From NCBI GenBank assembly GCA_046299555.1, contig JBKBHS010000001.1, forward strand, positions 928,009 to 992,008: DNA of 64,000 nt, read 5' to 3'. The notes beneath the pieces are model-generated. The model saw nothing but the letters and a program-made list of their open reading frames with translations. It was not told the origin of the DNA and did not search any database. Of the stretch, positions 1 through 64,000 are shown in pieces (positions within the stretch are counted from its first letter, which is position 1; the number at the start of each line of letters is the position of its first letter). The translations under genes and the position numbers were made by a program. The stretch comes from Bacteroidia bacterium. Its GTDB lineage: Bacteria > Bacteroidota > Bacteroidia > JACCXN01.

Positions 1-230
1 GCTGCATTTTGAGCATTGCTTTTATATACTTCCTGATAAATTTCTAAGGCTCCTTTAGTATCTCCATTTAAAAACAAATGTCGCGCTTTTTGTGCTTTAA
101 TTCTATTGTTGGCATTATCAAAAAATCCAAGTGAGGTATCTTTTCCAAATGGAATATAAATATCTGCTAATAGCAGGTGTGTGTTTATAATAAAAAATAG
201 TGTAAATAATAGTTTTACAATATACTGCAT
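1..230 (-). CDS. hypothetical secreted protein, N-terminal fragment (continues past window start)
   Basis: Reverse-complement ATG at 228-230 gives MQYIVKLLFTLFFIINTHLLLA... (signal-peptide-like), open to position 1. Confidence 0.4.
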   Translation of the reverse strand, partial: MQYIVKLLFTLFFIINTHLLLADIYIPFGKDTSLGFFDNANNRIKAQKARHLFLNGDTKGALEIYQEVYKSNAQNA

Positions 231-359
231 GTTTGGTCCCTTGAAAAGTAATACTGAATTTATAAAAGTGTAAAAACAAATATATTGTTATTGACTAGTT
301 GGGTAAAACAAATACCGTTTAAGTTTTCAACAAACAAAACAACATTGTTAAAAACATGT

Positions 360-1097
360 TTAAATCTTAGAAAGAAATAGATTTAATACTTCTTGTTGCT
401 TTTTTCCAAAAGTGTAAACAATATTATTTTTTAAATAATAAGCTACATTTATTGAATATTGATTATGTAATTGATAAGCTTCTATACTTTTGTCAATATT
501 GTTGACACCATAAGCTAAAGCAATATTAAATGAGTTTATAAAGGTGATTGGAATTTTTTTATTAGCTACCCAACACGCAAAAACAAAAGGCATTCCGGTC
601 ATTTTTTTCCATTCGTGTGGCAAATCAAAAACAAAGGGGAATTTATTATTTAGTTCAAATGTTCGGTCGCCTATTACTACGGCAGCAGTTGTCCCGCTAA
701 TTTTTTCTTCAAAACCTTTTTCAGCTGAAATAAACTCAGGATTTATTTTCCAGTATTCTTTCGCCAATACCTGAACCAGTTTTACAGAGGTGCGCGATTG
801 ATAATCGAGATAAATTTTTTCTATTTTTTCAAGTGGCACTTGACTGTAAAGCATAACAGAATGTACTGCTCCGTCAGCTCCAATACAAAAATCGGAAATA
901 ATGTAATTTTCTTTTAAATGCGGAATAACAGCAACCGGAATTAAACCAATATCAACTTCATTGTGTAATAGTTTGCGAGCGCATTCAGCAGGAATATCTC
1001 TGCTTAAATTTAATTCTGAACCAATTAAACCCGATTGTTCCAGCCCATATAAAAAAGGCATAGAGTTGAGGTAGGATACAATGGAAACGTTTATCAA
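360..1097 (-). CDS. mqnA: chorismate dehydratase MqnA (futalosine-pathway menaquinone biosynthesis, MqnA/MqnD family)
   Basis: 245 aa; N-terminus MINVSIVSYLNSMPFLYGLE matches the MqnA hallmark (ISAVSYLNTKPLxYGL); length typical of family. Confidence 0.75.
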   Translation of the reverse strand: MINVSIVSYLNSMPFLYGLEQSGLIGSELNLSRDIPAECARKLLHNEVDIGLIPVAVIPHLKENYIISDFCIGADGAVHSVMLYSQVPLEKIEKIYLDYQSRTSVKLVQVLAKEYWKINPEFISAEKGFEEKISGTTAAVVIGDRTFELNNKFPFVFDLPHEWKKMTGMPFVFACWVANKKIPITFINSFNIALAYGVNNIDKSIEAYQLHNQYSINVAYYLKNNIVYTFGKKQQEVLNLFLSKI

Positions 1098-1140
1098 GGC
1101 GTATAATTTGATTGCAAAAGTACCTTTTTCGTATTAAAGT

Positions 1141-1262
1141 TTGAATGTGTTAATGTGTTAAAGTTTTTAAATTAGTTGAAATTCATTGAGATTAGTTAAG
1201 ATTGATTGAAATTAGTTGTGATTTATTATAACCCATTGATTCATTTACACATTTACAAATTT
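1141..1262. repeat. dispersed intergenic repeat copy A (gtgttaa / gagatt-gattgattgaaatt / tgattcatttacacatttaca modules)
   Basis: Shares motifs with 25779-25968, 26205-26346, 28470-28585, 29290-29462 and 32462-32575 (inverted). Confidence 0.6.
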
Positions 1263-1267
1263 GCATA

Positions 1268-2062
1268 TTATAATATTTGCCCACTGCTTTCTGTTTCCAG
1301 CTTTTTGAAAGTAACTACTGTTGCGGCTACGGTTCCATATACCGGTGCAAAAATCCAACCTATAAACGGTATTAAGAATAATGCATAAAAAATTAAACCA
1401 TTACTTATTGCCAGCGATTTATTATTTCTCATAAAGTTTAAACTTTCTTTTATCGAAAATGATTTTAGTTCCATGCTATAATCCATCATGGAAAAGCCAT
1501 AGAAATAACTTTGCACCAGAACTAAAATGATTGGTGTAAATAATCCTAAACCGGGAATGAATGAAATGATAAAGAGCAGAAGTGTTAGCAATAATTCTTT
1601 AAATAAGTTTCTCGTATTAATGCGTATGCCACGCCAGGTGTTTTTTAGAAAAATATTCCATCTGAATGTTCCTGTATTATAACCTAAATGATGAGCTGTT
1701 TTTTCTGCCAGGTATGCCATTAAAGGAGCAAGAATAATAAGCATCATGTTTCTGAAAAGCGAAAGGTAGAGGAGTAAATAAATAATTCTAATACCAATAC
1801 TTAAAACATAATAAAGGGCTTTTAGTAAGAAATTAATAAACTTAATTTCTGAGTGCTGAGGAAAAAAATGATACAACCAATCTACCAGCCATTGTAGATA
1901 CACCATAGCCAGCGAAAAGGTGCTTATAAAAAATAGCGTGGCTATAATTGAAGGATAAATTAAAAACTTCCAAAAGCCTTGCTGCCAAATAATGCTATTT
2001 GCTTCGGCATATGCTTGTATGCTTAGTTTAAAATTATCGATGATGTTTTTTAGAGAAATCAA
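1268..2062 (-). CDS. polytopic membrane protein (EI24/CysZ-like, uncertain)
   Basis: 264-aa ORF with multiple hydrophobic helices; family call is a guess. Confidence 0.55.
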   Translation of the reverse strand: MISLKNIIDNFKLSIQAYAEANSIIWQQGFWKFLIYPSIIATLFFISTFSLAMVYLQWLVDWLYHFFPQHSEIKFINFLLKALYYVLSIGIRIIYLLLYLSLFRNMMLIILAPLMAYLAEKTAHHLGYNTGTFRWNIFLKNTWRGIRINTRNLFKELLLTLLLFIISFIPGLGLFTPIILVLVQSYFYGFSMMDYSMELKSFSIKESLNFMRNNKSLAISNGLIFYALFLIPFIGWIFAPVYGTVAATVVTFKKLETESSGQIL

Positions 2063-2065
2063 TTA

Positions 2066-2836
2066 CTAAAAACGAATTTTAAAATTTTCCTTTGCTTGTT
2101 TGTTATGCAAAAAAACTATTCCCAATTGGAATAAATCAATTGTAACATTTGCCTTTGGGTGTTTGCAAATATTATTCCAGGCATCTTCCATTTCTTTCGA
2201 CCAGTGGATGTCGTCAAAAATTAAAATATCATGCTCTGTAGCATTTTTTATAATGCTTTCAAAATAGGAAATGGTAGCCTCTTTTTTATGGTTACCATCT
2301 ACATAATAAATGTTTTTCTTTCCTTTAATTTTTTCCAGTTCAGTGTTTAAACAATTATCGAATGTATCATTGATCAATTCAATGTTGGATAAATTAAGGT
2401 TTTTAAAATTTTCACGTGCTATGGAGGCAATGTTTTTACATCCTTCAATGCTAATTACATGTTTAGCAGCTAACGAAAGGTAAGCTGTGGTAATTCCAAG
2501 CGATGTACCCAATTCCAATACATTTTCTGTTTGGTGCCATTGGCAAATTCTGTAAAGCAGTTCGCAATATTTTTTAGGTTTTACAGATATGCGTGCAATG
2601 GAGGAAATGCTTCGTTTATTATTTTTATGAATTCTCGATCCTGCACCAAAATCGTTTATTTCAATTTCTGCATTACGGTGTAATAATTCATTTCGTAAGG
2701 CTTCTATTTTTTTAAAATCAGGATTTGATTGTTTGGCGTACACCACATTCTCAAGAAATGAATATACAAATGGAGAATGTGTGCCATGTAAGGTATTGGC
2801 TTGAAATAGATGTTTTATGTATGATAAAACTAGCAA
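2066..2836 (-). CDS. class I SAM-dependent methyltransferase
   Basis: 256 aa; LELGTSLGITTAYL glycine-rich SAM-binding motif and DGNH-type acidic motif. Confidence 0.65.
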   Translation of the reverse strand: MLVLSYIKHLFQANTLHGTHSPFVYSFLENVVYAKQSNPDFKKIEALRNELLHRNAEIEINDFGAGSRIHKNNKRSISSIARISVKPKKYCELLYRICQWHQTENVLELGTSLGITTAYLSLAAKHVISIEGCKNIASIARENFKNLNLSNIELINDTFDNCLNTELEKIKGKKNIYYVDGNHKKEATISYFESIIKNATEHDILIFDDIHWSKEMEDAWNNICKHPKANVTIDLFQLGIVFLHNKQAKENFKIRF

Positions 2837-2842
2837 ATAATT

Positions 2843-3766
2843 TTATTTTTTATCCTCAGGTTTATCAAACAATATATTACAGCCGGGTAGCAATATTCGC
2901 ATTATTTCAATTTGTTCTTCGCTAAAGCTATTGCCTCTAATATCTAGTTTGGCAAGGTTTCTAAAGTTTACAATATCATCGTTTAAACTGCTTAGTTGAT
3001 TATTTCTTAATGATAAAACCTTTAGTTTTCGCAGTTCATAAATGTTACGCGGAAGATTACTTATCTCGTTATTATCTAATACCAGCACTTCTAAATTTTT
3101 AAGATTGCAAATCTCATTTGGTAGTTTTTTTATTTTGTTTTTTGCAAGAACCAAACTTTTTAAATTTTTTAATTCACCTATGGAATTTGGAATTGAATCT
3201 ATGGGAGAATTATAGATAATAATGTCCTGTAAATTGGTTAAATTACCAATGCATTCGGGTAAATGCAATGTATCGGCTAAATTATTTTGAATATGAAAAA
3301 TTTTTAAGTTAGATAAATTACAAAGTTCTTTTGGAAAAGAATCGATTTTAGCTCCAATTAATTCGAGATGAATTAATAAATCCAAATTGCCAATTTCTTT
3401 TGGAAGACTTTGTAATGGGTTAAATTTGCTTGAAAAATAAATGAGGTTTGATAAATATGAAATTTCTGTTGGTAAATAGTTAATGCTATTATTCCCTATT
3501 TGAAGGGCTTGTAATTGTTCTAATTTGGATAATTTTTTTGCGTCTTTATTCCAATCAATAAATTGATCAGATAAGTCTAATTTGTAAGTATTTTTCGAAT
3601 TTTTTACTGCATCATTTAAGCTTGTATAAATTTCACTTCCATACGGCCCATATTTTTTTAGTGGAGGTAAATCATTTTGCCCAAATAGTTTAAGTATAAA
3701 TCCTCCTATCAGCAGAACAATACAAATAGCATATTTATTGGTAAAATACATGAAGCCAAAATACAA
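2843..3766 (-). CDS. leucine-rich repeat (LRR) protein
   Basis: 307 aa; many LxxLxxLxLxxNxL repeats (LSNLKIFHIQNNL, LKNLEVLVLDNNEISNLP); N-terminal hydrophobic segment. Confidence 0.8.
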   Translation of the reverse strand: MYFGFMYFTNKYAICIVLLIGGFILKLFGQNDLPPLKKYGPYGSEIYTSLNDAVKNSKNTYKLDLSDQFIDWNKDAKKLSKLEQLQALQIGNNSINYLPTEISYLSNLIYFSSKFNPLQSLPKEIGNLDLLIHLELIGAKIDSFPKELCNLSNLKIFHIQNNLADTLHLPECIGNLTNLQDIIIYNSPIDSIPNSIGELKNLKSLVLAKNKIKKLPNEICNLKNLEVLVLDNNEISNLPRNIYELRKLKVLSLRNNQLSSLNDDIVNFRNLAKLDIRGNSFSEEQIEIMRILLPGCNILFDKPEDKK

Positions 3767-3796
3767 TTTGTTTTTGGCTTTTTAAAGTCTTAAAAT

Positions 3797-4663
3797 TTAA
3801 AGCGTAAAAGTTTTTTTAAATATTAATTGGCTGCTATCTTCAAAAATTAAAATTTGATATTCTCCTTTGGGCCATCCTTTAATATTTAAATTTACATGAT
3901 ACGAGTAATTTCCCGGACCTTCTGATGAATTTTTTACTAAAGCATTCATAATTCTTCCATTTTTATCTCTAACTTGTATAGAAGTAATTCCGTTATTTTT
4001 CTTAATGTAATTAATGTCTCCTTTAAGCAAATAGTGTTTTCCGCTAAATAATGACGAAGTATCTTTTAAATAATAAATGTTATACCAAGGTAATTCAATG
4101 CCTTTAATTTCTGCCAAAGTTTTTCTTAGTTCATATACATCATCCATTTTATCAGAATGAACTGAAGCAATTTCATGATTGTTGCTCAAGACCCAAATAG
4201 CATGCTGTATAGCGTCAATTGGAAAATTATTTTTATTGATTACTTCAGCTAATTTAATCCATTCTGGCGGAGCCATTTTACCAACAGAAAAATTAATATC
4301 TTTTTGAGGAGAGCGATCGGTGCTTTCACAACAAAAAGCAAAAGCATCGTTAGTTTTTGTTTCATTAGGAGTGAGTGTAATTAATTGCTCTTTAACGATT
4401 AATAAATCTTGCATGGAGCTATCGCTGCACATAAGTCTTCTGCCATATTCTAAATGAAGTATGATTGCTTCGTTTGAAATATTTTTACTTACAATACTGG
4501 CAGAATTTCCTTTGTGTTCACCTTTACCTTTTATTTCGAGTATGATTTTATTTTTTCGAAATGCTTCTTCAATTGAAATAATTGGAGATTTAAGATGTGC
4601 ATGTGTTTTAATATACAACACGATACTTATTACTAACAGAAAATAAAATTTCACTGAAATCAT
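3797..4663 (-). CDS. hypothetical secreted protein (ORF extends to 4747; likely start MISVKF... at 4663)
   Basis: ORF with signal-peptide-like N-terminus from the internal Met; no recognisable domain. Confidence 0.5.
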   Translation of the reverse strand: MISVKFYFLLVISIVLYIKTHAHLKSPIISIEEAFRKNKIILEIKGKGEHKGNSASIVSKNISNEAIILHLEYGRRLMCSDSSMQDLLIVKEQLITLTPNETKTNDAFAFCCESTDRSPQKDINFSVGKMAPPEWIKLAEVINKNNFPIDAIQHAIWVLSNNHEIASVHSDKMDDVYELRKTLAEIKGIELPWYNIYYLKDTSSLFSGKHYLLKGDINYIKKNNGITSIQVRDKNGRIMNALVKNSSEGPGNYSYHVNLNIKGWPKGEYQILIFEDSSQLIFKKTFTL

Positions 4664-4838
4664 GATACCTCCTTTTTTAAAGTATTCCCATGGGTGTTTG
4701 AATTCCCTTTTTGCCATTGCATTTTCTAGGTGCTGCGCATGAAGCACATTGTATAATGGTAAAGGTTAGTATAATTGCTATGATAAATCTTCGACACATA
4801 CTAAATCAACGGTCGCTCTTGTCGATTTATTGTATCAT

Positions 4839-4867
4839 AAAAAAAGCCCCTGATATCAGGGGCTTTT
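4839..4867 (-). terminator. rho-independent terminator downstream of GH18 gene
   Basis: Perfect palindrome gcccctgatatcaggggc followed by T-run on minus strand. Confidence 0.8.
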
Positions 4868-4884
4868 AAAAGGTATATGAAAAT

Positions 4885-7857
4885 TTATTTTTTGATAAAT
4901 GGAAGTAGAAATCGATCATTGTCATTTTCAATCTTTATAAAATAATTTCCGCTACTTAAATGAGAAACTGAAACGTCCTTATCTTTCTCTGAACTGTTGA
5001 ATTGAAGACAAATTCTACCGTTTGAGTCAAAAATAGTTACAACATAATTATTTTTTATATTGGTTTTAATTGTTATAAAATCGCTTGCCGGATTAGGGAA
5101 AACAGACACCTTGATATTATTTTGATTATTAGCAATCCAAGTTGGATTTGTGGAAGTGGTATCAAATACAATTTGTCCGTTGCTAATAGCTGTATCGCCT
5201 ATTAAACCTGCACCATTTACAGCCCTAACTGTAAAGTAATATATTTGATTATAGTTTAAATTTAATCCTGTTTCATTTACACTAAGAGCATTGCTATTAT
5301 TACTCCAGGCTATAACATTACTATCACCGGGAGCAGTACCGATAGCATACCAATATTGACTAATTCCGGAATTGGTATCAACAGCAGCCTGCCAATTGGC
5401 AGAAAGTTGTGAGGTGCTGTAAGTTGTATCAATATCGTTTCCTGTTCCGTCATTTAATGTTGTAACAGTGGTTGGAGGTGTCCAATCTACATTAACATCT
5501 TGAGAGGCAATAGTTGATAAATTACCTGCAATATCTTGCACTATTGATTTAACTCTTCCTGCAGGTTGATTAGGAATAGGGTTTTGATAACGGATATCCT
5601 TATTATTTTGTGGTCCAACACTAATTAGAGTAGAAGGGAAGCGAGAACGATAAACTTTTAAATTATTTATCATATAATCACAATTCCCACTTCTAAATGA
5701 GATATAGTCACCACTTGCATAAGGTGATGAATCTGTCCATTGTGCAGATAACACATCGTTAATATAAACGTTAATTTTACCTAAAATTCTATCGTAAGTT
5801 ACTTTAAAATCGTACCATGTGTTGGCGGTAAAATTATAAGGAACATCAATCATCGGAGAACCAAAATTGTCGTTAATTACTTTATAAATTTGAATTTTGT
5901 CGTCATCTAATCTAAACCAAACAAAATAAGAATTACCTCTATTGGTTAATGTTGGGTTATCACAAAAGAAATGAAAACCGGCTCTTCGATTTGTTCCTGT
6001 TCCATCTATTTTTCCTGCCCAATGATATAAGTATCTATTAGATAAATCTTGTTTTAAAAATGCATAAATATTTGTGTTACCAAGAGTTTGATTTGATTGA
6101 TGTAAATATCCATTTGTAATTTGCCATGTACCTGTAACGCTTGTCCAGTCTGCATGAGGAGTTGTAGTTTGGTCAAAATTATCGCTGAAGAAACCTCTGT
6201 TGGCATTTGCTCTCCATTCTGTTCCATCAAATTCTAATACTTGATAAAAACTTTTGTCAATTCCGGTACCACCAGTGTTGTCTGCATCGGTATAATTTGC
6301 AGTAAAGTCATTAGTAATCCAACCATTTGGAACACTTACGGATGTTGTTGGTGCAATATTATCAATAATGCATTGGTAGATTGCTTGCCAACCTGATGAA
6401 GTTGTGCTGTTGTCTGATTTGAATCGAAGTGTTACATGTCCTGAATTAGTTGTAAATGTTCCGGGAGAATTATTCCCATGATAAGCACCAATAAGAGGTG
6501 CATTTGTGTTAATTCCGTTATAAATAAATAATGTGTCGTAATTGGCTTCGGTAGAGAATGAAGTAAAGTTAAGTGTTATAGCACTTGCGTTAGTTGGTGA
6601 TATGGTGTATGTATAATTTTCATTATTATAATAATTCCCCTGAGGTCCCCCCATGTCCCAAATAGTATCAGAGCATGCAACCGTTCCACAATTCGTAAAT
6701 TTTTCTTCTATTTTATTCCAAAAATCAGGGTAACCATCATCTTGACCTAAAGCCCAAATACCTACACCGGCTATATTTCGTTGTTTTACCAAATCAAATC
6801 GTTTGCCCATGGTGTATGCGTTATTTATATGGCATTGTCTCCAGTTTCCACCGCTTTGATATGCATAATAAATACTTTGGCTGCGCTGAACAAACCCCGG
6901 ATTGTTATAAATTGAAGGATTGTTTTTTACATAAGCGAATGTTCTTGCACTTTGAACATTTCCGGTTGTATTTGCGGGTATTGTGTTGGCTGTAACTTCC
7001 CATTCGCGTCCATAGAATGGTAATCCTAATACTAATTTATTAGTTGGAATTCCTTTGTTTAAATAGAAGGTTATAGAGCGTGAAAGATTGTAATCATAAG
7101 TATTGGTAAAACTATACAAAGGGTCGGTTGGGCCGGCTTGAGAGCTTCCGCTCCAATAATAATCATACCCCATTATAATGAATAAGTCAACTTGAGTCAT
7201 ATTAGCAACATCGTATGCATTGCTCCAATCTACAGCAGGTAGGGCTATTGATAGTTGTGAACCCGGTATAGCATTGTGTAATTGAGTGCCTAACGCATTC
7301 ATAAATGCAGTCATATTAGCTGATTGCGATGATGGTAACCCTTCTATATCGATATTTATACCATGCGCCCCTCTAGATTGTACAAGATTAATCAAATTAT
7401 TTATACAAGTTTGTCGGGCAGTTGCATTGCCTAAAAAAGTTGCATGATTGCTAAAAAGTGTGGCACATAAGTTTACTCTTACACCATTATTTAATGCAGC
7501 GGTTACAACACCTGCAGTTGCCCAATTATTTGTATTAACAGCGTTTCCGGTATTGGCATCAATTTCGTATGAAAAGTAAGATAGGTCTGAAAGTAAATTC
7601 CATTGATAGTTATTGTAAATGGCAGCATTGTTCATCCAATAGGGATGCCAACCAAAAACAATTTTATTTAAATTGCAATTTTGTGCGGCACGTTGATATT
7701 CAACAATTTTTTGTTGTAACATCATATTTTCATAATCTTGTGCACTTAGCCCTATGTTTTTGTGCTCTTCAAGCATTTCGTGATGAACAGAGGTGTATTG
7801 AGCAAAGCTGCTTGTAAAAGTTATAATGGTAAAAAAGATTTGAAATATTTTTTTCAT
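4885..7857 (-). CDS. GH18 family glycoside hydrolase (chitinase-like), T9SS type-A C-terminal sorting domain
   Basis: 990 aa; GH18 motifs (GWHPYW..., FIIMGYDYYW); long beta-rich central region; C-terminal ~80 aa Por secretion tail (KVSVFPNPASDFITIK...FIKIENDNDRF). Confidence 0.8.
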   Translation of the reverse strand: MKKIFQIFFTIITFTSSFAQYTSVHHEMLEEHKNIGLSAQDYENMMLQQKIVEYQRAAQNCNLNKIVFGWHPYWMNNAAIYNNYQWNLLSDLSYFSYEIDANTGNAVNTNNWATAGVVTAALNNGVRVNLCATLFSNHATFLGNATARQTCINNLINLVQSRGAHGINIDIEGLPSSQSANMTAFMNALGTQLHNAIPGSQLSIALPAVDWSNAYDVANMTQVDLFIIMGYDYYWSGSSQAGPTDPLYSFTNTYDYNLSRSITFYLNKGIPTNKLVLGLPFYGREWEVTANTIPANTTGNVQSARTFAYVKNNPSIYNNPGFVQRSQSIYYAYQSGGNWRQCHINNAYTMGKRFDLVKQRNIAGVGIWALGQDDGYPDFWNKIEEKFTNCGTVACSDTIWDMGGPQGNYYNNENYTYTISPTNASAITLNFTSFSTEANYDTLFIYNGINTNAPLIGAYHGNNSPGTFTTNSGHVTLRFKSDNSTTSSGWQAIYQCIIDNIAPTTSVSVPNGWITNDFTANYTDADNTGGTGIDKSFYQVLEFDGTEWRANANRGFFSDNFDQTTTPHADWTSVTGTWQITNGYLHQSNQTLGNTNIYAFLKQDLSNRYLYHWAGKIDGTGTNRRAGFHFFCDNPTLTNRGNSYFVWFRLDDDKIQIYKVINDNFGSPMIDVPYNFTANTWYDFKVTYDRILGKINVYINDVLSAQWTDSSPYASGDYISFRSGNCDYMINNLKVYRSRFPSTLISVGPQNNKDIRYQNPIPNQPAGRVKSIVQDIAGNLSTIASQDVNVDWTPPTTVTTLNDGTGNDIDTTYSTSQLSANWQAAVDTNSGISQYWYAIGTAPGDSNVIAWSNNSNALSVNETGLNLNYNQIYYFTVRAVNGAGLIGDTAISNGQIVFDTTSTNPTWIANNQNNIKVSVFPNPASDFITIKTNIKNNYVVTIFDSNGRICLQFNSSEKDKDVSVSHLSSGNYFIKIENDNDRFLLPFIKK

Positions 7858-7880
7858 AATCTTAAATTTAAGGTAATGTG

Positions 7881-8789
7881 TTAATTGAAAAATCGTGGTG
7901 ACTTATAGTTATATCGTTTTTTGTTTATAGTTTTAAATGTGCCCGAAATCATTATTTCGTGCGAACCACTGCTAAATGTTCTTAAGGGTTTTGCATTAAA
8001 GTCGTATGAATAACCTAATCTAAATTCATCTGTAATATTAAAACCAACTAATGCAACAAAAGATTCTTTTAAGCGGTAAGACATACCTGCATAATATTTA
8101 TTGCGATAATATACATTGGTGTTTAGTTCATATTGATTAACGTTAACTCGACTTTTCATCAAAAATGCCGGTATAACATCAATTTCTTCATTCGCTTTTA
8201 TTTTATATTTAGCATATGCAAAATAATGGCGTGGAATTCTAAAAATAGTGGCATTGTCTAATGAACGGTCAACGTGAGTGGAAGAAATACCGGCTGTAAT
8301 TTTTTCTGAATTAAATTCAAATCCAAAACCAAAATCAGGTTTAAAAGCGCTTTGCCTTCCATAAATTGCATATTGGTCACCTACTTCTTCAAATATTAAT
8401 TTGCTTCCATCTAAGCGTTTATTTATAAATCCGGCACTTAACCCCGCTGAAATTGTTGCTTTTTCTGAAAGGCGTAAATGATAGGCATAATTCAAACGAG
8501 CAGTTAATGAATTTTCAAAACCTAATTTGTCGTTTATGATAACAAGACCTAATCCGCCTCCAATTTTTTCAAGCCAAGTGTGAGCATTTAAAAATTGAGT
8601 AGATGGTGCATTTTCAACTCCCATCCACTGCTGTCTGGCTACTAAATTGGCATGAATTTTATTTGAATTCCCGGCAACGGCAGGATTGTAGATCAATTCA
8701 TTAAACATGAAATGACTAAACTGAATATCGTTTTGCGATTTTACCGCAAACGCAATCAGTGTTAAAACAATGAAAAAATATTTTTTCAT
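7881..8789 (-). CDS. PorP/SprF family T9SS outer-membrane protein (adhesin-associated paralog)
   Basis: 302 aa; signal peptide then conserved N-terminal QNDIQFSHFMFNELIYNPAVAGN...ARQQWMG typical of PorP/SprF. Confidence 0.85.
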   Translation of the reverse strand: MKKYFFIVLTLIAFAVKSQNDIQFSHFMFNELIYNPAVAGNSNKIHANLVARQQWMGVENAPSTQFLNAHTWLEKIGGGLGLVIINDKLGFENSLTARLNYAYHLRLSEKATISAGLSAGFINKRLDGSKLIFEEVGDQYAIYGRQSAFKPDFGFGFEFNSEKITAGISSTHVDRSLDNATIFRIPRHYFAYAKYKIKANEEIDVIPAFLMKSRVNVNQYELNTNVYYRNKYYAGMSYRLKESFVALVGFNITDEFRLGYSYDFNAKPLRTFSSGSHEIMISGTFKTINKKRYNYKSPRFFN

Positions 8790-8799
8790 AAATTTTATT

Positions 8800-10698
8800 T
8801 TAATAATTCGTTACTTGAAAAGTTGTTCTTCTGTTTTTGGCGTGTTCTTCTTCCGTCTTTGCGTTTTTTATAAGTGGTTGCGATTCTCCGTAACCTTTAG
8901 CTTGTAAACGTTTAGCATCAATGCCTTTTTGAATCAAATAATTTACTACGCTTTGTGAACGCTTTTCTGATAATTTCAAATTATATTCATCTGTACCTTG
9001 TTCATCGGTGTGAGAATTGATAACAATTTCTACTTGTGGTGTTTCTTGTAATATGTTAACTAATTTATCAAGTTCTTTTTTAGATTCTTCTTTTAGTTCG
9101 TATTTATCAAAATCGTAGTAAATATTCGGGATGGTAATTTCTTTCTTAGTTATTTTAAGTAATCCAAAATCTAAATCGTATCCTGTTTTTTTAGATATAA
9201 CGGTATTCTTTTTAATACCATCTGTATTAAAGTTTTTAGAATCTCCGAAATATCCTTCTTTATGTGCGCTTACTTCATACTTTACATCGGTTTTTAAATC
9301 TTTAAATGTGTAAACTCCTTTATTGTTTGTAAAAGTAGAATCAAAACTTCCATCGCTTCCTTTTAAAAATACTTGAACTTTAGAAATGGCTTTACCGGTT
9401 TCAGAATCAACAATGGTTCCGGTAGCTGAAATTTGTATATCAAGTAATTGAAATTGCCAAATATCGTCATCGCCTTTGCCTCCGTCTCTGTTGCTGCAAA
9501 ACCAACCTTGTGTATTTGATTTTAAAATAATTCCGAAATCGTCTGTATTTGAGTTAATGGGTTTTTTAAGGTTTTGTACGTTTGAAAATCCTTTATCTTT
9601 TATTGTTGCAACAAAAATATCTAATCCACCATAGCCGGGATGTCCGTTAGAAGAAAAATAAAACAAACTATCATTATATACAAATGGAAACATTTCGTCT
9701 GCTTCGGTATTAATTTTTTTTCCGGCATTTTTAGGTTTGCTCCATAAACCAAGAGCATCTTTCTGAATATACCAAATATCTTTTCCTCCTTGTCCTCCGG
9801 GCATATCGGATACAAAGTATAATGTGTTACCATTATTGGCTAATGCCGGATGGCCAACACTGTATTTTTTATCGTAATCAAATTCAAAAACTTTTCCTGC
9901 ATCCCATGTTTTAGTGGTTTCATTATAGGATGTTGTAAGAATAAAGCATGTTTCTTTTTTACCATCTTCACCATTGCATTGCATAAAATAAACGATGTTA
10001 TTTTTATCATCAAACGCAATGGTACCATCATTAAATTTTGAATTTAAGCCACCTTTGCTCTTTTGAGCATTAATAAAACGTTCTTTTTTTGAATCGTATA
10101 TGGCTTCATAATAATCAGAAAAGCCTTGTCCGGTATAGGTATCAAAACGCTTATCGTTCTCTTCAATACGAGTAGAAGCAAAAATTAATTTGTCTTTGTA
10201 AAAAGCTAATCCATACTCACTGAAAGGAGAGTTTATTACTTCTTCATTTATAATTAAATATTGTTCGTTTACTTCATTGTTTTTTTGAGCAAATATGCAG
10301 GATTCGATTTTACGTTTTAAAATTTTATCATCTTGTTTAAATTCTAAAGCCTTATTGTATGCTGCATCAGCTAAGGTATATTCGCCATTTTTTATTAAAA
10401 TGTCGCCATAGTTTACAAAAAAATCAAACGAACGTAATCCTTCATTTAAAGCAATATCATACCATTTTTTAGCTTCTTTATGATTGTTCATATAACGATA
10501 GGATTCGCCTATTAAATAGGCAACATCTTTCTTTTTTTCTTTGCTAACATCTTTCTTGAAAGATTTTTCGTACAATTTGGCAGCAACAGCATATTCCTTG
10601 TATTTAAAGGCACTGTCAGCTTTTTGTAAATTACTTTGTGCTTTAGCAAATACAGAAAAAAATAAGATTGAGAGTATGATGAATTGTTTATACTGCAT
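8800..10698 (-). CDS. OmpA family protein with TPR and WD40/TolB-like beta-propeller regions
   Basis: 632 aa; C-terminal OmpA domain (NIYYDFDKYEL...NSHTDEQGTDEYNLKLSEKRSQSVVNYL); N-terminal TPR-like helices. Confidence 0.85.
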   Translation of the reverse strand: MQYKQFIILSILFFSVFAKAQSNLQKADSAFKYKEYAVAAKLYEKSFKKDVSKEKKKDVAYLIGESYRYMNNHKEAKKWYDIALNEGLRSFDFFVNYGDILIKNGEYTLADAAYNKALEFKQDDKILKRKIESCIFAQKNNEVNEQYLIINEEVINSPFSEYGLAFYKDKLIFASTRIEENDKRFDTYTGQGFSDYYEAIYDSKKERFINAQKSKGGLNSKFNDGTIAFDDKNNIVYFMQCNGEDGKKETCFILTTSYNETTKTWDAGKVFEFDYDKKYSVGHPALANNGNTLYFVSDMPGGQGGKDIWYIQKDALGLWSKPKNAGKKINTEADEMFPFVYNDSLFYFSSNGHPGYGGLDIFVATIKDKGFSNVQNLKKPINSNTDDFGIILKSNTQGWFCSNRDGGKGDDDIWQFQLLDIQISATGTIVDSETGKAISKVQVFLKGSDGSFDSTFTNNKGVYTFKDLKTDVKYEVSAHKEGYFGDSKNFNTDGIKKNTVISKKTGYDLDFGLLKITKKEITIPNIYYDFDKYELKEESKKELDKLVNILQETPQVEIVINSHTDEQGTDEYNLKLSEKRSQSVVNYLIQKGIDAKRLQAKGYGESQPLIKNAKTEEEHAKNRRTTFQVTNY

Positions 10699-10704
10699 AA
10701 TTCT

Positions 10705-13700
10705 TTAATCTCCTACAACAGTTACAGGGCCATTTTTTACAACATCTTCTCCGTATTCGTTTTTATATTTTATGATATAATAGTAGGTGCCCGGTGCAAC
10801 TTTTTTACCATTAAAAGTACCATCCCATCCATCTGTTCCTTGATATAGTTGCTGTCCCCAACGATTAACGATAGTTAGGTCAATTCCTTTTAAAAACACA
10901 TCGTTTACTCCATCGCCATTAGGTGTAAATGCATTAGCAACAGGAATTACACGGATTACCAGCGAATCGTTTACTTCGCTCTTACATTCTCCTTCTGTAA
11001 CAATTACGTATACAACATATCCATCTTTTAGAGCTGATGTTTGGTAAATATTGCTACTGCCACTTTGAACGCTATTATTGTTTAAAAAGAATTCATAATT
11101 ATCATATCCACTTGGAGATGCGGTAAATGTTACAAGTTGGTTACTATATATGGTATTATTTATAGCATCCGAAGTTAATGTTACAACAGGCAAGGGATTT
11201 ACAATTACCGTAACCGGTATTCTTCCACCGCTGTTTATACATCCTTCAGTACTTTCTGATTCAATATAATATGTTGTAGTAGCAAATAATGCTCCGGTAT
11301 TATAAGTAGTTCCGGTGTATAATAAAACTCCTCCTGTTGCTGCGTTCCACCAATTTATTTGTGCTCCTGTAGTTGATGTGGATGCAGTTAATATGGTACT
11401 GTCTCCGGCACAGATTTCAGTATCTCCTGCAACCAGTGAAGGAGCATTTGGTAATGGATTTACAACTATTGTAACAGGAGTTCTACCACTTAAAGATGTA
11501 CATCCAAATTGATTTGATGTTTCAACATAGATTGTAGTGGTAGTTAATGCTGTAAATGAATAAGGGTTATTGCTTAATAAATTACCACCTATTGGAGCAT
11601 CATAAAATGAATATGTAACGTTTCCACCGGTAGAACCACTTGCTGTTATTGTAACATTTGTACCAAAGCAAACGGTATCACCACTTGTTGTAATTGTAGG
11701 AGGTGTTGGATTTGGTGCAACAACTATGGTTACAGGAGTTCTTGAAGTATCACTTAAACAACCGCTCGTATTGCTTACTTCTAAATAATAGGTGGTTGTT
11801 GAGGTAGGTGATACTGTTAATGGAGAATTTCCTAAAAAGTTTCCTCCGCTTGGGCTATCATAAAAAGTATAAATTATTGTTCCACCCGTAGAGCCGCTTG
11901 CTGTAATAATTGTTGATTCTCCTACACATATTGTATCATCGCTAACTGAAATAGTTGCAGGAGTTGGTGTTGGATTTACAACGATATCTACCGGAATTCT
12001 TCCTGAAGGCAATGAACATCCATCACTATTAATAACTTCTAAATAATAAGTTGTGCTCGTAGTTGGAGAAACACTCAGAGGAGAATTTCCTAAAAAATTT
12101 CCTCCGGTTAATGCGTCATAAAAGTTATAACTTATATTTCCTCCAGTTGAGCCACTTGCAGTTATGAGTGTACTGTCACCGGAACAAATGGTATCATTAC
12201 TTACAGTAATAGTTGGAGTAGTTGGTGTTGGATTAACCGTTATAGTAACAGGTTGGCGACCTCCTGTAGCAAGACACCCGCTTGTTGTGCTTACTTCCAA
12301 ATAATAAGTTGTAGTAGAAGAAGGACTTACTGTTAAAGGAGAATTTCCTAAAAAGTTTCCTCCAGTAGCTGCATCATAAAAACTATAAACAATACTTCCC
12401 CCAGTAGAACCACTGGCTGTTATTGTTGTGCTGTCTCCAGCACATATTGTATCATTTGTAGTTGTAATAGTGGCCGATGTTGGAGTGGTATTTACAGTAA
12501 TCGTATAAGGTTGTCTTCCTCCATTAGCTAAGCAACCTGAAGTATTACTTACTTCTAGATAATAGGTGGTGGTACTAGTTGGAGATACTGTTAAAGGTGA
12601 ATTTCCTAAAAAGTTTCCTCCTGTTAATGCATCATAAAATGAATAAATAATTGTTCCACCACTAGATCCGCTTGCAGTTAGCGTGGTACTTTGACCTGAA
12701 CAAATAGTGTCATTAGTTGCTGAAATTATGGCTGCTGTTGGAGTTGGATTAACAGTTATGGTTATTGGAATTCTTCCTCCTAAAGCAACACAACTATCAC
12801 TATTTATTGTTTCGATATAATAAGTTGTAGTATTGGTTGGTGATACTGTTAAAGGTGCTGATCCTAAAAAGTTACCTGCTGTAGCTGCATCATATACATT
12901 GTATATAATTCCACTTCCTCCGCTTGAACCACTTGCATTTATAGTAGTAGATTGTCCTGCACAAATAGTATTATTTGTAGCACTTACAGTAGGTGAAGTT
13001 GGAGTTGGATTTACTGATACATTCGTATAGGCAGTATCCTTACAACCGTTAGCGGCTGTTCCAATTACGCTGTATGTGGTATTGGTTGTAGGTGAGATAT
13101 TTATACTCGATGATGTTGATGAATTACTCCAAATGTAACTTGATGCTCCACTTGCTATTAGGGTAGTACTGTATCCATTGCAAACACTTACCGGATTCCC
13201 GGAATTAATTTGTACGGTTGGATTTGGTTTTACATAAATTGTTTTTGTTAAAGTTTGTTTTTTACCGCACACACCTTCTGCTAATAATACATATGTTGTT
13301 GTTGTGCTAGGAGTAACTGTTATGTTTTGCGTTGTTTGTCCACCTGGTGACCATAAATAGCTTGTCGCTCCGGCAGGACCATTTAAAACTACAGAATCGC
13401 CAAAACAAATAGAATCATTTGCAGAAGTTATTGCAGGAAATTGTATTCCTCCTGTTGCTTGTATACTATAATTACATATATCTCCTGCAAAACCATCAAT
13501 TAATAAGTAATAATCCTGACCGATTGTTAAATTATTTGCAGTAATGGTTAAAGTTGATGAACCTTCTCTAAAATCAGAAACCGGAGCAAATCCACAGCAG
13601 GGAGAGCTGGCTGTAAATATTTGCATTTGAATACCTCCTGAAGGATAATTACCTACCCAGCAATCGGTAATATTTACAGTTAATGTTATAGTTGTATTGG

Positions 13701-15291
13701 CAGCTGTAAATCTAATCCATGAATTATTATCTAATCTAACATCACATAAAGGAGCCCCTACTCCTGTATATGGAGGCGATGGTGCCACACCAAATACACT
13801 TCCTGGTTGGCATGTTCCGGGTGTGTAAGTGTAAGTTGGAGGATTATTTTGTTCTGCATTAGCGCGCATATTACATGGCCTGTCAGTAGTATAGGCTGCG
13901 CTGGTAGAACCACTGTATCCATCTAAATCACATATATATAATGCATCTGCACAATTATCGTTGGATGGAGATTGTACGCAAATTCCGAATTGTCCTGTAG
14001 TGTTTCCATTAAATGCCCAATATCTTAAATAAACAGTGCTTCCCGGTGTTAAGCCCGTAGCTTTAATAAAAGGCTTTAAATCATTTGCAGATCCTGGGTA
14101 ATTATAATCATCAGAACAAGCAATTTGGGTTAAAGATGTACAAGTGCCACTATAAAGCGCCATAGCAGCATCGTTAATTCCAAATCCCGGTTGAGGTACT
14201 ATGGTTACTATACCATTAGCGGGTACAGTTATGGCAAACCATACATCTTTGGGTTGAGGAGCAATATTAAAACCTCCTTGTTGTGGAGCAGATCCCCCAC
14301 TACAACTGGCAGGTATTGGTATTCCCGGCCCACTCGAAGTAGTAGCCCCAACGGTCGTAAATGTTAAGTAATTACACGCTGACGTTACCGGTGGTAATTG
14401 TATAGCATTACAAGGGTCATCATTTACTGGACTCGCACTTGCTGGACCTGTAACACAAATATTAAATGTACCTCCGCCATTTGAAAAATAGTAATCATAA
14501 ACTCTAACATAATAGGTATTACCGGGAATTAAACCAACTGCATTAATTACTTCATTTCCTCCCGAAAAACCATTGTCAACACAATTTAACGATATTAAAC
14601 TTCCACAAGTACCTGAAAAAAGTTGAACTACAGGGTCCATGCTACCATTAGGAGTTACTGTTATTGTTTGCACTGCGTTTGTGGCAATAAATGAAAACCA
14701 AACATCATCGTCTGCATTTCCTGTACATCCAGCTATTGATTGAGTAGCACCAACGGATGTCCCTGCTGTATTTACACATGAAGTATTAACATTTAAAGCA
14801 ATAGCTCCGCTGCAATTATCATTCGATGGAGCAGGAGGGGGATTGGTAACACATATGGTAAAATTTCCGGAACCTGAACCGGCAAAATAATGATATACTC
14901 TTATGTAATAACTTTGTCCAACGGTTAATCCGCTGGCAAATATCGTTTCGCTTTGGCCTGATAATCCATTATCTTGACATGCTAAAGTGGTTAGTCCGGA
15001 ACAAGTTCCTGAAAATAATTGAACAACAGGATCAAAAGAAGGTGAGGCTGTAACGGTTATTTGATGGCTTGTGGCAGTTGCTACAAAGCGATACCAAACA
15101 TCATCATCAGCGTTACCAACACATCCGCTCAATGTGCTTACTGTAGCACCTGTTGTTGTACCTGAATTTGGTGAAGAACAGTTTGCTGTAACACTAATTA
15201 AAGTTGCTGTAGCACAATTATCAGATTGGGCATTTGCATATAAACTCAATAAGATGCATGTAGTAAGCATCAAATAGTTAAATATTTTCAT
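10705..15291 (-). CDS. large cell-surface adhesin-like protein with T9SS type-B CTD (gliding-motility-associated C-terminal domain)
   Basis: 1528 aa; signal peptide; three N-terminal PPC-like domains (GNADDDVWYRF...YYIRVY); seven ~86-aa Ig-like tandem repeats; C-terminus ANAFTPNGDGVNDVF...RWGQQLY...WDG...GTYYYI matches type-B CTD. Confidence 0.85.
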   Translation of the reverse strand: MKIFNYLMLTTCILLSLYANAQSDNCATATLISVTANCSSPNSGTTTGATVSTLSGCVGNADDDVWYRFVATATSHQITVTASPSFDPVVQLFSGTCSGLTTLACQDNGLSGQSETIFASGLTVGQSYYIRVYHYFAGSGSGNFTICVTNPPPAPSNDNCSGAIALNVNTSCVNTAGTSVGATQSIAGCTGNADDDVWFSFIATNAVQTITVTPNGSMDPVVQLFSGTCGSLISLNCVDNGFSGGNEVINAVGLIPGNTYYVRVYDYYFSNGGGTFNICVTGPASASPVNDDPCNAIQLPPVTSACNYLTFTTVGATTSSGPGIPIPASCSGGSAPQQGGFNIAPQPKDVWFAITVPANGIVTIVPQPGFGINDAAMALYSGTCTSLTQIACSDDYNYPGSANDLKPFIKATGLTPGSTVYLRYWAFNGNTTGQFGICVQSPSNDNCADALYICDLDGYSGSTSAAYTTDRPCNMRANAEQNNPPTYTYTPGTCQPGSVFGVAPSPPYTGVGAPLCDVRLDNNSWIRFTAANTTITLTVNITDCWVGNYPSGGIQMQIFTASSPCCGFAPVSDFREGSSTLTITANNLTIGQDYYLLIDGFAGDICNYSIQATGGIQFPAITSANDSICFGDSVVLNGPAGATSYLWSPGGQTTQNITVTPSTTTTYVLLAEGVCGKKQTLTKTIYVKPNPTVQINSGNPVSVCNGYSTTLIASGASSYIWSNSSTSSSINISPTTNTTYSVIGTAANGCKDTAYTNVSVNPTPTSPTVSATNNTICAGQSTTINASGSSGGSGIIYNVYDAATAGNFLGSAPLTVSPTNTTTYYIETINSDSCVALGGRIPITITVNPTPTAAIISATNDTICSGQSTTLTASGSSGGTIIYSFYDALTGGNFLGNSPLTVSPTSTTTYYLEVSNTSGCLANGGRQPYTITVNTTPTSATITTTNDTICAGDSTTITASGSTGGSIVYSFYDAATGGNFLGNSPLTVSPSSTTTYYLEVSTTSGCLATGGRQPVTITVNPTPTTPTITVSNDTICSGDSTLITASGSTGGNISYNFYDALTGGNFLGNSPLSVSPTTSTTYYLEVINSDGCSLPSGRIPVDIVVNPTPTPATISVSDDTICVGESTIITASGSTGGTIIYTFYDSPSGGNFLGNSPLTVSPTSTTTYYLEVSNTSGCLSDTSRTPVTIVVAPNPTPPTITTSGDTVCFGTNVTITASGSTGGNVTYSFYDAPIGGNLLSNNPYSFTALTTTTIYVETSNQFGCTSLSGRTPVTIVVNPLPNAPSLVAGDTEICAGDSTILTASTSTTGAQINWWNAATGGVLLYTGTTYNTGALFATTTYYIESESTEGCINSGGRIPVTVIVNPLPVVTLTSDAINNTIYSNQLVTFTASPSGYDNYEFFLNNNSVQSGSSNIYQTSALKDGYVVYVIVTEGECKSEVNDSLVIRVIPVANAFTPNGDGVNDVFLKGIDLTIVNRWGQQLYQGTDGWDGTFNGKKVAPGTYYYIIKYKNEYGEDVVKNGPVTVVGD
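11190..13010 (-). repeat. seven tandem ~258-bp repeats (86-aa Ig-like domains) inside the adhesin gene
   Basis: Recurring DNA block ggagaatttcctaaaaagtttcctcc at ~11820, 12076, 12338, 12596 (variant at 12850); protein repeats NPTPT..TICxGxSTT..ASGS.GG...Y.FYDA.TGGNFLGNSPL.VSPT..TTYYLEV. Confidence 0.8.
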
Positions 15292-15302
15292 AGATGTAAA
15301 TT

Positions 15303-15665
15303 TTATTCTTTAACTGAAATTTCTTCTTGTTTCAGTTCAATAGGTGTAAGTTGATTTGAAATAATCAGCTTTTTTAATTGAGTAACATCAAATCCTTCTT
15401 CGCTTTCACGTTTGTTAATCTTGTCGCTAACCTCAACTATAAGTAAACCTTTACCACTATCTTTTTTGTAAATTGTTTTTACAGATAGAATGTTTTTTAA
15501 CGACTCAACATCTTTCTTTAATAAGTCTATCTGATTTTCGGAACTTATATTTTCAAAAGAGTAACTATAGCGAATAGTTTTAAAATTGCTGTTTTGGGCA
15601 TTTATTTGGAAGTAAAAAGCAATTGTAAAAAACAACAACACAAATAAACGAAACAATGTTTTCAT
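15303..15665 (-). CDS. hypothetical small secreted protein
   Basis: 120-aa ORF with signal peptide, 11 bp upstream of adhesin gene start. Confidence 0.5.
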   Translation of the reverse strand: MKTLFRLFVLLFFTIAFYFQINAQNSNFKTIRYSYSFENISSENQIDLLKKDVESLKNILSVKTIYKKDSGKGLLIVEVSDKINKRESEEGFDVTQLKKLIISNQLTPIELKQEEISVKE

Positions 15666-15764
15666 AGGCCAAGATATTTTTAAATCAATTTTTAATTAGC
15701 CTTTTTAAAAGGGATGCGAATTTAAGCCATTTGTCGATTATAAGTCAAGTTTTATATGTTAAAT

Positions 15765-16289
15765 TCAAAAACCGGTACTAAATCCCATACGAATAATAGG
15801 GTTTCTGTAAATAGAATATTCAGAATCATTTAAGTTCCACAACCCCATAATACTTAAAAAACTATTTGGTCCAAGCCTTTGCCTGTAACCACCACCAACA
15901 AAAATACTAGTAACATTTACTCTCCCTTCTAAACTGTAAGGCGATTCTCTGTTCAAAACCTCATATTCTCCATGACCAAATAAATAGTCCGTTATATTAT
16001 ATCTGGCAAACAGACGTCCACCATAAATACTAGTACTTAAATCAAAACGATTATCCTGTAAGTAAATATAGCTAATACCAGGGCCTGCAGATAACCTATC
16101 GGTAATTCTATAACCAATTAAAGGAGATAGTTCAACATAAGTAATTGTTCCAAACATCAAACCAAAGTTTCCACCATAAAAAAAACGATCTCCAATCGGT
16201 TCCTTGTTTTGAATCCCTACTTGTCCATTGCTTTCTAATGAAATTAAGATAATTAAAATTAATGTATAAATTACTTTTAGAATTTTCAT
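15765..16289 (-). CDS. outer-membrane beta-barrel (porin-family) protein
   Basis: ~174 aa from MKILKV; signal peptide; alternating hydrophobic beta-strand pattern; C-terminal aromatic (F). Confidence 0.55.
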   Translation of the reverse strand: MKILKVIYTLILIILISLESNGQVGIQNKEPIGDRFFYGGNFGLMFGTITYVELSPLIGYRITDRLSAGPGISYIYLQDNRFDLSTSIYGGRLFARYNITDYLFGHGEYEVLNRESPYSLEGRVNVTSIFVGGGYRQRLGPNSFLSIMGLWNLNDSEYSIYRNPIIRMGFSTGF

Positions 16290-16463
16290 GTTACAAAACT
16301 GTCTAAACATAGATAAAAAACGGAAGCTTGATTTGATAATCTATCTACAAATTTAAATTAAATAAACCACAATATTTATATATGCATTTAATAAAGATAT
16401 TAATAAAAATGTAAAAATATTTCCTTGTAAATCAATATAAAACAACAAAAGCTTAAAATAATA

Positions 16464-16494
16464 TTTGCAGATATTAAAACCCTTAGTACATTTG
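16464..16494 (+). promoter_or_regulatory. rRNA operon promoter P1 (Bacteroidetes sigma-A type)
   Basis: TTTG -N19- TACATTTG matches the -33 TTTG / -7 TAnnTTTG consensus with 19-nt spacing. Confidence 0.6.
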
Positions 16495-16579
16495 CAGCCC
16501 TCAAACAAAGAAATCAACAACGTTCATTTGAAAAGTTTGAGAATGAAAAATAAATAAATAAAATTTTTTTCATAAAAAG

Positions 16580-16610
16580 TTTGCAGATTTAAAAACTGTA
16601 TGTACCTTTG
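16580..16610 (+). promoter_or_regulatory. rRNA operon promoter P2
   Basis: TTTG -N19- TACCTTTG; part of a ~100-bp repeat unit (aaaagtttgcagatttaaaaa...tacctttgcagcccctta). Confidence 0.65.
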
Positions 16611-16679
16611 CAGCCCCTTAAAAATGAATGTAGAGAAATAGAGGTTTAAAAACGAAGAGAAAAATATTTTAAAAAAAAG

Positions 16680-16710
16680 TTTGCAGATTTAAAAAAGGTG
16701 TTTACCTTTG
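16680..16710 (+). promoter_or_regulatory. rRNA operon promoter P3
   Basis: TTTG -N19- TACCTTTG; near-identical repeat of P2. Confidence 0.65.
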
Positions 16711-16784
16711 CAGCCCCTTAAAAATGATTAAGGGATTAAAACTTGAAAAGTAAATCGAAACAAAAAATATTTTTTTAAAAAATA

Positions 16785-16815
16785 TTTGCAGATTTAAAAA
16801 AGGTGTTTACCTTTG
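16785..16815 (+). promoter_or_regulatory. rRNA operon promoter P4
   Basis: TTTG -N19- TACCTTTG; near-identical repeat of P2/P3. Confidence 0.65.
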
Positions 16816-16990
16816 CAGCCCCTTAAAAATGATTCCTTAAAAATGATTAAGGGTTTAAAAAGTAAATTAAAACATTTTATTATATTATTAAGTTCTTTGA
16901 AAGATTTTATTGAAGAGGTAAAGGTAGCGTAATTGAATGATCACACCCCGTGATCAATGAGCCAACTCCAAATATTTTAAAATTTTTTAC

Positions 16991-18512
<1,522 letters not shown>

Positions 18513-18643
18513 AGAGTATTTGCTCATAATTTCAATTACGTTCCTTCCTCCTTCAATAAATATCTAAAACTTTTCCCATTAAACGAGCTCAGTGATGGTT
18601 CGGCCATCAGGGCATAAGGAATTAGTCCCCATTGGGATTTTAA

Positions 18644-18717
18644 AGTCCCGTAGCTCAGTTGGTTAGAGCACTACACTGATAATGTAGGGGTCAGCAGTTC
18701 AAGTCTGCTCGGGACTA
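18644..18717 (+). tRNA. tRNA-Ile (GAT) in 16S-23S spacer
   Basis: Cloverleaf agtcccg.../...cgggact; anticodon loop ctGATaa; T-arm agcagttcaagtctgct. Confidence 0.9.
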
Positions 18718-18731
18718 CAGAAAATCGTTTT

Positions 18732-18805
18732 GGGGAATTAGCTCAGCTGGCTAGAGCACCTGCCTTGCACGCAGGGGGTCAACGGTTCGAATCCGTTATT
18801 CTCCA
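18732..18805 (+). tRNA. tRNA-Ala (TGC) in 16S-23S spacer
   Basis: ggggaattagctcagctggctagagc...; anticodon loop ttTGCac; G3:U70 wobble in acceptor stem. Confidence 0.9.
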
Positions 18806-18887
18806 CAATTAACCGCTCATATTTATATAGCGGAAAAGTTCTTTGACATGTTGAAAGAGAGTACTTCTCATTAATTTTAATAATTTT

Positions 18888-21775
<2,888 letters not shown>

Positions 21776-21844
21776 TACATACAAATTATTAAAATTTATG
21801 ATAGTACTTTCTTTCTTTATGTCATTATAAAATATTAAAGATTT

Positions 21845-21954
<110 letters not shown>

Positions 21955-21961
21955 TTTAATT

Positions 21962-21988
21962 AGCCCCGAGTTTTTCGGGGCTTTTTTA
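21962..21988 (+). terminator. rho-independent terminator of rRNA operon
   Basis: agccccga-gtttt-tcggggct stem-loop followed by TTTTTT. Confidence 0.85.
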
Positions 21989-22023
21989 TTTATTTTTATC
22001 CCATTCTATTTAAATCCTAAAGA

Positions 22024-23907
22024 ATGAGATTCTTTTTAAGTTTTATAATTATACCTTTTGTATTTCACTCTTTCTCTTTTGCATCTCATCAATTTTCTTT
22101 AAAAATTGTAAATATTAATTCTGACTCAGTCAAAGTTTCATATCCATTATATTATTCTTTTTATTTTTCTTTTTCTGACTCTACTAATTATAATATTTGG
22201 AATGATAGTTCTTTAACTTTTATACATCGTTATGCATTTCATAAATATGGTTTAGAATGGCATAATGGCAATATTGGGCTTTCTAGAAATTCAATATTTT
22301 ACACCTATACAAAACCTGATTTTGGTTTTCAAGTAGGATTAAATGGTTTTGAAAATTATTTTTTTTCTTCAGAACCATTTAAAATTTTTCAAACCAGAAG
22401 ACCATATACTGAAATTTCTGTTGTATTAGGTTCTAATAAAGAACAAATTGCACGTTTATTACATACTCAAAATGTTAATGAGCGCTGGAATATTGCTTTT
22501 AGAATGAATAGAACGACATCTGAAGGTTTTTATTCGAGACAAAATGCGAATTTTAATTCCATACAATTACAATCTAATTATACTTCGAGAAATAAAAGAT
22601 ATGCGGCTATTTTTCAATCCAATTTTAATCGAGCTAATGCTTTTGAAAATGGAGGAGTAATTGATTCTGTTGATGTGCTTAATTCGGAGGAATTTTTAAA
22701 TGCACGTGGTATTCCAATTAATTTAAACGATGCGCGCAGACGAACTTCTGAAAATTCTGTTTGGATTAAGCAGTATTTTAATATAATTCATAAAGATTCT
22801 GTTTTAACAAATGATTCATTGTTTGAACATCGTTATTTTGTTAAAGCCGGATTGTCCAATATATCAGGTGTTTCAGGAAGGTATAGTTGGTTTAAGGACG
22901 AGGAAGCTGCTTTAGGTTTTTATTCTAACTTCAGAGATTCTATAACAAATGATTCGATAAACAAATTTAGTTTATATGATGAATTTCGTGCGCATGTTTA
23001 TTTTAATGATTTTGAGTTAAATGGTGGTATAAAATATGAATGGAATAAACTTAGTATGATTAATTACGATACTTTAGCTCAAAATTTAATTACTGTAAGT
23101 AGTTTGAACTGGCAAAATAAAAAAGGTAGTAATTTAGGTATAGACGCAAATTATGTTATTGCCGGATTTAATAGAAATGACTTTCGATTAAGAGCTTTTT
23201 TAAATTATAAGTTTTCAGAAGAATGGTTCCTAAATATTAATTATTTATCAGATTACAGAACACCTACTTTGCAGAGTTTGCGATGGGTTTCCAATAATTT
23301 TGAATGGAATAATTCTTTTAAGAAGGAATTATACAATGGAGGTTCTGCTTATTTAATTAATACAGACAGAGAATTTAAAGTAGGTGGAGGAATTCATTAT
23401 TTAACAAATCCTGTTTTTTACGATTTTGTTGCCCGACCAAAGCAATCCGATGGTAGTTCACAAATTGTACAAGCTTTAGCTGAAAAAACTTTTCAGGTTG
23501 GCAAGTTTTATTTAACCAACACTTTTGCATATCAGAAATCTTCTGCTGACTCCATTTTCAGAGTGCCGGAAATTATTTCTAAAAATGCTTTTTTCTTTCA
23601 GACAGATTTATTTAAACGTGCTATGAGAATTCAGTTGGGTGTTGATTTCTATTACTTTACATCCTTTACTCCTTATGCTTATATGGCAGCAAGTAATGTG
23701 TATTATCTTCAAAATAATCGATTAAGTGGTAATTATCCTTTCTTTGATGTTTTTCTAAATTTTAAAGTTAAAACATTAAGAGGTTTTATTATGCTGGATC
23801 ATGCTAATCAGGGGTTAATTGGAAATAATCAATATTATTTTATGCCGGGATATCCTTTTCCGGGAAGAACTGTAAAGCTTGGTTTAACTTGGGTGTTTAA
23901 GGATTAG
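22024..23907 (+). CDS. hypothetical outer-membrane beta-barrel protein (putative porin-like)
   Basis: 627 aa; N-terminal hydrophobic signal; rich in Y/F/N/S alternating strands; C-terminal ...LGLTWVFKD. Confidence 0.55.
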   Translation: MRFFLSFIIIPFVFHSFSFASHQFSLKIVNINSDSVKVSYPLYYSFYFSFSDSTNYNIWNDSSLTFIHRYAFHKYGLEWHNGNIGLSRNSIFYTYTKPDFGFQVGLNGFENYFFSSEPFKIFQTRRPYTEISVVLGSNKEQIARLLHTQNVNERWNIAFRMNRTTSEGFYSRQNANFNSIQLQSNYTSRNKRYAAIFQSNFNRANAFENGGVIDSVDVLNSEEFLNARGIPINLNDARRRTSENSVWIKQYFNIIHKDSVLTNDSLFEHRYFVKAGLSNISGVSGRYSWFKDEEAALGFYSNFRDSITNDSINKFSLYDEFRAHVYFNDFELNGGIKYEWNKLSMINYDTLAQNLITVSSLNWQNKKGSNLGIDANYVIAGFNRNDFRLRAFLNYKFSEEWFLNINYLSDYRTPTLQSLRWVSNNFEWNNSFKKELYNGGSAYLINTDREFKVGGGIHYLTNPVFYDFVARPKQSDGSSQIVQALAEKTFQVGKFYLTNTFAYQKSSADSIFRVPEIISKNAFFFQTDLFKRAMRIQLGVDFYYFTSFTPYAYMAASNVYYLQNNRLSGNYPFFDVFLNFKVKTLRGFIMLDHANQGLIGNNQYYFMPGYPFPGRTVKLGLTWVFKD

Positions 23908-23914
23908 TCAAAAT

Positions 23915-23990
23915 TCATAAGTCGTAAGTTCTAAGTCGTAAGTCATAAGTTAGAGGACAGAAGTCAGAAGTCAGAAAACAGAAACAGGAA
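23915..23990. repeat. imperfect heptamer-like tandem repeats (taagtcg/a; agaagtc)
   Basis: cataagtcgtaagttctaagtcgtaagtcataagt... acagaagtcagaagtcagaaaacagaaacagg. Confidence 0.6.
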
Positions 23991-23991
23991 T

Positions 23992-25068
23992 TTATCTTTT
24001 TCGTTGATCTTTTAAAATTTGTTTGGCGGTAATTCTTATCACGGAATAAGCTGGAATCGCTATCAACATTCCCAATACTCCATAAATTGTTCCTGCGGCA
24101 ATAACTACTAAGAAAATTTCAAGTGGATGTGCTTTAATACTCCTCGAAAAAATTAGTGGCTGAAAAACAAAATTATCGAGCAATTGAGTTCCAAACATGA
24201 TGATATAAGTTTTTAAATAAATGTTTGCTAAAGAAAATTCAGGACTTAAATATGACGCTGTAACAATAAAAAATGCAAACACCATTCCCATTAGTGGACC
24301 TATATATGGAATAATATTTAAAATAGCGGAAATGGTTGCAATAAGTAATGCATTTTTTATTCCCATTGCGCTTAGCCCAATAAAATTGCAGGTAAAAATG
24401 CAAATTACCTGAATGAATAATCCTATAAAATAGCGACTAAGTGTTTCTTTGCAATTTTTAATAATGGTACTTACAGAGTGTTTTTCAGCATCGGGTATAA
24501 GTAAAAATATTTTTTCTTTTATCAGCTCTTTATCTTTTATCAAAAAGAACGATATAAATATGATAGAGAAAAGTGCAATAAAAATATTTCCTGTAAATAG
24601 CAATGTATTACTTAGGGTATCGGCAATGTTTTTTGGATTAAATATGCTTAAAATTTTTTCCTGAAAAAACTCTAATACATTTCTATGGTCGTTTGGATAT
24701 AGCGATTGAAATATTTTGTCCAGTTTGTCAATTAAATGATAGAAATTGTCTTTTAGTAAAGTAATGTCTATGTAACTTAATGAATTTATTTGTTGATTTA
24801 TTAATGGAATAAATGATAAAATTATCGCGCTAATTATAGCTAAAAAAAGTAATAAAATTAGCGTAGCACTTAATGCTCTGGGAATTTGAAGTGTACGTTT
24901 GGCAATAGTGATGTTATTAAGCTTGTTTATCAAAGGGTCACTTATAAGCATAATTACAACAGAAATAGCCACATACATGGTAATGCTGAAAAAATTATAA
25001 ACTATAGCAGTAGCTAAAGCAGCTGCTATTAACCAAAAATAAGATTGTATGGAATTTTTTTGATACAT
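23992..25068 (-). CDS. AI-2E family transporter (PerM/YdiK-like permease)
   Basis: 358 aa; eight or more TM helices; typical AI-2E topology and conserved C-terminal region. Confidence 0.75.
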   Translation of the reverse strand: MYQKNSIQSYFWLIAAALATAIVYNFFSITMYVAISVVIMLISDPLINKLNNITIAKRTLQIPRALSATLILLLFLAIISAIILSFIPLINQQINSLSYIDITLLKDNFYHLIDKLDKIFQSLYPNDHRNVLEFFQEKILSIFNPKNIADTLSNTLLFTGNIFIALFSIIFISFFLIKDKELIKEKIFLLIPDAEKHSVSTIIKNCKETLSRYFIGLFIQVICIFTCNFIGLSAMGIKNALLIATISAILNIIPYIGPLMGMVFAFFIVTASYLSPEFSLANIYLKTYIIMFGTQLLDNFVFQPLIFSRSIKAHPLEIFLVVIAAGTIYGVLGMLIAIPAYSVIRITAKQILKDQRKR

Positions 25069-25111
25069 AAATCAAAGGTAAGAATAGTTATTTTTGTATA
25101 AAAAAATAACC

Positions 25112-25777
25112 ATGTCTAAAACAGCTTTAATTGCGGGAGCCAGTGGCTTGGTGGGTTCGTATTGTTTAGAATATTTATTACAATCAAAAATACACGATAA
25201 AGTAATTTGTATTACCCGAAAAACCTTGCCTAATCAATCGCCATATTTGCAGCAGATAATAGCCGATGCCAACAATCTTGCTGAAACGTTAAGCGAACTA
25301 AAAGCTGATGATGTGTATTGTTGTATTGGTACCACTATTAACAAAGCGGGTACCCAGGAGGCGTTTAAACAAGTAGATTATACTTATGTGAAAGTGTTGG
25401 CCGAGCAATTAAAAAATAATGGTGCAACATCGTTTGCCGTTGTTTCTTCTATTGGTGCTGATGCAAAATCTTCTAACTTTTATTTGCGCATCAAAGGCGA
25501 AATGGAAAATGCCGTAAAAGCATGCAATTATACAAAAACTATTATTTTGCGACCATCCATGCTTTTAGGACCACGAAAAGAATTCAGGATGGGTGAGGCA
25601 ATAGGTAAAGTGTTTATGACTACTTTTTCATTTTTGTTTGTTGGCAAGCTTAAGCGTTACAAAGCCATTGAAGCCACTCAAGTAGCCAAAGCTTTAATAC
25701 ATTTTACGCAAGAAGATTTTAAAGGGCTAAAAGTTGTTGAGAATGAAGAGTTGTTAGAATTGAAAATTGTAAATTGA
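25112..25777 (+). CDS. NAD(P)H-binding oxidoreductase (atypical SDR/epimerase-like)
   Basis: N-terminal Rossmann motif LIAGASGLVGSY; ORF-track start at 25094 is a TTG, ATG at 25112 preferred. Confidence 0.7.
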   Translation: MSKTALIAGASGLVGSYCLEYLLQSKIHDKVICITRKTLPNQSPYLQQIIADANNLAETLSELKADDVYCCIGTTINKAGTQEAFKQVDYTYVKVLAEQLKNNGATSFAVVSSIGADAKSSNFYLRIKGEMENAVKACNYTKTIILRPSMLLGPRKEFRMGEAIGKVFMTTFSFLFVGKLKRYKAIEATQVAKALIHFTQEDFKGLKVVENEELLELKIVN

Positions 25778-25778
25778 A

Positions 25779-25968
25779 GATTACAAATTGCAGATTAGAA
25801 GATTAGAAGATTAGAAATTGAGATTGATAGAAACTAATTGAAATTAGTGGAGATTAATTGAAGAATTTCGTTAGAATGTATTAACGTTTTAACGTGTTAA
25901 AGTGTGAAAGTTGAAATGTATGGAAATTGGTTGAAACTTATTGAGATTTATTGTTTTGAATGTATACA
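25779..25968. repeat. dispersed intergenic repeat copy B1 ((agaagatt)n stutter + gagattgatagaaa/gattaattgaa + gtgttaaagt modules)
   Basis: ttgagattgatagaaactaattgaaattagtggagattaattgaag...gttagaatgtattaacg...gtgttaaagtg shared with copies A/C/D. Confidence 0.6.
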
Positions 25969-26204
25969 AATATCAAATCTTTCGAATAAAACGAATAATG
26001 AAATTTTTAATTCATAAATAATAAATAAATACACCTCGTCATTGTTCTTTTATCTTTTAGTTTGTCTTCTATTATCTGGCAACTGTAAACTGTTAACTGT
26101 CTTCTTTTATTAAACCACAGAGAACGCAAAGAATTACGCAGAGCGCCACAGAGAAATTTTTTTTATCACCCGTCCTTATTCTTTTTACTGATGGCATATT
26201 GCTT

Positions 26205-26346
26205 TAATTGCACATTGACTCATTTACACATTTATTAATAGCCAACTGCCAACTGCTAACTGCCCACTACCCACTAACGACTTACACCTGACTACTTATA
26301 CCTAAAAAACTAATGGCTAATGGCTTTTAACTAAATAACTAAAAAA
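26205..26346. repeat. dispersed intergenic repeat copy B2 (tcatttacacattta module + (gccaact)n stutter + ctaatggctaatggct...actaaataactaaaaaa module)
   Basis: 3' 40 bp nearly identical to 29427-29466; 5' module matches 1236-1256 and 29358-29380. Confidence 0.6.
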
Positions 26347-26463
26347 GCAACCTTTTTTTGCTAATACGTTGTATATGAGTAGAAAATTATTTTATTAAAT
26401 CGACCAATAGCTTTCTAAATTAGATTAAAACCTATAAAGTGCCACTAAAAACTTGTATTTCAA

Positions 26464-26494
26464 TTTGTTAAATTAATAAGATGTTATATATTTG
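26464..26494 (+). promoter_or_regulatory. promoter for the small secreted protein / T9SS cargo operon
   Basis: TTTG -N19- TATATTTG (Bacteroidetes -33/-7 consensus) ending ~23 bp before ATG at 26517. Confidence 0.5.
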
Positions 26495-26516
26495 TTAATT
26501 GAAAAATTTTAGATTC

Positions 26517-26804
26517 ATGAAAAAATATTTCTTAGTATTCGCATTGTTAATCATATCAGGAACTTTAGTTTTTGGACAAAGTAATTCTGATTGCGATTCA
26601 ACCAAATGGGCAAAAGAAGGAACATATCTTGTTAAAATAGTTGAAGGTACTGTAGAGTCTACTGATGTAAGGCCTAGGGAACTAACAAGTGATGAAAAGT
26701 GCTTTATAGAACAAAATAGACATCTTACAAATGATGTTATTTTTAGATTTGATTTATATACAGAAGTGATTATCTATTCAAAAAATAAAATCTCGGAGAA
26801 ATGA
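26517..26804 (+). CDS. small secreted hypothetical protein (95 aa), translationally coupled to downstream T9SS cargo gene
   Basis: ATG at 26517 gives MKKYFLVFALLIISGTLVFGQ signal peptide; stop overlaps next start (ATGA at 26801-26804). Confidence 0.55.
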   Translation: MKKYFLVFALLIISGTLVFGQSNSDCDSTKWAKEGTYLVKIVEGTVESTDVRPRELTSDEKCFIEQNRHLTNDVIFRFDLYTEVIIYSKNKISEK

Positions 26805-28336
26805 GAAAATTATATTTATTTACGTTTTTTACAATCTTGCTAGTTGGAAATACATATGCGCAGCCTGCAAATGATGCTTGTGCAAGTGCAACAGCATTAA
26901 CTGTTAATGGCTCTTTACTTTGTGGTCAAACAACAAATAATGCAACTACACAAACAGGAGAAGCTTGTGCAGCATCTGGAGGTGGAGTCACACCTAGAAC
27001 AGTATGGTACTCATTTACTGCAACAAGTTCTTCTATGATTTTAAATTACTTAAGAACGAATACGTCAAATTGTATAACACGATTAAGCATTTACGGACCA
27101 AATCCAACCTGTGTTCCCGGTGCCGGAGCTCAGTTATCAGGATTTGCCTGTATTGATGTATATACAGGAGATCCAGGAAAATATTTAACAATGTCTGGTT
27201 TAGTTGTTGGCGCCACTTATCTAATTCAAGTTAATGGGCAAGATTGTGGAGGTGGAAACGATAGATTTCATAATTTTTGTATAGGTGTTTATACTCCAAA
27301 TACAAATAATTCTGTATCTGCTCCATCTGTTATAACGGAATGTGGTACAACATATAATGGCTCAACACAAGGTGGGTATTCTCCCTCAGGAACTGGAGTG
27401 GGTTTTAGGAATTTAGACGGTAATAATAGTACTACTTGTCCTTCTTGTGCTACAGCAGGTGACGATGTTACTTTTGTTATAAATAACGATTCTTGGTTTT
27501 CATTTTGTACAGTTAATGCGGGTACTTGGCAAGTAACTTTTAGTGTTGGCACATGCGTATTCTCTGGAATAAATAGTGGTGCTCAAATGGCATTATTTAC
27601 TGGTAGCCCAACAGCGTTAACTTGGCATTCACAAGCTACAAATCCAACTTATGCAGGAGGATCGTGGACCTCTCCTACTATTACTTTAGCTGCTGGTGGA
27701 TGTGCATATATGGTTGTGGATGGATTTGCAGGTGATGCATGTACTTATTCTTATACAGTAACCAATCTTTCTGGTGGTTGTATTTTATTACCTATTGAAT
27801 TATTATCATTTAACTACACTAAAGAAGGAAACAATGTAAATATTCAATGGAAAACAGCCACAGAAACTAATAATGACTTCTTTACGTTAGAAAAATCAAG
27901 CGATGGAATTAATTATGAATTTTTCCAAAACATTAAAGGGGCAGGTAATTCTAATATGCCAATAGAGTATAAAACCAAAGATACTAATCCTTTTGAAGGT
28001 GTAACCTATTATCGCTTAAAACAAACGGATTATGATGGTAATTTTGAATATGTAGGAACAATTGCAGTTAAAACAAATAAAGCTGTTGAGAATATTGCAG
28101 TAATTCCCAACCCTGTTTTAAATAATGCAGAAATAAATTTCAATTCCAATTTAAATGGAGTTTCTCGCATTCAAATAATTGATATTACAGGTAAGCAAGT
28201 TTATACAGAAAGTATAAATACTAATGAAGGCCCAAACCGTTTTGTATTAAATACAGAAAATTATAATAAAGGGCTTTACTTCTTGGTTATCTCTAACGAA
28301 TTCGGTACTGAAAAATTAAAGTTTGTAAAAGAGTAA
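26801..28336 (+). CDS. secreted protein with two PPC-like domains and a T9SS type-A C-terminal sorting domain
   Basis: 511 aa; signal peptide; N-terminal domain resembles the PPC-like domains of the 1528-aa adhesin (ANDACASATAL...TVWYSFTA); C-terminal IAVIPNPVLNNAEINF...KGLYFLVISNEFGTEKLKFVKE Por secretion tail. Confidence 0.8.
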   Translation: MRKLYLFTFFTILLVGNTYAQPANDACASATALTVNGSLLCGQTTNNATTQTGEACAASGGGVTPRTVWYSFTATSSSMILNYLRTNTSNCITRLSIYGPNPTCVPGAGAQLSGFACIDVYTGDPGKYLTMSGLVVGATYLIQVNGQDCGGGNDRFHNFCIGVYTPNTNNSVSAPSVITECGTTYNGSTQGGYSPSGTGVGFRNLDGNNSTTCPSCATAGDDVTFVINNDSWFSFCTVNAGTWQVTFSVGTCVFSGINSGAQMALFTGSPTALTWHSQATNPTYAGGSWTSPTITLAAGGCAYMVVDGFAGDACTYSYTVTNLSGGCILLPIELLSFNYTKEGNNVNIQWKTATETNNDFFTLEKSSDGINYEFFQNIKGAGNSNMPIEYKTKDTNPFEGVTYYRLKQTDYDGNFEYVGTIAVKTNKAVENIAVIPNPVLNNAEINFNSNLNGVSRIQIIDITGKQVYTESINTNEGPNRFVLNTENYNKGLYFLVISNEFGTEKLKFVKE

Positions 28337-28357
28337 TCTGAGTAAATATTAAAAAAA

Positions 28358-28393
28358 TTAAGCCTGCCCTAGTGGTGGGCTTTTTTGTTTTTT
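28358..28393 (+). terminator. probable rho-independent terminator
   Basis: Weak stem aagcc...ggctt / gccc...gggc followed by ttttttgtttttt. Confidence 0.4.
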
Positions 28394-28469
28394 AGGAGTT
28401 AGGGAATAGGTGTTAGTAGTAAGTCTTAAGTTATTAGTCGCTAGGCATAAGGAGTAAGTGAAGTGGTTG

Positions 28470-28585
28470 GTGTGTGTTAAAGTTAGAACGTTAGAATGTG
28501 TTAATGTTTGAGATTAATAGAAACTCTTTGAGATTGATAGAAATTAGAGATTAATTGAAATTCTTAGAGATTGAAATAGGATATA
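28470..28585. repeat. dispersed intergenic repeat copy C
   Basis: gttagaatgtgttaatgtttgagattaatagaaactctttgagattgatagaaattagagattaattgaaattcttagagattgaaatagg; preceded by word-like stutter aggagttagggaataggtgttagtagtaagt... Confidence 0.6.
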
Positions 28586-28703
28586 TTTGTTTCAGATTAA
28601 AAGTAATTTTTTGACTTGTATTAGTAAAATAGAATTAATCCTGAATTTCAAGACAAGCAATGTTGGAATAGCTGGGGTTTTTGATGAATTCAATTATTTC
28701 TTC

Positions 28704-28979
28704 TTAGTGGGAAAGAATAATTTCTGCTAGCATGCTGGTTGATTTATTTCCTGTTCTTAGCCAAACTATTTTAGGGGGTATCCCATAAAGGTTAGATTAA
28801 TCGAAAAAATCCGCATCAAAGGTAACTATTGTGTAGTTATGATCTTTTGCAAATTTCCAAATCTGAATGTCTGTATTGTTCTCAATTCCAAGAGTTCTTA
28901 CTTGAGCAGCAAGTGGAAAATAATCCCTAATTTTTTCTACTATTCTAAAAGAAATATTTTGATCAAATAATAGTCTCAT
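28704..28979 (-). pseudogene. DUF5615 (PIN-like) toxin gene interrupted by in-frame TAA after codon 60
   Basis: 60-aa ORF MRLLFDQNISFRIVEKIRDY...TIVTFDADFFD stops at 28797-28799; same frame continues SNLYGIPPKIVWLRTGNKSTSMLAEIILSH to a stop at 28704-28706, matching the usual C-terminal half of DUF5615 proteins. Confidence 0.55.
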
Positions 28980-29203
28980 TAAGCTACTCGTAAACGGTTT
29001 TCACGGTCAGCAGCATAGGCTAAACAGGCTTGAATATCCTCTTCTGTAAGTTCCGGATAATCCAATAAGATTTCCTTTGTAGTCATTCCGGAAGCTAAAT
29101 AGCTTAAAATATCGTACTCTGAAATACGAGTATTTCTAATACATGGTTTTCCGAAGCGTTTTTCGGGGTTTATTTTAATTATAATAGAATAATCTTTCAT
29201 CAT
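28979..29203 (-). CDS. DUF433 domain protein (antitoxin-like partner of DUF5615)
   Basis: 74 aa; ...RFGKPCIRNTRISEYDILSYLASGMTTKEIL.DYPELTEEDIQACLAYA typical of DUF433; 1-nt overlap with downstream DUF5615 ORF. Confidence 0.75.
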   Translation of the reverse strand: MMKDYSIIIKINPEKRFGKPCIRNTRISEYDILSYLASGMTTKEILLDYPELTEEDIQACLAYAADRENRLRVA

Positions 29204-29289
29204 GTTGTATTGCCAAAATTTATCATTATTTAGCTAACTCAAATTTTAGCAAAAAAATATGAATGTTAAATTTTAAAGTAAATATTTAA

Positions 29290-29462
29290 AGCGTTTGAAT
29301 TAATAATAGAGACTAATTGAAACTCATAGCGATTGATAGAAATTAAAGATTAATTGTGATTCATTTACATATTTACACATTTTCACATTCTCAAATTGGC
29401 AAATCATCAAATTCTCAAATCAATATAACTAATGGCTAATGGCTTATTACTAAATAACTAAA
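29290..29462. repeat. dispersed intergenic repeat copy D (all three modules contiguous)
   Basis: gagactaattgaaactcatagcgattgatagaaattaaagattaattgtgattcatttacatatttacacatttt + caaattctcaaat stutter + aactaatggctaatggcttattactaaataactaaaaaaa. Confidence 0.65.
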
Positions 29463-29481
29463 AAAATCACTACCTTTCCCT

Positions 29482-30858
29482 GTGCAAAAAAATGATCCTA
29501 AAATTATTCGCGCATGGGCTATGTACGACTGGGCAAACTCAGTGTATCCGCTCGTAATTACTTCTACTATTTTTCCCATTTATTATACCGCTGTTACCAC
29601 ACATCAGGGTTCTGATATGGTGCAGTTTTTAGGAATGAATTTTAAGAATACCGCACTATATACCTATGCCATGGCATTTGCTTATTTATTGATTGCAGCT
29701 GTTGCTCCATTGCTTTCAGGTATTGCCGACTATGGCGGTAAGAAAAAAGGATTTATGATGTTTTTCTGCTATGTTGGTGCTATAGCTTGTTCTGCAATGG
29801 CTTTATTTACAGGACCTGAAAATTTATGGATAGGAATATTAACCATTGTTTTGGCTTGTATAGGATATTCGGGAAGTATTGTATTTTACAATGCCTATTT
29901 GCCGGAAATAGCTACACCCGATATGCAAGATAGAGTAAGTGCCAAAGGCTATTCACTGGGTTATATAGGAGGAGCAATTCTTTTAATTTTAAATTTAGTA
30001 TTGATATTAATGCCCGATTTATTTTATGATGTAGCAGGAAGAATAAACGAATTAAAGCTTGTTGAAACAACTCTTACAGATGATGAAGCCCGTGAAAAAG
30101 TGCTTTCATCTTTATCGGGTATATCCTCGCGCATTTCATTTTTTACTACCGGCATTTGGTGGATTTTATTTGCGCATTACAGTTTTTACTATTTGCCCAA
30201 AAATGTATTTAATCGCAAGCCAGAAGGAAATATATTGTTTAAAGGTTATCTGGAATTGATAAAAGTGTGGCAGGAGTTAAAATCAAACCCTACTTTAAAA
30301 AAATATCTGAGTGCATTTTTTAGCTATAATATGGGCGTGCAAACAGTAATGCTGGTAGCTACACTTTTTGGCAGTAAAGAATTGCAATTGGAATCAGGCG
30401 AATTAATAATGACCATATTAATTATTCAGTTTGTAGCTATAGGCGGTGCTTATTTGTTTTCGGGTTTATCGGGCAAATATGGCAATATTTACATTTTACG
30501 CGTTGCTACCTTGCTGTGGATAGGTATTTGTTTTATGGCCTACTTTGTTACATCAGCAGTGCAGTTTTATGTTTTAGCATTTTTTGTAGGATTGGTAATG
30601 GGAGGCATACAATCTTTATCGCGCTCTACCTATTCTAAACTTTTGCCCGAAACTATTGACCATGCCTCTTATTTTAGTTTTTATGATATTTGCGAAAAAT
30701 TGGGAATAGTGCTTGGAATGGGGCTTTTTGGAATTATAGAAGAAGTATCAGACAGTATGCGAAATTCTGTGATAGCTTTATTTCTGTTTTTCCTGATAGG
30801 TTTCTTACTTTTGTTGCGGATAAATAATAAATTGACCATCCAACAATCAAAACACTAA
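29482..30858 (+). CDS. MFS transporter, UMF1/Atg22-like family
   Basis: 458 aa; 12 predicted TM helices; N-terminal AWAMYDWANSVY motif typical of UMF1 family; start codon GTG at 29482 (alternative ATG at Met14). Confidence 0.7.
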   Translation: MQKNDPKIIRAWAMYDWANSVYPLVITSTIFPIYYTAVTTHQGSDMVQFLGMNFKNTALYTYAMAFAYLLIAAVAPLLSGIADYGGKKKGFMMFFCYVGAIACSAMALFTGPENLWIGILTIVLACIGYSGSIVFYNAYLPEIATPDMQDRVSAKGYSLGYIGGAILLILNLVLILMPDLFYDVAGRINELKLVETTLTDDEAREKVLSSLSGISSRISFFTTGIWWILFAHYSFYYLPKNVFNRKPEGNILFKGYLELIKVWQELKSNPTLKKYLSAFFSYNMGVQTVMLVATLFGSKELQLESGELIMTILIIQFVAIGGAYLFSGLSGKYGNIYILRVATLLWIGICFMAYFVTSAVQFYVLAFFVGLVMGGIQSLSRSTYSKLLPETIDHASYFSFYDICEKLGIVLGMGLFGIIEEVSDSMRNSVIALFLFFLIGFLLLLRINNKLTIQQSKH

Positions 30859-30861
30859 TTA

Positions 30862-31584
30862 ATGGTAGTAGATATTTTTATTCCCTGTTTTGTAGATCAG
30901 ATATATCCGCAAACGGGGATGAATATGGTAAAAATACTGGAGCACATAGGTTGTGGCGTAAATTATAATATAGAGCAAACCTGTTGTGGACAGCCTGCGT
31001 TTAATGCAGGTTTTTGGGATCACTGCAAAGAAATTGGAGAAAAGTTTATACGCGAATTTCCTGAAAATCGTCCTATCGTAATGCCTTCTGCTTCCTGTGC
31101 CGGCTTCGTAAAAAATGGCTATCCGGAAATGTTTCATAACTCTGTTTTGCATAATGAGTACAAGCAGGTTCGTAAAAATATTTATGAGTTTACCGATTTT
31201 TTGGTAAATGTTTTAAAGATTACCGATTTAGGAGCAAAGCTCGAAGGTAAAGCAACCTTTCATGATTCCTGTTCAGGATTACGAGAGTATGGAATAAAGC
31301 GCGAACCAAGGGTATTACTTGAAAAAGTAAAAGGGCTTGAATTTATTGAAATGAATGATTGCGAAACTTGTTGTGGTTTTGGAGGCATGTTTTCAGTAAA
31401 GTTTGAACCTATTGCAGTAGCTATGGCAGAACAGAAAGTTGAAAATGCCTTGGCAACAGGAGCAGAATATTTAATATCTACCGATTTGTCGTGTTTGATG
31501 CACATGGATGGCTATATTAAAAAGAAAAAATTACCTATAAAATGCATGCATATTATTGATGTGCTTGTAACCGGAGTTGAATAA
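30862..31584 (+). CDS. (Fe-S)-binding cysteine-rich (CCG) domain protein, LutA-like
   Basis: 240 aa; two CCG-type motifs (TCCGQPAFNAGF; CETCCGFGGMFSV); size and N-terminus (DIFIPCFVDQ) as in LutA. Confidence 0.7.
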   Translation: MVVDIFIPCFVDQIYPQTGMNMVKILEHIGCGVNYNIEQTCCGQPAFNAGFWDHCKEIGEKFIREFPENRPIVMPSASCAGFVKNGYPEMFHNSVLHNEYKQVRKNIYEFTDFLVNVLKITDLGAKLEGKATFHDSCSGLREYGIKREPRVLLEKVKGLEFIEMNDCETCCGFGGMFSVKFEPIAVAMAEQKVENALATGAEYLISTDLSCLMHMDGYIKKKKLPIKCMHIIDVLVTGVE

Positions 31585-32461
31585 TAAAAATAAAATTATG
31601 GAATTAATGTTAAAAGAAAATGCGCTGAAAGGCAAAACCATTTTAGTTACCGGAGGAGGTACAGGCCTTGGCAGATCAATGTCAGAAGCGTTTTTAAAGT
31701 TGGGTGCCAATATAGTTATATGCAGTAGAAAGCAAGATATAATTGAAAAAGCAGCCGCTGATATGATGCAGCAATATGGAGGCGAAGTATTAGGATTACC
31801 TTGTGATGTGCGAAAATATGATGAGGTAGAAAAAGTTATTGAAGCTGCATATGCAAAATTTGGCGGTATTGATGTGTTGGTAAACAATGCAGCAGGGAAT
31901 TTTATTAGCCCTACAGAACGCTTGAGCCACAAAGCTTTTGATGTAATTGTGGATATTGTTTTAAAAGGAAGTTATAACTGCACATTGGCACTTGGCAAAA
32001 AATGGATTGCAGAAAAAAGAAAAGCCAACGTATTAAGCATCGTTACTACCTATTCGTGGACAGGTTCCGGTTATGTAGTTCCATCAGCTTGCGCTAAAGC
32101 AGGTGTGTTGGCGCTTACACGCTCATTAGCTGCTGAATGGGGAAAATACGGCATTCGCTTAAATGCCATTGCTCCGGGTCCATTTCCTACAGAGGGGGCT
32201 TTTAGTCGTTTGTTTCCTGAGGCAGCAACCAAATTAATGGATCCTAAAAAACGAATTCCATTGCAGCGCTATGGCGAACATCATGAGTTAGCAAATTTGG
32301 CTTGTTACTTAGTGTCTGATTTTGCAGCCTATATAAATGGAGAAGTTGTAACTATTGATGGTGGCGAATGGTTGCATGGTGCCGGAGAGTTCAATGCCTT
32401 TGATGCTGTACCGCAAGAAATGTGGGATATTATTGAAAAACAAGTGAGGGGGAAGGGTTAA
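31577..32461 (+). CDS. SDR family oxidoreductase, 2,4-dienoyl-CoA reductase-like
   Basis: TGGGTGLG Rossmann motif, NNAAGNF, YxxxK (SACAKAG); likely true start ATG at 31598 (MELMLKE). Confidence 0.75.
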   Translation: MNNKNKIMELMLKENALKGKTILVTGGGTGLGRSMSEAFLKLGANIVICSRKQDIIEKAAADMMQQYGGEVLGLPCDVRKYDEVEKVIEAAYAKFGGIDVLVNNAAGNFISPTERLSHKAFDVIVDIVLKGSYNCTLALGKKWIAEKRKANVLSIVTTYSWTGSGYVVPSACAKAGVLALTRSLAAEWGKYGIRLNAIAPGPFPTEGAFSRLFPEAATKLMDPKKRIPLQRYGEHHELANLACYLVSDFAAYINGEVVTIDGGEWLHGAGEFNAFDAVPQEMWDIIEKQVRGKG

Positions 32462-32575
32462 TTAGCTAATTTGATGATGTGGTAATTTGATAATTTGATA
32501 ATGTGATAATAGAACAATCAGTATCTATTAGTTTCAATCTATTTCAATAAATCTCAACGTTTAAACATTAATACT
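32462..32575. repeat. dispersed intergenic repeat copy E (inverted orientation) with (gataatt)n stutter
   Basis: Reverse complement of caatcagtatctattagtttcaatctatttcaataaatctcaac = gttgagatttattgaaatagattgaaactaatagatactgattg resembles the gagatt/gattgaaa units of copies A-D. Confidence 0.5.
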
Positions 32576-32595
32576 TTCAAACTAGTCAACTAAGA

Positions 32596-33924
32596 ATGCT
32601 CGCAGAATTTCTTCGCTTTGTAAAGTTGCAGCAGCTTTTTAAACAAGGCGAACCTTTGCTGGTAGCTGTTAGCGGAGGTAAAGATTCTGTTTGTCTGGCG
32701 CATTTACTTTCATTAGCTGAATTTAATTTTTCGATAGCACATTGCAATTTTAAATTAAGAGGAAAGGAAAGCGATGAAGATGCTTATTTTGTTAAGCAAT
32801 TTGCAAAAGAGTTGGGAGTAGATTTTTATCAGAAAGATTTTGATACTGCAAATTATGCCGATGAGAAAAAAATAAGTATTCAGGAAGCTGCGCGTGAATT
32901 ACGATATGCATGGTTCAGAGAATTGAAAAAGCAAAAGGGATTTTCAAAAATTCTTACAGCACATCATCAGGATGATTCGGTTGAAACATTTTTTATTAAT
33001 CTTTTTCGCTCCAGCGGAATTTCGGGACTTACAGGTATTTCAGCAATATCTGAAGATATAGTACGACCTTTATTGTTTGCTTCGCGTAATGAAATAGACA
33101 AACATATCCAAACCTTTAATCTTGCATACCGTGAAGATAGCAGCAATGCCAGCGATGCCTATTTGCGAAATAAAATTCGCCATACGATTATTCCCCGAAT
33201 TCAAGACTTAGATAATCGTTCTTACAAAGGATTATTGCAGAGTATAGAATTTTTAAAAAGCGACTATACGCTTTTTCAATATTTGATTAACAATGAAACA
33301 GAACATTTAATTAAAAAAGATGCTGATAAAATAATAATTGATTTGCCTTTGTTAAAGCAGCATGCAATGGCAGAAGCATTGCTTTTTCAAATATTAAAAC
33401 CTTTTGGATTTCATAAGAATGAAATAATTAAGGTATTGAATTGCGAAGAAAGTGGCAAATTGTTTTATACTACATCACACAGAGCCTTAATTAATAGAAA
33501 TGAATTCATCATTTCTAAAAGAACAGAAAACGATGTTTTAACATCGACATTTATTGAAGAGGATGAAACAGAAATTTTCTATCCTATAAAATTGCGGTTT
33601 GAAAAACTTGAGAAAAAACAAGTTGAATTTTCAGCAGATAAAAATACAGTTTATTTAGATGCTGATAAATTAAAATGGCCGCTAGAATTACGCAAGTGGC
33701 AAGCGGGAGATTGTTTTGTGCCCCTTGGTATGAAAGGAAGAAAAAAAGTGAGCGATTTTTTAATTGATGAAAAAGTATCGTTGATGGATAAAGAAAGTAC
33801 TTTTGTGCTTTTATCTACTAATGAAATCGTATGTTTAATAGGGCATCGTATTAGCAATCATTATAAAATTACTGAAGACACAATAAACATACTAAAGCTT
33901 GAATTAATTCCCGAAAATATTTAG
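32596..33924 (+). CDS. tilS: tRNA(Ile)-lysidine synthetase
   Basis: 442 aa; PP-loop SGGKDS at N-terminus; TilS-like C-terminal domain. Confidence 0.85.
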   Translation: MLAEFLRFVKLQQLFKQGEPLLVAVSGGKDSVCLAHLLSLAEFNFSIAHCNFKLRGKESDEDAYFVKQFAKELGVDFYQKDFDTANYADEKKISIQEAARELRYAWFRELKKQKGFSKILTAHHQDDSVETFFINLFRSSGISGLTGISAISEDIVRPLLFASRNEIDKHIQTFNLAYREDSSNASDAYLRNKIRHTIIPRIQDLDNRSYKGLLQSIEFLKSDYTLFQYLINNETEHLIKKDADKIIIDLPLLKQHAMAEALLFQILKPFGFHKNEIIKVLNCEESGKLFYTTSHRALINRNEFIISKRTENDVLTSTFIEEDETEIFYPIKLRFEKLEKKQVEFSADKNTVYLDADKLKWPLELRKWQAGDCFVPLGMKGRKKVSDFLIDEKVSLMDKESTFVLLSTNEIVCLIGHRISNHYKITEDTINILKLELIPENI

Positions 33925-33945
33925 TTTAGCTTAAAACATTCTCTT

Positions 33946-35175
33946 TTGGTACTCAATTATATCTGGATAGCATTTTTCATTATTGCATTTGTAGTGGCAA
34001 GTGTAAAGTTGTTTTTTATGGGTGATATGGAAGTTTTTCCGGAGCTTATGAAAACAACATTTGAAACTTCTAAAACAGCCTTTGAAATTTCATTAGGATT
34101 AACAGGCGTCTTAACACTTTGGATGGGGATTATGAAAATTGGCGAAAATGCAGGAATGATAAATTTTTTGGCCCGAATTACCAATCCATTTTTAAGTCGT
34201 TTGTTTCCATCCATTCCTAAAGGCCATCCTGTAATGGGGCAAATGATGATGAATTTTTCAGCTAACATGTTGGGCTTAGATAATGCAGCTACACCAATGG
34301 GTTTAAAAGCAATGACAAGCCTACAAGAATTAAATCCGGATAAAGAGAAAGCTTCGGATGCTCAAATAATGTTTTTAGTTTTAAATACTTCCGGATTAAC
34401 CATTATTCCGGTTAGTGTAATGGTATATAGAGCACAATTAGGTGCAGCTAATCCTGCTGATGTTTTTTTGCCTATTCTGTTAGCTACATTTTTTTCTACC
34501 ATTGCAGGAATAATTACTGTTTCTATTTTTCAAAAAATTAATTTACTAAACAAATGGCTTATTGGAGGCATTGCAGGAGCAAGCTCTTTAATAGCTTTGT
34601 TTATGTATTGGCTAAATACCTTATCGCAAGAGCAAATTAATACAGTTTCTTCGGTAGGTAGTAGCTTTATATTGTTTGGAATTATCATTTCATTTATTTC
34701 CATAGCCTTTTACAAAAAGATAAACGTATATGATGCATTTATTGAAGGTGCAAAAGATGGTTTTGGTGTGGCAATAAAAATTATTCCTTATCTGGTTGCC
34801 TTTTTAGTTGCAATAGCAGTTTTTCGTACATCAGGAGCGCTTACATACATAACTGATGCTATTGCAGTTTTATTTCAATGGTTAAACATTAATACGGACT
34901 TTATTCCGGCCTTACCTACTGCCATTATGAAACCTTTAAGTGGGAGCGGAGCAAGAGGAATGATGTTAGATACTATGAATGCCTATGGTGTAGATTCATT
35001 TGCCGGTAGGTTAGCTTGCATAATGCAAGGTGCTACAGATACTACTTTTTATATTTTGGCGGTTTATTTTGGTTCAGTAAATATTAGAAATACGCGTTAT
35101 GCAGCAGGAGCAGGTATTTTGGCAGATATAGCCGGAATTATTGCAGCCATTTTTATAGCCTATATATTTTTTTAA
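33946..35175 (+). CDS. nucleoside-recognition (Gate) domain membrane protein, SpmA/SpmB-like fusion
   Basis: 409 aa polytopic membrane protein with duplicated Gate-like regions. Confidence 0.6.
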   Translation: MVLNYIWIAFFIIAFVVASVKLFFMGDMEVFPELMKTTFETSKTAFEISLGLTGVLTLWMGIMKIGENAGMINFLARITNPFLSRLFPSIPKGHPVMGQMMMNFSANMLGLDNAATPMGLKAMTSLQELNPDKEKASDAQIMFLVLNTSGLTIIPVSVMVYRAQLGAANPADVFLPILLATFFSTIAGIITVSIFQKINLLNKWLIGGIAGASSLIALFMYWLNTLSQEQINTVSSVGSSFILFGIIISFISIAFYKKINVYDAFIEGAKDGFGVAIKIIPYLVAFLVAIAVFRTSGALTYITDAIAVLFQWLNINTDFIPALPTAIMKPLSGSGARGMMLDTMNAYGVDSFAGRLACIMQGATDTTFYILAVYFGSVNIRNTRYAAGAGILADIAGIIAAIFIAYIFF

Positions 35176-35374
35176 ATTAAAATAATTTTCAGTTAATGTT
35201 GCAATTGTAAAAATATTTATAAATTTGCCTCCATGTTATTAGCACAAACATATATTGCGTTTAATCGATTTATCTTCGGTCAGTATCGAATTTACTGGCC
35301 ATGCAATATTATTTGCTAATATTTTTCTCCCTTTTTAATTCCTTTTTTTACAATCATTTTTAAAAATTTCTGCC

Positions 35375-36535
35375 ATGCAGGATTTATCTACTTATATACT
35401 CGACAAGTTAAATACGCTTGTTGTAATGCTTGACGAAAGCGGAAATGCCTCATTTGTTAGCAATGCCTCTAAAAGCATTTTAGGCTATGAGCCTAAGCAA
35501 TTGCTCGGTAAAGGCTGGTTTGATTTAACTCGTAAAAATGAAACAGACAGGAATGCAATGCGCGAATTGGTTCAAAAAGCCATTAAAAACGAAAGTGCTG
35601 AATTGATTGCTTCGGGCGAGCGTTTGCTATATTCTGCCACAGGCGCTGAGAAATGGATTTTGTGGAATACCGTTAAAGGTCCTGATAAATCGTTAATTGC
35701 AATTGGTTATGACATAACCGAGCGCAAGTCTATGGAGCAAGCGCTCGAAAAAGCCAATAATAATTTATTAAAAAAGAATAAAGAAATTATTGAAAGCATT
35801 CAGTATGCACAACGCATACAGCAAGCTATTTTGCCGGATGTTTCTCAGATTAAGAAAGCATTTGGAAATGCATTTGTATTGTACAAACCCAAAGATATTG
35901 TAAGCGGTGATTTTTACTGGTTTTTTGAAAAAGGTAATGACAAATATGTTGCAGCCGTAGATTGTACAGGACATGGTGTGCCAGGTGCGTTAATGTCGGT
36001 TGTGGCTCATTCTTTATTTAAAGAAGTATTTATAAATAAAGGCTTAACAGAGCCGGTAGAAATTTTATCTGCAATTGATTTTGAGTTGCAAAAAGAGTTG
36101 GGTAAAAATCCTGATAAAGTAAAATCGTCAGATGGAATGGATGTAGCCTTATTAAAGTATAATAGCGAAAATCGTACAATTACTTTTGCCGGTGCATTCA
36201 GGCCTTTACTTTTGGTTAGAAATAATTTTGTAGAAGAGTTAAGTGGCAGCAGATTCCCAATTGGTTTTTACAGCGATGTAATAAAAGAGTTTACACAGCA
36301 TGAAATTAACTTACAACAAGGAGATGCTGTGTATCTATTCTCTGATGGATATGTAGATCAGTTTGGAGGAGAAAAAGGTAAAAAGTTAAATAGAAAAAGA
36401 TTTAAAGAATTGCTTTTAACCATATCAGAAATGGAAACAGATGAACAAGAAGCTTTTTTGGAATACGCATTTAATAACTGGAGACAGCAAGAGGAGCAAA
36501 CAGATGATATTGTTGTAATTGGGTTAAAGTTTTAG
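35375..36535 (+). CDS. PAS domain-containing PP2C/SpoIIE-family protein phosphatase
   Basis: N-terminal PAS; C-terminal PP2C motifs (SGDFYWFF..., DCTGHGVPGALMS, DGYVDQFGG). Confidence 0.8.
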   Translation: MQDLSTYILDKLNTLVVMLDESGNASFVSNASKSILGYEPKQLLGKGWFDLTRKNETDRNAMRELVQKAIKNESAELIASGERLLYSATGAEKWILWNTVKGPDKSLIAIGYDITERKSMEQALEKANNNLLKKNKEIIESIQYAQRIQQAILPDVSQIKKAFGNAFVLYKPKDIVSGDFYWFFEKGNDKYVAAVDCTGHGVPGALMSVVAHSLFKEVFINKGLTEPVEILSAIDFELQKELGKNPDKVKSSDGMDVALLKYNSENRTITFAGAFRPLLLVRNNFVEELSGSRFPIGFYSDVIKEFTQHEINLQQGDAVYLFSDGYVDQFGGEKGKKLNRKRFKELLLTISEMETDEQEAFLEYAFNNWRQQEEQTDDIVVIGLKF

Positions 36536-37077
36536 TATTTACGTTTATAGATTACTCTATATCCATATATAAGCAGCGTAGGGAAGAGCAGTACAAAAAT
36601 AAATCCTGCTACAGGATGGTCGAAGTGTTCCCACTCTTCAAAAAATAATTGTTTTATGCCAAAATAAGCACCATAAATTGAAATAATAACAAGGATGAAA
36701 AACATAAATTTTTCCAATTGGGCAAATTGTTTTTCATCCTCTTTACTGAATGTTTGTTTCTTTTTATAGTTCTGATATTCTTCTTTAAATCGATAAGCAG
36801 TACCGTATTTTTTGTCGCGATCTTTTTGTTCTTTTTCTTGCTTTTTTTGAAGAATTTCAATGGTAATTCCTAAATCGAGGCTAAGGTCGTATTGTTTTCT
36901 TTTTGAATCGTCAATTAAGGTTTGATAAGCTTTGTTAATTAGAATAAATCTTGCATTGGCATCTTTACTTTGGTTTACATCAGGATGATACAATAATGCA
37001 AGTTTTCGATATGCTTTTTTAATATCGCTTACACTCGCATTTCTGCTAATATTCAGTATGTGATAATAGTTGTTCAA
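36532..37077 (-). CDS. J-domain (DnaJ-like) protein with C-terminal transmembrane anchor
   Basis: YYHILNISRNASVSDIKKAYRKLALLYHPDVN J-domain with HPD motif; two C-terminal TM helices. Confidence 0.75.
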   Translation of the reverse strand: MNNYYHILNISRNASVSDIKKAYRKLALLYHPDVNQSKDANARFILINKAYQTLIDDSKRKQYDLSLDLGITIEILQKKQEKEQKDRDKKYGTAYRFKEEYQNYKKKQTFSKEDEKQFAQLEKFMFFILVIISIYGAYFGIKQLFFEEWEHFDHPVAGFIFVLLFPTLLIYGYRVIYKRKY

Positions 37078-37158
37078 TTATTATTAAAGATACAAAAAAA
37101 GTGAATAAAAGTTTTTAAATTAATTTTTAATTAATTCTTAAATAGTACTTTTACGCCC

Positions 37159-39135
37159 ATGTTATTTATGCTCAAAAATATTTTTAAAAAAATTCTTTAT
37201 TCTGGTGCTCACCCCGAGTTAAGTCAGGAGGATATAAATAGAATTTGGCTTTCAAATTTTTTGGCATTAACATCCGTTTTCTTTTGTTTGTTTTATAATA
37301 TCATCTATTATTACTTTAGTTTCTATACATTATTTACAATAAATAGCATTGCTATTTTGTTTTATTTATCTGTTTTAATAATTAATAGATATAATAATCG
37401 ATTAGCTAAATTATTTTTTTATGTAAGTATTGTAAGTAATATTTTTTTAGCATCTTCATTTTTTGGTCCAAATGCTCAAATACATTTATTATTATTTCCT
37501 GTTTCGCTACTTCCTTTTTTATTAATTGATTTTAAAAATTATAAAGAACTAATCAGATATTTTGCAATTTCTTTCATAGCCTTAAGTGTTTTATATGTTA
37601 CAGATTTTAGCTTATTCTACCATAATAATTTAAGTAATGAATTTATAGGCATATTAAATGCTGCCAGTAAAATATTTTCAATATTGGGTTCTATAATAGT
37701 TTTATTTTTAATTGTTTATATTCAAAATAAGTCTCAGGTTGAAATATTAAATGTTCAGGAAAATTTGCAAAATCAACTCAAATCCATTTTTGATCATTCA
37801 TTTGATGCTATTATATTAATTGAAAAGTCAAATAGCAAAATAATTAGAGCTAATCAAAAAGCTCATCAATTATTTGAAGTTGATAATATGCAAGGACTCA
37901 TAGATTTTTCTAAAAAATTTGTTTTAAATGAAAAATTATTGTTATCGGATTTAATTACAATAAATAAAGTATTGAATGAGAAAGGTTATTGGAAATCAGA
38001 AGCACAATTTGTATCCACTAAAGGAAAAGTATTTTGGGGGGCAATATCCATTAAAAATATTACAATAGACAATAGTTTAGCACAGTTAATTAGAATTACA
38101 GATATTACTGATAAAAAAGAAATTGAAATAAAACTTAAGGAAAGTGAAGAAAAATATTCAGGAATCTTTAATTCAACACCAGATGGGGTATTCTTGATTT
38201 CAGTAAAAAACGGTAGATTTTTAATTGAAGATAATAATCCAGTTCACCACGATTTTGTTTCACCTCTTTTTGGTGATTTTAAAGGAAAATATATTGACGA
38301 AATACTTCCTCCAGAATTAAGTAAAAATCTAATAAGTAAATATTTAGAATGTTATAATACAGGAAATACCATTAAATACGAAGAGTATATTCAATTGCCC
38401 GATAATAACAATTTTTGGTTTTTTACTATTTTAACTCCTATTAAAAATGCAAATGGTGAAGTAGTTAAAATACTTGGCTCTTCAAGAGATATAACATCTT
38501 TTAAGCAAGCAGAGGAAAATCTTAAAAATGCTTTAAAAGAAAAAGAAGTTTTATTATCTGAAATTCATCATAGGGTAAAAAATAACTTAGCAATAGTATC
38601 GGGATTATTAATGTTACAATCTGAAAAGGTAAAACATCCTGAAGATTTTTATTTGTTTGATGAAAGTAGAAATAGAATTAATTCAATGGCGCTCATTCAT
38701 GAAACTTTATATAGGAATGATGACTTTTCTTTGATAGATTTTAATAAATACCTTGTTGATTTAATTAAAAATATCAAAAATTCATATCAATTAAAAAATA
38801 AAGTTTCTTTTTCATTGAATATAGAAAATGTTGTACTACCCATTGATATAGCATTGCCACTTGGATTATTAGTAAATGAAATTTTGACTAATTCATTTAA
38901 ACATGCATTTAATTTTTGTGATAATCCGGAATTAAAAATTGATTTTATAAAAGCCCAAAAAGAACATAAATTATATATTAAAGATAATGGCCCCGGATTT
39001 GATTTTGATAAGTTTAAAAATAATGATAATTCTTTAGGAGCTTCATTAATTTTTTCTTTGGCAGAACAAATTAATGCTTCAATGGAGTATGTAAATGAAA
39101 ATGGATCGGAATATCAAATAAAGTTTATTGCTTGA
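37159..39135 (+). CDS. membrane-bound sensor histidine kinase (PAS domains, HisKA_2/HWE-type)
   Basis: ~6 N-terminal TM helices; two PAS-like regions; H-box EIHHRVKNNLAIVSGLL (HisKA_2); C-terminal HATPase; no adjacent response regulator. Confidence 0.8.
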   Translation: MLFMLKNIFKKILYSGAHPELSQEDINRIWLSNFLALTSVFFCLFYNIIYYYFSFYTLFTINSIAILFYLSVLIINRYNNRLAKLFFYVSIVSNIFLASSFFGPNAQIHLLLFPVSLLPFLLIDFKNYKELIRYFAISFIALSVLYVTDFSLFYHNNLSNEFIGILNAASKIFSILGSIIVLFLIVYIQNKSQVEILNVQENLQNQLKSIFDHSFDAIILIEKSNSKIIRANQKAHQLFEVDNMQGLIDFSKKFVLNEKLLLSDLITINKVLNEKGYWKSEAQFVSTKGKVFWGAISIKNITIDNSLAQLIRITDITDKKEIEIKLKESEEKYSGIFNSTPDGVFLISVKNGRFLIEDNNPVHHDFVSPLFGDFKGKYIDEILPPELSKNLISKYLECYNTGNTIKYEEYIQLPDNNNFWFFTILTPIKNANGEVVKILGSSRDITSFKQAEENLKNALKEKEVLLSEIHHRVKNNLAIVSGLLMLQSEKVKHPEDFYLFDESRNRINSMALIHETLYRNDDFSLIDFNKYLVDLIKNIKNSYQLKNKVSFSLNIENVVLPIDIALPLGLLVNEILTNSFKHAFNFCDNPELKIDFIKAQKEHKLYIKDNGPGFDFDKFKNNDNSLGASLIFSLAEQINASMEYVNENGSEYQIKFIA

Positions 39136-40819
39136 TAATTTTTTTTCTGTATATCTGTTCGTTATTTAGTATTTCTATAATATATAAGCCGGAAGATAAA
39201 TAATTTGTTTCAATACAATTATTATTACATATTTCACTTTTTATTATTTCACCTTTGGTGTTTATAATGGCATAATAAAATGGTTTCATAACATTTTCTA
39301 CGCATATAGTATTGTGAGTTGGATTAGGATATAGTGAAATATTATTTTGTACTAAATTGTTTCTTGTAATAGTATTTATATTGCTTGTATCGGTATAAAA
39401 AATGCTTGAGTTGATAATACAAAAATAGGAGTCAACATATAAGTCTTTATTATTTTGAAAAGCATTTGCAGTAATAGGTATATTAGCACTTTCAGTAGTT
39501 CCTGTAAAAAATAATTTGCCGCTAGGTACAATTTTGAAATCATAGGCTCTGTCTATACTATTGCCACCAAAATATGCTGACCAAATAGGCACGCCACTAC
39601 TATCGAGTGTTAATATATAGGCTTTTTCAAGGTTGAGAGGGTAATTGGTAAAGATGGTATCTGCCGGTAAAGAAATTGTATCACTAAGCGTATTGATTAA
39701 TGTTGTAACATTATTGTTTTTATCAATCAATATTTTGTCTGCAAAATCATCGCCATCTCCCCCTAAATAGGTGCTCCATGCAAGTTCTCCGTTTTTACTT
39801 AATTTAAAAATACAAGCATCAACACCATTATTTTTTGAGGTTTGAAAAGCATTTGGTGTTGTTACAAAATCCACACTGGAAGTTCTACCCGCTAAATATA
39901 AGTTGCTTGAAGAATCACTATGAATTCCATAAATATCGTCATAATTGGTTCCTCCAAAATAGGTAGCCCATAATAAATTTCCAGTGGGAGAAAATTTTGC
40001 AATATAAATGTCGAAAAATCCATTGTTTAAACTTTGAAGCGCATTTGAGCTAATGGATAAATCATTACTATTAGTCATTCCTGTAATAATTATATTATTC
40101 TCAAAATCGCTGGTAATAGCATGAGCATCTTCTGTTGAAGTGCCTCCGTAACAGGTTGCCCATAATAAGTGGCCATTTTGATTAAATTTTGCAATAAAAG
40201 CATCGTTTCCTCCAAGAGGAAGTGGCTGGAAAGCTCCTGTTGTGGATGGGAAATTAGAACTATTGGTTTGTCCTCCTATAATAATATTATTGTTTAAATC
40301 GATAGAAATATCAATTCCTAATTCTCCACCAATCCCACCAAAAAGGGTTGACCACACCAGGTTTCCGCCTGTATCGATTTTTATTAAAAAAACATCATAT
40401 TGCCCAGCATTGGTTGTTTGATAGGCTCCTGATGTAGTAGGGAAGTCAATACTATTGGTATATCCTAATAAAACTAAGTAATTGTCATTTGTTGCTTTTA
40501 TACCAGAAGCTATATCTACATTTGTTCCACCGATATATGTAGTCCAAATATGATTTCCCGATGAATCGAATTTTGAAATAAAAGCATCATAGCTACCTTT
40601 TAGGGTATCTTGAAATGAGTTTGAACTAGTTGGTAGATCAGTGCTTAAGGTATAACCGAAAATATAAAAGTTGTCATCTTTGTCAATAGCAATACTTCTA
40701 GCTTCGTCACCTTCGTTACCTCCAAAATAACTACTGTAAATTATTTCAGCAGATATGTTATTTTGTGCTATAATAAAGTTTGTAATGAAAAATAATATGG
40801 ATAATAAATTAAACTTCAC
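39125..40819 (-). CDS. SBBP beta-propeller repeat protein with T9SS type-A C-terminal sorting domain
   Basis: 564 aa; repeated ...YIGGTNVDIASGI / YFGGTNYDDIYGI / YLGGDGDDFADKI motifs; C-terminal ISLYPNPTHNTICV...SGLYIIEILNNEQ tail. Confidence 0.75.
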   Translation of the reverse strand: MKFNLLSILFFITNFIIAQNNISAEIIYSSYFGGNEGDEARSIAIDKDDNFYIFGYTLSTDLPTSSNSFQDTLKGSYDAFISKFDSSGNHIWTTYIGGTNVDIASGIKATNDNYLVLLGYTNSIDFPTTSGAYQTTNAGQYDVFLIKIDTGGNLVWSTLFGGIGGELGIDISIDLNNNIIIGGQTNSSNFPSTTGAFQPLPLGGNDAFIAKFNQNGHLLWATCYGGTSTEDAHAITSDFENNIIITGMTNSNDLSISSNALQSLNNGFFDIYIAKFSPTGNLLWATYFGGTNYDDIYGIHSDSSSNLYLAGRTSSVDFVTTPNAFQTSKNNGVDACIFKLSKNGELAWSTYLGGDGDDFADKILIDKNNNVTTLINTLSDTISLPADTIFTNYPLNLEKAYILTLDSSGVPIWSAYFGGNSIDRAYDFKIVPSGKLFFTGTTESANIPITANAFQNNKDLYVDSYFCIINSSIFYTDTSNINTITRNNLVQNNISLYPNPTHNTICVENVMKPFYYAIINTKGEIIKSEICNNNCIETNYLSSGLYIIEILNNEQIYRKKIIKQ

Positions 40820-40822
40820 TCT

Positions 40823-41752
40823 TTATGGTAATGATTTAAAAAAGTTCCATATTTCTAAAGAAGCATGAAAATCATAACAAGTAAAACCTATTGATTTTTG
40901 AGGCAAATATGGCTTGCTTCCGGGCCATGCATGGCCACCACCTTTCATGATGTAGTAATGTAAAACTTGGTTGTTTGCACAGTTTTTATATACTTGTTTT
41001 GTTACTGTAATACCATCTGTTTTATCTATATCTTCCAGTTTAATTGTTTCAACAGAATCTTTAACACATTTATTGGCTGTAAGCCAAAAATTTAATGTTT
41101 GTTCTGCACTTAAACATCTACCTAAATATTTTCCATCCATTTTTACCTCTCCTCCTTTAAATGGTACTACAGGATCTTGAATTCCTAAAATGGTTAAAAT
41201 TGATATGGATGTTTTAGGATTACACTTTAAAATTAAATTTTCAGGCATGGTAGCAATAATGGGAGCTATAGCTTTAATCTTTTCAGGTACTTCACATGCT
41301 AATCGATAACACATCATTGCGCCACTTGAGGCACCAGTAACAAATATTTTCTTTTTATCTATTCCATACTCTTTATAAACTTCATCAATCATTTGTAAAA
41401 TAAATCCAACATCATCAATTTGTAAAAGTTGTGAAGGTATGCCTTCAAAATCTCTTCCGTCATTCCAATATTTCTTAAAAGCTTCGGGATAAGCACAGAT
41501 AAAATTTTCTTTTTCGGCCAGCTCGTTCATACTGGTGTAGCTCATCATCGTTTTAGAATCTGTTCCTCCCGGATGTAATAAAATAACTAATGGCAAATTT
41601 TGATTTTTCTTAAATTTTGTTGAAGTAAATACATAATATTCTCTTTCGATATCCAAATGGATAGTTGAATGTTTTTTTAATCCGGCATAAGTTGTGTTGT
41701 AAGCCAAGATTAAAGTAATTAAAACTGATTTCAAGATAATATGCACAATCAA
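40823..41752 (-). CDS. alpha/beta hydrolase, esterase/PHB-depolymerase-like family
   Basis: 309 aa; signal peptide; nucleophile elbow GASSGAMM; LPLVILLHPGG. Confidence 0.6.
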   Translation of the reverse strand: MIVHIILKSVLITLILAYNTTYAGLKKHSTIHLDIEREYYVFTSTKFKKNQNLPLVILLHPGGTDSKTMMSYTSMNELAEKENFICAYPEAFKKYWNDGRDFEGIPSQLLQIDDVGFILQMIDEVYKEYGIDKKKIFVTGASSGAMMCYRLACEVPEKIKAIAPIIATMPENLILKCNPKTSISILTILGIQDPVVPFKGGEVKMDGKYLGRCLSAEQTLNFWLTANKCVKDSVETIKLEDIDKTDGITVTKQVYKNCANNQVLHYYIMKGGGHAWPGSKPYLPQKSIGFTCYDFHASLEIWNFFKSLP

Positions 41753-41767
41753 ATATATAAAAAAATA

Positions 41768-41793
41768 AAGCCCGAAGCATTGCTTCGGGCTTT
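41768..41793 (-). terminator. rho-independent terminator of groES-groEL
   Basis: gcccgaagc-att-gcttcgggc hairpin followed by T-run on minus strand. Confidence 0.8.
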
Positions 41794-41816
41794 GAAGGTA
41801 TAAATTTTATAAATTA

Positions 41817-43454
<1,638 letters not shown>

Positions 43455-43505
43455 TTATAGAGTTTTAGAGTGGTTAAAATGAAAATATAAATAAAGTTAA
43501 GTAAA

Positions 43506-43784
43506 TTAGATAATGGCGAAAATGTCAGATTCGCGCATAATTAAATATTCTTTACCATCAATGGTAATTTCTGTACCTGCATATTTGCCATATAAAATGG
43601 TATCGCCAACTTTTACAGTTAATGGTTCATCTTTTTTTCCTGTACCAACTGCAACTACTTTTCCTCTTTGTGGTTTTTCTTTTGCAGTGTCAGGAATAAT
43701 AATTCCACTTGCAGTTTTTTCTTCAGCAGGTGCTACTTCTACTAGTACGCGATCTGCTAATGGTTTAATGTTAAGATTTGCCAT
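43506..43784 (-). CDS. groS: co-chaperonin GroES
   Basis: 92 aa; [16 protein letters not shown]...[21 protein letters not shown]. Confidence 0.95.
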
Positions 43785-43890
43785 AGTTCTTTCAATTAGG
43801 GTTTAACTTAATTAAGTTTTTATTGACGCTGTGTAGTTTGCATAATTTGTGCCAAATGAAAACAATGCATTTTTAACGCCATTTTTGCAC

Positions 43891-43937
43891 ATTGTGTAAA
43901 CAAAAAATGTCAGCATGCTGACATGCTGACATTTTTT
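43891..43937 (-). terminator. palindromic hairpin (likely secG terminator, possibly bidirectional)
   Basis: aaaaaaTGTCAGCATGCTGACAtgctgacatttttt: perfect 16-bp palindrome flanked by A-run and T-run. Confidence 0.5.
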
Positions 43938-43958
43938 GTGTTTTACTATATTTAAAGA

Positions 43959-44312
43959 TTATTTAGCGTCTTCATTAGGTGTGTTGTTCGACCCTTCAGG
44001 GGTTGGAACATTGGTTGGTAGTTGCGGAACGTCTTGTAATGGTTCGCTTTCTATTTGTTCTTTAATTTCAGATTCTTTTTCGGCTGCAACAGGCTTATCC
44101 ATGGTGCTTATCAGTAAACTCAAAACCACAATTACTGAAATTAGAACCCAGGTAGATTTTTCTAAAAAATCGGCTGTTTTTCTAACTCCCATCATTTGAG
44201 TTGAGCCGGATAAAGATGAATTAACTCCGCCTCCTTTAGGGTTTTGAACTAATATAACTAATATTAATAAAATACAAGCAATAATAATTAATATAGAAAA
44301 TAATGTTACCAT
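43959..44312 (-). CDS. secG: preprotein translocase subunit SecG
   Basis: 117 aa; two TM helices; LVQNPKGGG motif. Confidence 0.8.
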   Translation of the reverse strand: MVTLFSILIIIACILLILVILVQNPKGGGVNSSLSGSTQMMGVRKTADFLEKSTWVLISVIVVLSLLISTMDKPVAAEKESEIKEQIESEPLQDVPQLPTNVPTPEGSNNTPNEDAK

Positions 44313-44316
44313 TGTT

Positions 44317-45699
44317 TTATGATTTGTCTTTTAATTCTTTAATTTTTAAAATTTGGGCTGCAAAGTAAGCGTTTTTTTCGGGATATTTCAAAATTAAATT
44401 TTCATAAGCTTTTAAAGCTTTTGAATATTTACCTTGTTGAACATATATTTTTGCTAAGGTTTCGCTTACAAATTCTTCATCGTCAATAACGCTCATACGC
44501 GCAACATTTACAGGCGAAAAGAACTCGGCTTTTTTAGGGGTTATTTTAGGCTCTTCTCGAATAAATTTTTCAATTATATCAAATGGATTTAATGGTTTAC
44601 TTTCTTCTTTTTTAATTTCAGGTTGAGTTATTGGATTTGAATTTTCTGTTATTGTTTTGGTAGATTCAGTTGTTTTTTCGTCTGTTGTTTCAGGTACAAA
44701 GTTTTCATTTATTAATGAAGCGTTTTTGTTGGCGGCACTTAGCCAACCGGTAAATTTTTTATTGATGATAATAGTATCATCATTTTTAGTTGGAGCATTA
44801 TTATAAACACTGTTTTGAGCTTCATCTGTATTATTTTTAATGGCTTTAATTTCTTCTTCCGTTTCTTTTTCAATAGCTGCAGAAATTGCATGTGCTAAGA
44901 TTTCTTTTTCTAAAGGTAGTAATATATCATTGTCAGAAGTTTTTGTTTTGTTTACTTGATTAGCTTCATTGGCAGATTCTTCTAATGAATTGATAGTAAT
45001 AGTAGAAGAGGCTGGGTTGTTTTCAATTAAAATCTCATGTTTTTTTTCTTCTTCTGATAATGGAATGGCTTGTTTTTCGGATATTTTTAATTCTTCAGAT
45101 TTTTCAATGTCTACAGTGCTTTGATTGCTGGAAAAATTTGTATCATTAATACTTTTTGATTCTGTTAATTCCTCTTGGCTTTTTTGTGATTGCTTTTGTT
45201 TTTCAAGTTCAATTTCTTTTTTACGTTGTTCAATCTCTTTTAGTAATTCATCTACATTTATTTTATTTGTTGAATTTTCTTTCTTTAAATTGTTGATTCT
45301 GTTTAATATTTCATCGGTAGAAGATTTATTTTGATTATTAATAGTTTTATTTGAATGGTCATTAATTGTTGCTAATTCTGGTTCTTGAATATTTTTGGAA
45401 TTACTAATTTGTGCTGATGATGTTGGGCTAGAATCATTGTTAATTTCATGGATAAGTTGTTGCACTTTTTCTTTAAATAACAATTCATACAATCGTTCAC
45501 GATTTATTGCATAGGCAGCCGTTAGTTTTAAAGTAGCATCATAATATATGCTTTTTTCTTTTTGAAGCACCTTGGTATAAAGTAAGCGAGCAGAAGTAAA
45601 ATAAGGAAATTCTTCAATTATCTTTTTTAATGCAGAAATATTTTCGGCATTAATTAAATTCGGATTATCGAGTTGATTTAAAAAGGTTTCTTTATTCAT
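44317..45699 (-). CDS. hypothetical protein, low-complexity E/K/S/N-rich centre with TPR-like C-terminus
   Basis: 460-aa ORF; coiled-coil-like central region; C-terminal ...[32 protein letters not shown]. Confidence 0.5.
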
Positions 45700-45705
45700 T
45701 ATCCA

Positions 45706-46230
45706 TTACCAATTTGTAACTGCTCTATTAAAAATGTCTTGCGATAATTGCGAATTTATATCTTTAATTAACTCATTTTCTACTGAAGCTAAATTTTTCG
45801 AAGCATCAAAATCAGCAAATCGGGAGAAACTTTGTTCAAAGTTTTGTTTTTCGTCTTTTGTATTGATAAATTTTACAAGAACAGTTATGGTTAATCGGTT
45901 TAATGAAGCCGTAGAAACTTGATTTCCTTGAATGGCTACCGGAGTAACATTATAACCTGTAATTTTACCTTCAAATTGTAAGTCGCCACCTTTTTCTATT
46001 AAGGTCAAATTGGTTTGTGTAATAAAAATATCTTTTAATGATTCTGTAAAGCTTTGGCTTAGGGTAGGTTGAGCAAGAGGTGCATTATTTTGAAAAGTTT
46101 TAATAGAAACGGTTTTAATATCGGGAGAAATGGAGGCTCCGGTAAATGAATAACTTATTTTACAACTTTCAAAAAATAGTGTTGTAAAAATAAGAATGAC
46201 TGAAATGGATGTTAATTTTATTATTTTCAT
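45706..46230 (-). CDS. LptE-like LPS-assembly lipoprotein (tentative)
   Basis: 174 aa; lipoprotein signal (...LFFESC); conserved synteny sigma54 regulator - LptE - secG - groESL common in Bacteroidota. Confidence 0.5.
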   Translation of the reverse strand: MKIIKLTSISVILIFTTLFFESCKISYSFTGASISPDIKTVSIKTFQNNAPLAQPTLSQSFTESLKDIFITQTNLTLIEKGGDLQFEGKITGYNVTPVAIQGNQVSTASLNRLTITVLVKFINTKDEKQNFEQSFSRFADFDASKNLASVENELIKDINSQLSQDIFNRAVTNW

Positions 46231-47471
46231 TTTAAATCGTACTCTTTTATTTTTCTGTAAAGTGTACGTTCTGAAATTCCAAGTTCTTTGGCTGCGCTTT
46301 TTCGCTTTCCTTTATGTTTTTCTAATGCTTTTTTAATTAATTCTTTTTCGGTTTCTGAAAGCGAAAATGTTTCTTCCGTAATTTCATGTGTTTCTTGATC
46401 CTCGATATCGTGATCTATGGTGTGTAAATTACTTGCTGGCATTGGTACTGTTTGGCCAACGGGCACTACGGATTCAGGAGCAAATTCGCTATACAAACTT
46501 TTAATGATACCTGCATTTGATTCTTTAAATGATGAGCTTACTTCTCCTGTTTGTAGTATTCCTAAAACTAATTTTTTTAAATCAGTTAAATCTTTTCGCA
46601 TGTCGAAAAGTAATTTGTATAAAATTTCTCGCTCATTTAAGTCGCTTTGAGTGTCTTCTTTAATGATACTCGGAAGTTTTTGTTGATTTTCGTAATTAGG
46701 CAAATATTTAATTAGTGTTGCAACATCAATTTCGCGCGAAGGTTCAATTACCGATATTTGTTCTGCTACATTTTTTAATTGTCGAATGTTTCCCGGCCAA
46801 TAGTAATTATTAAGGGCTACAACAGCTTCGTCTGTTAATTTAATACTTGGCATTTTATATTTATCGGCAAAGTTTGAAGCGAATTTTCTAAATAATAAAT
46901 GAATATCTTCTTTGCGTTCTCTTAATGGCGGTAGGGTAATTGGAACGGTGTTTAAACGATAATACAAATCTTCTCTGAATTTGCCTTTTTGAATGGCATT
47001 GGGAATATTAACATTTGTTGCAGCAATTATTCTTACATTGGTTTTTTGAACTTTAGAAGATCCTACTCGAATGTATTCACCGGTTTCTAATACACGTAAT
47101 AGTCTTACTTGTGTTTGAATTGGTAGTTCTGCAACTTCATCTAAAAATATAGTTCCTCCATTTGCTACTTCAAAGTACCCTTTTCTTGCTTCATGTGCAC
47201 CGGTAAACGAGCCTTTTTCATGTCCAAATAATTCTGAATCAATGGTCCCTTCCGGAATTGCACCACAGTTTACTGCAATATAGGGGCCATGCTTACGGGC
47301 GCTTAGTTGATGAATAATTTGCGGCATTATTTCTTTTCCCGTGCCACTTTCACCGGTTATTAAAACCGATAAATCTGTTGGAGCTACTTGCATGGCAATA
47401 TCTATAGCTCTATTTAATAGTGGCGAATCCCCAATTATTTCAAAGCGTTGTTTTATTTGTTGAATTGTCAT
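46227..47471 (-). CDS. sigma-54-dependent Fis-family transcriptional activator (no receiver domain)
   Basis: Walker A GESGTGKE, GSFTGA motif (GAFTGA variant), ESELFGHEKG, C-terminal HTH (RKSAAKELGISERTLYRKIK). Confidence 0.85.
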   Translation of the reverse strand: MTIQQIKQRFEIIGDSPLLNRAIDIAMQVAPTDLSVLITGESGTGKEIMPQIIHQLSARKHGPYIAVNCGAIPEGTIDSELFGHEKGSFTGAHEARKGYFEVANGGTIFLDEVAELPIQTQVRLLRVLETGEYIRVGSSKVQKTNVRIIAATNVNIPNAIQKGKFREDLYYRLNTVPITLPPLRERKEDIHLLFRKFASNFADKYKMPSIKLTDEAVVALNNYYWPGNIRQLKNVAEQISVIEPSREIDVATLIKYLPNYENQQKLPSIIKEDTQSDLNEREILYKLLFDMRKDLTDLKKLVLGILQTGEVSSSFKESNAGIIKSLYSEFAPESVVPVGQTVPMPASNLHTIDHDIEDQETHEITEETFSLSETEKELIKKALEKHKGKRKSAAKELGISERTLYRKIKEYDLK

Positions 47472-47507
47472 TCTGAAATTCTTTATCTAAAAATTTTAAA
47501 AATAAAA

Positions 47508-48914
47508 CTACTTAACTATTTCTCCTATTAAAGTAGCACTTGTGCATTCTTTAACAAATACATTCACGTAATCACCGGGCTTGTAATTTTCTTTTGGGAA
47601 AACCACTACTGCATTTTGTGAATTTCTTCCGTAATAGTGTTCTTTTGATTTTTTAGAATAACCTTCAATTAATACTTTATGTATCTTGCCAACTGCTTTT
47701 TTGTTGCTTTCTAAGGAGTGTTGTACTTGTAAGGCAATTATTTCATTTAATCGTTTAGTTTTAACTTCATCAGGTACATCGTCTGCAAATTTTCTTTGTG
47801 CTAATGTTTTGGGCCTTTCTGAATATTTAAACATGTATGCAAAATCATATTTTACATATTTCATTAAACTGATAGTATCTTGATGTTGTTCTTCTGTTTC
47901 TGAACAAAATCCTGCAATAATATCGGTAGAAATTGCACAATCGGGAATTATTCGTCTTATAGCGTCAATTCTATCAATATACCATTCACGAGTGTAACCA
48001 CGATTCATTTTTTGTAAAATTTCTGTATTCCCAGATTGAACAGGCAAATGAATATATTTACATATGTTTTCATATTTAGCCATTACTTCCAACACTTCAT
48101 CTGTCATATCTTTAGGATGCGAGGTTGAAAATCGAACTCTTAAATCAGGGCTTACCAAAGCAACCATTTCCAATAATTTTGCAAAATTTATTTTTTCACT
48201 CTCGTCTTCATTTTTCCATTTATACGAATCTACATTTTGCCCGAGTAATGTTATTTCTCTATAACCTTTGTCATATAACTCTTTGGCCTCTTTAATAATC
48301 GAATAAGGGTCCCTGCTTCTTTCTCTTCCTCTTGTAAAGGGAACTACACAAAATGAACACATGTTATCGCATCCCCGCATTATTGAAATAAATGCAGTAA
48401 CTCCATTTGAGTCTAAACGAACGGGAGTAATATCTGCATACGTTTCTTCTCTTGATAATAATACATTTACTGCTTTACTTCCACCTTCGGTTTTTTCAAT
48501 TAAATTAGGTAAATCTCTATATGCATCAGGCCCTACCACTATATCTACCAACTTTTCTTCTTCCAATAATTGAGACTTTAGCCGTTCGGCCATGCATCCC
48601 ATAATACCAATAATTACATCGGGATTTTTCTTTTTTAGTAAGTTAAAATCTTTTAGGCGATTTCTAATTCTTTGTTCGGCATTATCTCTTATTGCACAAG
48701 TGTTGAGCAGAATTACATCTGATTCTTCAACATTTTTTGTGGTGGAATAACCTTTTTCAATAAGAATGGAGGCCACTATTTCACTATCAGAAAAATTCAT
48801 TTGGCAACCATAGCTCTCGAGATATAATTTTTTTCCATTATTGGAGCTTTCTATCACTAATGCTTCTCCTTGTCTTGATTCGTCAATAACTTTATTAGGA
48901 TTTTCAAATATCAT
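47508..48914 (-). CDS. miaB: tRNA-i6A37 methylthiotransferase MiaB
   Basis: [10 protein letters not shown]-terminal motif, radical-SAM [16 protein letters not shown]-terminus. Confidence 0.9.
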
Positions 48915-49224
48915 TATCTTAATTAATTTTAATTGTTAAAGACTACAAAAGTAACTAAAAAAACAGCTTCTGACAAATTGACAGTGATTAAATTCGATTA
49001 TTTTTACATTTTCATTAATAAAATTTTATAAAAATAAATCAAAGCTATGTTTTTTGTAAGCGTCAATAAATCAATAAAATATAAATGATTTTAAGGTTTT
49101 GAAAAAATATTTGTCATTCATATAAATATCATAAAGATTTGGAAAAAAATAAAGCTTTTACTTTTCTTTGCACCCGTCACCCATTCAAATATATGATATT
49201 GGGTTTTAATTAAAACATAAAAAT

Positions 49225-51624
49225 ATGGCTAAGAATTTAGTGATTGTAGAATCGCCCGCTAAAGCAAAAACTATTGAAGGATTTTTAGGAAAAGATTTTG
49301 AAGTTAAATCCAGTTATGGTCATGTAAGAGATTTAGATGAAAAGGGGCTTGCAATTGATATAGAAAATAATTTTAAGCCTCATTATCAAATAATGCCCGA
49401 TAAAGTAAAGGTAGTATCAGAGTTAAAAAAACTTGCAGATAAAGCTGAAACAGTTTGGTTAGCAACCGATGAAGACCGTGAAGGAGAAGCAATTTCATGG
49501 CATTTGTTTGAAGCTTTAAAATTAAAAGAAGAAAAAACAAAGCGAATCGTTTTTAGCGAAATTACTAAGCCTGCCATTACCAATGCTATCAAAAACCCTC
49601 GAAAAATAGACTTAAATCTTGTAGATGCACAACAAGCAAGAAGGGTGTTGGATAGGCTGGTAGGATATGAACTTTCGCCTGTTCTATGGAAAAAAGTAAA
49701 ACCTTCTTTATCGGCAGGTAGAGTTCAATCGGTTGCTGTTAGAATTATTGTTGAACGCGAACGAGAAATTATTAATTTTAAAGCCAAAGATTCATTTAAA
49801 ATATCAGCCATTTTTGAAGCGGATAAAAGTTCATTTAAAGCTGAACTCCCCAAACGTTTTGATACAGAAAAAGAAGCTTACGCTTTTTTGGAAAAATGCA
49901 ATGGCGCAACATTTAAAATTGTAGATTTAGAAACTAAACCTTCAAAAAAATCGCCTTCAGCTCCATTTACCACCTCAACTTTACAACAGGAAGCCTCTCG
50001 AAAACTTGGATTTTCGGTTGCTCAAACCATGGTAATAGCCCAACGTTTATACGAGTCAGGAAAAATCACTTATATGAGAACAGACTCAGTAAATTTATCG
50101 GAAACAGCCATGGAAGCCGCCAAAGAAGAGATTTTAAAAACCTTTGGCAAAGAGTTTTATCAAGCCCGTCAATACAAAAATAAAACAAAAGGAGCGCAAG
50201 AAGCACACGAAGCTATACGCCCAACCTATATGAATCAACATACCATTGAGGGAGATAGCGCAGAAAAGCGTTTGTACGAATTAATATGGAAGAGAACCAT
50301 TGCCTCTCAAATGAGCGATGCACAGCTTGAAAGAACAATAGCCACAATAGGTATTTCAACAACTCAAGAAAATTTTATAGCTCAAGGCGAAGTTTTACGA
50401 TTTGAAGGATTTTTAAAAGTTTATATAGAATCTACCGATGACGAAGAAGAAGAACAATCAGGAATTTTACCCCCTATTAAAAAAGGTCAAGTGTTAAACT
50501 TACAAGAAATTTCGGCTGTTCAGCGATTTACACATCATCCTCCAAGATATACAGAAGCAAGCCTTGTAAAAAGATTAGAAGAACTTGGTATAGGTCGCCC
50601 TTCAACATACGCTCCAACAATTTCAACCATTTTAAGAAGAGGCTATGTTGTAAAAGAAGACCGACCCGGAGTTGAACGGAAATATGTAAATCTGGTTTTA
50701 AAGAATGGAAAAATTAATAAAGAAATTAAAACTGAAATAACCGGAGCTGAAAAAGCAAAATTATTTCCAACCGATATAGGAATGGTTGTAAACGATTTTT
50801 TGGTAGAAAATTTCGATACCATCATGAATTATAATTTCACCGCTACGGTTGAAAAAGAATTTGACGATATAGCAGAAGGCCAACTTAAATGGAATAAAAT
50901 GATAGAAAAGTTCTACAAACAGTTTCATGCAACAGTAGAACACGCCTTAGAACACTCTGAAAGAGCAACCGGAGAACGTTTGCTTGGTAATGATCCTAAA
51001 ACAGGAAAACCCGTTTACGCCCGAATAGGTCGCTTTGGTCCAATGATACAAATTGGAAATACCGAAGACGAAGAAAAGCCTTTATTTGCAAGTTTAAGAA
51101 CCGGGCAGCGTTTGGATCAAATAACTCTCGAAGAAGCATTAGAATTATTCAAACTTCCAAGAAGTATTGGCAATTTTGAGGGAGAAGAAATAAAAGTAAA
51201 TATTGGTCGTTTCGGCCCTTATATCATGCATAAAAAATCGTTTTATTCAATCCCTAAAACAGACGACCCAATGACCATTGAGTTAAATAGGGCTATTGAG
51301 ATAATTGAAGCTAAAAGAAAAGCAGAGCGCGAAAAAGTAATTAAAACATTTGAAGAAAACGAAGCAGTTAAAATATTAAATGGAAGGTATGGACCCTATA
51401 TTGCTATTGGTAAAAACAATTATAAAATTCCAAAAGATAAAGAACCAGCTTCATTAACACTACAAGATTGTTTAAAACTGGCAGAAGAGCAAGATGCCAA
51501 TAACCCTTCAAAAACACGCTCTTCTAAAAAAAATACGAAAGAGAAAGAACAAAAATCTACTAAGAAAGATACAAGCACATCAAAGAAAAAAGCAGCATCA
51601 AAAACAACCAAAAAGAAAAAGTAA
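49225..51624 (+). CDS. topA: DNA topoisomerase I, lysine-rich C-terminal tail
   Basis: MAKNLVIVESPAKAKTIEGFLG Toprim start; 799 aa; C-terminal KK-rich tail. Confidence 0.92.
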   Translation: MAKNLVIVESPAKAKTIEGFLGKDFEVKSSYGHVRDLDEKGLAIDIENNFKPHYQIMPDKVKVVSELKKLADKAETVWLATDEDREGEAISWHLFEALKLKEEKTKRIVFSEITKPAITNAIKNPRKIDLNLVDAQQARRVLDRLVGYELSPVLWKKVKPSLSAGRVQSVAVRIIVEREREIINFKAKDSFKISAIFEADKSSFKAELPKRFDTEKEAYAFLEKCNGATFKIVDLETKPSKKSPSAPFTTSTLQQEASRKLGFSVAQTMVIAQRLYESGKITYMRTDSVNLSETAMEAAKEEILKTFGKEFYQARQYKNKTKGAQEAHEAIRPTYMNQHTIEGDSAEKRLYELIWKRTIASQMSDAQLERTIATIGISTTQENFIAQGEVLRFEGFLKVYIESTDDEEEEQSGILPPIKKGQVLNLQEISAVQRFTHHPPRYTEASLVKRLEELGIGRPSTYAPTISTILRRGYVVKEDRPGVERKYVNLVLKNGKINKEIKTEITGAEKAKLFPTDIGMVVNDFLVENFDTIMNYNFTATVEKEFDDIAEGQLKWNKMIEKFYKQFHATVEHALEHSERATGERLLGNDPKTGKPVYARIGRFGPMIQIGNTEDEEKPLFASLRTGQRLDQITLEEALELFKLPRSIGNFEGEEIKVNIGRFGPYIMHKKSFYSIPKTDDPMTIELNRAIEIIEAKRKAEREKVIKTFEENEAVKILNGRYGPYIAIGKNNYKIPKDKEPASLTLQDCLKLAEEQDANNPSKTRSSKKNTKEKEQKSTKKDTSTSKKKAASKTTKKKK

Positions 51625-51647
51625 TCCATTTTTTAAGTTAAAATCCA

Positions 51648-52814
51648 ATGCAAGATATATCCATTTTTCTAAAAAAAGTTGATTTTAAAAATGAAGATTT
51701 CCTTGATGGAATGCTTGGAAAATGGATAAATATTCACAATGTTCAAAATGATTTACCGGATTTTGATAAATGTAAAATTGCGATAATTGGAGTATGTGAA
51801 GATAGAGGAGCCATACTTAACTCAGGAAGCGCTAATGCTCCAAATGAAGTTAGAAGTTTTTTATATAAATTAAGCAATTCTGATTTCCCAAATCAAATAG
51901 CAGATCTTGGAAACATAATTTCCGGAGAAACCATTAACGATACCTATTTTGCAGTAAGCGAAGTAGTAGCCGAATTGCTAAAAAGAAACATTTTGCCTAT
52001 AATTATTGGAGGTAGTAACGATATAGCATATGCAAACTATATAGCATACAAAAAAATAGAACAAACCATAAATATTGCAGCCATCGATTCAAAATTTGAT
52101 ATAGGAGAAGCCGATGGACCAATAAATTCACAAACTTACTTGAGCCAAATAATTTTAAGTCAGCCCAATTATTTATTTAATTATTCCAATATTGCTTATC
52201 AATCTTATTTTGTTAGCAAAATAGAACTCGAACTGATAGAAAAATTGTATTTCGATGCACATAGATTAGGCATCGTTCGTTCAAATATGGCAGACATAGA
52301 GCCGGTAATTAGAAATGCCGATATGATAGCATTTGATATTTCGAGTGTTCGTCAAGCCGATGCAGCCGGTGCTGAGCATGCTTCCCCAAATGGTTTATAT
52401 GGTGAAGAAGCTTGCCAGTTAATGCGATACGCAGGTATGAGTGATAAATTAACATCTATAGGCATTTATGAAATTAACCCTTCATTTGATTTTCGAAATC
52501 AAACATCTCATTTAGCTGCGCAAATGATTTGGTATTTTTTAGATGGCTATTTTTCACGAAAAGGTGATTATCCGATAGCAGACAAATCTGAATACACAAA
52601 ATTTAGAGTAATGCTTAAGAAAAATAAGTACGAGCTAATATTTTATAAAAGTAATAAAAGCGACAGGTGGTGGATGGATGTGCCATACCCACCGGATAAA
52701 ACCTTTAAATTTGAACGACATCAGTTTGTGCCATGTACCTATAATGATTATTTAACCGCATGTAATGACGAAATGCCTGATCGTTGGTGGAACACTTATC
52801 AAAAATTAATGTAA
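51648..52814 (+). CDS. arginase-family protein (formimidoylglutamase-like)
   Basis: 388 aa; arginase-fold motifs (IIIGGSNDIAY, DAH..). Confidence 0.6.
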   Translation: MQDISIFLKKVDFKNEDFLDGMLGKWINIHNVQNDLPDFDKCKIAIIGVCEDRGAILNSGSANAPNEVRSFLYKLSNSDFPNQIADLGNIISGETINDTYFAVSEVVAELLKRNILPIIIGGSNDIAYANYIAYKKIEQTINIAAIDSKFDIGEADGPINSQTYLSQIILSQPNYLFNYSNIAYQSYFVSKIELELIEKLYFDAHRLGIVRSNMADIEPVIRNADMIAFDISSVRQADAAGAEHASPNGLYGEEACQLMRYAGMSDKLTSIGIYEINPSFDFRNQTSHLAAQMIWYFLDGYFSRKGDYPIADKSEYTKFRVMLKKNKYELIFYKSNKSDRWWMDVPYPPDKTFKFERHQFVPCTYNDYLTACNDEMPDRWWNTYQKLM

Positions 52815-52921
52815 GCGTTTTCTTAAACAATAAATTGTTGAAAAATTTTGTTTGAATAAAAAAATTACTATTTTAGCACCCTATAATCTGTTAAAAAAAG
52901 CAAAAAATTAAAATCCATAAT

Positions 52922-53899
52922 ATGAGGAAACTCTTTACACTAGCTTTATTTGCAGCTGTTACAAGCCTACATGTTAGTGCTCAACAGGATGCACAGTTTA
53001 CTCAAAACATGTATAACAAACTTACTGTTAACCCCGGATATGCCGGAAGCAGTAATGCTATTTGTGCAACCTTACTTGGGCGCCAGCAATGGACAGGTTT
53101 TACAGGTGCACCACAAAAATTTTTATTAAATTTTGATGCGCCTGTAAAAATGTTACATGGAGGTGCAGGATTGGTAGTAATGCAAGACCAGTTAGGCTTT
53201 GAAAAAACATTTATCGCACAAGGAATTTATTCCTACAGAATGCCGGTTGGTCCCGGTGAATTAGGAATTGGCGTTGGCTTAGGAATTCTTAATAAATCAA
53301 TCAATGGAAATTGGGTAGCAATTGATGATTATACATTAGATCCAAAAATTCCAAACAACGGAATAAGTACTATGACATTTGATGTTAATCTTGGTGTTTA
53401 CTATAACATTGCTGATCAATTATATTTTGGACTATCAACCACACATTTACCGGCTTCTGACTTAAAGAAATCAGCAGGTTCTGGCTCTCTTCCTAATAAT
53501 ACCGGAAATGCTTATGAGTTAAATTACTCATTAGCCAGACACTATTATATTATGGCTGGTTATAACTACAGATTAGGCGACTCACCATTAGAATTACGCC
53601 CATCTGTATTTGTTAAAACTGAAACTTCTTCCACTCAGTTAGATTTAAACTGCAACTTAATGTATAATAAAATGGTTTGGGGTGGTTTATCCTACCGTTT
53701 AAGCGATGCTGCAGCGATTCTTTTAGGTTTCCAAAAAGATATTGGAAATGGAGTTGCAAGGATTGGCTATTCTTATGACATTACTACTTCTGCTCTTAGA
53801 AAACATAGTAGTGGAAGCCATGAAATTATGGTTGGATATTGCTTTAAGCTTGCGTCACCATCTAAAGTTGAAAGACACGGTAATGTAAGATTTTTATAA
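52922..53899 (+). CDS. porP: T9SS membrane protein PorP/SprF (core paralog upstream of gldK)
   Basis: 325 aa; AQQDAQFTQNMYNKLTVNPGYAGS...LLGRQQWTGF PorP/SprF signature; position directly upstream of gldKLMN. Confidence 0.85.
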   Translation: MRKLFTLALFAAVTSLHVSAQQDAQFTQNMYNKLTVNPGYAGSSNAICATLLGRQQWTGFTGAPQKFLLNFDAPVKMLHGGAGLVVMQDQLGFEKTFIAQGIYSYRMPVGPGELGIGVGLGILNKSINGNWVAIDDYTLDPKIPNNGISTMTFDVNLGVYYNIADQLYFGLSTTHLPASDLKKSAGSGSLPNNTGNAYELNYSLARHYYIMAGYNYRLGDSPLELRPSVFVKTETSSTQLDLNCNLMYNKMVWGGLSYRLSDAAAILLGFQKDIGNGVARIGYSYDITTSALRKHSSGSHEIMVGYCFKLASPSKVERHGNVRFL

Positions 53900-53956
53900 T
53901 TTTGTAACCTTGTTAATTAAAAAATCGTTAAATCGCTTCACAATAAATTTTACAGT

Positions 53957-53985
53957 CATCATGTTTTAATAGCATGATGACTTTG
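53957..53985 (+). other. stem-loop between porP and gldK
   Basis: gtcatcatg-ttttaatag-catgatgac (9-bp stem) followed by ttt. Confidence 0.4.
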
Positions 53986-54024
53986 TAGCCTAAAATAGGC
54001 TGGTAAAAACTAAACTCGAAAATT

Positions 54025-55341
54025 ATGAAAAAGATATTATGGATATTGTTGGCCGTTCCACTAATTTACAGTTGTGGTAACAGTGGCAAGGGGCAGTTGA
54101 TAGGCGCACAAAATCGTCCAACATGGTATGATTTTGATCCATATGGAATGCTTTACATACCCATGGGTAGTTTTCAAATGGGGCCTCGCGATCAAGACAT
54201 GCCATATTCTTTAACCGCTCAAACCAAAACAGTTTCGGTACAAGCATTTTATATTGACGAAACTGAAATTACCAATAACGAGTACCGTCAATTTGTAGAA
54301 TATGTGAGGGATTCAATTGCTAGAAGAATATTAGGTGAAAATGTATCAGAAGAAGACTATTTTATTACTCAAAATGCTTTTGGAGAAGATTTAGATGAGC
54401 CGGAACTTAATTGGGATACTAAAATAAAATGGAATGCCGATGATGTTCGCGAAGCATTAGAAGAAATGTACTATCAACCAAGCGAACGATTAAATAAAAG
54501 AAAGCAATTCGATATTCGTAAATTTAATTATGAGTATTACTGGATTGATTTAAAAGAAGCGGCAAGAAAATCAGGAAAAGATTTAGATTTGGGTAATGGT
54601 ATTATGTGGCATTCCGATAGATCTAAATTCATCAAAAAAGAAGTGATAAATATTTATCCTGATACATTAGCTTGGATTAGTGATTTTACATATTCGTTCA
54701 ACGAGCCAATGACCAATATGTATTTTTGGCATCCGGCTTACGATGAATATCCTGTTGTAGGTATTACATGGAGACAGGCAAGAGCATTTTGCCGTTGGAG
54801 AACTGAATATTTAAATTCTTATATTGAAGGAAATGGAGAACCAATAGTACAAGATTTTAGATTACCATCTGAAACAGAATGGGAGTATGCCGCTTCAGGT
54901 GGGCTTGATCTATCACCATATCCTTGGGGAGGTCCATACATTAGAAATACAAGAGGATGTTTCTTGGGTAATTTTAAGCCTTTACGTGGTAATTACATTG
55001 ATGATGGAGGATTCCATACAGTTAAAGTTACATCGTATTCACCAAACGACTTTGGATTATACTGCATGGCGGGTAATGTAGCAGAATGGACAAGCAACGC
55101 ATTTGATGAATCGGCTTATAGTTTCATGCACGATTTGAATACCGATTACCAATACGAGGCTAAAGATAGCGAACCTGAAGTAATGAAAAGAAAAGTAATT
55201 CGTGGAGGTTCATGGAAAGATGTAGGCTACTATTTGCAAGTAGGTACAAGAACTTACGAGTATCAAGATACTGCAAAATGTTACATTGGTTTTCGTTGTG
55301 TTATGACATATTTAGGTCGTGCTAAAGGTGATGATATTTAA
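54025..55341 (+). CDS. gldK: gliding motility/T9SS lipoprotein GldK (PorK), FGE-sulfatase domain
   Basis: Lipoprotein signal LLAVPLIYSCG; FGE/SUMF1-like domain (RGGSW); 438 aa. Confidence 0.9.
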   Translation: MKKILWILLAVPLIYSCGNSGKGQLIGAQNRPTWYDFDPYGMLYIPMGSFQMGPRDQDMPYSLTAQTKTVSVQAFYIDETEITNNEYRQFVEYVRDSIARRILGENVSEEDYFITQNAFGEDLDEPELNWDTKIKWNADDVREALEEMYYQPSERLNKRKQFDIRKFNYEYYWIDLKEAARKSGKDLDLGNGIMWHSDRSKFIKKEVINIYPDTLAWISDFTYSFNEPMTNMYFWHPAYDEYPVVGITWRQARAFCRWRTEYLNSYIEGNGEPIVQDFRLPSETEWEYAASGGLDLSPYPWGGPYIRNTRGCFLGNFKPLRGNYIDDGGFHTVKVTSYSPNDFGLYCMAGNVAEWTSNAFDESAYSFMHDLNTDYQYEAKDSEPEVMKRKVIRGGSWKDVGYYLQVGTRTYEYQDTAKCYIGFRCVMTYLGRAKGDDI

Positions 55342-55406
55342 AATTTAATGTGTAAACCCTCTAAACTCAAATAAATCAATTTTAAACCAAATTAAACACA
55401 ATTATT

Positions 55407-56216
55407 ATGGGACTAATTTCAGCACTTCAATCAAAAAAAGGTAAAAAATTTATGGCCTACCTATACGGTTGGGGAGCCTCAATCGTAATCGTTGGTGCAA
55501 TGTTTAAAATCCAACACTGGCCAGGAGCATCTGTAATGCTTGTAGCCGGTCTGTCAATCGAAGCAATTATCTTCTTTTTCTCAGCATTTGAGCCCATCCA
55601 CGAAGAGGTTGACTGGAGTTTAGTATATCCTGAATTAAGAGGAGCTCATGGACATGGCGAACATGATGAACACCATGCCGTTAAAGAAAAGAAATCTATT
55701 ACAGAAGAATTAGATAAAATGTTAGAAGAAGCAAAAATTGAACCTGAATTATTACAAAGTTTAGGTCAAGGTTTACGTTCTTTATCAGAGCAAACCAGCA
55801 AATTAAACGATATATCTTCTGCAGCAGTTGCTACCAATGAATATGTAGCATCCGCAAAAAATGCTTCTTCTTCATTGGATAAACTTTCAGAAACTTATAT
55901 TAAAGCTTCTGAATCATTAACAGGTTTATCTATGACCAATGAAGATGGAGCTACTTATGGTGAGCAATTACAAAAAGTTTCTAAAAATTTATCTGCATTA
56001 AATGCCGTTTACGAACTTCAATTACAAGGTTCAAGCGAACATTTAAAAGCTACCAACCAACTATTCTCTAACATAGAGCAGTTAATGGCTAATTTAAGTG
56101 AATCGTTAGAAGATACTAAGCGATATAAAGAAAATATCAGCGAGTTATCTAAAAATCTTTCTGCACTTAACACCATTTACGGCAATATGTTAAATGCAAT
56201 GAATTTCAGAGGTTAA
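55407..56216 (+). CDS. gldL: gliding motility/T9SS protein GldL (PorL)
   Basis: 269 aa; two N-terminal TM helices (YLYGWGASIVIVGAMFKIQHWPGA), coiled-coil C-terminus. Confidence 0.85.
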   Translation: MGLISALQSKKGKKFMAYLYGWGASIVIVGAMFKIQHWPGASVMLVAGLSIEAIIFFFSAFEPIHEEVDWSLVYPELRGAHGHGEHDEHHAVKEKKSITEELDKMLEEAKIEPELLQSLGQGLRSLSEQTSKLNDISSAAVATNEYVASAKNASSSLDKLSETYIKASESLTGLSMTNEDGATYGEQLQKVSKNLSALNAVYELQLQGSSEHLKATNQLFSNIEQLMANLSESLEDTKRYKENISELSKNLSALNTIYGNMLNAMNFRG

Positions 56217-56273
56217 TATCTGAGGCTAATTAAATTAAATTAAATGTTTAACCATTAAAAACTCTGAAATAAA

Positions 56274-57923
56274 ATGGGTGGCGGCAAATTACCTCCTAGA
56301 CAGAAGATGATTGGTATGATGTACTTAGTACTTACCGCACTTCTGGCAATGAACGTTTCGAAAGATGTATTAAATGCATTTGTTGTAGTAAATACTTCGT
56401 TGGTTTCTACTAACCGAGTTCTTGATGAAAAAAACAATGCAACTATGGCTGACTTTGAGAAAGCCAATCAAAAAGATCCCGGGAAAGTAGGATTTTACTA
56501 CAATAAAGCGGTTGAAGCGCAAAAAATGTCAAAAGAAGTTACCGATTATATTGAGGCTTTAAAAGCTAATCTAATTATGATTACCGATAAAAAGCCTCAA
56601 GAAGCAGCAGATTCTTTAAAAGAAAAATTGCAATATGTTGATAGCAAAGACAATTATGATGAACCTACTCGCATCATGATTGGTGATGATGCTGCAAATC
56701 CTAAAGATGGAGAATTTACTGCTAAAGAATTGCGCGCTAAAATTGAAGGTCTAAGAGATGGATTAATAAAATTGTTCTCTCCTGAAGACAAATTCAGACC
56801 GGATGTAAGAAAGAATATTATTGAAAATATACAAAAATCCTTAACTCCACCTGAAAAGATAGTTATTGCAGCTGATGGTACTCAAGAACCTTGGGAGTTA
56901 GCAAACTTTTACCATTTACCTTTGGCAGCTGTAATTACAAACCTTTCAAAAATTCAAACTGATATTAGAAACATAGAAGCTGATGTAATTAGAGCTTTAA
57001 AAAGTGCAGTAACCGAGTTAGATTTTACATTTGACCAATTATCTGCTAAAGTAATTGCACCTTCAAGTTATATTTTAGCCGGTGATGAATACAAAGCAGA
57101 TGTTTTATTAGTTGCATCAAATTCAAGTTCAAAGCCTAAAATTATTGTTGGTGACATTGATACAACCGGTGGTCAAGTAACCATTAAACAAGAAAAAGGT
57201 GTGTTGGAGGTTGAAGGAGGCATGGGGAAATATTCTGTAAAAACTTCCGGTGAAGGTTTGCAAAAATGGGCTGGAGTAATCCAAGTTGAAAAACCGGGCG
57301 GAGGAGTTGATAATTATCCTTTCTTTGCAGAATATATGGTTGCTAAACCTGCTGCTGCGGTATCGCCAGATGCGATGAATGTATTTTACATAGGTATAGA
57401 TAATCCTGTTTCAGTTAGTGCAGCCGGTGTAGCTCCTGAAAACTTGGTAGTAACAATGAATGGTGGTACAATTACCGGTTCTAAAGGTAAATATACGGTT
57501 CGTGTATCTGGCGGAACAGAAGCTACCATAAACGTTGCAGCAAAAATGGGAGATAAAAATCAACCCATGGGAAGCTTTAAGTTTCGTGTTAAGCGTATTC
57601 CTGACCCGGTTGCAAAATTTAGTGGTAAAAAAGGTACTGCTAATATTTCTAAAAATGATTTATTAAGTGCTGCAGGTATCGTTGCTGAAATGGAGAACTT
57701 TGATTTTGACGTTAAAGTTGTTGTACAAAGTTTTGATATTTCAGCAAATATCGGTGGATTCTTAAGTACAAAATCTTCAAACAGTAATAAAGTTACTCCG
57801 GAACAAAAAGCAATGTTACAAACTGTTAAACCTGGTTCAAGAGTGTATATTGAAAATATTAAGGTGAAAATGCCTGATGGAACGGTAAGGGATATTGCTC
57901 CGGTAAATTTAAAAGTTAACTAA
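56274..57923 (+). CDS. gldM: gliding motility/T9SS protein GldM (PorM)
   Basis: MGGGKLPPRQKMIGMMYLVLTALLAMNVSKDVLNAF N-terminus characteristic of GldM; 549 aa. Confidence 0.9.
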   Translation: MGGGKLPPRQKMIGMMYLVLTALLAMNVSKDVLNAFVVVNTSLVSTNRVLDEKNNATMADFEKANQKDPGKVGFYYNKAVEAQKMSKEVTDYIEALKANLIMITDKKPQEAADSLKEKLQYVDSKDNYDEPTRIMIGDDAANPKDGEFTAKELRAKIEGLRDGLIKLFSPEDKFRPDVRKNIIENIQKSLTPPEKIVIAADGTQEPWELANFYHLPLAAVITNLSKIQTDIRNIEADVIRALKSAVTELDFTFDQLSAKVIAPSSYILAGDEYKADVLLVASNSSSKPKIIVGDIDTTGGQVTIKQEKGVLEVEGGMGKYSVKTSGEGLQKWAGVIQVEKPGGGVDNYPFFAEYMVAKPAAAVSPDAMNVFYIGIDNPVSVSAAGVAPENLVVTMNGGTITGSKGKYTVRVSGGTEATINVAAKMGDKNQPMGSFKFRVKRIPDPVAKFSGKKGTANISKNDLLSAAGIVAEMENFDFDVKVVVQSFDISANIGGFLSTKSSNSNKVTPEQKAMLQTVKPGSRVYIENIKVKMPDGTVRDIAPVNLKVN

Positions 57924-57942
57924 TTTTTTAAACTTTGAGTGT

Positions 57943-58782
57943 ATGAAAAAGCTTGGGTTAGTATTCTTTAGTGCAATGTTGCTATTTCAATTTAGCAATA
58001 TCTTTGCACAGAATGTATTAGATGGGTTATATGTTCCTCAACATACACCTGATCGTAAAGTAATACCTTACAGCCCATTAAGAAATGCAGATGTAATGTG
58101 GCAAAAGCGTATTTGGAGAGTAATTGATTTAAGAGAAAAAATCAATCATCCTTTATATTATCCAACTCAGCCTACAAACAATAGAAAGGCTATGTATGAA
58201 TGGATAAAAGATGCTTTAGTTGTTGATGGAACTTTAGTAGCTTTTTCAGACAATTTTGATGATTTTAAAGTTCAGTTAACTAGAGCTGAAGTAATGCAGG
58301 TTATCGAAAAACCAGTCGAAAAAACGCAAGAAGACCCAGATAATCCTGGAACATATTATCAAGTGTTTGATACCATTCGTGTAGAGGCAAGGCAATTAGC
58401 ATCATACATGCTTAAAGAAGACTGGTTTTTTGAAAAACAACGTTCCGTAATGGATGTGAGAATTTTAGGAATCGCGCCTATAATAAACGTGTTTGATGAA
58501 GAAGGTGCTTTAAAAGGTAAACAACGTTTATTTTGGTTATATTATCCATTCTGTAGAGAGTTGTTTGCAAAAGCTGAAACTTTTAATCGTTTTAACGATG
58601 CTGAAAGAAGAACAATAGAAGACATAATTTGGAAAAGAATGTTTTCAAGCTACATTTTTAAAGAATCAAATGTGTATGATCGTCAGATTGATGAGTACAT
58701 GGCAGGAATGGATATACTTTTAGAAGGCGAGAAAATTAAAGAAGACATATTTAGTTTTGAACAAGATATGTGGCATTACTAA
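57943..58782 (+). CDS. gldN: gliding motility/T9SS protein GldN (PorN)
   Basis: 279 aa; signal peptide; last gene of porP-gldKLMN cluster. Confidence 0.85.
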   Translation: MKKLGLVFFSAMLLFQFSNIFAQNVLDGLYVPQHTPDRKVIPYSPLRNADVMWQKRIWRVIDLREKINHPLYYPTQPTNNRKAMYEWIKDALVVDGTLVAFSDNFDDFKVQLTRAEVMQVIEKPVEKTQEDPDNPGTYYQVFDTIRVEARQLASYMLKEDWFFEKQRSVMDVRILGIAPIINVFDEEGALKGKQRLFWLYYPFCRELFAKAETFNRFNDAERRTIEDIIWKRMFSSYIFKESNVYDRQIDEYMAGMDILLEGEKIKEDIFSFEQDMWHY

Positions 58783-58805
58783 CCTATTGCAAATAATTTT
58801 AAAAA

Positions 58806-58832
58806 AGGCAGCCAATTTGGCTGCCTTTTTTA
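58806..58832 (+). terminator. rho-independent terminator after gldN
   Basis: aggcagccaa-t-ttggctgcct hairpin + TTTTTT. Confidence 0.85.
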
Positions 58833-58929
58833 GTGGCCTTTTTTTGAACAAAAAACAAAGTGATAAAACTTTATTTGTCCGCTTAAATCAACTATTTTTG
58901 CAAACTTCATATTATTTATACAAAAAAGC

Positions 58930-61900
58930 ATGATTAATTCAATCCTAAAAAAAATTTTTGGCTCAAAGTCAGAAAGAGACTTAAAAGAAATAAATCCTTA
59001 TATACAAAAAATCAAAGAAATATATCCTACAATAGAAAGATTAAGCAATGATGAATTAAGAGCCAAAACATCGGAGCTTAGAAAAAAAATAGCTGATTTT
59101 ATAAATCCCGAGCAATCAGAAATAAACGAAATAAAGAAAAAAATTGAGTTAAGCCAAAATCCGGCCGAGACAGAAAATTTATATTCCAAAATTGATGAAA
59201 TAGAAAAAAATATTACTAAAAAGATTGAAGAAAAATTAAACGATATACTTCCTGAGGCTTTCGCAATTGTTAAAGAAACTGCCAAACGTTTTGCACAGCA
59301 TGATGAGATTGAAGTTACTGCTACGGAATATGATAAATATTTAGCCACTAAAAAATCTCATATTCGAATAGATGGAGATAAAGCTTATTGGGCAAATACA
59401 TGGATTGCTGCTGATAATCCTGTTAAATGGGATATGGTACATTATGATGTACAGCTAATTGGCGGGGTAGTTTTACACCAAGGTAAAATTGCTGAAATGG
59501 CTACCGGTGAAGGAAAAACATTGGTAGCAACTTTACCTGTTTTTTTAAATGCCTTACCCGGCAGAGGAGTGCATGTAGTTACTGTAAACAACTACTTAGC
59601 AAAACGTGACTCCGAGTGGATGGGACCTTTATATGAATTTCATGGATTAACGGTTGATTGCATAGATAAACATGAACCAAATTCAGAAGCACGAAGAAAT
59701 GCCTACTTGGCTGATATAACCTATGGCACAAATAATGAATTTGGCTTTGATTATTTAAGAGATAATATGGCGCGTCATCCACAAGATTTAGTTCAGCGTA
59801 AATTGAATTTTGCCATTGTAGACGAGGTTGACTCAGTTTTAATTGACGATGCAAGAACACCATTAATTATTTCCGGTCCTACACAGCAAGAAGATCGTCA
59901 TGAATTTAATGAATTAAAACCTAAAGTAGAAAAGTTAGTTAATGCTCAAAAAAGTTTTGTAAATATATGCTTAGCGGATGCTAAAAAACATATAGCAGCT
60001 AACAATGAAAAAGAAGGAGGACTTGCACTTTTACGAGCCTATAGAGGATTGCCCAAAAACAAAGCATTAATAAAATATTTAAGCGAACCCGGAATAAAGC
60101 AATTATTGCAAAAAACTGAAGGGTATTACATGCAAGATCAAAATAAAGAAATGCACAAAGTAGATGCAGAACTTTATTTTGTAATTGATGAAAGAAATAA
60201 TAGTATTGAATTAACCGAGAAAGGTATTGATTTAATAACTGGAGCTACCGATGATCCAAAGTTTTTCGTATTGCCGGATGTAGGATCGGAAATAGCCGAA
60301 ATCGAAAAATCAAATTTAACCGCACAAGAAAAGCTTCAACGTAAAGAAGCATTAATGCGTGATTTTTCAATCAAATCAGAAAGAATTCATACCATTAATC
60401 AATTACTAAGAGCATATACACTTTATGAACGAGATGTTGAATATGTATTAATGGATGGCAAGGTAAAAATTGTAGATGAACAAACAGGCCGTATTTTAGA
60501 AGGAAGAAGATATTCTGATGGATTACATCAGGCTATTGAAGCAAAAGAAAATGTTAGAATTGAAGCTTCAACACAAACCTATGCTACCATTACCTTACAA
60601 AACTATTTCCGAATGTATAATAAATTGGCGGGAATGACTGGTACAGCAGAAACAGAAGCCGGTGAATTTTGGGATATATATAAATTAGATGTAGTTGTAA
60701 TACCCACCAATAAACCAATTGCAAGAAAAGATAAAGAAGATTTAGTTTATAAAACAAAACGCGAAAAATATAATGCCGTAATAGAAGAAATTGAAAGGCT
60801 TAATAAAGAGGGAAGACCTGTACTCGTTGGTACAACATCGGTTGAAATATCAGAGTTGCTAAGTCGTATGCTTAAAATGAAAAATATTAAGCATAATGTG
60901 TTAAATGCCAAATTGCACCAAAAAGAAGCAGAAATAGTTGCAGAAGCAGGTAAAAAAGGTGCAGTAACTATTGCTACCAACATGGCGGGACGTGGAACAG
61001 ATATTAAACTTACTCCTGAAACAAAAGAATTAGGTGGATTGGCTATAATTGGTACAGAACGTCATGAATCAAGACGCGTAGATCGTCAGTTGCGTGGTAG
61101 AGCCGGCCGCCAAGGAGATCCCGGAACATCACAATTTTTTGTATCGCTCGAAGATGATTTAATGCGATTATTTGGTTCGGATAGAATTGCCAAATTAATG
61201 GATAGAATGGGATTAGAAGAAGGTGAAGTTATTCAGCATTCTATGATTACCAAGTCTATCGAAAGAGCTCAAAAAAAAGTTGAAGAAAATAACTTTGGTA
61301 TTCGTAAACGTTTATTGGAATATGATGACGTAATGAACTCACAGCGCGAGGTGATATATACTAAACGCAGACACGCATTATTTGGAGAGCGTTTAGATGT
61401 GGATATAAACAATATGATTTACGATGTATGTGAGCATATCGTTTCACAATTTCAAGAAGAAAGAGATTATGAGGGATTTAAATTAGAATTAATCAAAGTA
61501 TTTGCTGTTGAAACATCAATTTCAGAACAAGATTTTTTAAAGAAAGATATTTCTGAGCTTACTAATAATCTACATGATTTCGTAATGCAACAATATCAAT
61601 CTAAATCTGCATATATAGCTCAGAATATTTTCCCTGTAATTAAAAATGTGTTCGAAACGCAGGGGCATATGTACGAAAACATCTTAATACCTTTTACAGA
61701 TGGCTTTAAAGGATTGCAGATTTCTTGTAATTTAAAAAGAGCCTACGAAACAGAAGGAAGAGAAGCCGTTAAAACGCTTGAAAAAACAGTTATTTTAATG
61801 CATATTGATGATGCTTGGAAAGAGCATTTAAGAGAAATGGATGATTTAAAACAATCTGTTCAAAATGCAGTATATGAACAAAAAGATCCATTGTTGATTT

Positions 61901-62226
61901 ATAAGTTTGAATCGTTTGAACTATTTAAACAAGTATTACAAAAAATTAATAAAGAATCTGTAACATTCTTATTTAAAGCTTCATTACCGGTTGGGAATAC
62001 AGCTCAAACAGCTCAAGCACAACAAGCACCTAAAGTACAACCTAAAGTAAATTTCCAAACAAGTCGCAGCGAAACTCCTAAGTTTTCTCAAGGGCATACT
62101 ACTAATGGGGAAGAAAAGGCAAAACCACAACCTGTAAGAGTAGAACAAAAAATTGGTCGCAATGACCCTTGTCCCTGTGGCAGCGGGAAAAAATATAAAC
62201 AATGTCACGGTAAAGATGCATTATAG
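58930..62226 (+). CDS. secA: preprotein translocase ATPase SecA
   Basis: 1098 aa; [20 protein letters not shown]; DEAD-like motor; C-terminal zinc finger [14 protein letters not shown]. Confidence 0.95.
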
Positions 62227-62255
62227 AAAAAGCCCCGTTTTTCGGGGCTTTTTCT
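62227..62255. terminator. bidirectional rho-independent terminator (secA / convergent minus-strand gene)
   Basis: aaaaagccccg-ttttt-cggggcttttt; stop codon of minus-strand ORF at 62254-62256. Confidence 0.85.
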
Positions 62256-62976
62256 ATTGTAAACTAATTTGTATTCCCACAATTAATCTTGGAAGTTCAG
62301 GATATGCAGCAATTTTTCCATTAAAAAGATTTGATATGCGATAGTTGCCAAAAAATACTAAGCGATTAAACCCTAAACGAGCATTGGCACCATAATTAAA
62401 ATCACTAACATAAATTAAACCTTTATTAGTAACAGTAGTATTGCTTGCATTGGCATTGTTGGCAACTGTAAAATTATCATAAAAATTATGCGAAGCGCCA
62501 ACTACCCAGGTCCCATATCCTCCAATATCTATAAAATTGCCTGTTCTACTTCCTCTTTTCCCGAAATTAAAACGATTATATAAGCTAATTCCTAATTCGT
62601 TGGTTCGAAAATTTTCACGAACATGTAAAAAAGAATTTGGAAAAATTTTAAAAGAATCTTGTTTAATACTAAAAGTACTAACGGTATAAAATAACTCATA
62701 TCCTACTGCGTAAAAATTGGATAGTTTTCTTTTATATCTTAAACCGATATTCCAAGCACCGGATTTCCCATAGTTTATTGCTGCACCGGCACCTTCAGTA
62801 GCACCAAGTATTAAACCATAACCCATAAAAGCATGTAAAAAAGATTTTTGATTGGGTCCTTTCTTATCATCTTCTAATCTCTGAGGAACAGTTTCTTCAA
62901 AAACCGGATTTTGTGCCATTAAAAAGCTTGAAACGCTTATTGAAATTAAAAGGATAATTGATTTAAATTTATTCAT
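62254..62976 (-). CDS. hypothetical outer-membrane beta-barrel protein
   Basis: 240 aa; signal peptide; alternating beta-strand pattern. Confidence 0.55.
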   Translation of the reverse strand: MNKFKSIILLISISVSSFLMAQNPVFEETVPQRLEDDKKGPNQKSFLHAFMGYGLILGATEGAGAAINYGKSGAWNIGLRYKRKLSNFYAVGYELFYTVSTFSIKQDSFKIFPNSFLHVRENFRTNELGISLYNRFNFGKRGSRTGNFIDIGGYGTWVVGASHNFYDNFTVANNANASNTTVTNKGLIYVSDFNYGANARLGFNRLVFFGNYRISNLFNGKIAAYPELPRLIVGIQISLQ

Positions 62977-62988
62977 AAATATTCGGTG

Positions 62989-64000
62989 TTAGTTAACTTG
63001 TGTGCTATAAGTATATCCTTTAAAATGAAATCGAATAGTGCTGCCTTTACTGTAATCTTTTTTATAAAGTTGTAAAATATTTTCGTTTTCTACATTTATA
63101 ACGGCATATTTTTCAAGATGTCCGTTTGTATTTTCTATGTGATAATAAAAGTATTCTTTAGTATAAGGCTTATCAGGAGCCACTTTCGTGAATTCCGGTT
63201 TTAAGTATACGTTTATATATGGTCCATCATCAATTACTTTAAATGTTGCTTCAATAGTAGATTTTCCATTATTAATAAAATAATTCGCCTGAGGAATGCC
63301 ATATCCATGAACATAATCGAAATATGGATATAAAGTTGATGAACGTTCTATCTCCTGAAATAATTCCATGTTTTTTAAATTGGGTTTAGCTTGTAATGCA
63401 CAAGCTGCAAACCCTGCTACTAAAGGCGATGCAAACGATGTGCCTTGTGTTTTAGTAAAACCGTTTTTACTCTCTGCAATTACATAGCCATAAGCTGAAA
63501 CATTTGGTTTTAAACGTTTATCAGCAGTTGGTCCGTAAGAACTAAATACGGCATGCAAATCTGTTTTTGGGTCTATTGCTCCTACGCTTAATACACTATC
63601 GGCATCAGCCGGTGTTCCAATGTATTTCCATTTGCTGTTTCCTTCGTTTCCGGCCGCATTAACTACCAATATGCCTTTAGAAGCTGCCATGTTTGCTGCA
63701 CGGGCAACAAAACTTTTTTTACCATCCATATCGCTTACAAAATAGCGATGATGAGTATATCCTAGAGAACTATTTATGATGTGGGCTCCATGTTTATCAG
63801 CCCATTCTGCTGCAGCCAGCCAATTTTCTTCTTCTGAAAATGGTTCTCTCCAGCCAATTTCCGTGCGAGCTAATAAAAATTCTGCATCAGTAGCCAAGCC
63901 TAGTTTTTTGCCTTCAAACATTCCTGCAATACATGAAAGCACGTTTGTTCCATGTGCTGCATAAGCGTAAACAAATTCTTTATTTCTAACAAAGTCAAAG
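62989..64000 (-). CDS. S8 family (subtilisin-like) serine peptidase, 5' end beyond window
   Basis: Ser motif GTSFASPLVAG; in-frame translation beyond the ORF-track GTG start gives ...AAHGTNVLSCIAG (His motif); track ORF 62989-63942 is a truncated view. Confidence 0.8.
   Translation of the reverse strand, partial: FDFVRNKEFVYAYAAHGTNVLSCIAGMFEGKKLGLATDAEFLLARTEIGWREPFSEEENWLAAAEWADKHGAHIINSSLGYTHHRYFVSDMDGKKSFVARAANMAASKGILVVNAAGNEGNSKWKYIGTPADADSVLSVGAIDPKTDLHAVFSSYGPTADKRLKPNVSAYGYVIAESKNGFTKTQGTSFASPLVAGFAACALQAKPNLKNMELFQEIERSSTLYPYFDYVHGYGIPQANYFINNGKSTIEATFKVIDDGPYINVYLKPEFTKVAPDKPYTKEYFYYHIENTNGHLEKYAVINVENENILQLYKKDYSKGSTIRFHFKGYTYSTQVN

Follow-up and report, generated by a model that had tools for sequence, protein, structure and literature searches.

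Degenerate short-unit arrays in a fixed module order constitute a dispersed intergenic repeat family in a Bacteroidia genome

The window, which is the whole 64,000-nt stretch analysed in the present study, was AT-rich Bacteroidota DNA (~32% G+C) that contained an rRNA operon (16989-21955), many type IX secretion (T9SS) genes and promoter boxes of the TAnnTTTG type. Close relatives were found via TilS homologues, whose identities to the window were graded (91, 89, 84, 79, ~70 and 56%) and were followed by the next homologue at 46%. This graded series and the subsequent drop indicated that the host belonged to a sparsely sampled clade. The relatives' loci compared with the window were labelled L087, L088, L089, L090, L091 and L108, and the gene order MFS-CCG-SDR-TilS-Gate was kept in the close relatives. 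A scan of genome contigs for the MFS protein yielded only distant relatives (identity of at most 64%), which were used as controls and not as orthologues. Logan contigs with the same MFS protein were 100% identical to the window; thus they provided no polymorphism data and were informative only on the positions of contig breaks.

The repeat family was strictly intergenic, and most spacers of the window carried no array. It was composed of modules termed m0, m1, m2, m2b and m3. Copy A (1131-1285, direct) had a minus-strand gene on either side, lay upstream of a -7 box of the TAnnTTTG type (1115-1122, minus strand) and consisted of m0 (~1136-1163), m1 (1169-1231) and m2 (1234-1268). A heptamer stutter array of ATAAGTC and AGAAGTC units at 23908-23991 filled the whole convergent spacer between a porin gene and an AI-2E transporter gene; it represented the same phenomenon but lay outside the m0-m3 family. 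Spacer C carried direct repeats in two parts. The left part (25758-25955) contained 7/8-nt arrays (GAAGATTA), an mX-like ATTGCAGATTA at 25773-25789, m1 (25816-25859), m0 (25866-25915) and an m1-like stretch (25916-25955). The right part (26039-26346) contained AACTGTA heptamers (26039-26110) and then a G+C-richer CACAGAG/CGCAAAG stutter (26113-26166), followed at 26213-26346 by m2 (26213-26239), GCCAACT heptamers (26241-26300) and m3 (26308-26346). The repeat of spacer D (28386-28580, direct) started just past an intrinsic terminator (28360-28385) and comprised TAAGTNN heptamers (28386-28470), m0 (28474-28507) and m1 (28508-28580); it was the left direct copy beside a DUF5615/DUF433 cassette. 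Copy E (29255-29465, direct) was located in a 278-nt divergent spacer between the DUF433/DUF5615 gene pair and an ATG22-type MFS gene. It held an m0-like stretch (29255-29299), m1 (29300-29356), m2 (29357-29389), m2b (29390-29425) and m3 (29427-29465), in agreement with the preliminary description, which had regarded the block at 29290-29462 upstream of the MFS gene as the most complete copy. Copy F (32458-32590), in the SDR-TilS spacer, was inverted, with m2/m2b at 32458-32514 and m1 plus m0 at 32515-32590.

That description had divided the block into three modules recurring elsewhere in the window, and this recurrence was recovered at every locus by repeat search, blastn and pattern searches. 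Module 1 had direct matches (family D5) at 1169-1231, 25811-25873, 28501-28563, 28538-28600 and 29300-29362 and an inverted match (family I1) at 32515-32583, while module 2 had matches (families D8/D9) at 1234-1268, 26213-26239 and 29354-29388. The two instances of module 3, at 26308-26346 and 29427-29465, differed by 2 mismatches in 39 positions. The module 3 pattern gave 2 matches within 3 mismatches where shuffles expected 0, module 2 behaved likewise, and a module 1 15-mer gave 4 matches where 0.71 were expected. When the spacers were compared all against all by blastn, copies were joined by collinear matches that spanned 60-120 nt and had 65-85% identity; the copies were direct at 1131-1280, 25817-25955, 26213-26346, 28474-28574 and 29280-29465 and inverted at 32458-32583. 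The copies within the window were thus only 65-85% alike.

The modules had been described as joined by imperfect microsatellites. Tandem Repeats Finder and a lag-match scan upheld the modules but revealed that they were themselves stutter arrays, so the stutter was not limited to the joints. Tandem Repeats Finder periods of 7, 8, 10, 14, 16 and 20 were observed in every copy, lag-match peaks occurred at lags 7, 8 and 10, and matches within an array amounted to 70-92%, the unit drifting along the element. Each module was a degenerate tandem array with units of 7, 8 or 10/20 nt. The m0 units were of the GTTAATGT type, the m1 unit was GAGATTAATWGAAAYTNNTT (10/20-nt), the m2 unit was CATTTACA, and the m2b unit was CAAATTCT; m3 consisted of (CTAATGG)2, then TAACTAAATAACTAA and then an A run. 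When nine copies, drawn from the window and from the relatives, were aligned, they showed the fixed order m0-m1-m2-m2b-m3, and this chain was found in both orientations.

The lag-match scan detected 10 short-period segments in the whole window, where a first-order Markov model expected 0.11, and 8 segments in the spacers alone, where 0.14 were expected. Together with the module matches, which exceeded the shuffles, these results bore out the earlier statement that the loci were too many for chance and confirmed the family as genuine and far more frequent than chance would allow. The accompanying count of at least six loci consisted of genuine matches but corresponded to five spacers, since those at 25.8 kb and 26.2 kb fall within a single spacer. 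Arrays were carried by tandem (1098-1267, 25778-26516 and 32462-32595), convergent (23908-23991 and 28337-28796) and divergent (29204-29481) spacers, direct or inverted, which supported the view that they are not simply one promoter type. The scan found no array at 32.6-64 kb of the window and none in 4.6 kb past its left end; one heptamer array was located ~4.7 kb past its right end. Concerning confinement to this region, five of the seven array-bearing spacers in ~77 kb of the genome clustered at 23.9-32.6 kb, whereas one copy was 22 kb away at 1.1 kb and the relatives had copies at non-orthologous loci. Local duplication could account for a large part of the dispersal seen in these ~77 kb, because most spacers lacked an array and the five clustered spacers lay beside strain-variable genes.

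Copy E ended directly before a stretch that every relative shared. This stretch, TCACTACCTTTCCCT (29466-29481, plus strand), followed the A run closing m3, preceded the MFS start and was kept in L087-L091. Within it, TACCTTTC at 29471-29478 resembled the Bacteroidetes -7 box TAnnTTTG, and the rRNA promoters of the window used TACCTTTG. On this resemblance, 29466-29481 is likely the putative MFS core promoter, outside the repeat. Arrays were generally located upstream of conserved stretches resembling -7 boxes (putative promoters), which indicated that the arrays are not core promoters themselves. This position relative to the putative -7 boxes would also bear on a reading as phase-variation (contingency) repeats, in which a tract inside an ORF or between the -33 and -7 promoter elements switches expression as its units change.

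Comparison of orthologous spacers showed how the arrays differed between relatives. The SDR-TilS spacer was 98.5% identical between the window and L087, with two substitutions in 134 nt and one extra 16-nt (two-unit) insertion in L087, while third codon positions of the flanking genes were 85-88% identical. In L088, the ends of this spacer were conserved and its centre was swapped for a different chain of the same kind, ~75% identical and hence below third-position identity. Spacers C and D exhibited 7- and 8-nt indels between the window, L087 and L088. Upstream of MFS, L087 carried extra 16-nt units, and m3 was missing in both L087 and L088. Turnover of sequence was thus tolerated in the SDR-TilS centre of L088 and in the loss of m3 upstream of MFS. 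The unit-size indels and the swapped centre suggested change in unit-size steps and bursts, as slippage and recombination predict, and not steady substitution; the 7-, 8- and 16-nt indels in orthologous spacers would fit slippage.

Copies were also associated with variable gene content. In L090/L091, the epimerase and MFS genes were separated by a single 365-nt repeat-filled spacer, whereas in the window they were separated by a small-protein/T9SS-cargo operon and the DUF5615/DUF433 pair. The direct m2+m3 copies at 26213-26346 and 29357-29465 bracketed a 3-kb segment that was absent in L090/L091. Inside it, direct m1 copies at 28508-28560 and 29307-29356, 82.5% identical, bracketed the toxin-antitoxin-like DUF5615/DUF433 pair. 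L088 had a single m1 and no cassette, and in L087 another cassette, NTP_transf_2, was likewise enclosed by m1 copies. This arrangement fits copies that would serve as substrates for duplication and deletion.

The sequence range of the family was investigated with an iterated nhmmer profile and module searches, and matches were obtained in this clade only. Module searches in 1.28 Mb of other Bacteroidota returned 0-1 matches, and 54 kb of other AT-rich Bacteroidia with a homologous T9SS-cargo operon contained no array and no module. A metagenome scan for the m3 pattern GGCTTNTNACTAAATANCTAA returned 11 loci, all of them unrelated chance matches and none with arrays. Per 100 kb, clade sequences contained 15.6-19.7 stutter segments and sequences from elsewhere 2.3-2.6 and 0, which indicated that AT-richness alone is not the cause.

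Within the clade, module sequences were recognisable at considerable distance. In L108, where TilS was 56% identical and the gene order was different, the m0 and mX 17-mers each occurred four times at loci non-orthologous to those of the window, and an inverted m1 was likewise at a non-orthologous position. The window, L087 and L108 all had m3, at 30-32/33 identity, upstream of the small-protein/T9SS-cargo operon, whose cargo proteins shared only 35% identity between the window and L108. Sequence-specific constraint was likely, because neutral spacer DNA would be unrecognisable at such distance and a consensus common to different genomes cannot be maintained by gene conversion inside each of them. 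Judged from these comparisons, the constraint is likely to come from a binding factor or from propagation machinery. Among the identities proposed at the outset, protein-binding site arrays would be indirectly favoured by the conservation of modules across deep divergence. The conservation of m3, being in a homologous operon, may reflect one ordinary cis-regulatory site and not a property of the whole family. As a universal cis-element of the small-protein/T9SS-cargo operon, m3 was rejected, for three homologous operons outside the clade had neither m3 nor arrays.

A literature search found no description of this m0-m3 family, and the nearest account was that of MacGregor (2015, PMC4679880), in which TAACTGA and other heptamer repeats were reported from the spacers of five Bacteroidetes as well as of Beggiatoaceae and Cyanobacteria. 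According to that study, Elizabethkingia has near-identical repeat assemblages at different loci, contigs end inside the assemblages, relatives with the same gene order differ in repeat content, and a role in rearrangement was suggested (PMC4679880). As cited there, Mrazek et al. (2007, via PMC4679880) described long simple sequence repeats (LSSR) with units of 5-11 nt, in which heptamers dominate and for which slippage was proposed. The arrays of the present study resembled the heptamer assemblages in being short direct repeats of the 7-nt class in spacers, often mixed with other heptamers, in breaking assemblies and in differing between relatives; TAACTGC and CAACTGC at 26241-26262 and TTAACTGA in locus L103 were close to TAACTGA. 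Unlike those assemblages, they were degenerate, had mixed 7-, 8- and 10/20-nt periods and followed a fixed-order chain, the whole chain being a dispersed, invertible unit. Moreover, the copies were not concentrated just upstream of start codons, and the unit sequences were specific to one clade.

Heptamers of the STRR type were reportedly described in cyanobacteria by Mazel et al. in 1990. The likeness to LSSR and STRR lay in tandem short units, mostly heptamers, that were longer than chance and mainly non-coding, and the likeness to LSSR extended to the head-to-tail 5-11-nt units and the strain differences in unit number (16, 8 and 7 nt). Whereas LSSR and STRR consist of a single near-perfect unit, each array here was degenerate and the conserved object was an ordered composite. 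BOX of Streptococcus pneumoniae folds into a stable stem-loop, and the NIME mosaics of Neisseria are bounded by dRS3 inverted repeats. The family shared with both a modular intergenic design with variable internal modules, the use of both orientations and an association with recombination and cassette variation, but it had no stable structure, no bounding inverted repeats and no sequence relationship to them. Like REP/BIME and MITEs, it was short, multi-copy, intergenic and non-coding and interrupted assemblies; unlike these, it exhibited no palindromes, strong TIRs, target-site duplications or presence/absence alleles. By analogy, its genomic behaviour is like that of REP/BIME, BOX and Neisseria NIME, but with direct repeats instead of hairpins. 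The heptamer-group make-up and the BOX/NIME-like behaviour without hairpins or bounding repeats suggested a clade-specific member of the short-unit repeat-assemblage kind. On the sequences compared, what is notable against known assemblages is the fixed module order and the deep conservation.

We tentatively favour, at somewhat less than an even chance, the reading that the family is an intergenic mosaic repeat whose sequence is under constraint, which changes by slippage and recombination and whose copies flank variable cassettes. Under this reading, a copy would occupy the DNA between the end of one gene and the core promoter of the next, in either orientation. Its arrays would grow and shrink by replication slippage, and duplication and recombination of spacers would spread and lose copies, providing portable homology for the gain and loss of cassettes. 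The unit sequences would be held by a sequence-specific partner, DNA-binding or single-strand-binding, that reads tandem units. If neighbouring genes are affected, this might be through insulation, through spacing or, most plausibly in the case of m3, through an upstream regulatory site. The reading is weakened by the tolerated turnover, by the limited similarity of the copies within the window, by the clustering of the array-bearing spacers and by the chance that the m3 conservation concerns a single operon site.

An unlikely, though by no means negligible, alternative is that the copies are neutral, cryptically simple DNA, generated by slippage in AT-rich spacers and by local duplication or gene conversion under a composition filter only (e.g., a G-poor sense strand upstream). 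It is supported by the unit-size indels between strains and by the occurrence of arrays in every spacer type with no preferred orientation. The turnover of the SDR-TilS spacer centre in L088 also agrees with neutrality, as do the arrays of similar kind but other units that were found in the other Bacteroidota loci fetched, some of them as inverted pairs. A composition filter is suggested by the sense strand upstream of Bacteroidota genes, which had C>G in 266 spacer halves versus 132. Bacteroidetes are depleted of AUG near start codons in a phylum without Shine-Dalgarno sequences (PMC6847099), and the upstream C>G trend agrees with this avoidance. Neutrality is opposed by the persistence of specific 17-33-nt module sequences where TilS is 56-70% and the cargo protein 35% identical, for which conversion within each genome provides no mechanism. 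It is further opposed by the roughly seven-fold lower number of arrays, or their absence, in other AT-rich Bacteroidia and by a module order that was fixed in at least nine copies.

A more far-reaching version of the favoured mosaic repeat, which we consider quite unlikely, is that the copies represent a hairpin-less class of protein-recognised Bacteroidia elements, in which the mosaic would act as a bidirectional insulator or as a docking/recombination site for cassettes. A clade-specific factor would then read the 7-10-nt units, and the cassettes would be toxin-antitoxin genes and T9SS cargo operons.

Transcriptional insulation was considered in connection with the strand polarity of the element, which, read on either strand, was C-free first and G-free second. 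On the plus strand of copy F, for example, 32458-32514 was C-free and 32515-32590 was G-poor. Across all loci, 26 of 29 array-bearing spacers carried more G than C in their first half and more C than G in their second, compared with 216 of 349 control spacers. Outside the clade, the same polarity was found in 15 of 18 array-bearing spacers. Given this polarity, a transcript entering on either side would read first through a C-free part and then through a G-free, C-containing part that lacks structure. The mosaic might therefore be read as a transcription insulator or factor-dependent terminator, loading Rho in a rut-like manner and stopping read-through where no hairpin terminator is present. 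The G-poor strands folded very weakly (D(-), -3.6 kcal/mol/225 nt; C1(-), -10.2/236 nt), spacers A, B, C and F had no terminator-like hairpin after the upstream gene, and the polarity is unchanged by inversion, matching the use of both orientations. We nevertheless judged this function decidedly unlikely. Spacer D follows a good intrinsic terminator, no gene reads into the divergent spacer of copy E, and the C content of the G-free blocks was modest. In addition, the G-rich-then-C-rich polarity is partly a general trend of Bacteroidota spacers, and insulation would leave the conserved specific unit sequences unexplained.

The preliminary description had also named a MITE/REP-like family and small-RNA loci as candidates, and neither was borne out. 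The copies contained no ORF, with a longest open stretch of at most 49 codons, and had 15-25 stop codons per 100 nt, compared with an average of 12.8 for the window. The folding of each copy gave no signal: MFE z-scores over all copies and both strands ranged from -2.3 to +2.2, 7 of 14 were positive, and the sole value below -1.2 came from a strand that hardly folded at all (-10.2 kcal/mol for 236 nt). For comparison, z was -2.7 to -3.9 in two ordinary spacers that contain terminators. RNAalifold on nine copies predicted 0 pairs. The copies were also inspected for terminal inverted repeats and target-site duplications, and no convincing TIR and no short TSD were found. The only inverted similarity was weak, in that the m2 units (CATTTACA) approximated the reverse complement of the m0 units (GTTAATGT), with candidate arms of 13-18 nt that were 83% complementary at 1144-1161/1244-1261 and 92% complementary at 29278-29290/29364-29376. 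Every orthologous spacer examined was occupied, with no empty site in the relatives; one cassette-empty site differed by an m1 copy of ~50 nt, which was not a target-site duplication. Blastn against plasmid records gave no match to the repeat.

These observations bear on the possibility of an old MITE-like element, in which m0 and m2 would be decayed TIRs around an m1 core and the transposase would be encoded elsewhere. The complementary m0/m2 arms would suit such an origin, as would a length of 120-170 nt, the AT-rich and intergenic character, the use of both orientations and the breaking of short-read assemblies within copies. We regard it as very unlikely in view of the missing hairpin energy and consensus pairing, and of a filled-versus-empty comparison that yielded only the ~50-nt m1 duplication and no short target-site duplication. 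Orthologous sites were occupied in all relatives down to ~70% TilS identity, near-identical young copies and plasmid matches were lacking, and m3 lies outside the putative terminal repeats. A structured small-RNA or cis-acting RNA locus, although suggested by the intergenic position and the conservation of parts among relatives, is barely credible, given that Rfam returned nothing for 23800-32700 even at E<=1 (rRNA and tRNA were the sole families found in the whole window at the gathering threshold), that no copy was clearly stabler than its shuffles, that consensus pairs were absent and that copies had both orientations relative to genes.

Other element types were rejected on simpler grounds. 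REP/BIME would require a 20-40-nt palindrome forming a stem-loop, which was not present (z ~0 or positive, RNAalifold 0 pairs), and a CRISPR array, which has identical repeats of 24-48 nt with unique spacers between them, was rejected for units that were 7-20 nt long, contiguous and degenerate. Curved DNA was not supported by a wedge-model estimate: the mean predicted curvature of the arrays was at or below the window median, their maxima were at or below the 98th percentile, and the 10-nt phasing of m1 was without exceptional curvature. A composite transposon with copies E and F as inverted ends around MFS-CCG-SDR was rejected, since the MFS-CCG-SDR order was conserved in all relatives.

For the favoured mosaic repeat, the combination of an ordered, invertible unit, clade-wide sequence conservation and the bracketing of cassettes would provide a tractable question, namely what reads the units and whether they serve local variation in gene content or insulation, in a phylum without Shine-Dalgarno-guided initiation. 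If the copies were only slippage debris, they would be of practical use for annotation and assembly alone. Short-read assemblies of Bacteroidota break in spacers filled with such repeats, and the short-read assemblies of this sequence were indeed broken within repeat copies.

The site preceding the MFS gene differed in content among close relatives. In the window, it was occupied at 28797-29203 by a DUF5615/DUF433 pair; at the equivalent position, the close-relative locus L087 carried an NTP_transf_2 gene (2764-3021), and L088, another such locus, was empty and held no cassette (1296-1563). The site looks like a small hotspot, lying within the repeat, for cassettes of the toxin-antitoxin type. 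It was also found that the m1 module of the repeat encoded the C-terminus of the L087 NTP_transf_2 gene. The arrays of spacer D were separated from the DUF5615 gene by about 200 nt of non-coding DNA (28582-28796), which included a TATATTTG box at 28582-28589. This stretch contained no ORF and showed no similarity to the L087 cassette, and it may be either an untranslated region or the remnant of a gene that has decayed. A further gene-content difference at the strain level is the absence from L088 of the PAS/SpoIIE phosphatase gene, together with its preceding spacer (window 35375-36535), both of which were found in the window's genome, L087, L089 and L090.

The breakpoints of independent short-read assemblies of the window's strain were located at 28368 (end of contig L005), 29409 (end of L006) and 29436 (end of L004), all of them within repeat-bearing spacers or on their edge. 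In spacer C, we observed an embedded, G+C-richer stutter at 26113-26166, CCACAGAGAA CGCAAAGAATTA CGCAGAGCG CCACAGAGAAA, which was followed by a T run and whose unit type differed from the rest. Adjacent to spacer C lies a two-gene unit (window 26517-28336), which was kept across Bacteroidia in very different neighbourhoods (L108, a more distant clade member, 710-2486; and loci L109-L111). Its first gene encodes a protein of some 90 aa that carries a signal peptide, and it overlaps the second gene by 4 nt; the product of the second is a type IX secretion (T9SS) cargo protein, about 500 aa long, whose N-terminal part is rich in Cys.

In L108, the spacer at 217-709 was filled by a different, palindromic repeat (..CTCGCAATGACG..CGTCATTACGAG.., at least four copies) with the arms GAAGTAATC/GATTGCTTCG. 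This repeat has the appearance of a classical REP-like hairpin family, here within the clade to which the window belongs. In distant Bacteroidota, stutter arrays were located at L020 9880-9980, L051 19830-20000, L067 9900-10020 and L075 1510-1570. Some arrays were paired in inverted orientation, the array containing G coming first and its complement second; the pair in L075 would form a long predicted hairpin followed by T-rich sequence. An MFS homologue was directly preceded by a stutter array at three loci (L020, L067 and L086). Across all spacers of 80 Bacteroidota loci (L007-L086), C exceeded G on the sense strand of the gene in 266 upstream spacer halves vs 132 with the opposite bias, and no bias was seen in the downstream halves (169 vs 190).

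Elsewhere in the window, four tandem promoter-like units, TTTGCAGATTTAAAAA..GT.TACCTTTGCAGCCCC, were found upstream of the 16S rRNA gene (16426-16832) at a spacing of 100-116 nt, each containing a TTTG box plus a TAnnTTTG box. Judged by these motifs, the units look like stacked rRNA promoters. On the minus strand at 10705-15291, an adhesin-like T9SS-associated gene of 1528 aa (GBD_T9SS_assoc, Ig_7, CHU_C) contained at least six in-frame tandem repeats of 258 nt (86 codons) each at 11176-13019, with an identity of 65-80%.
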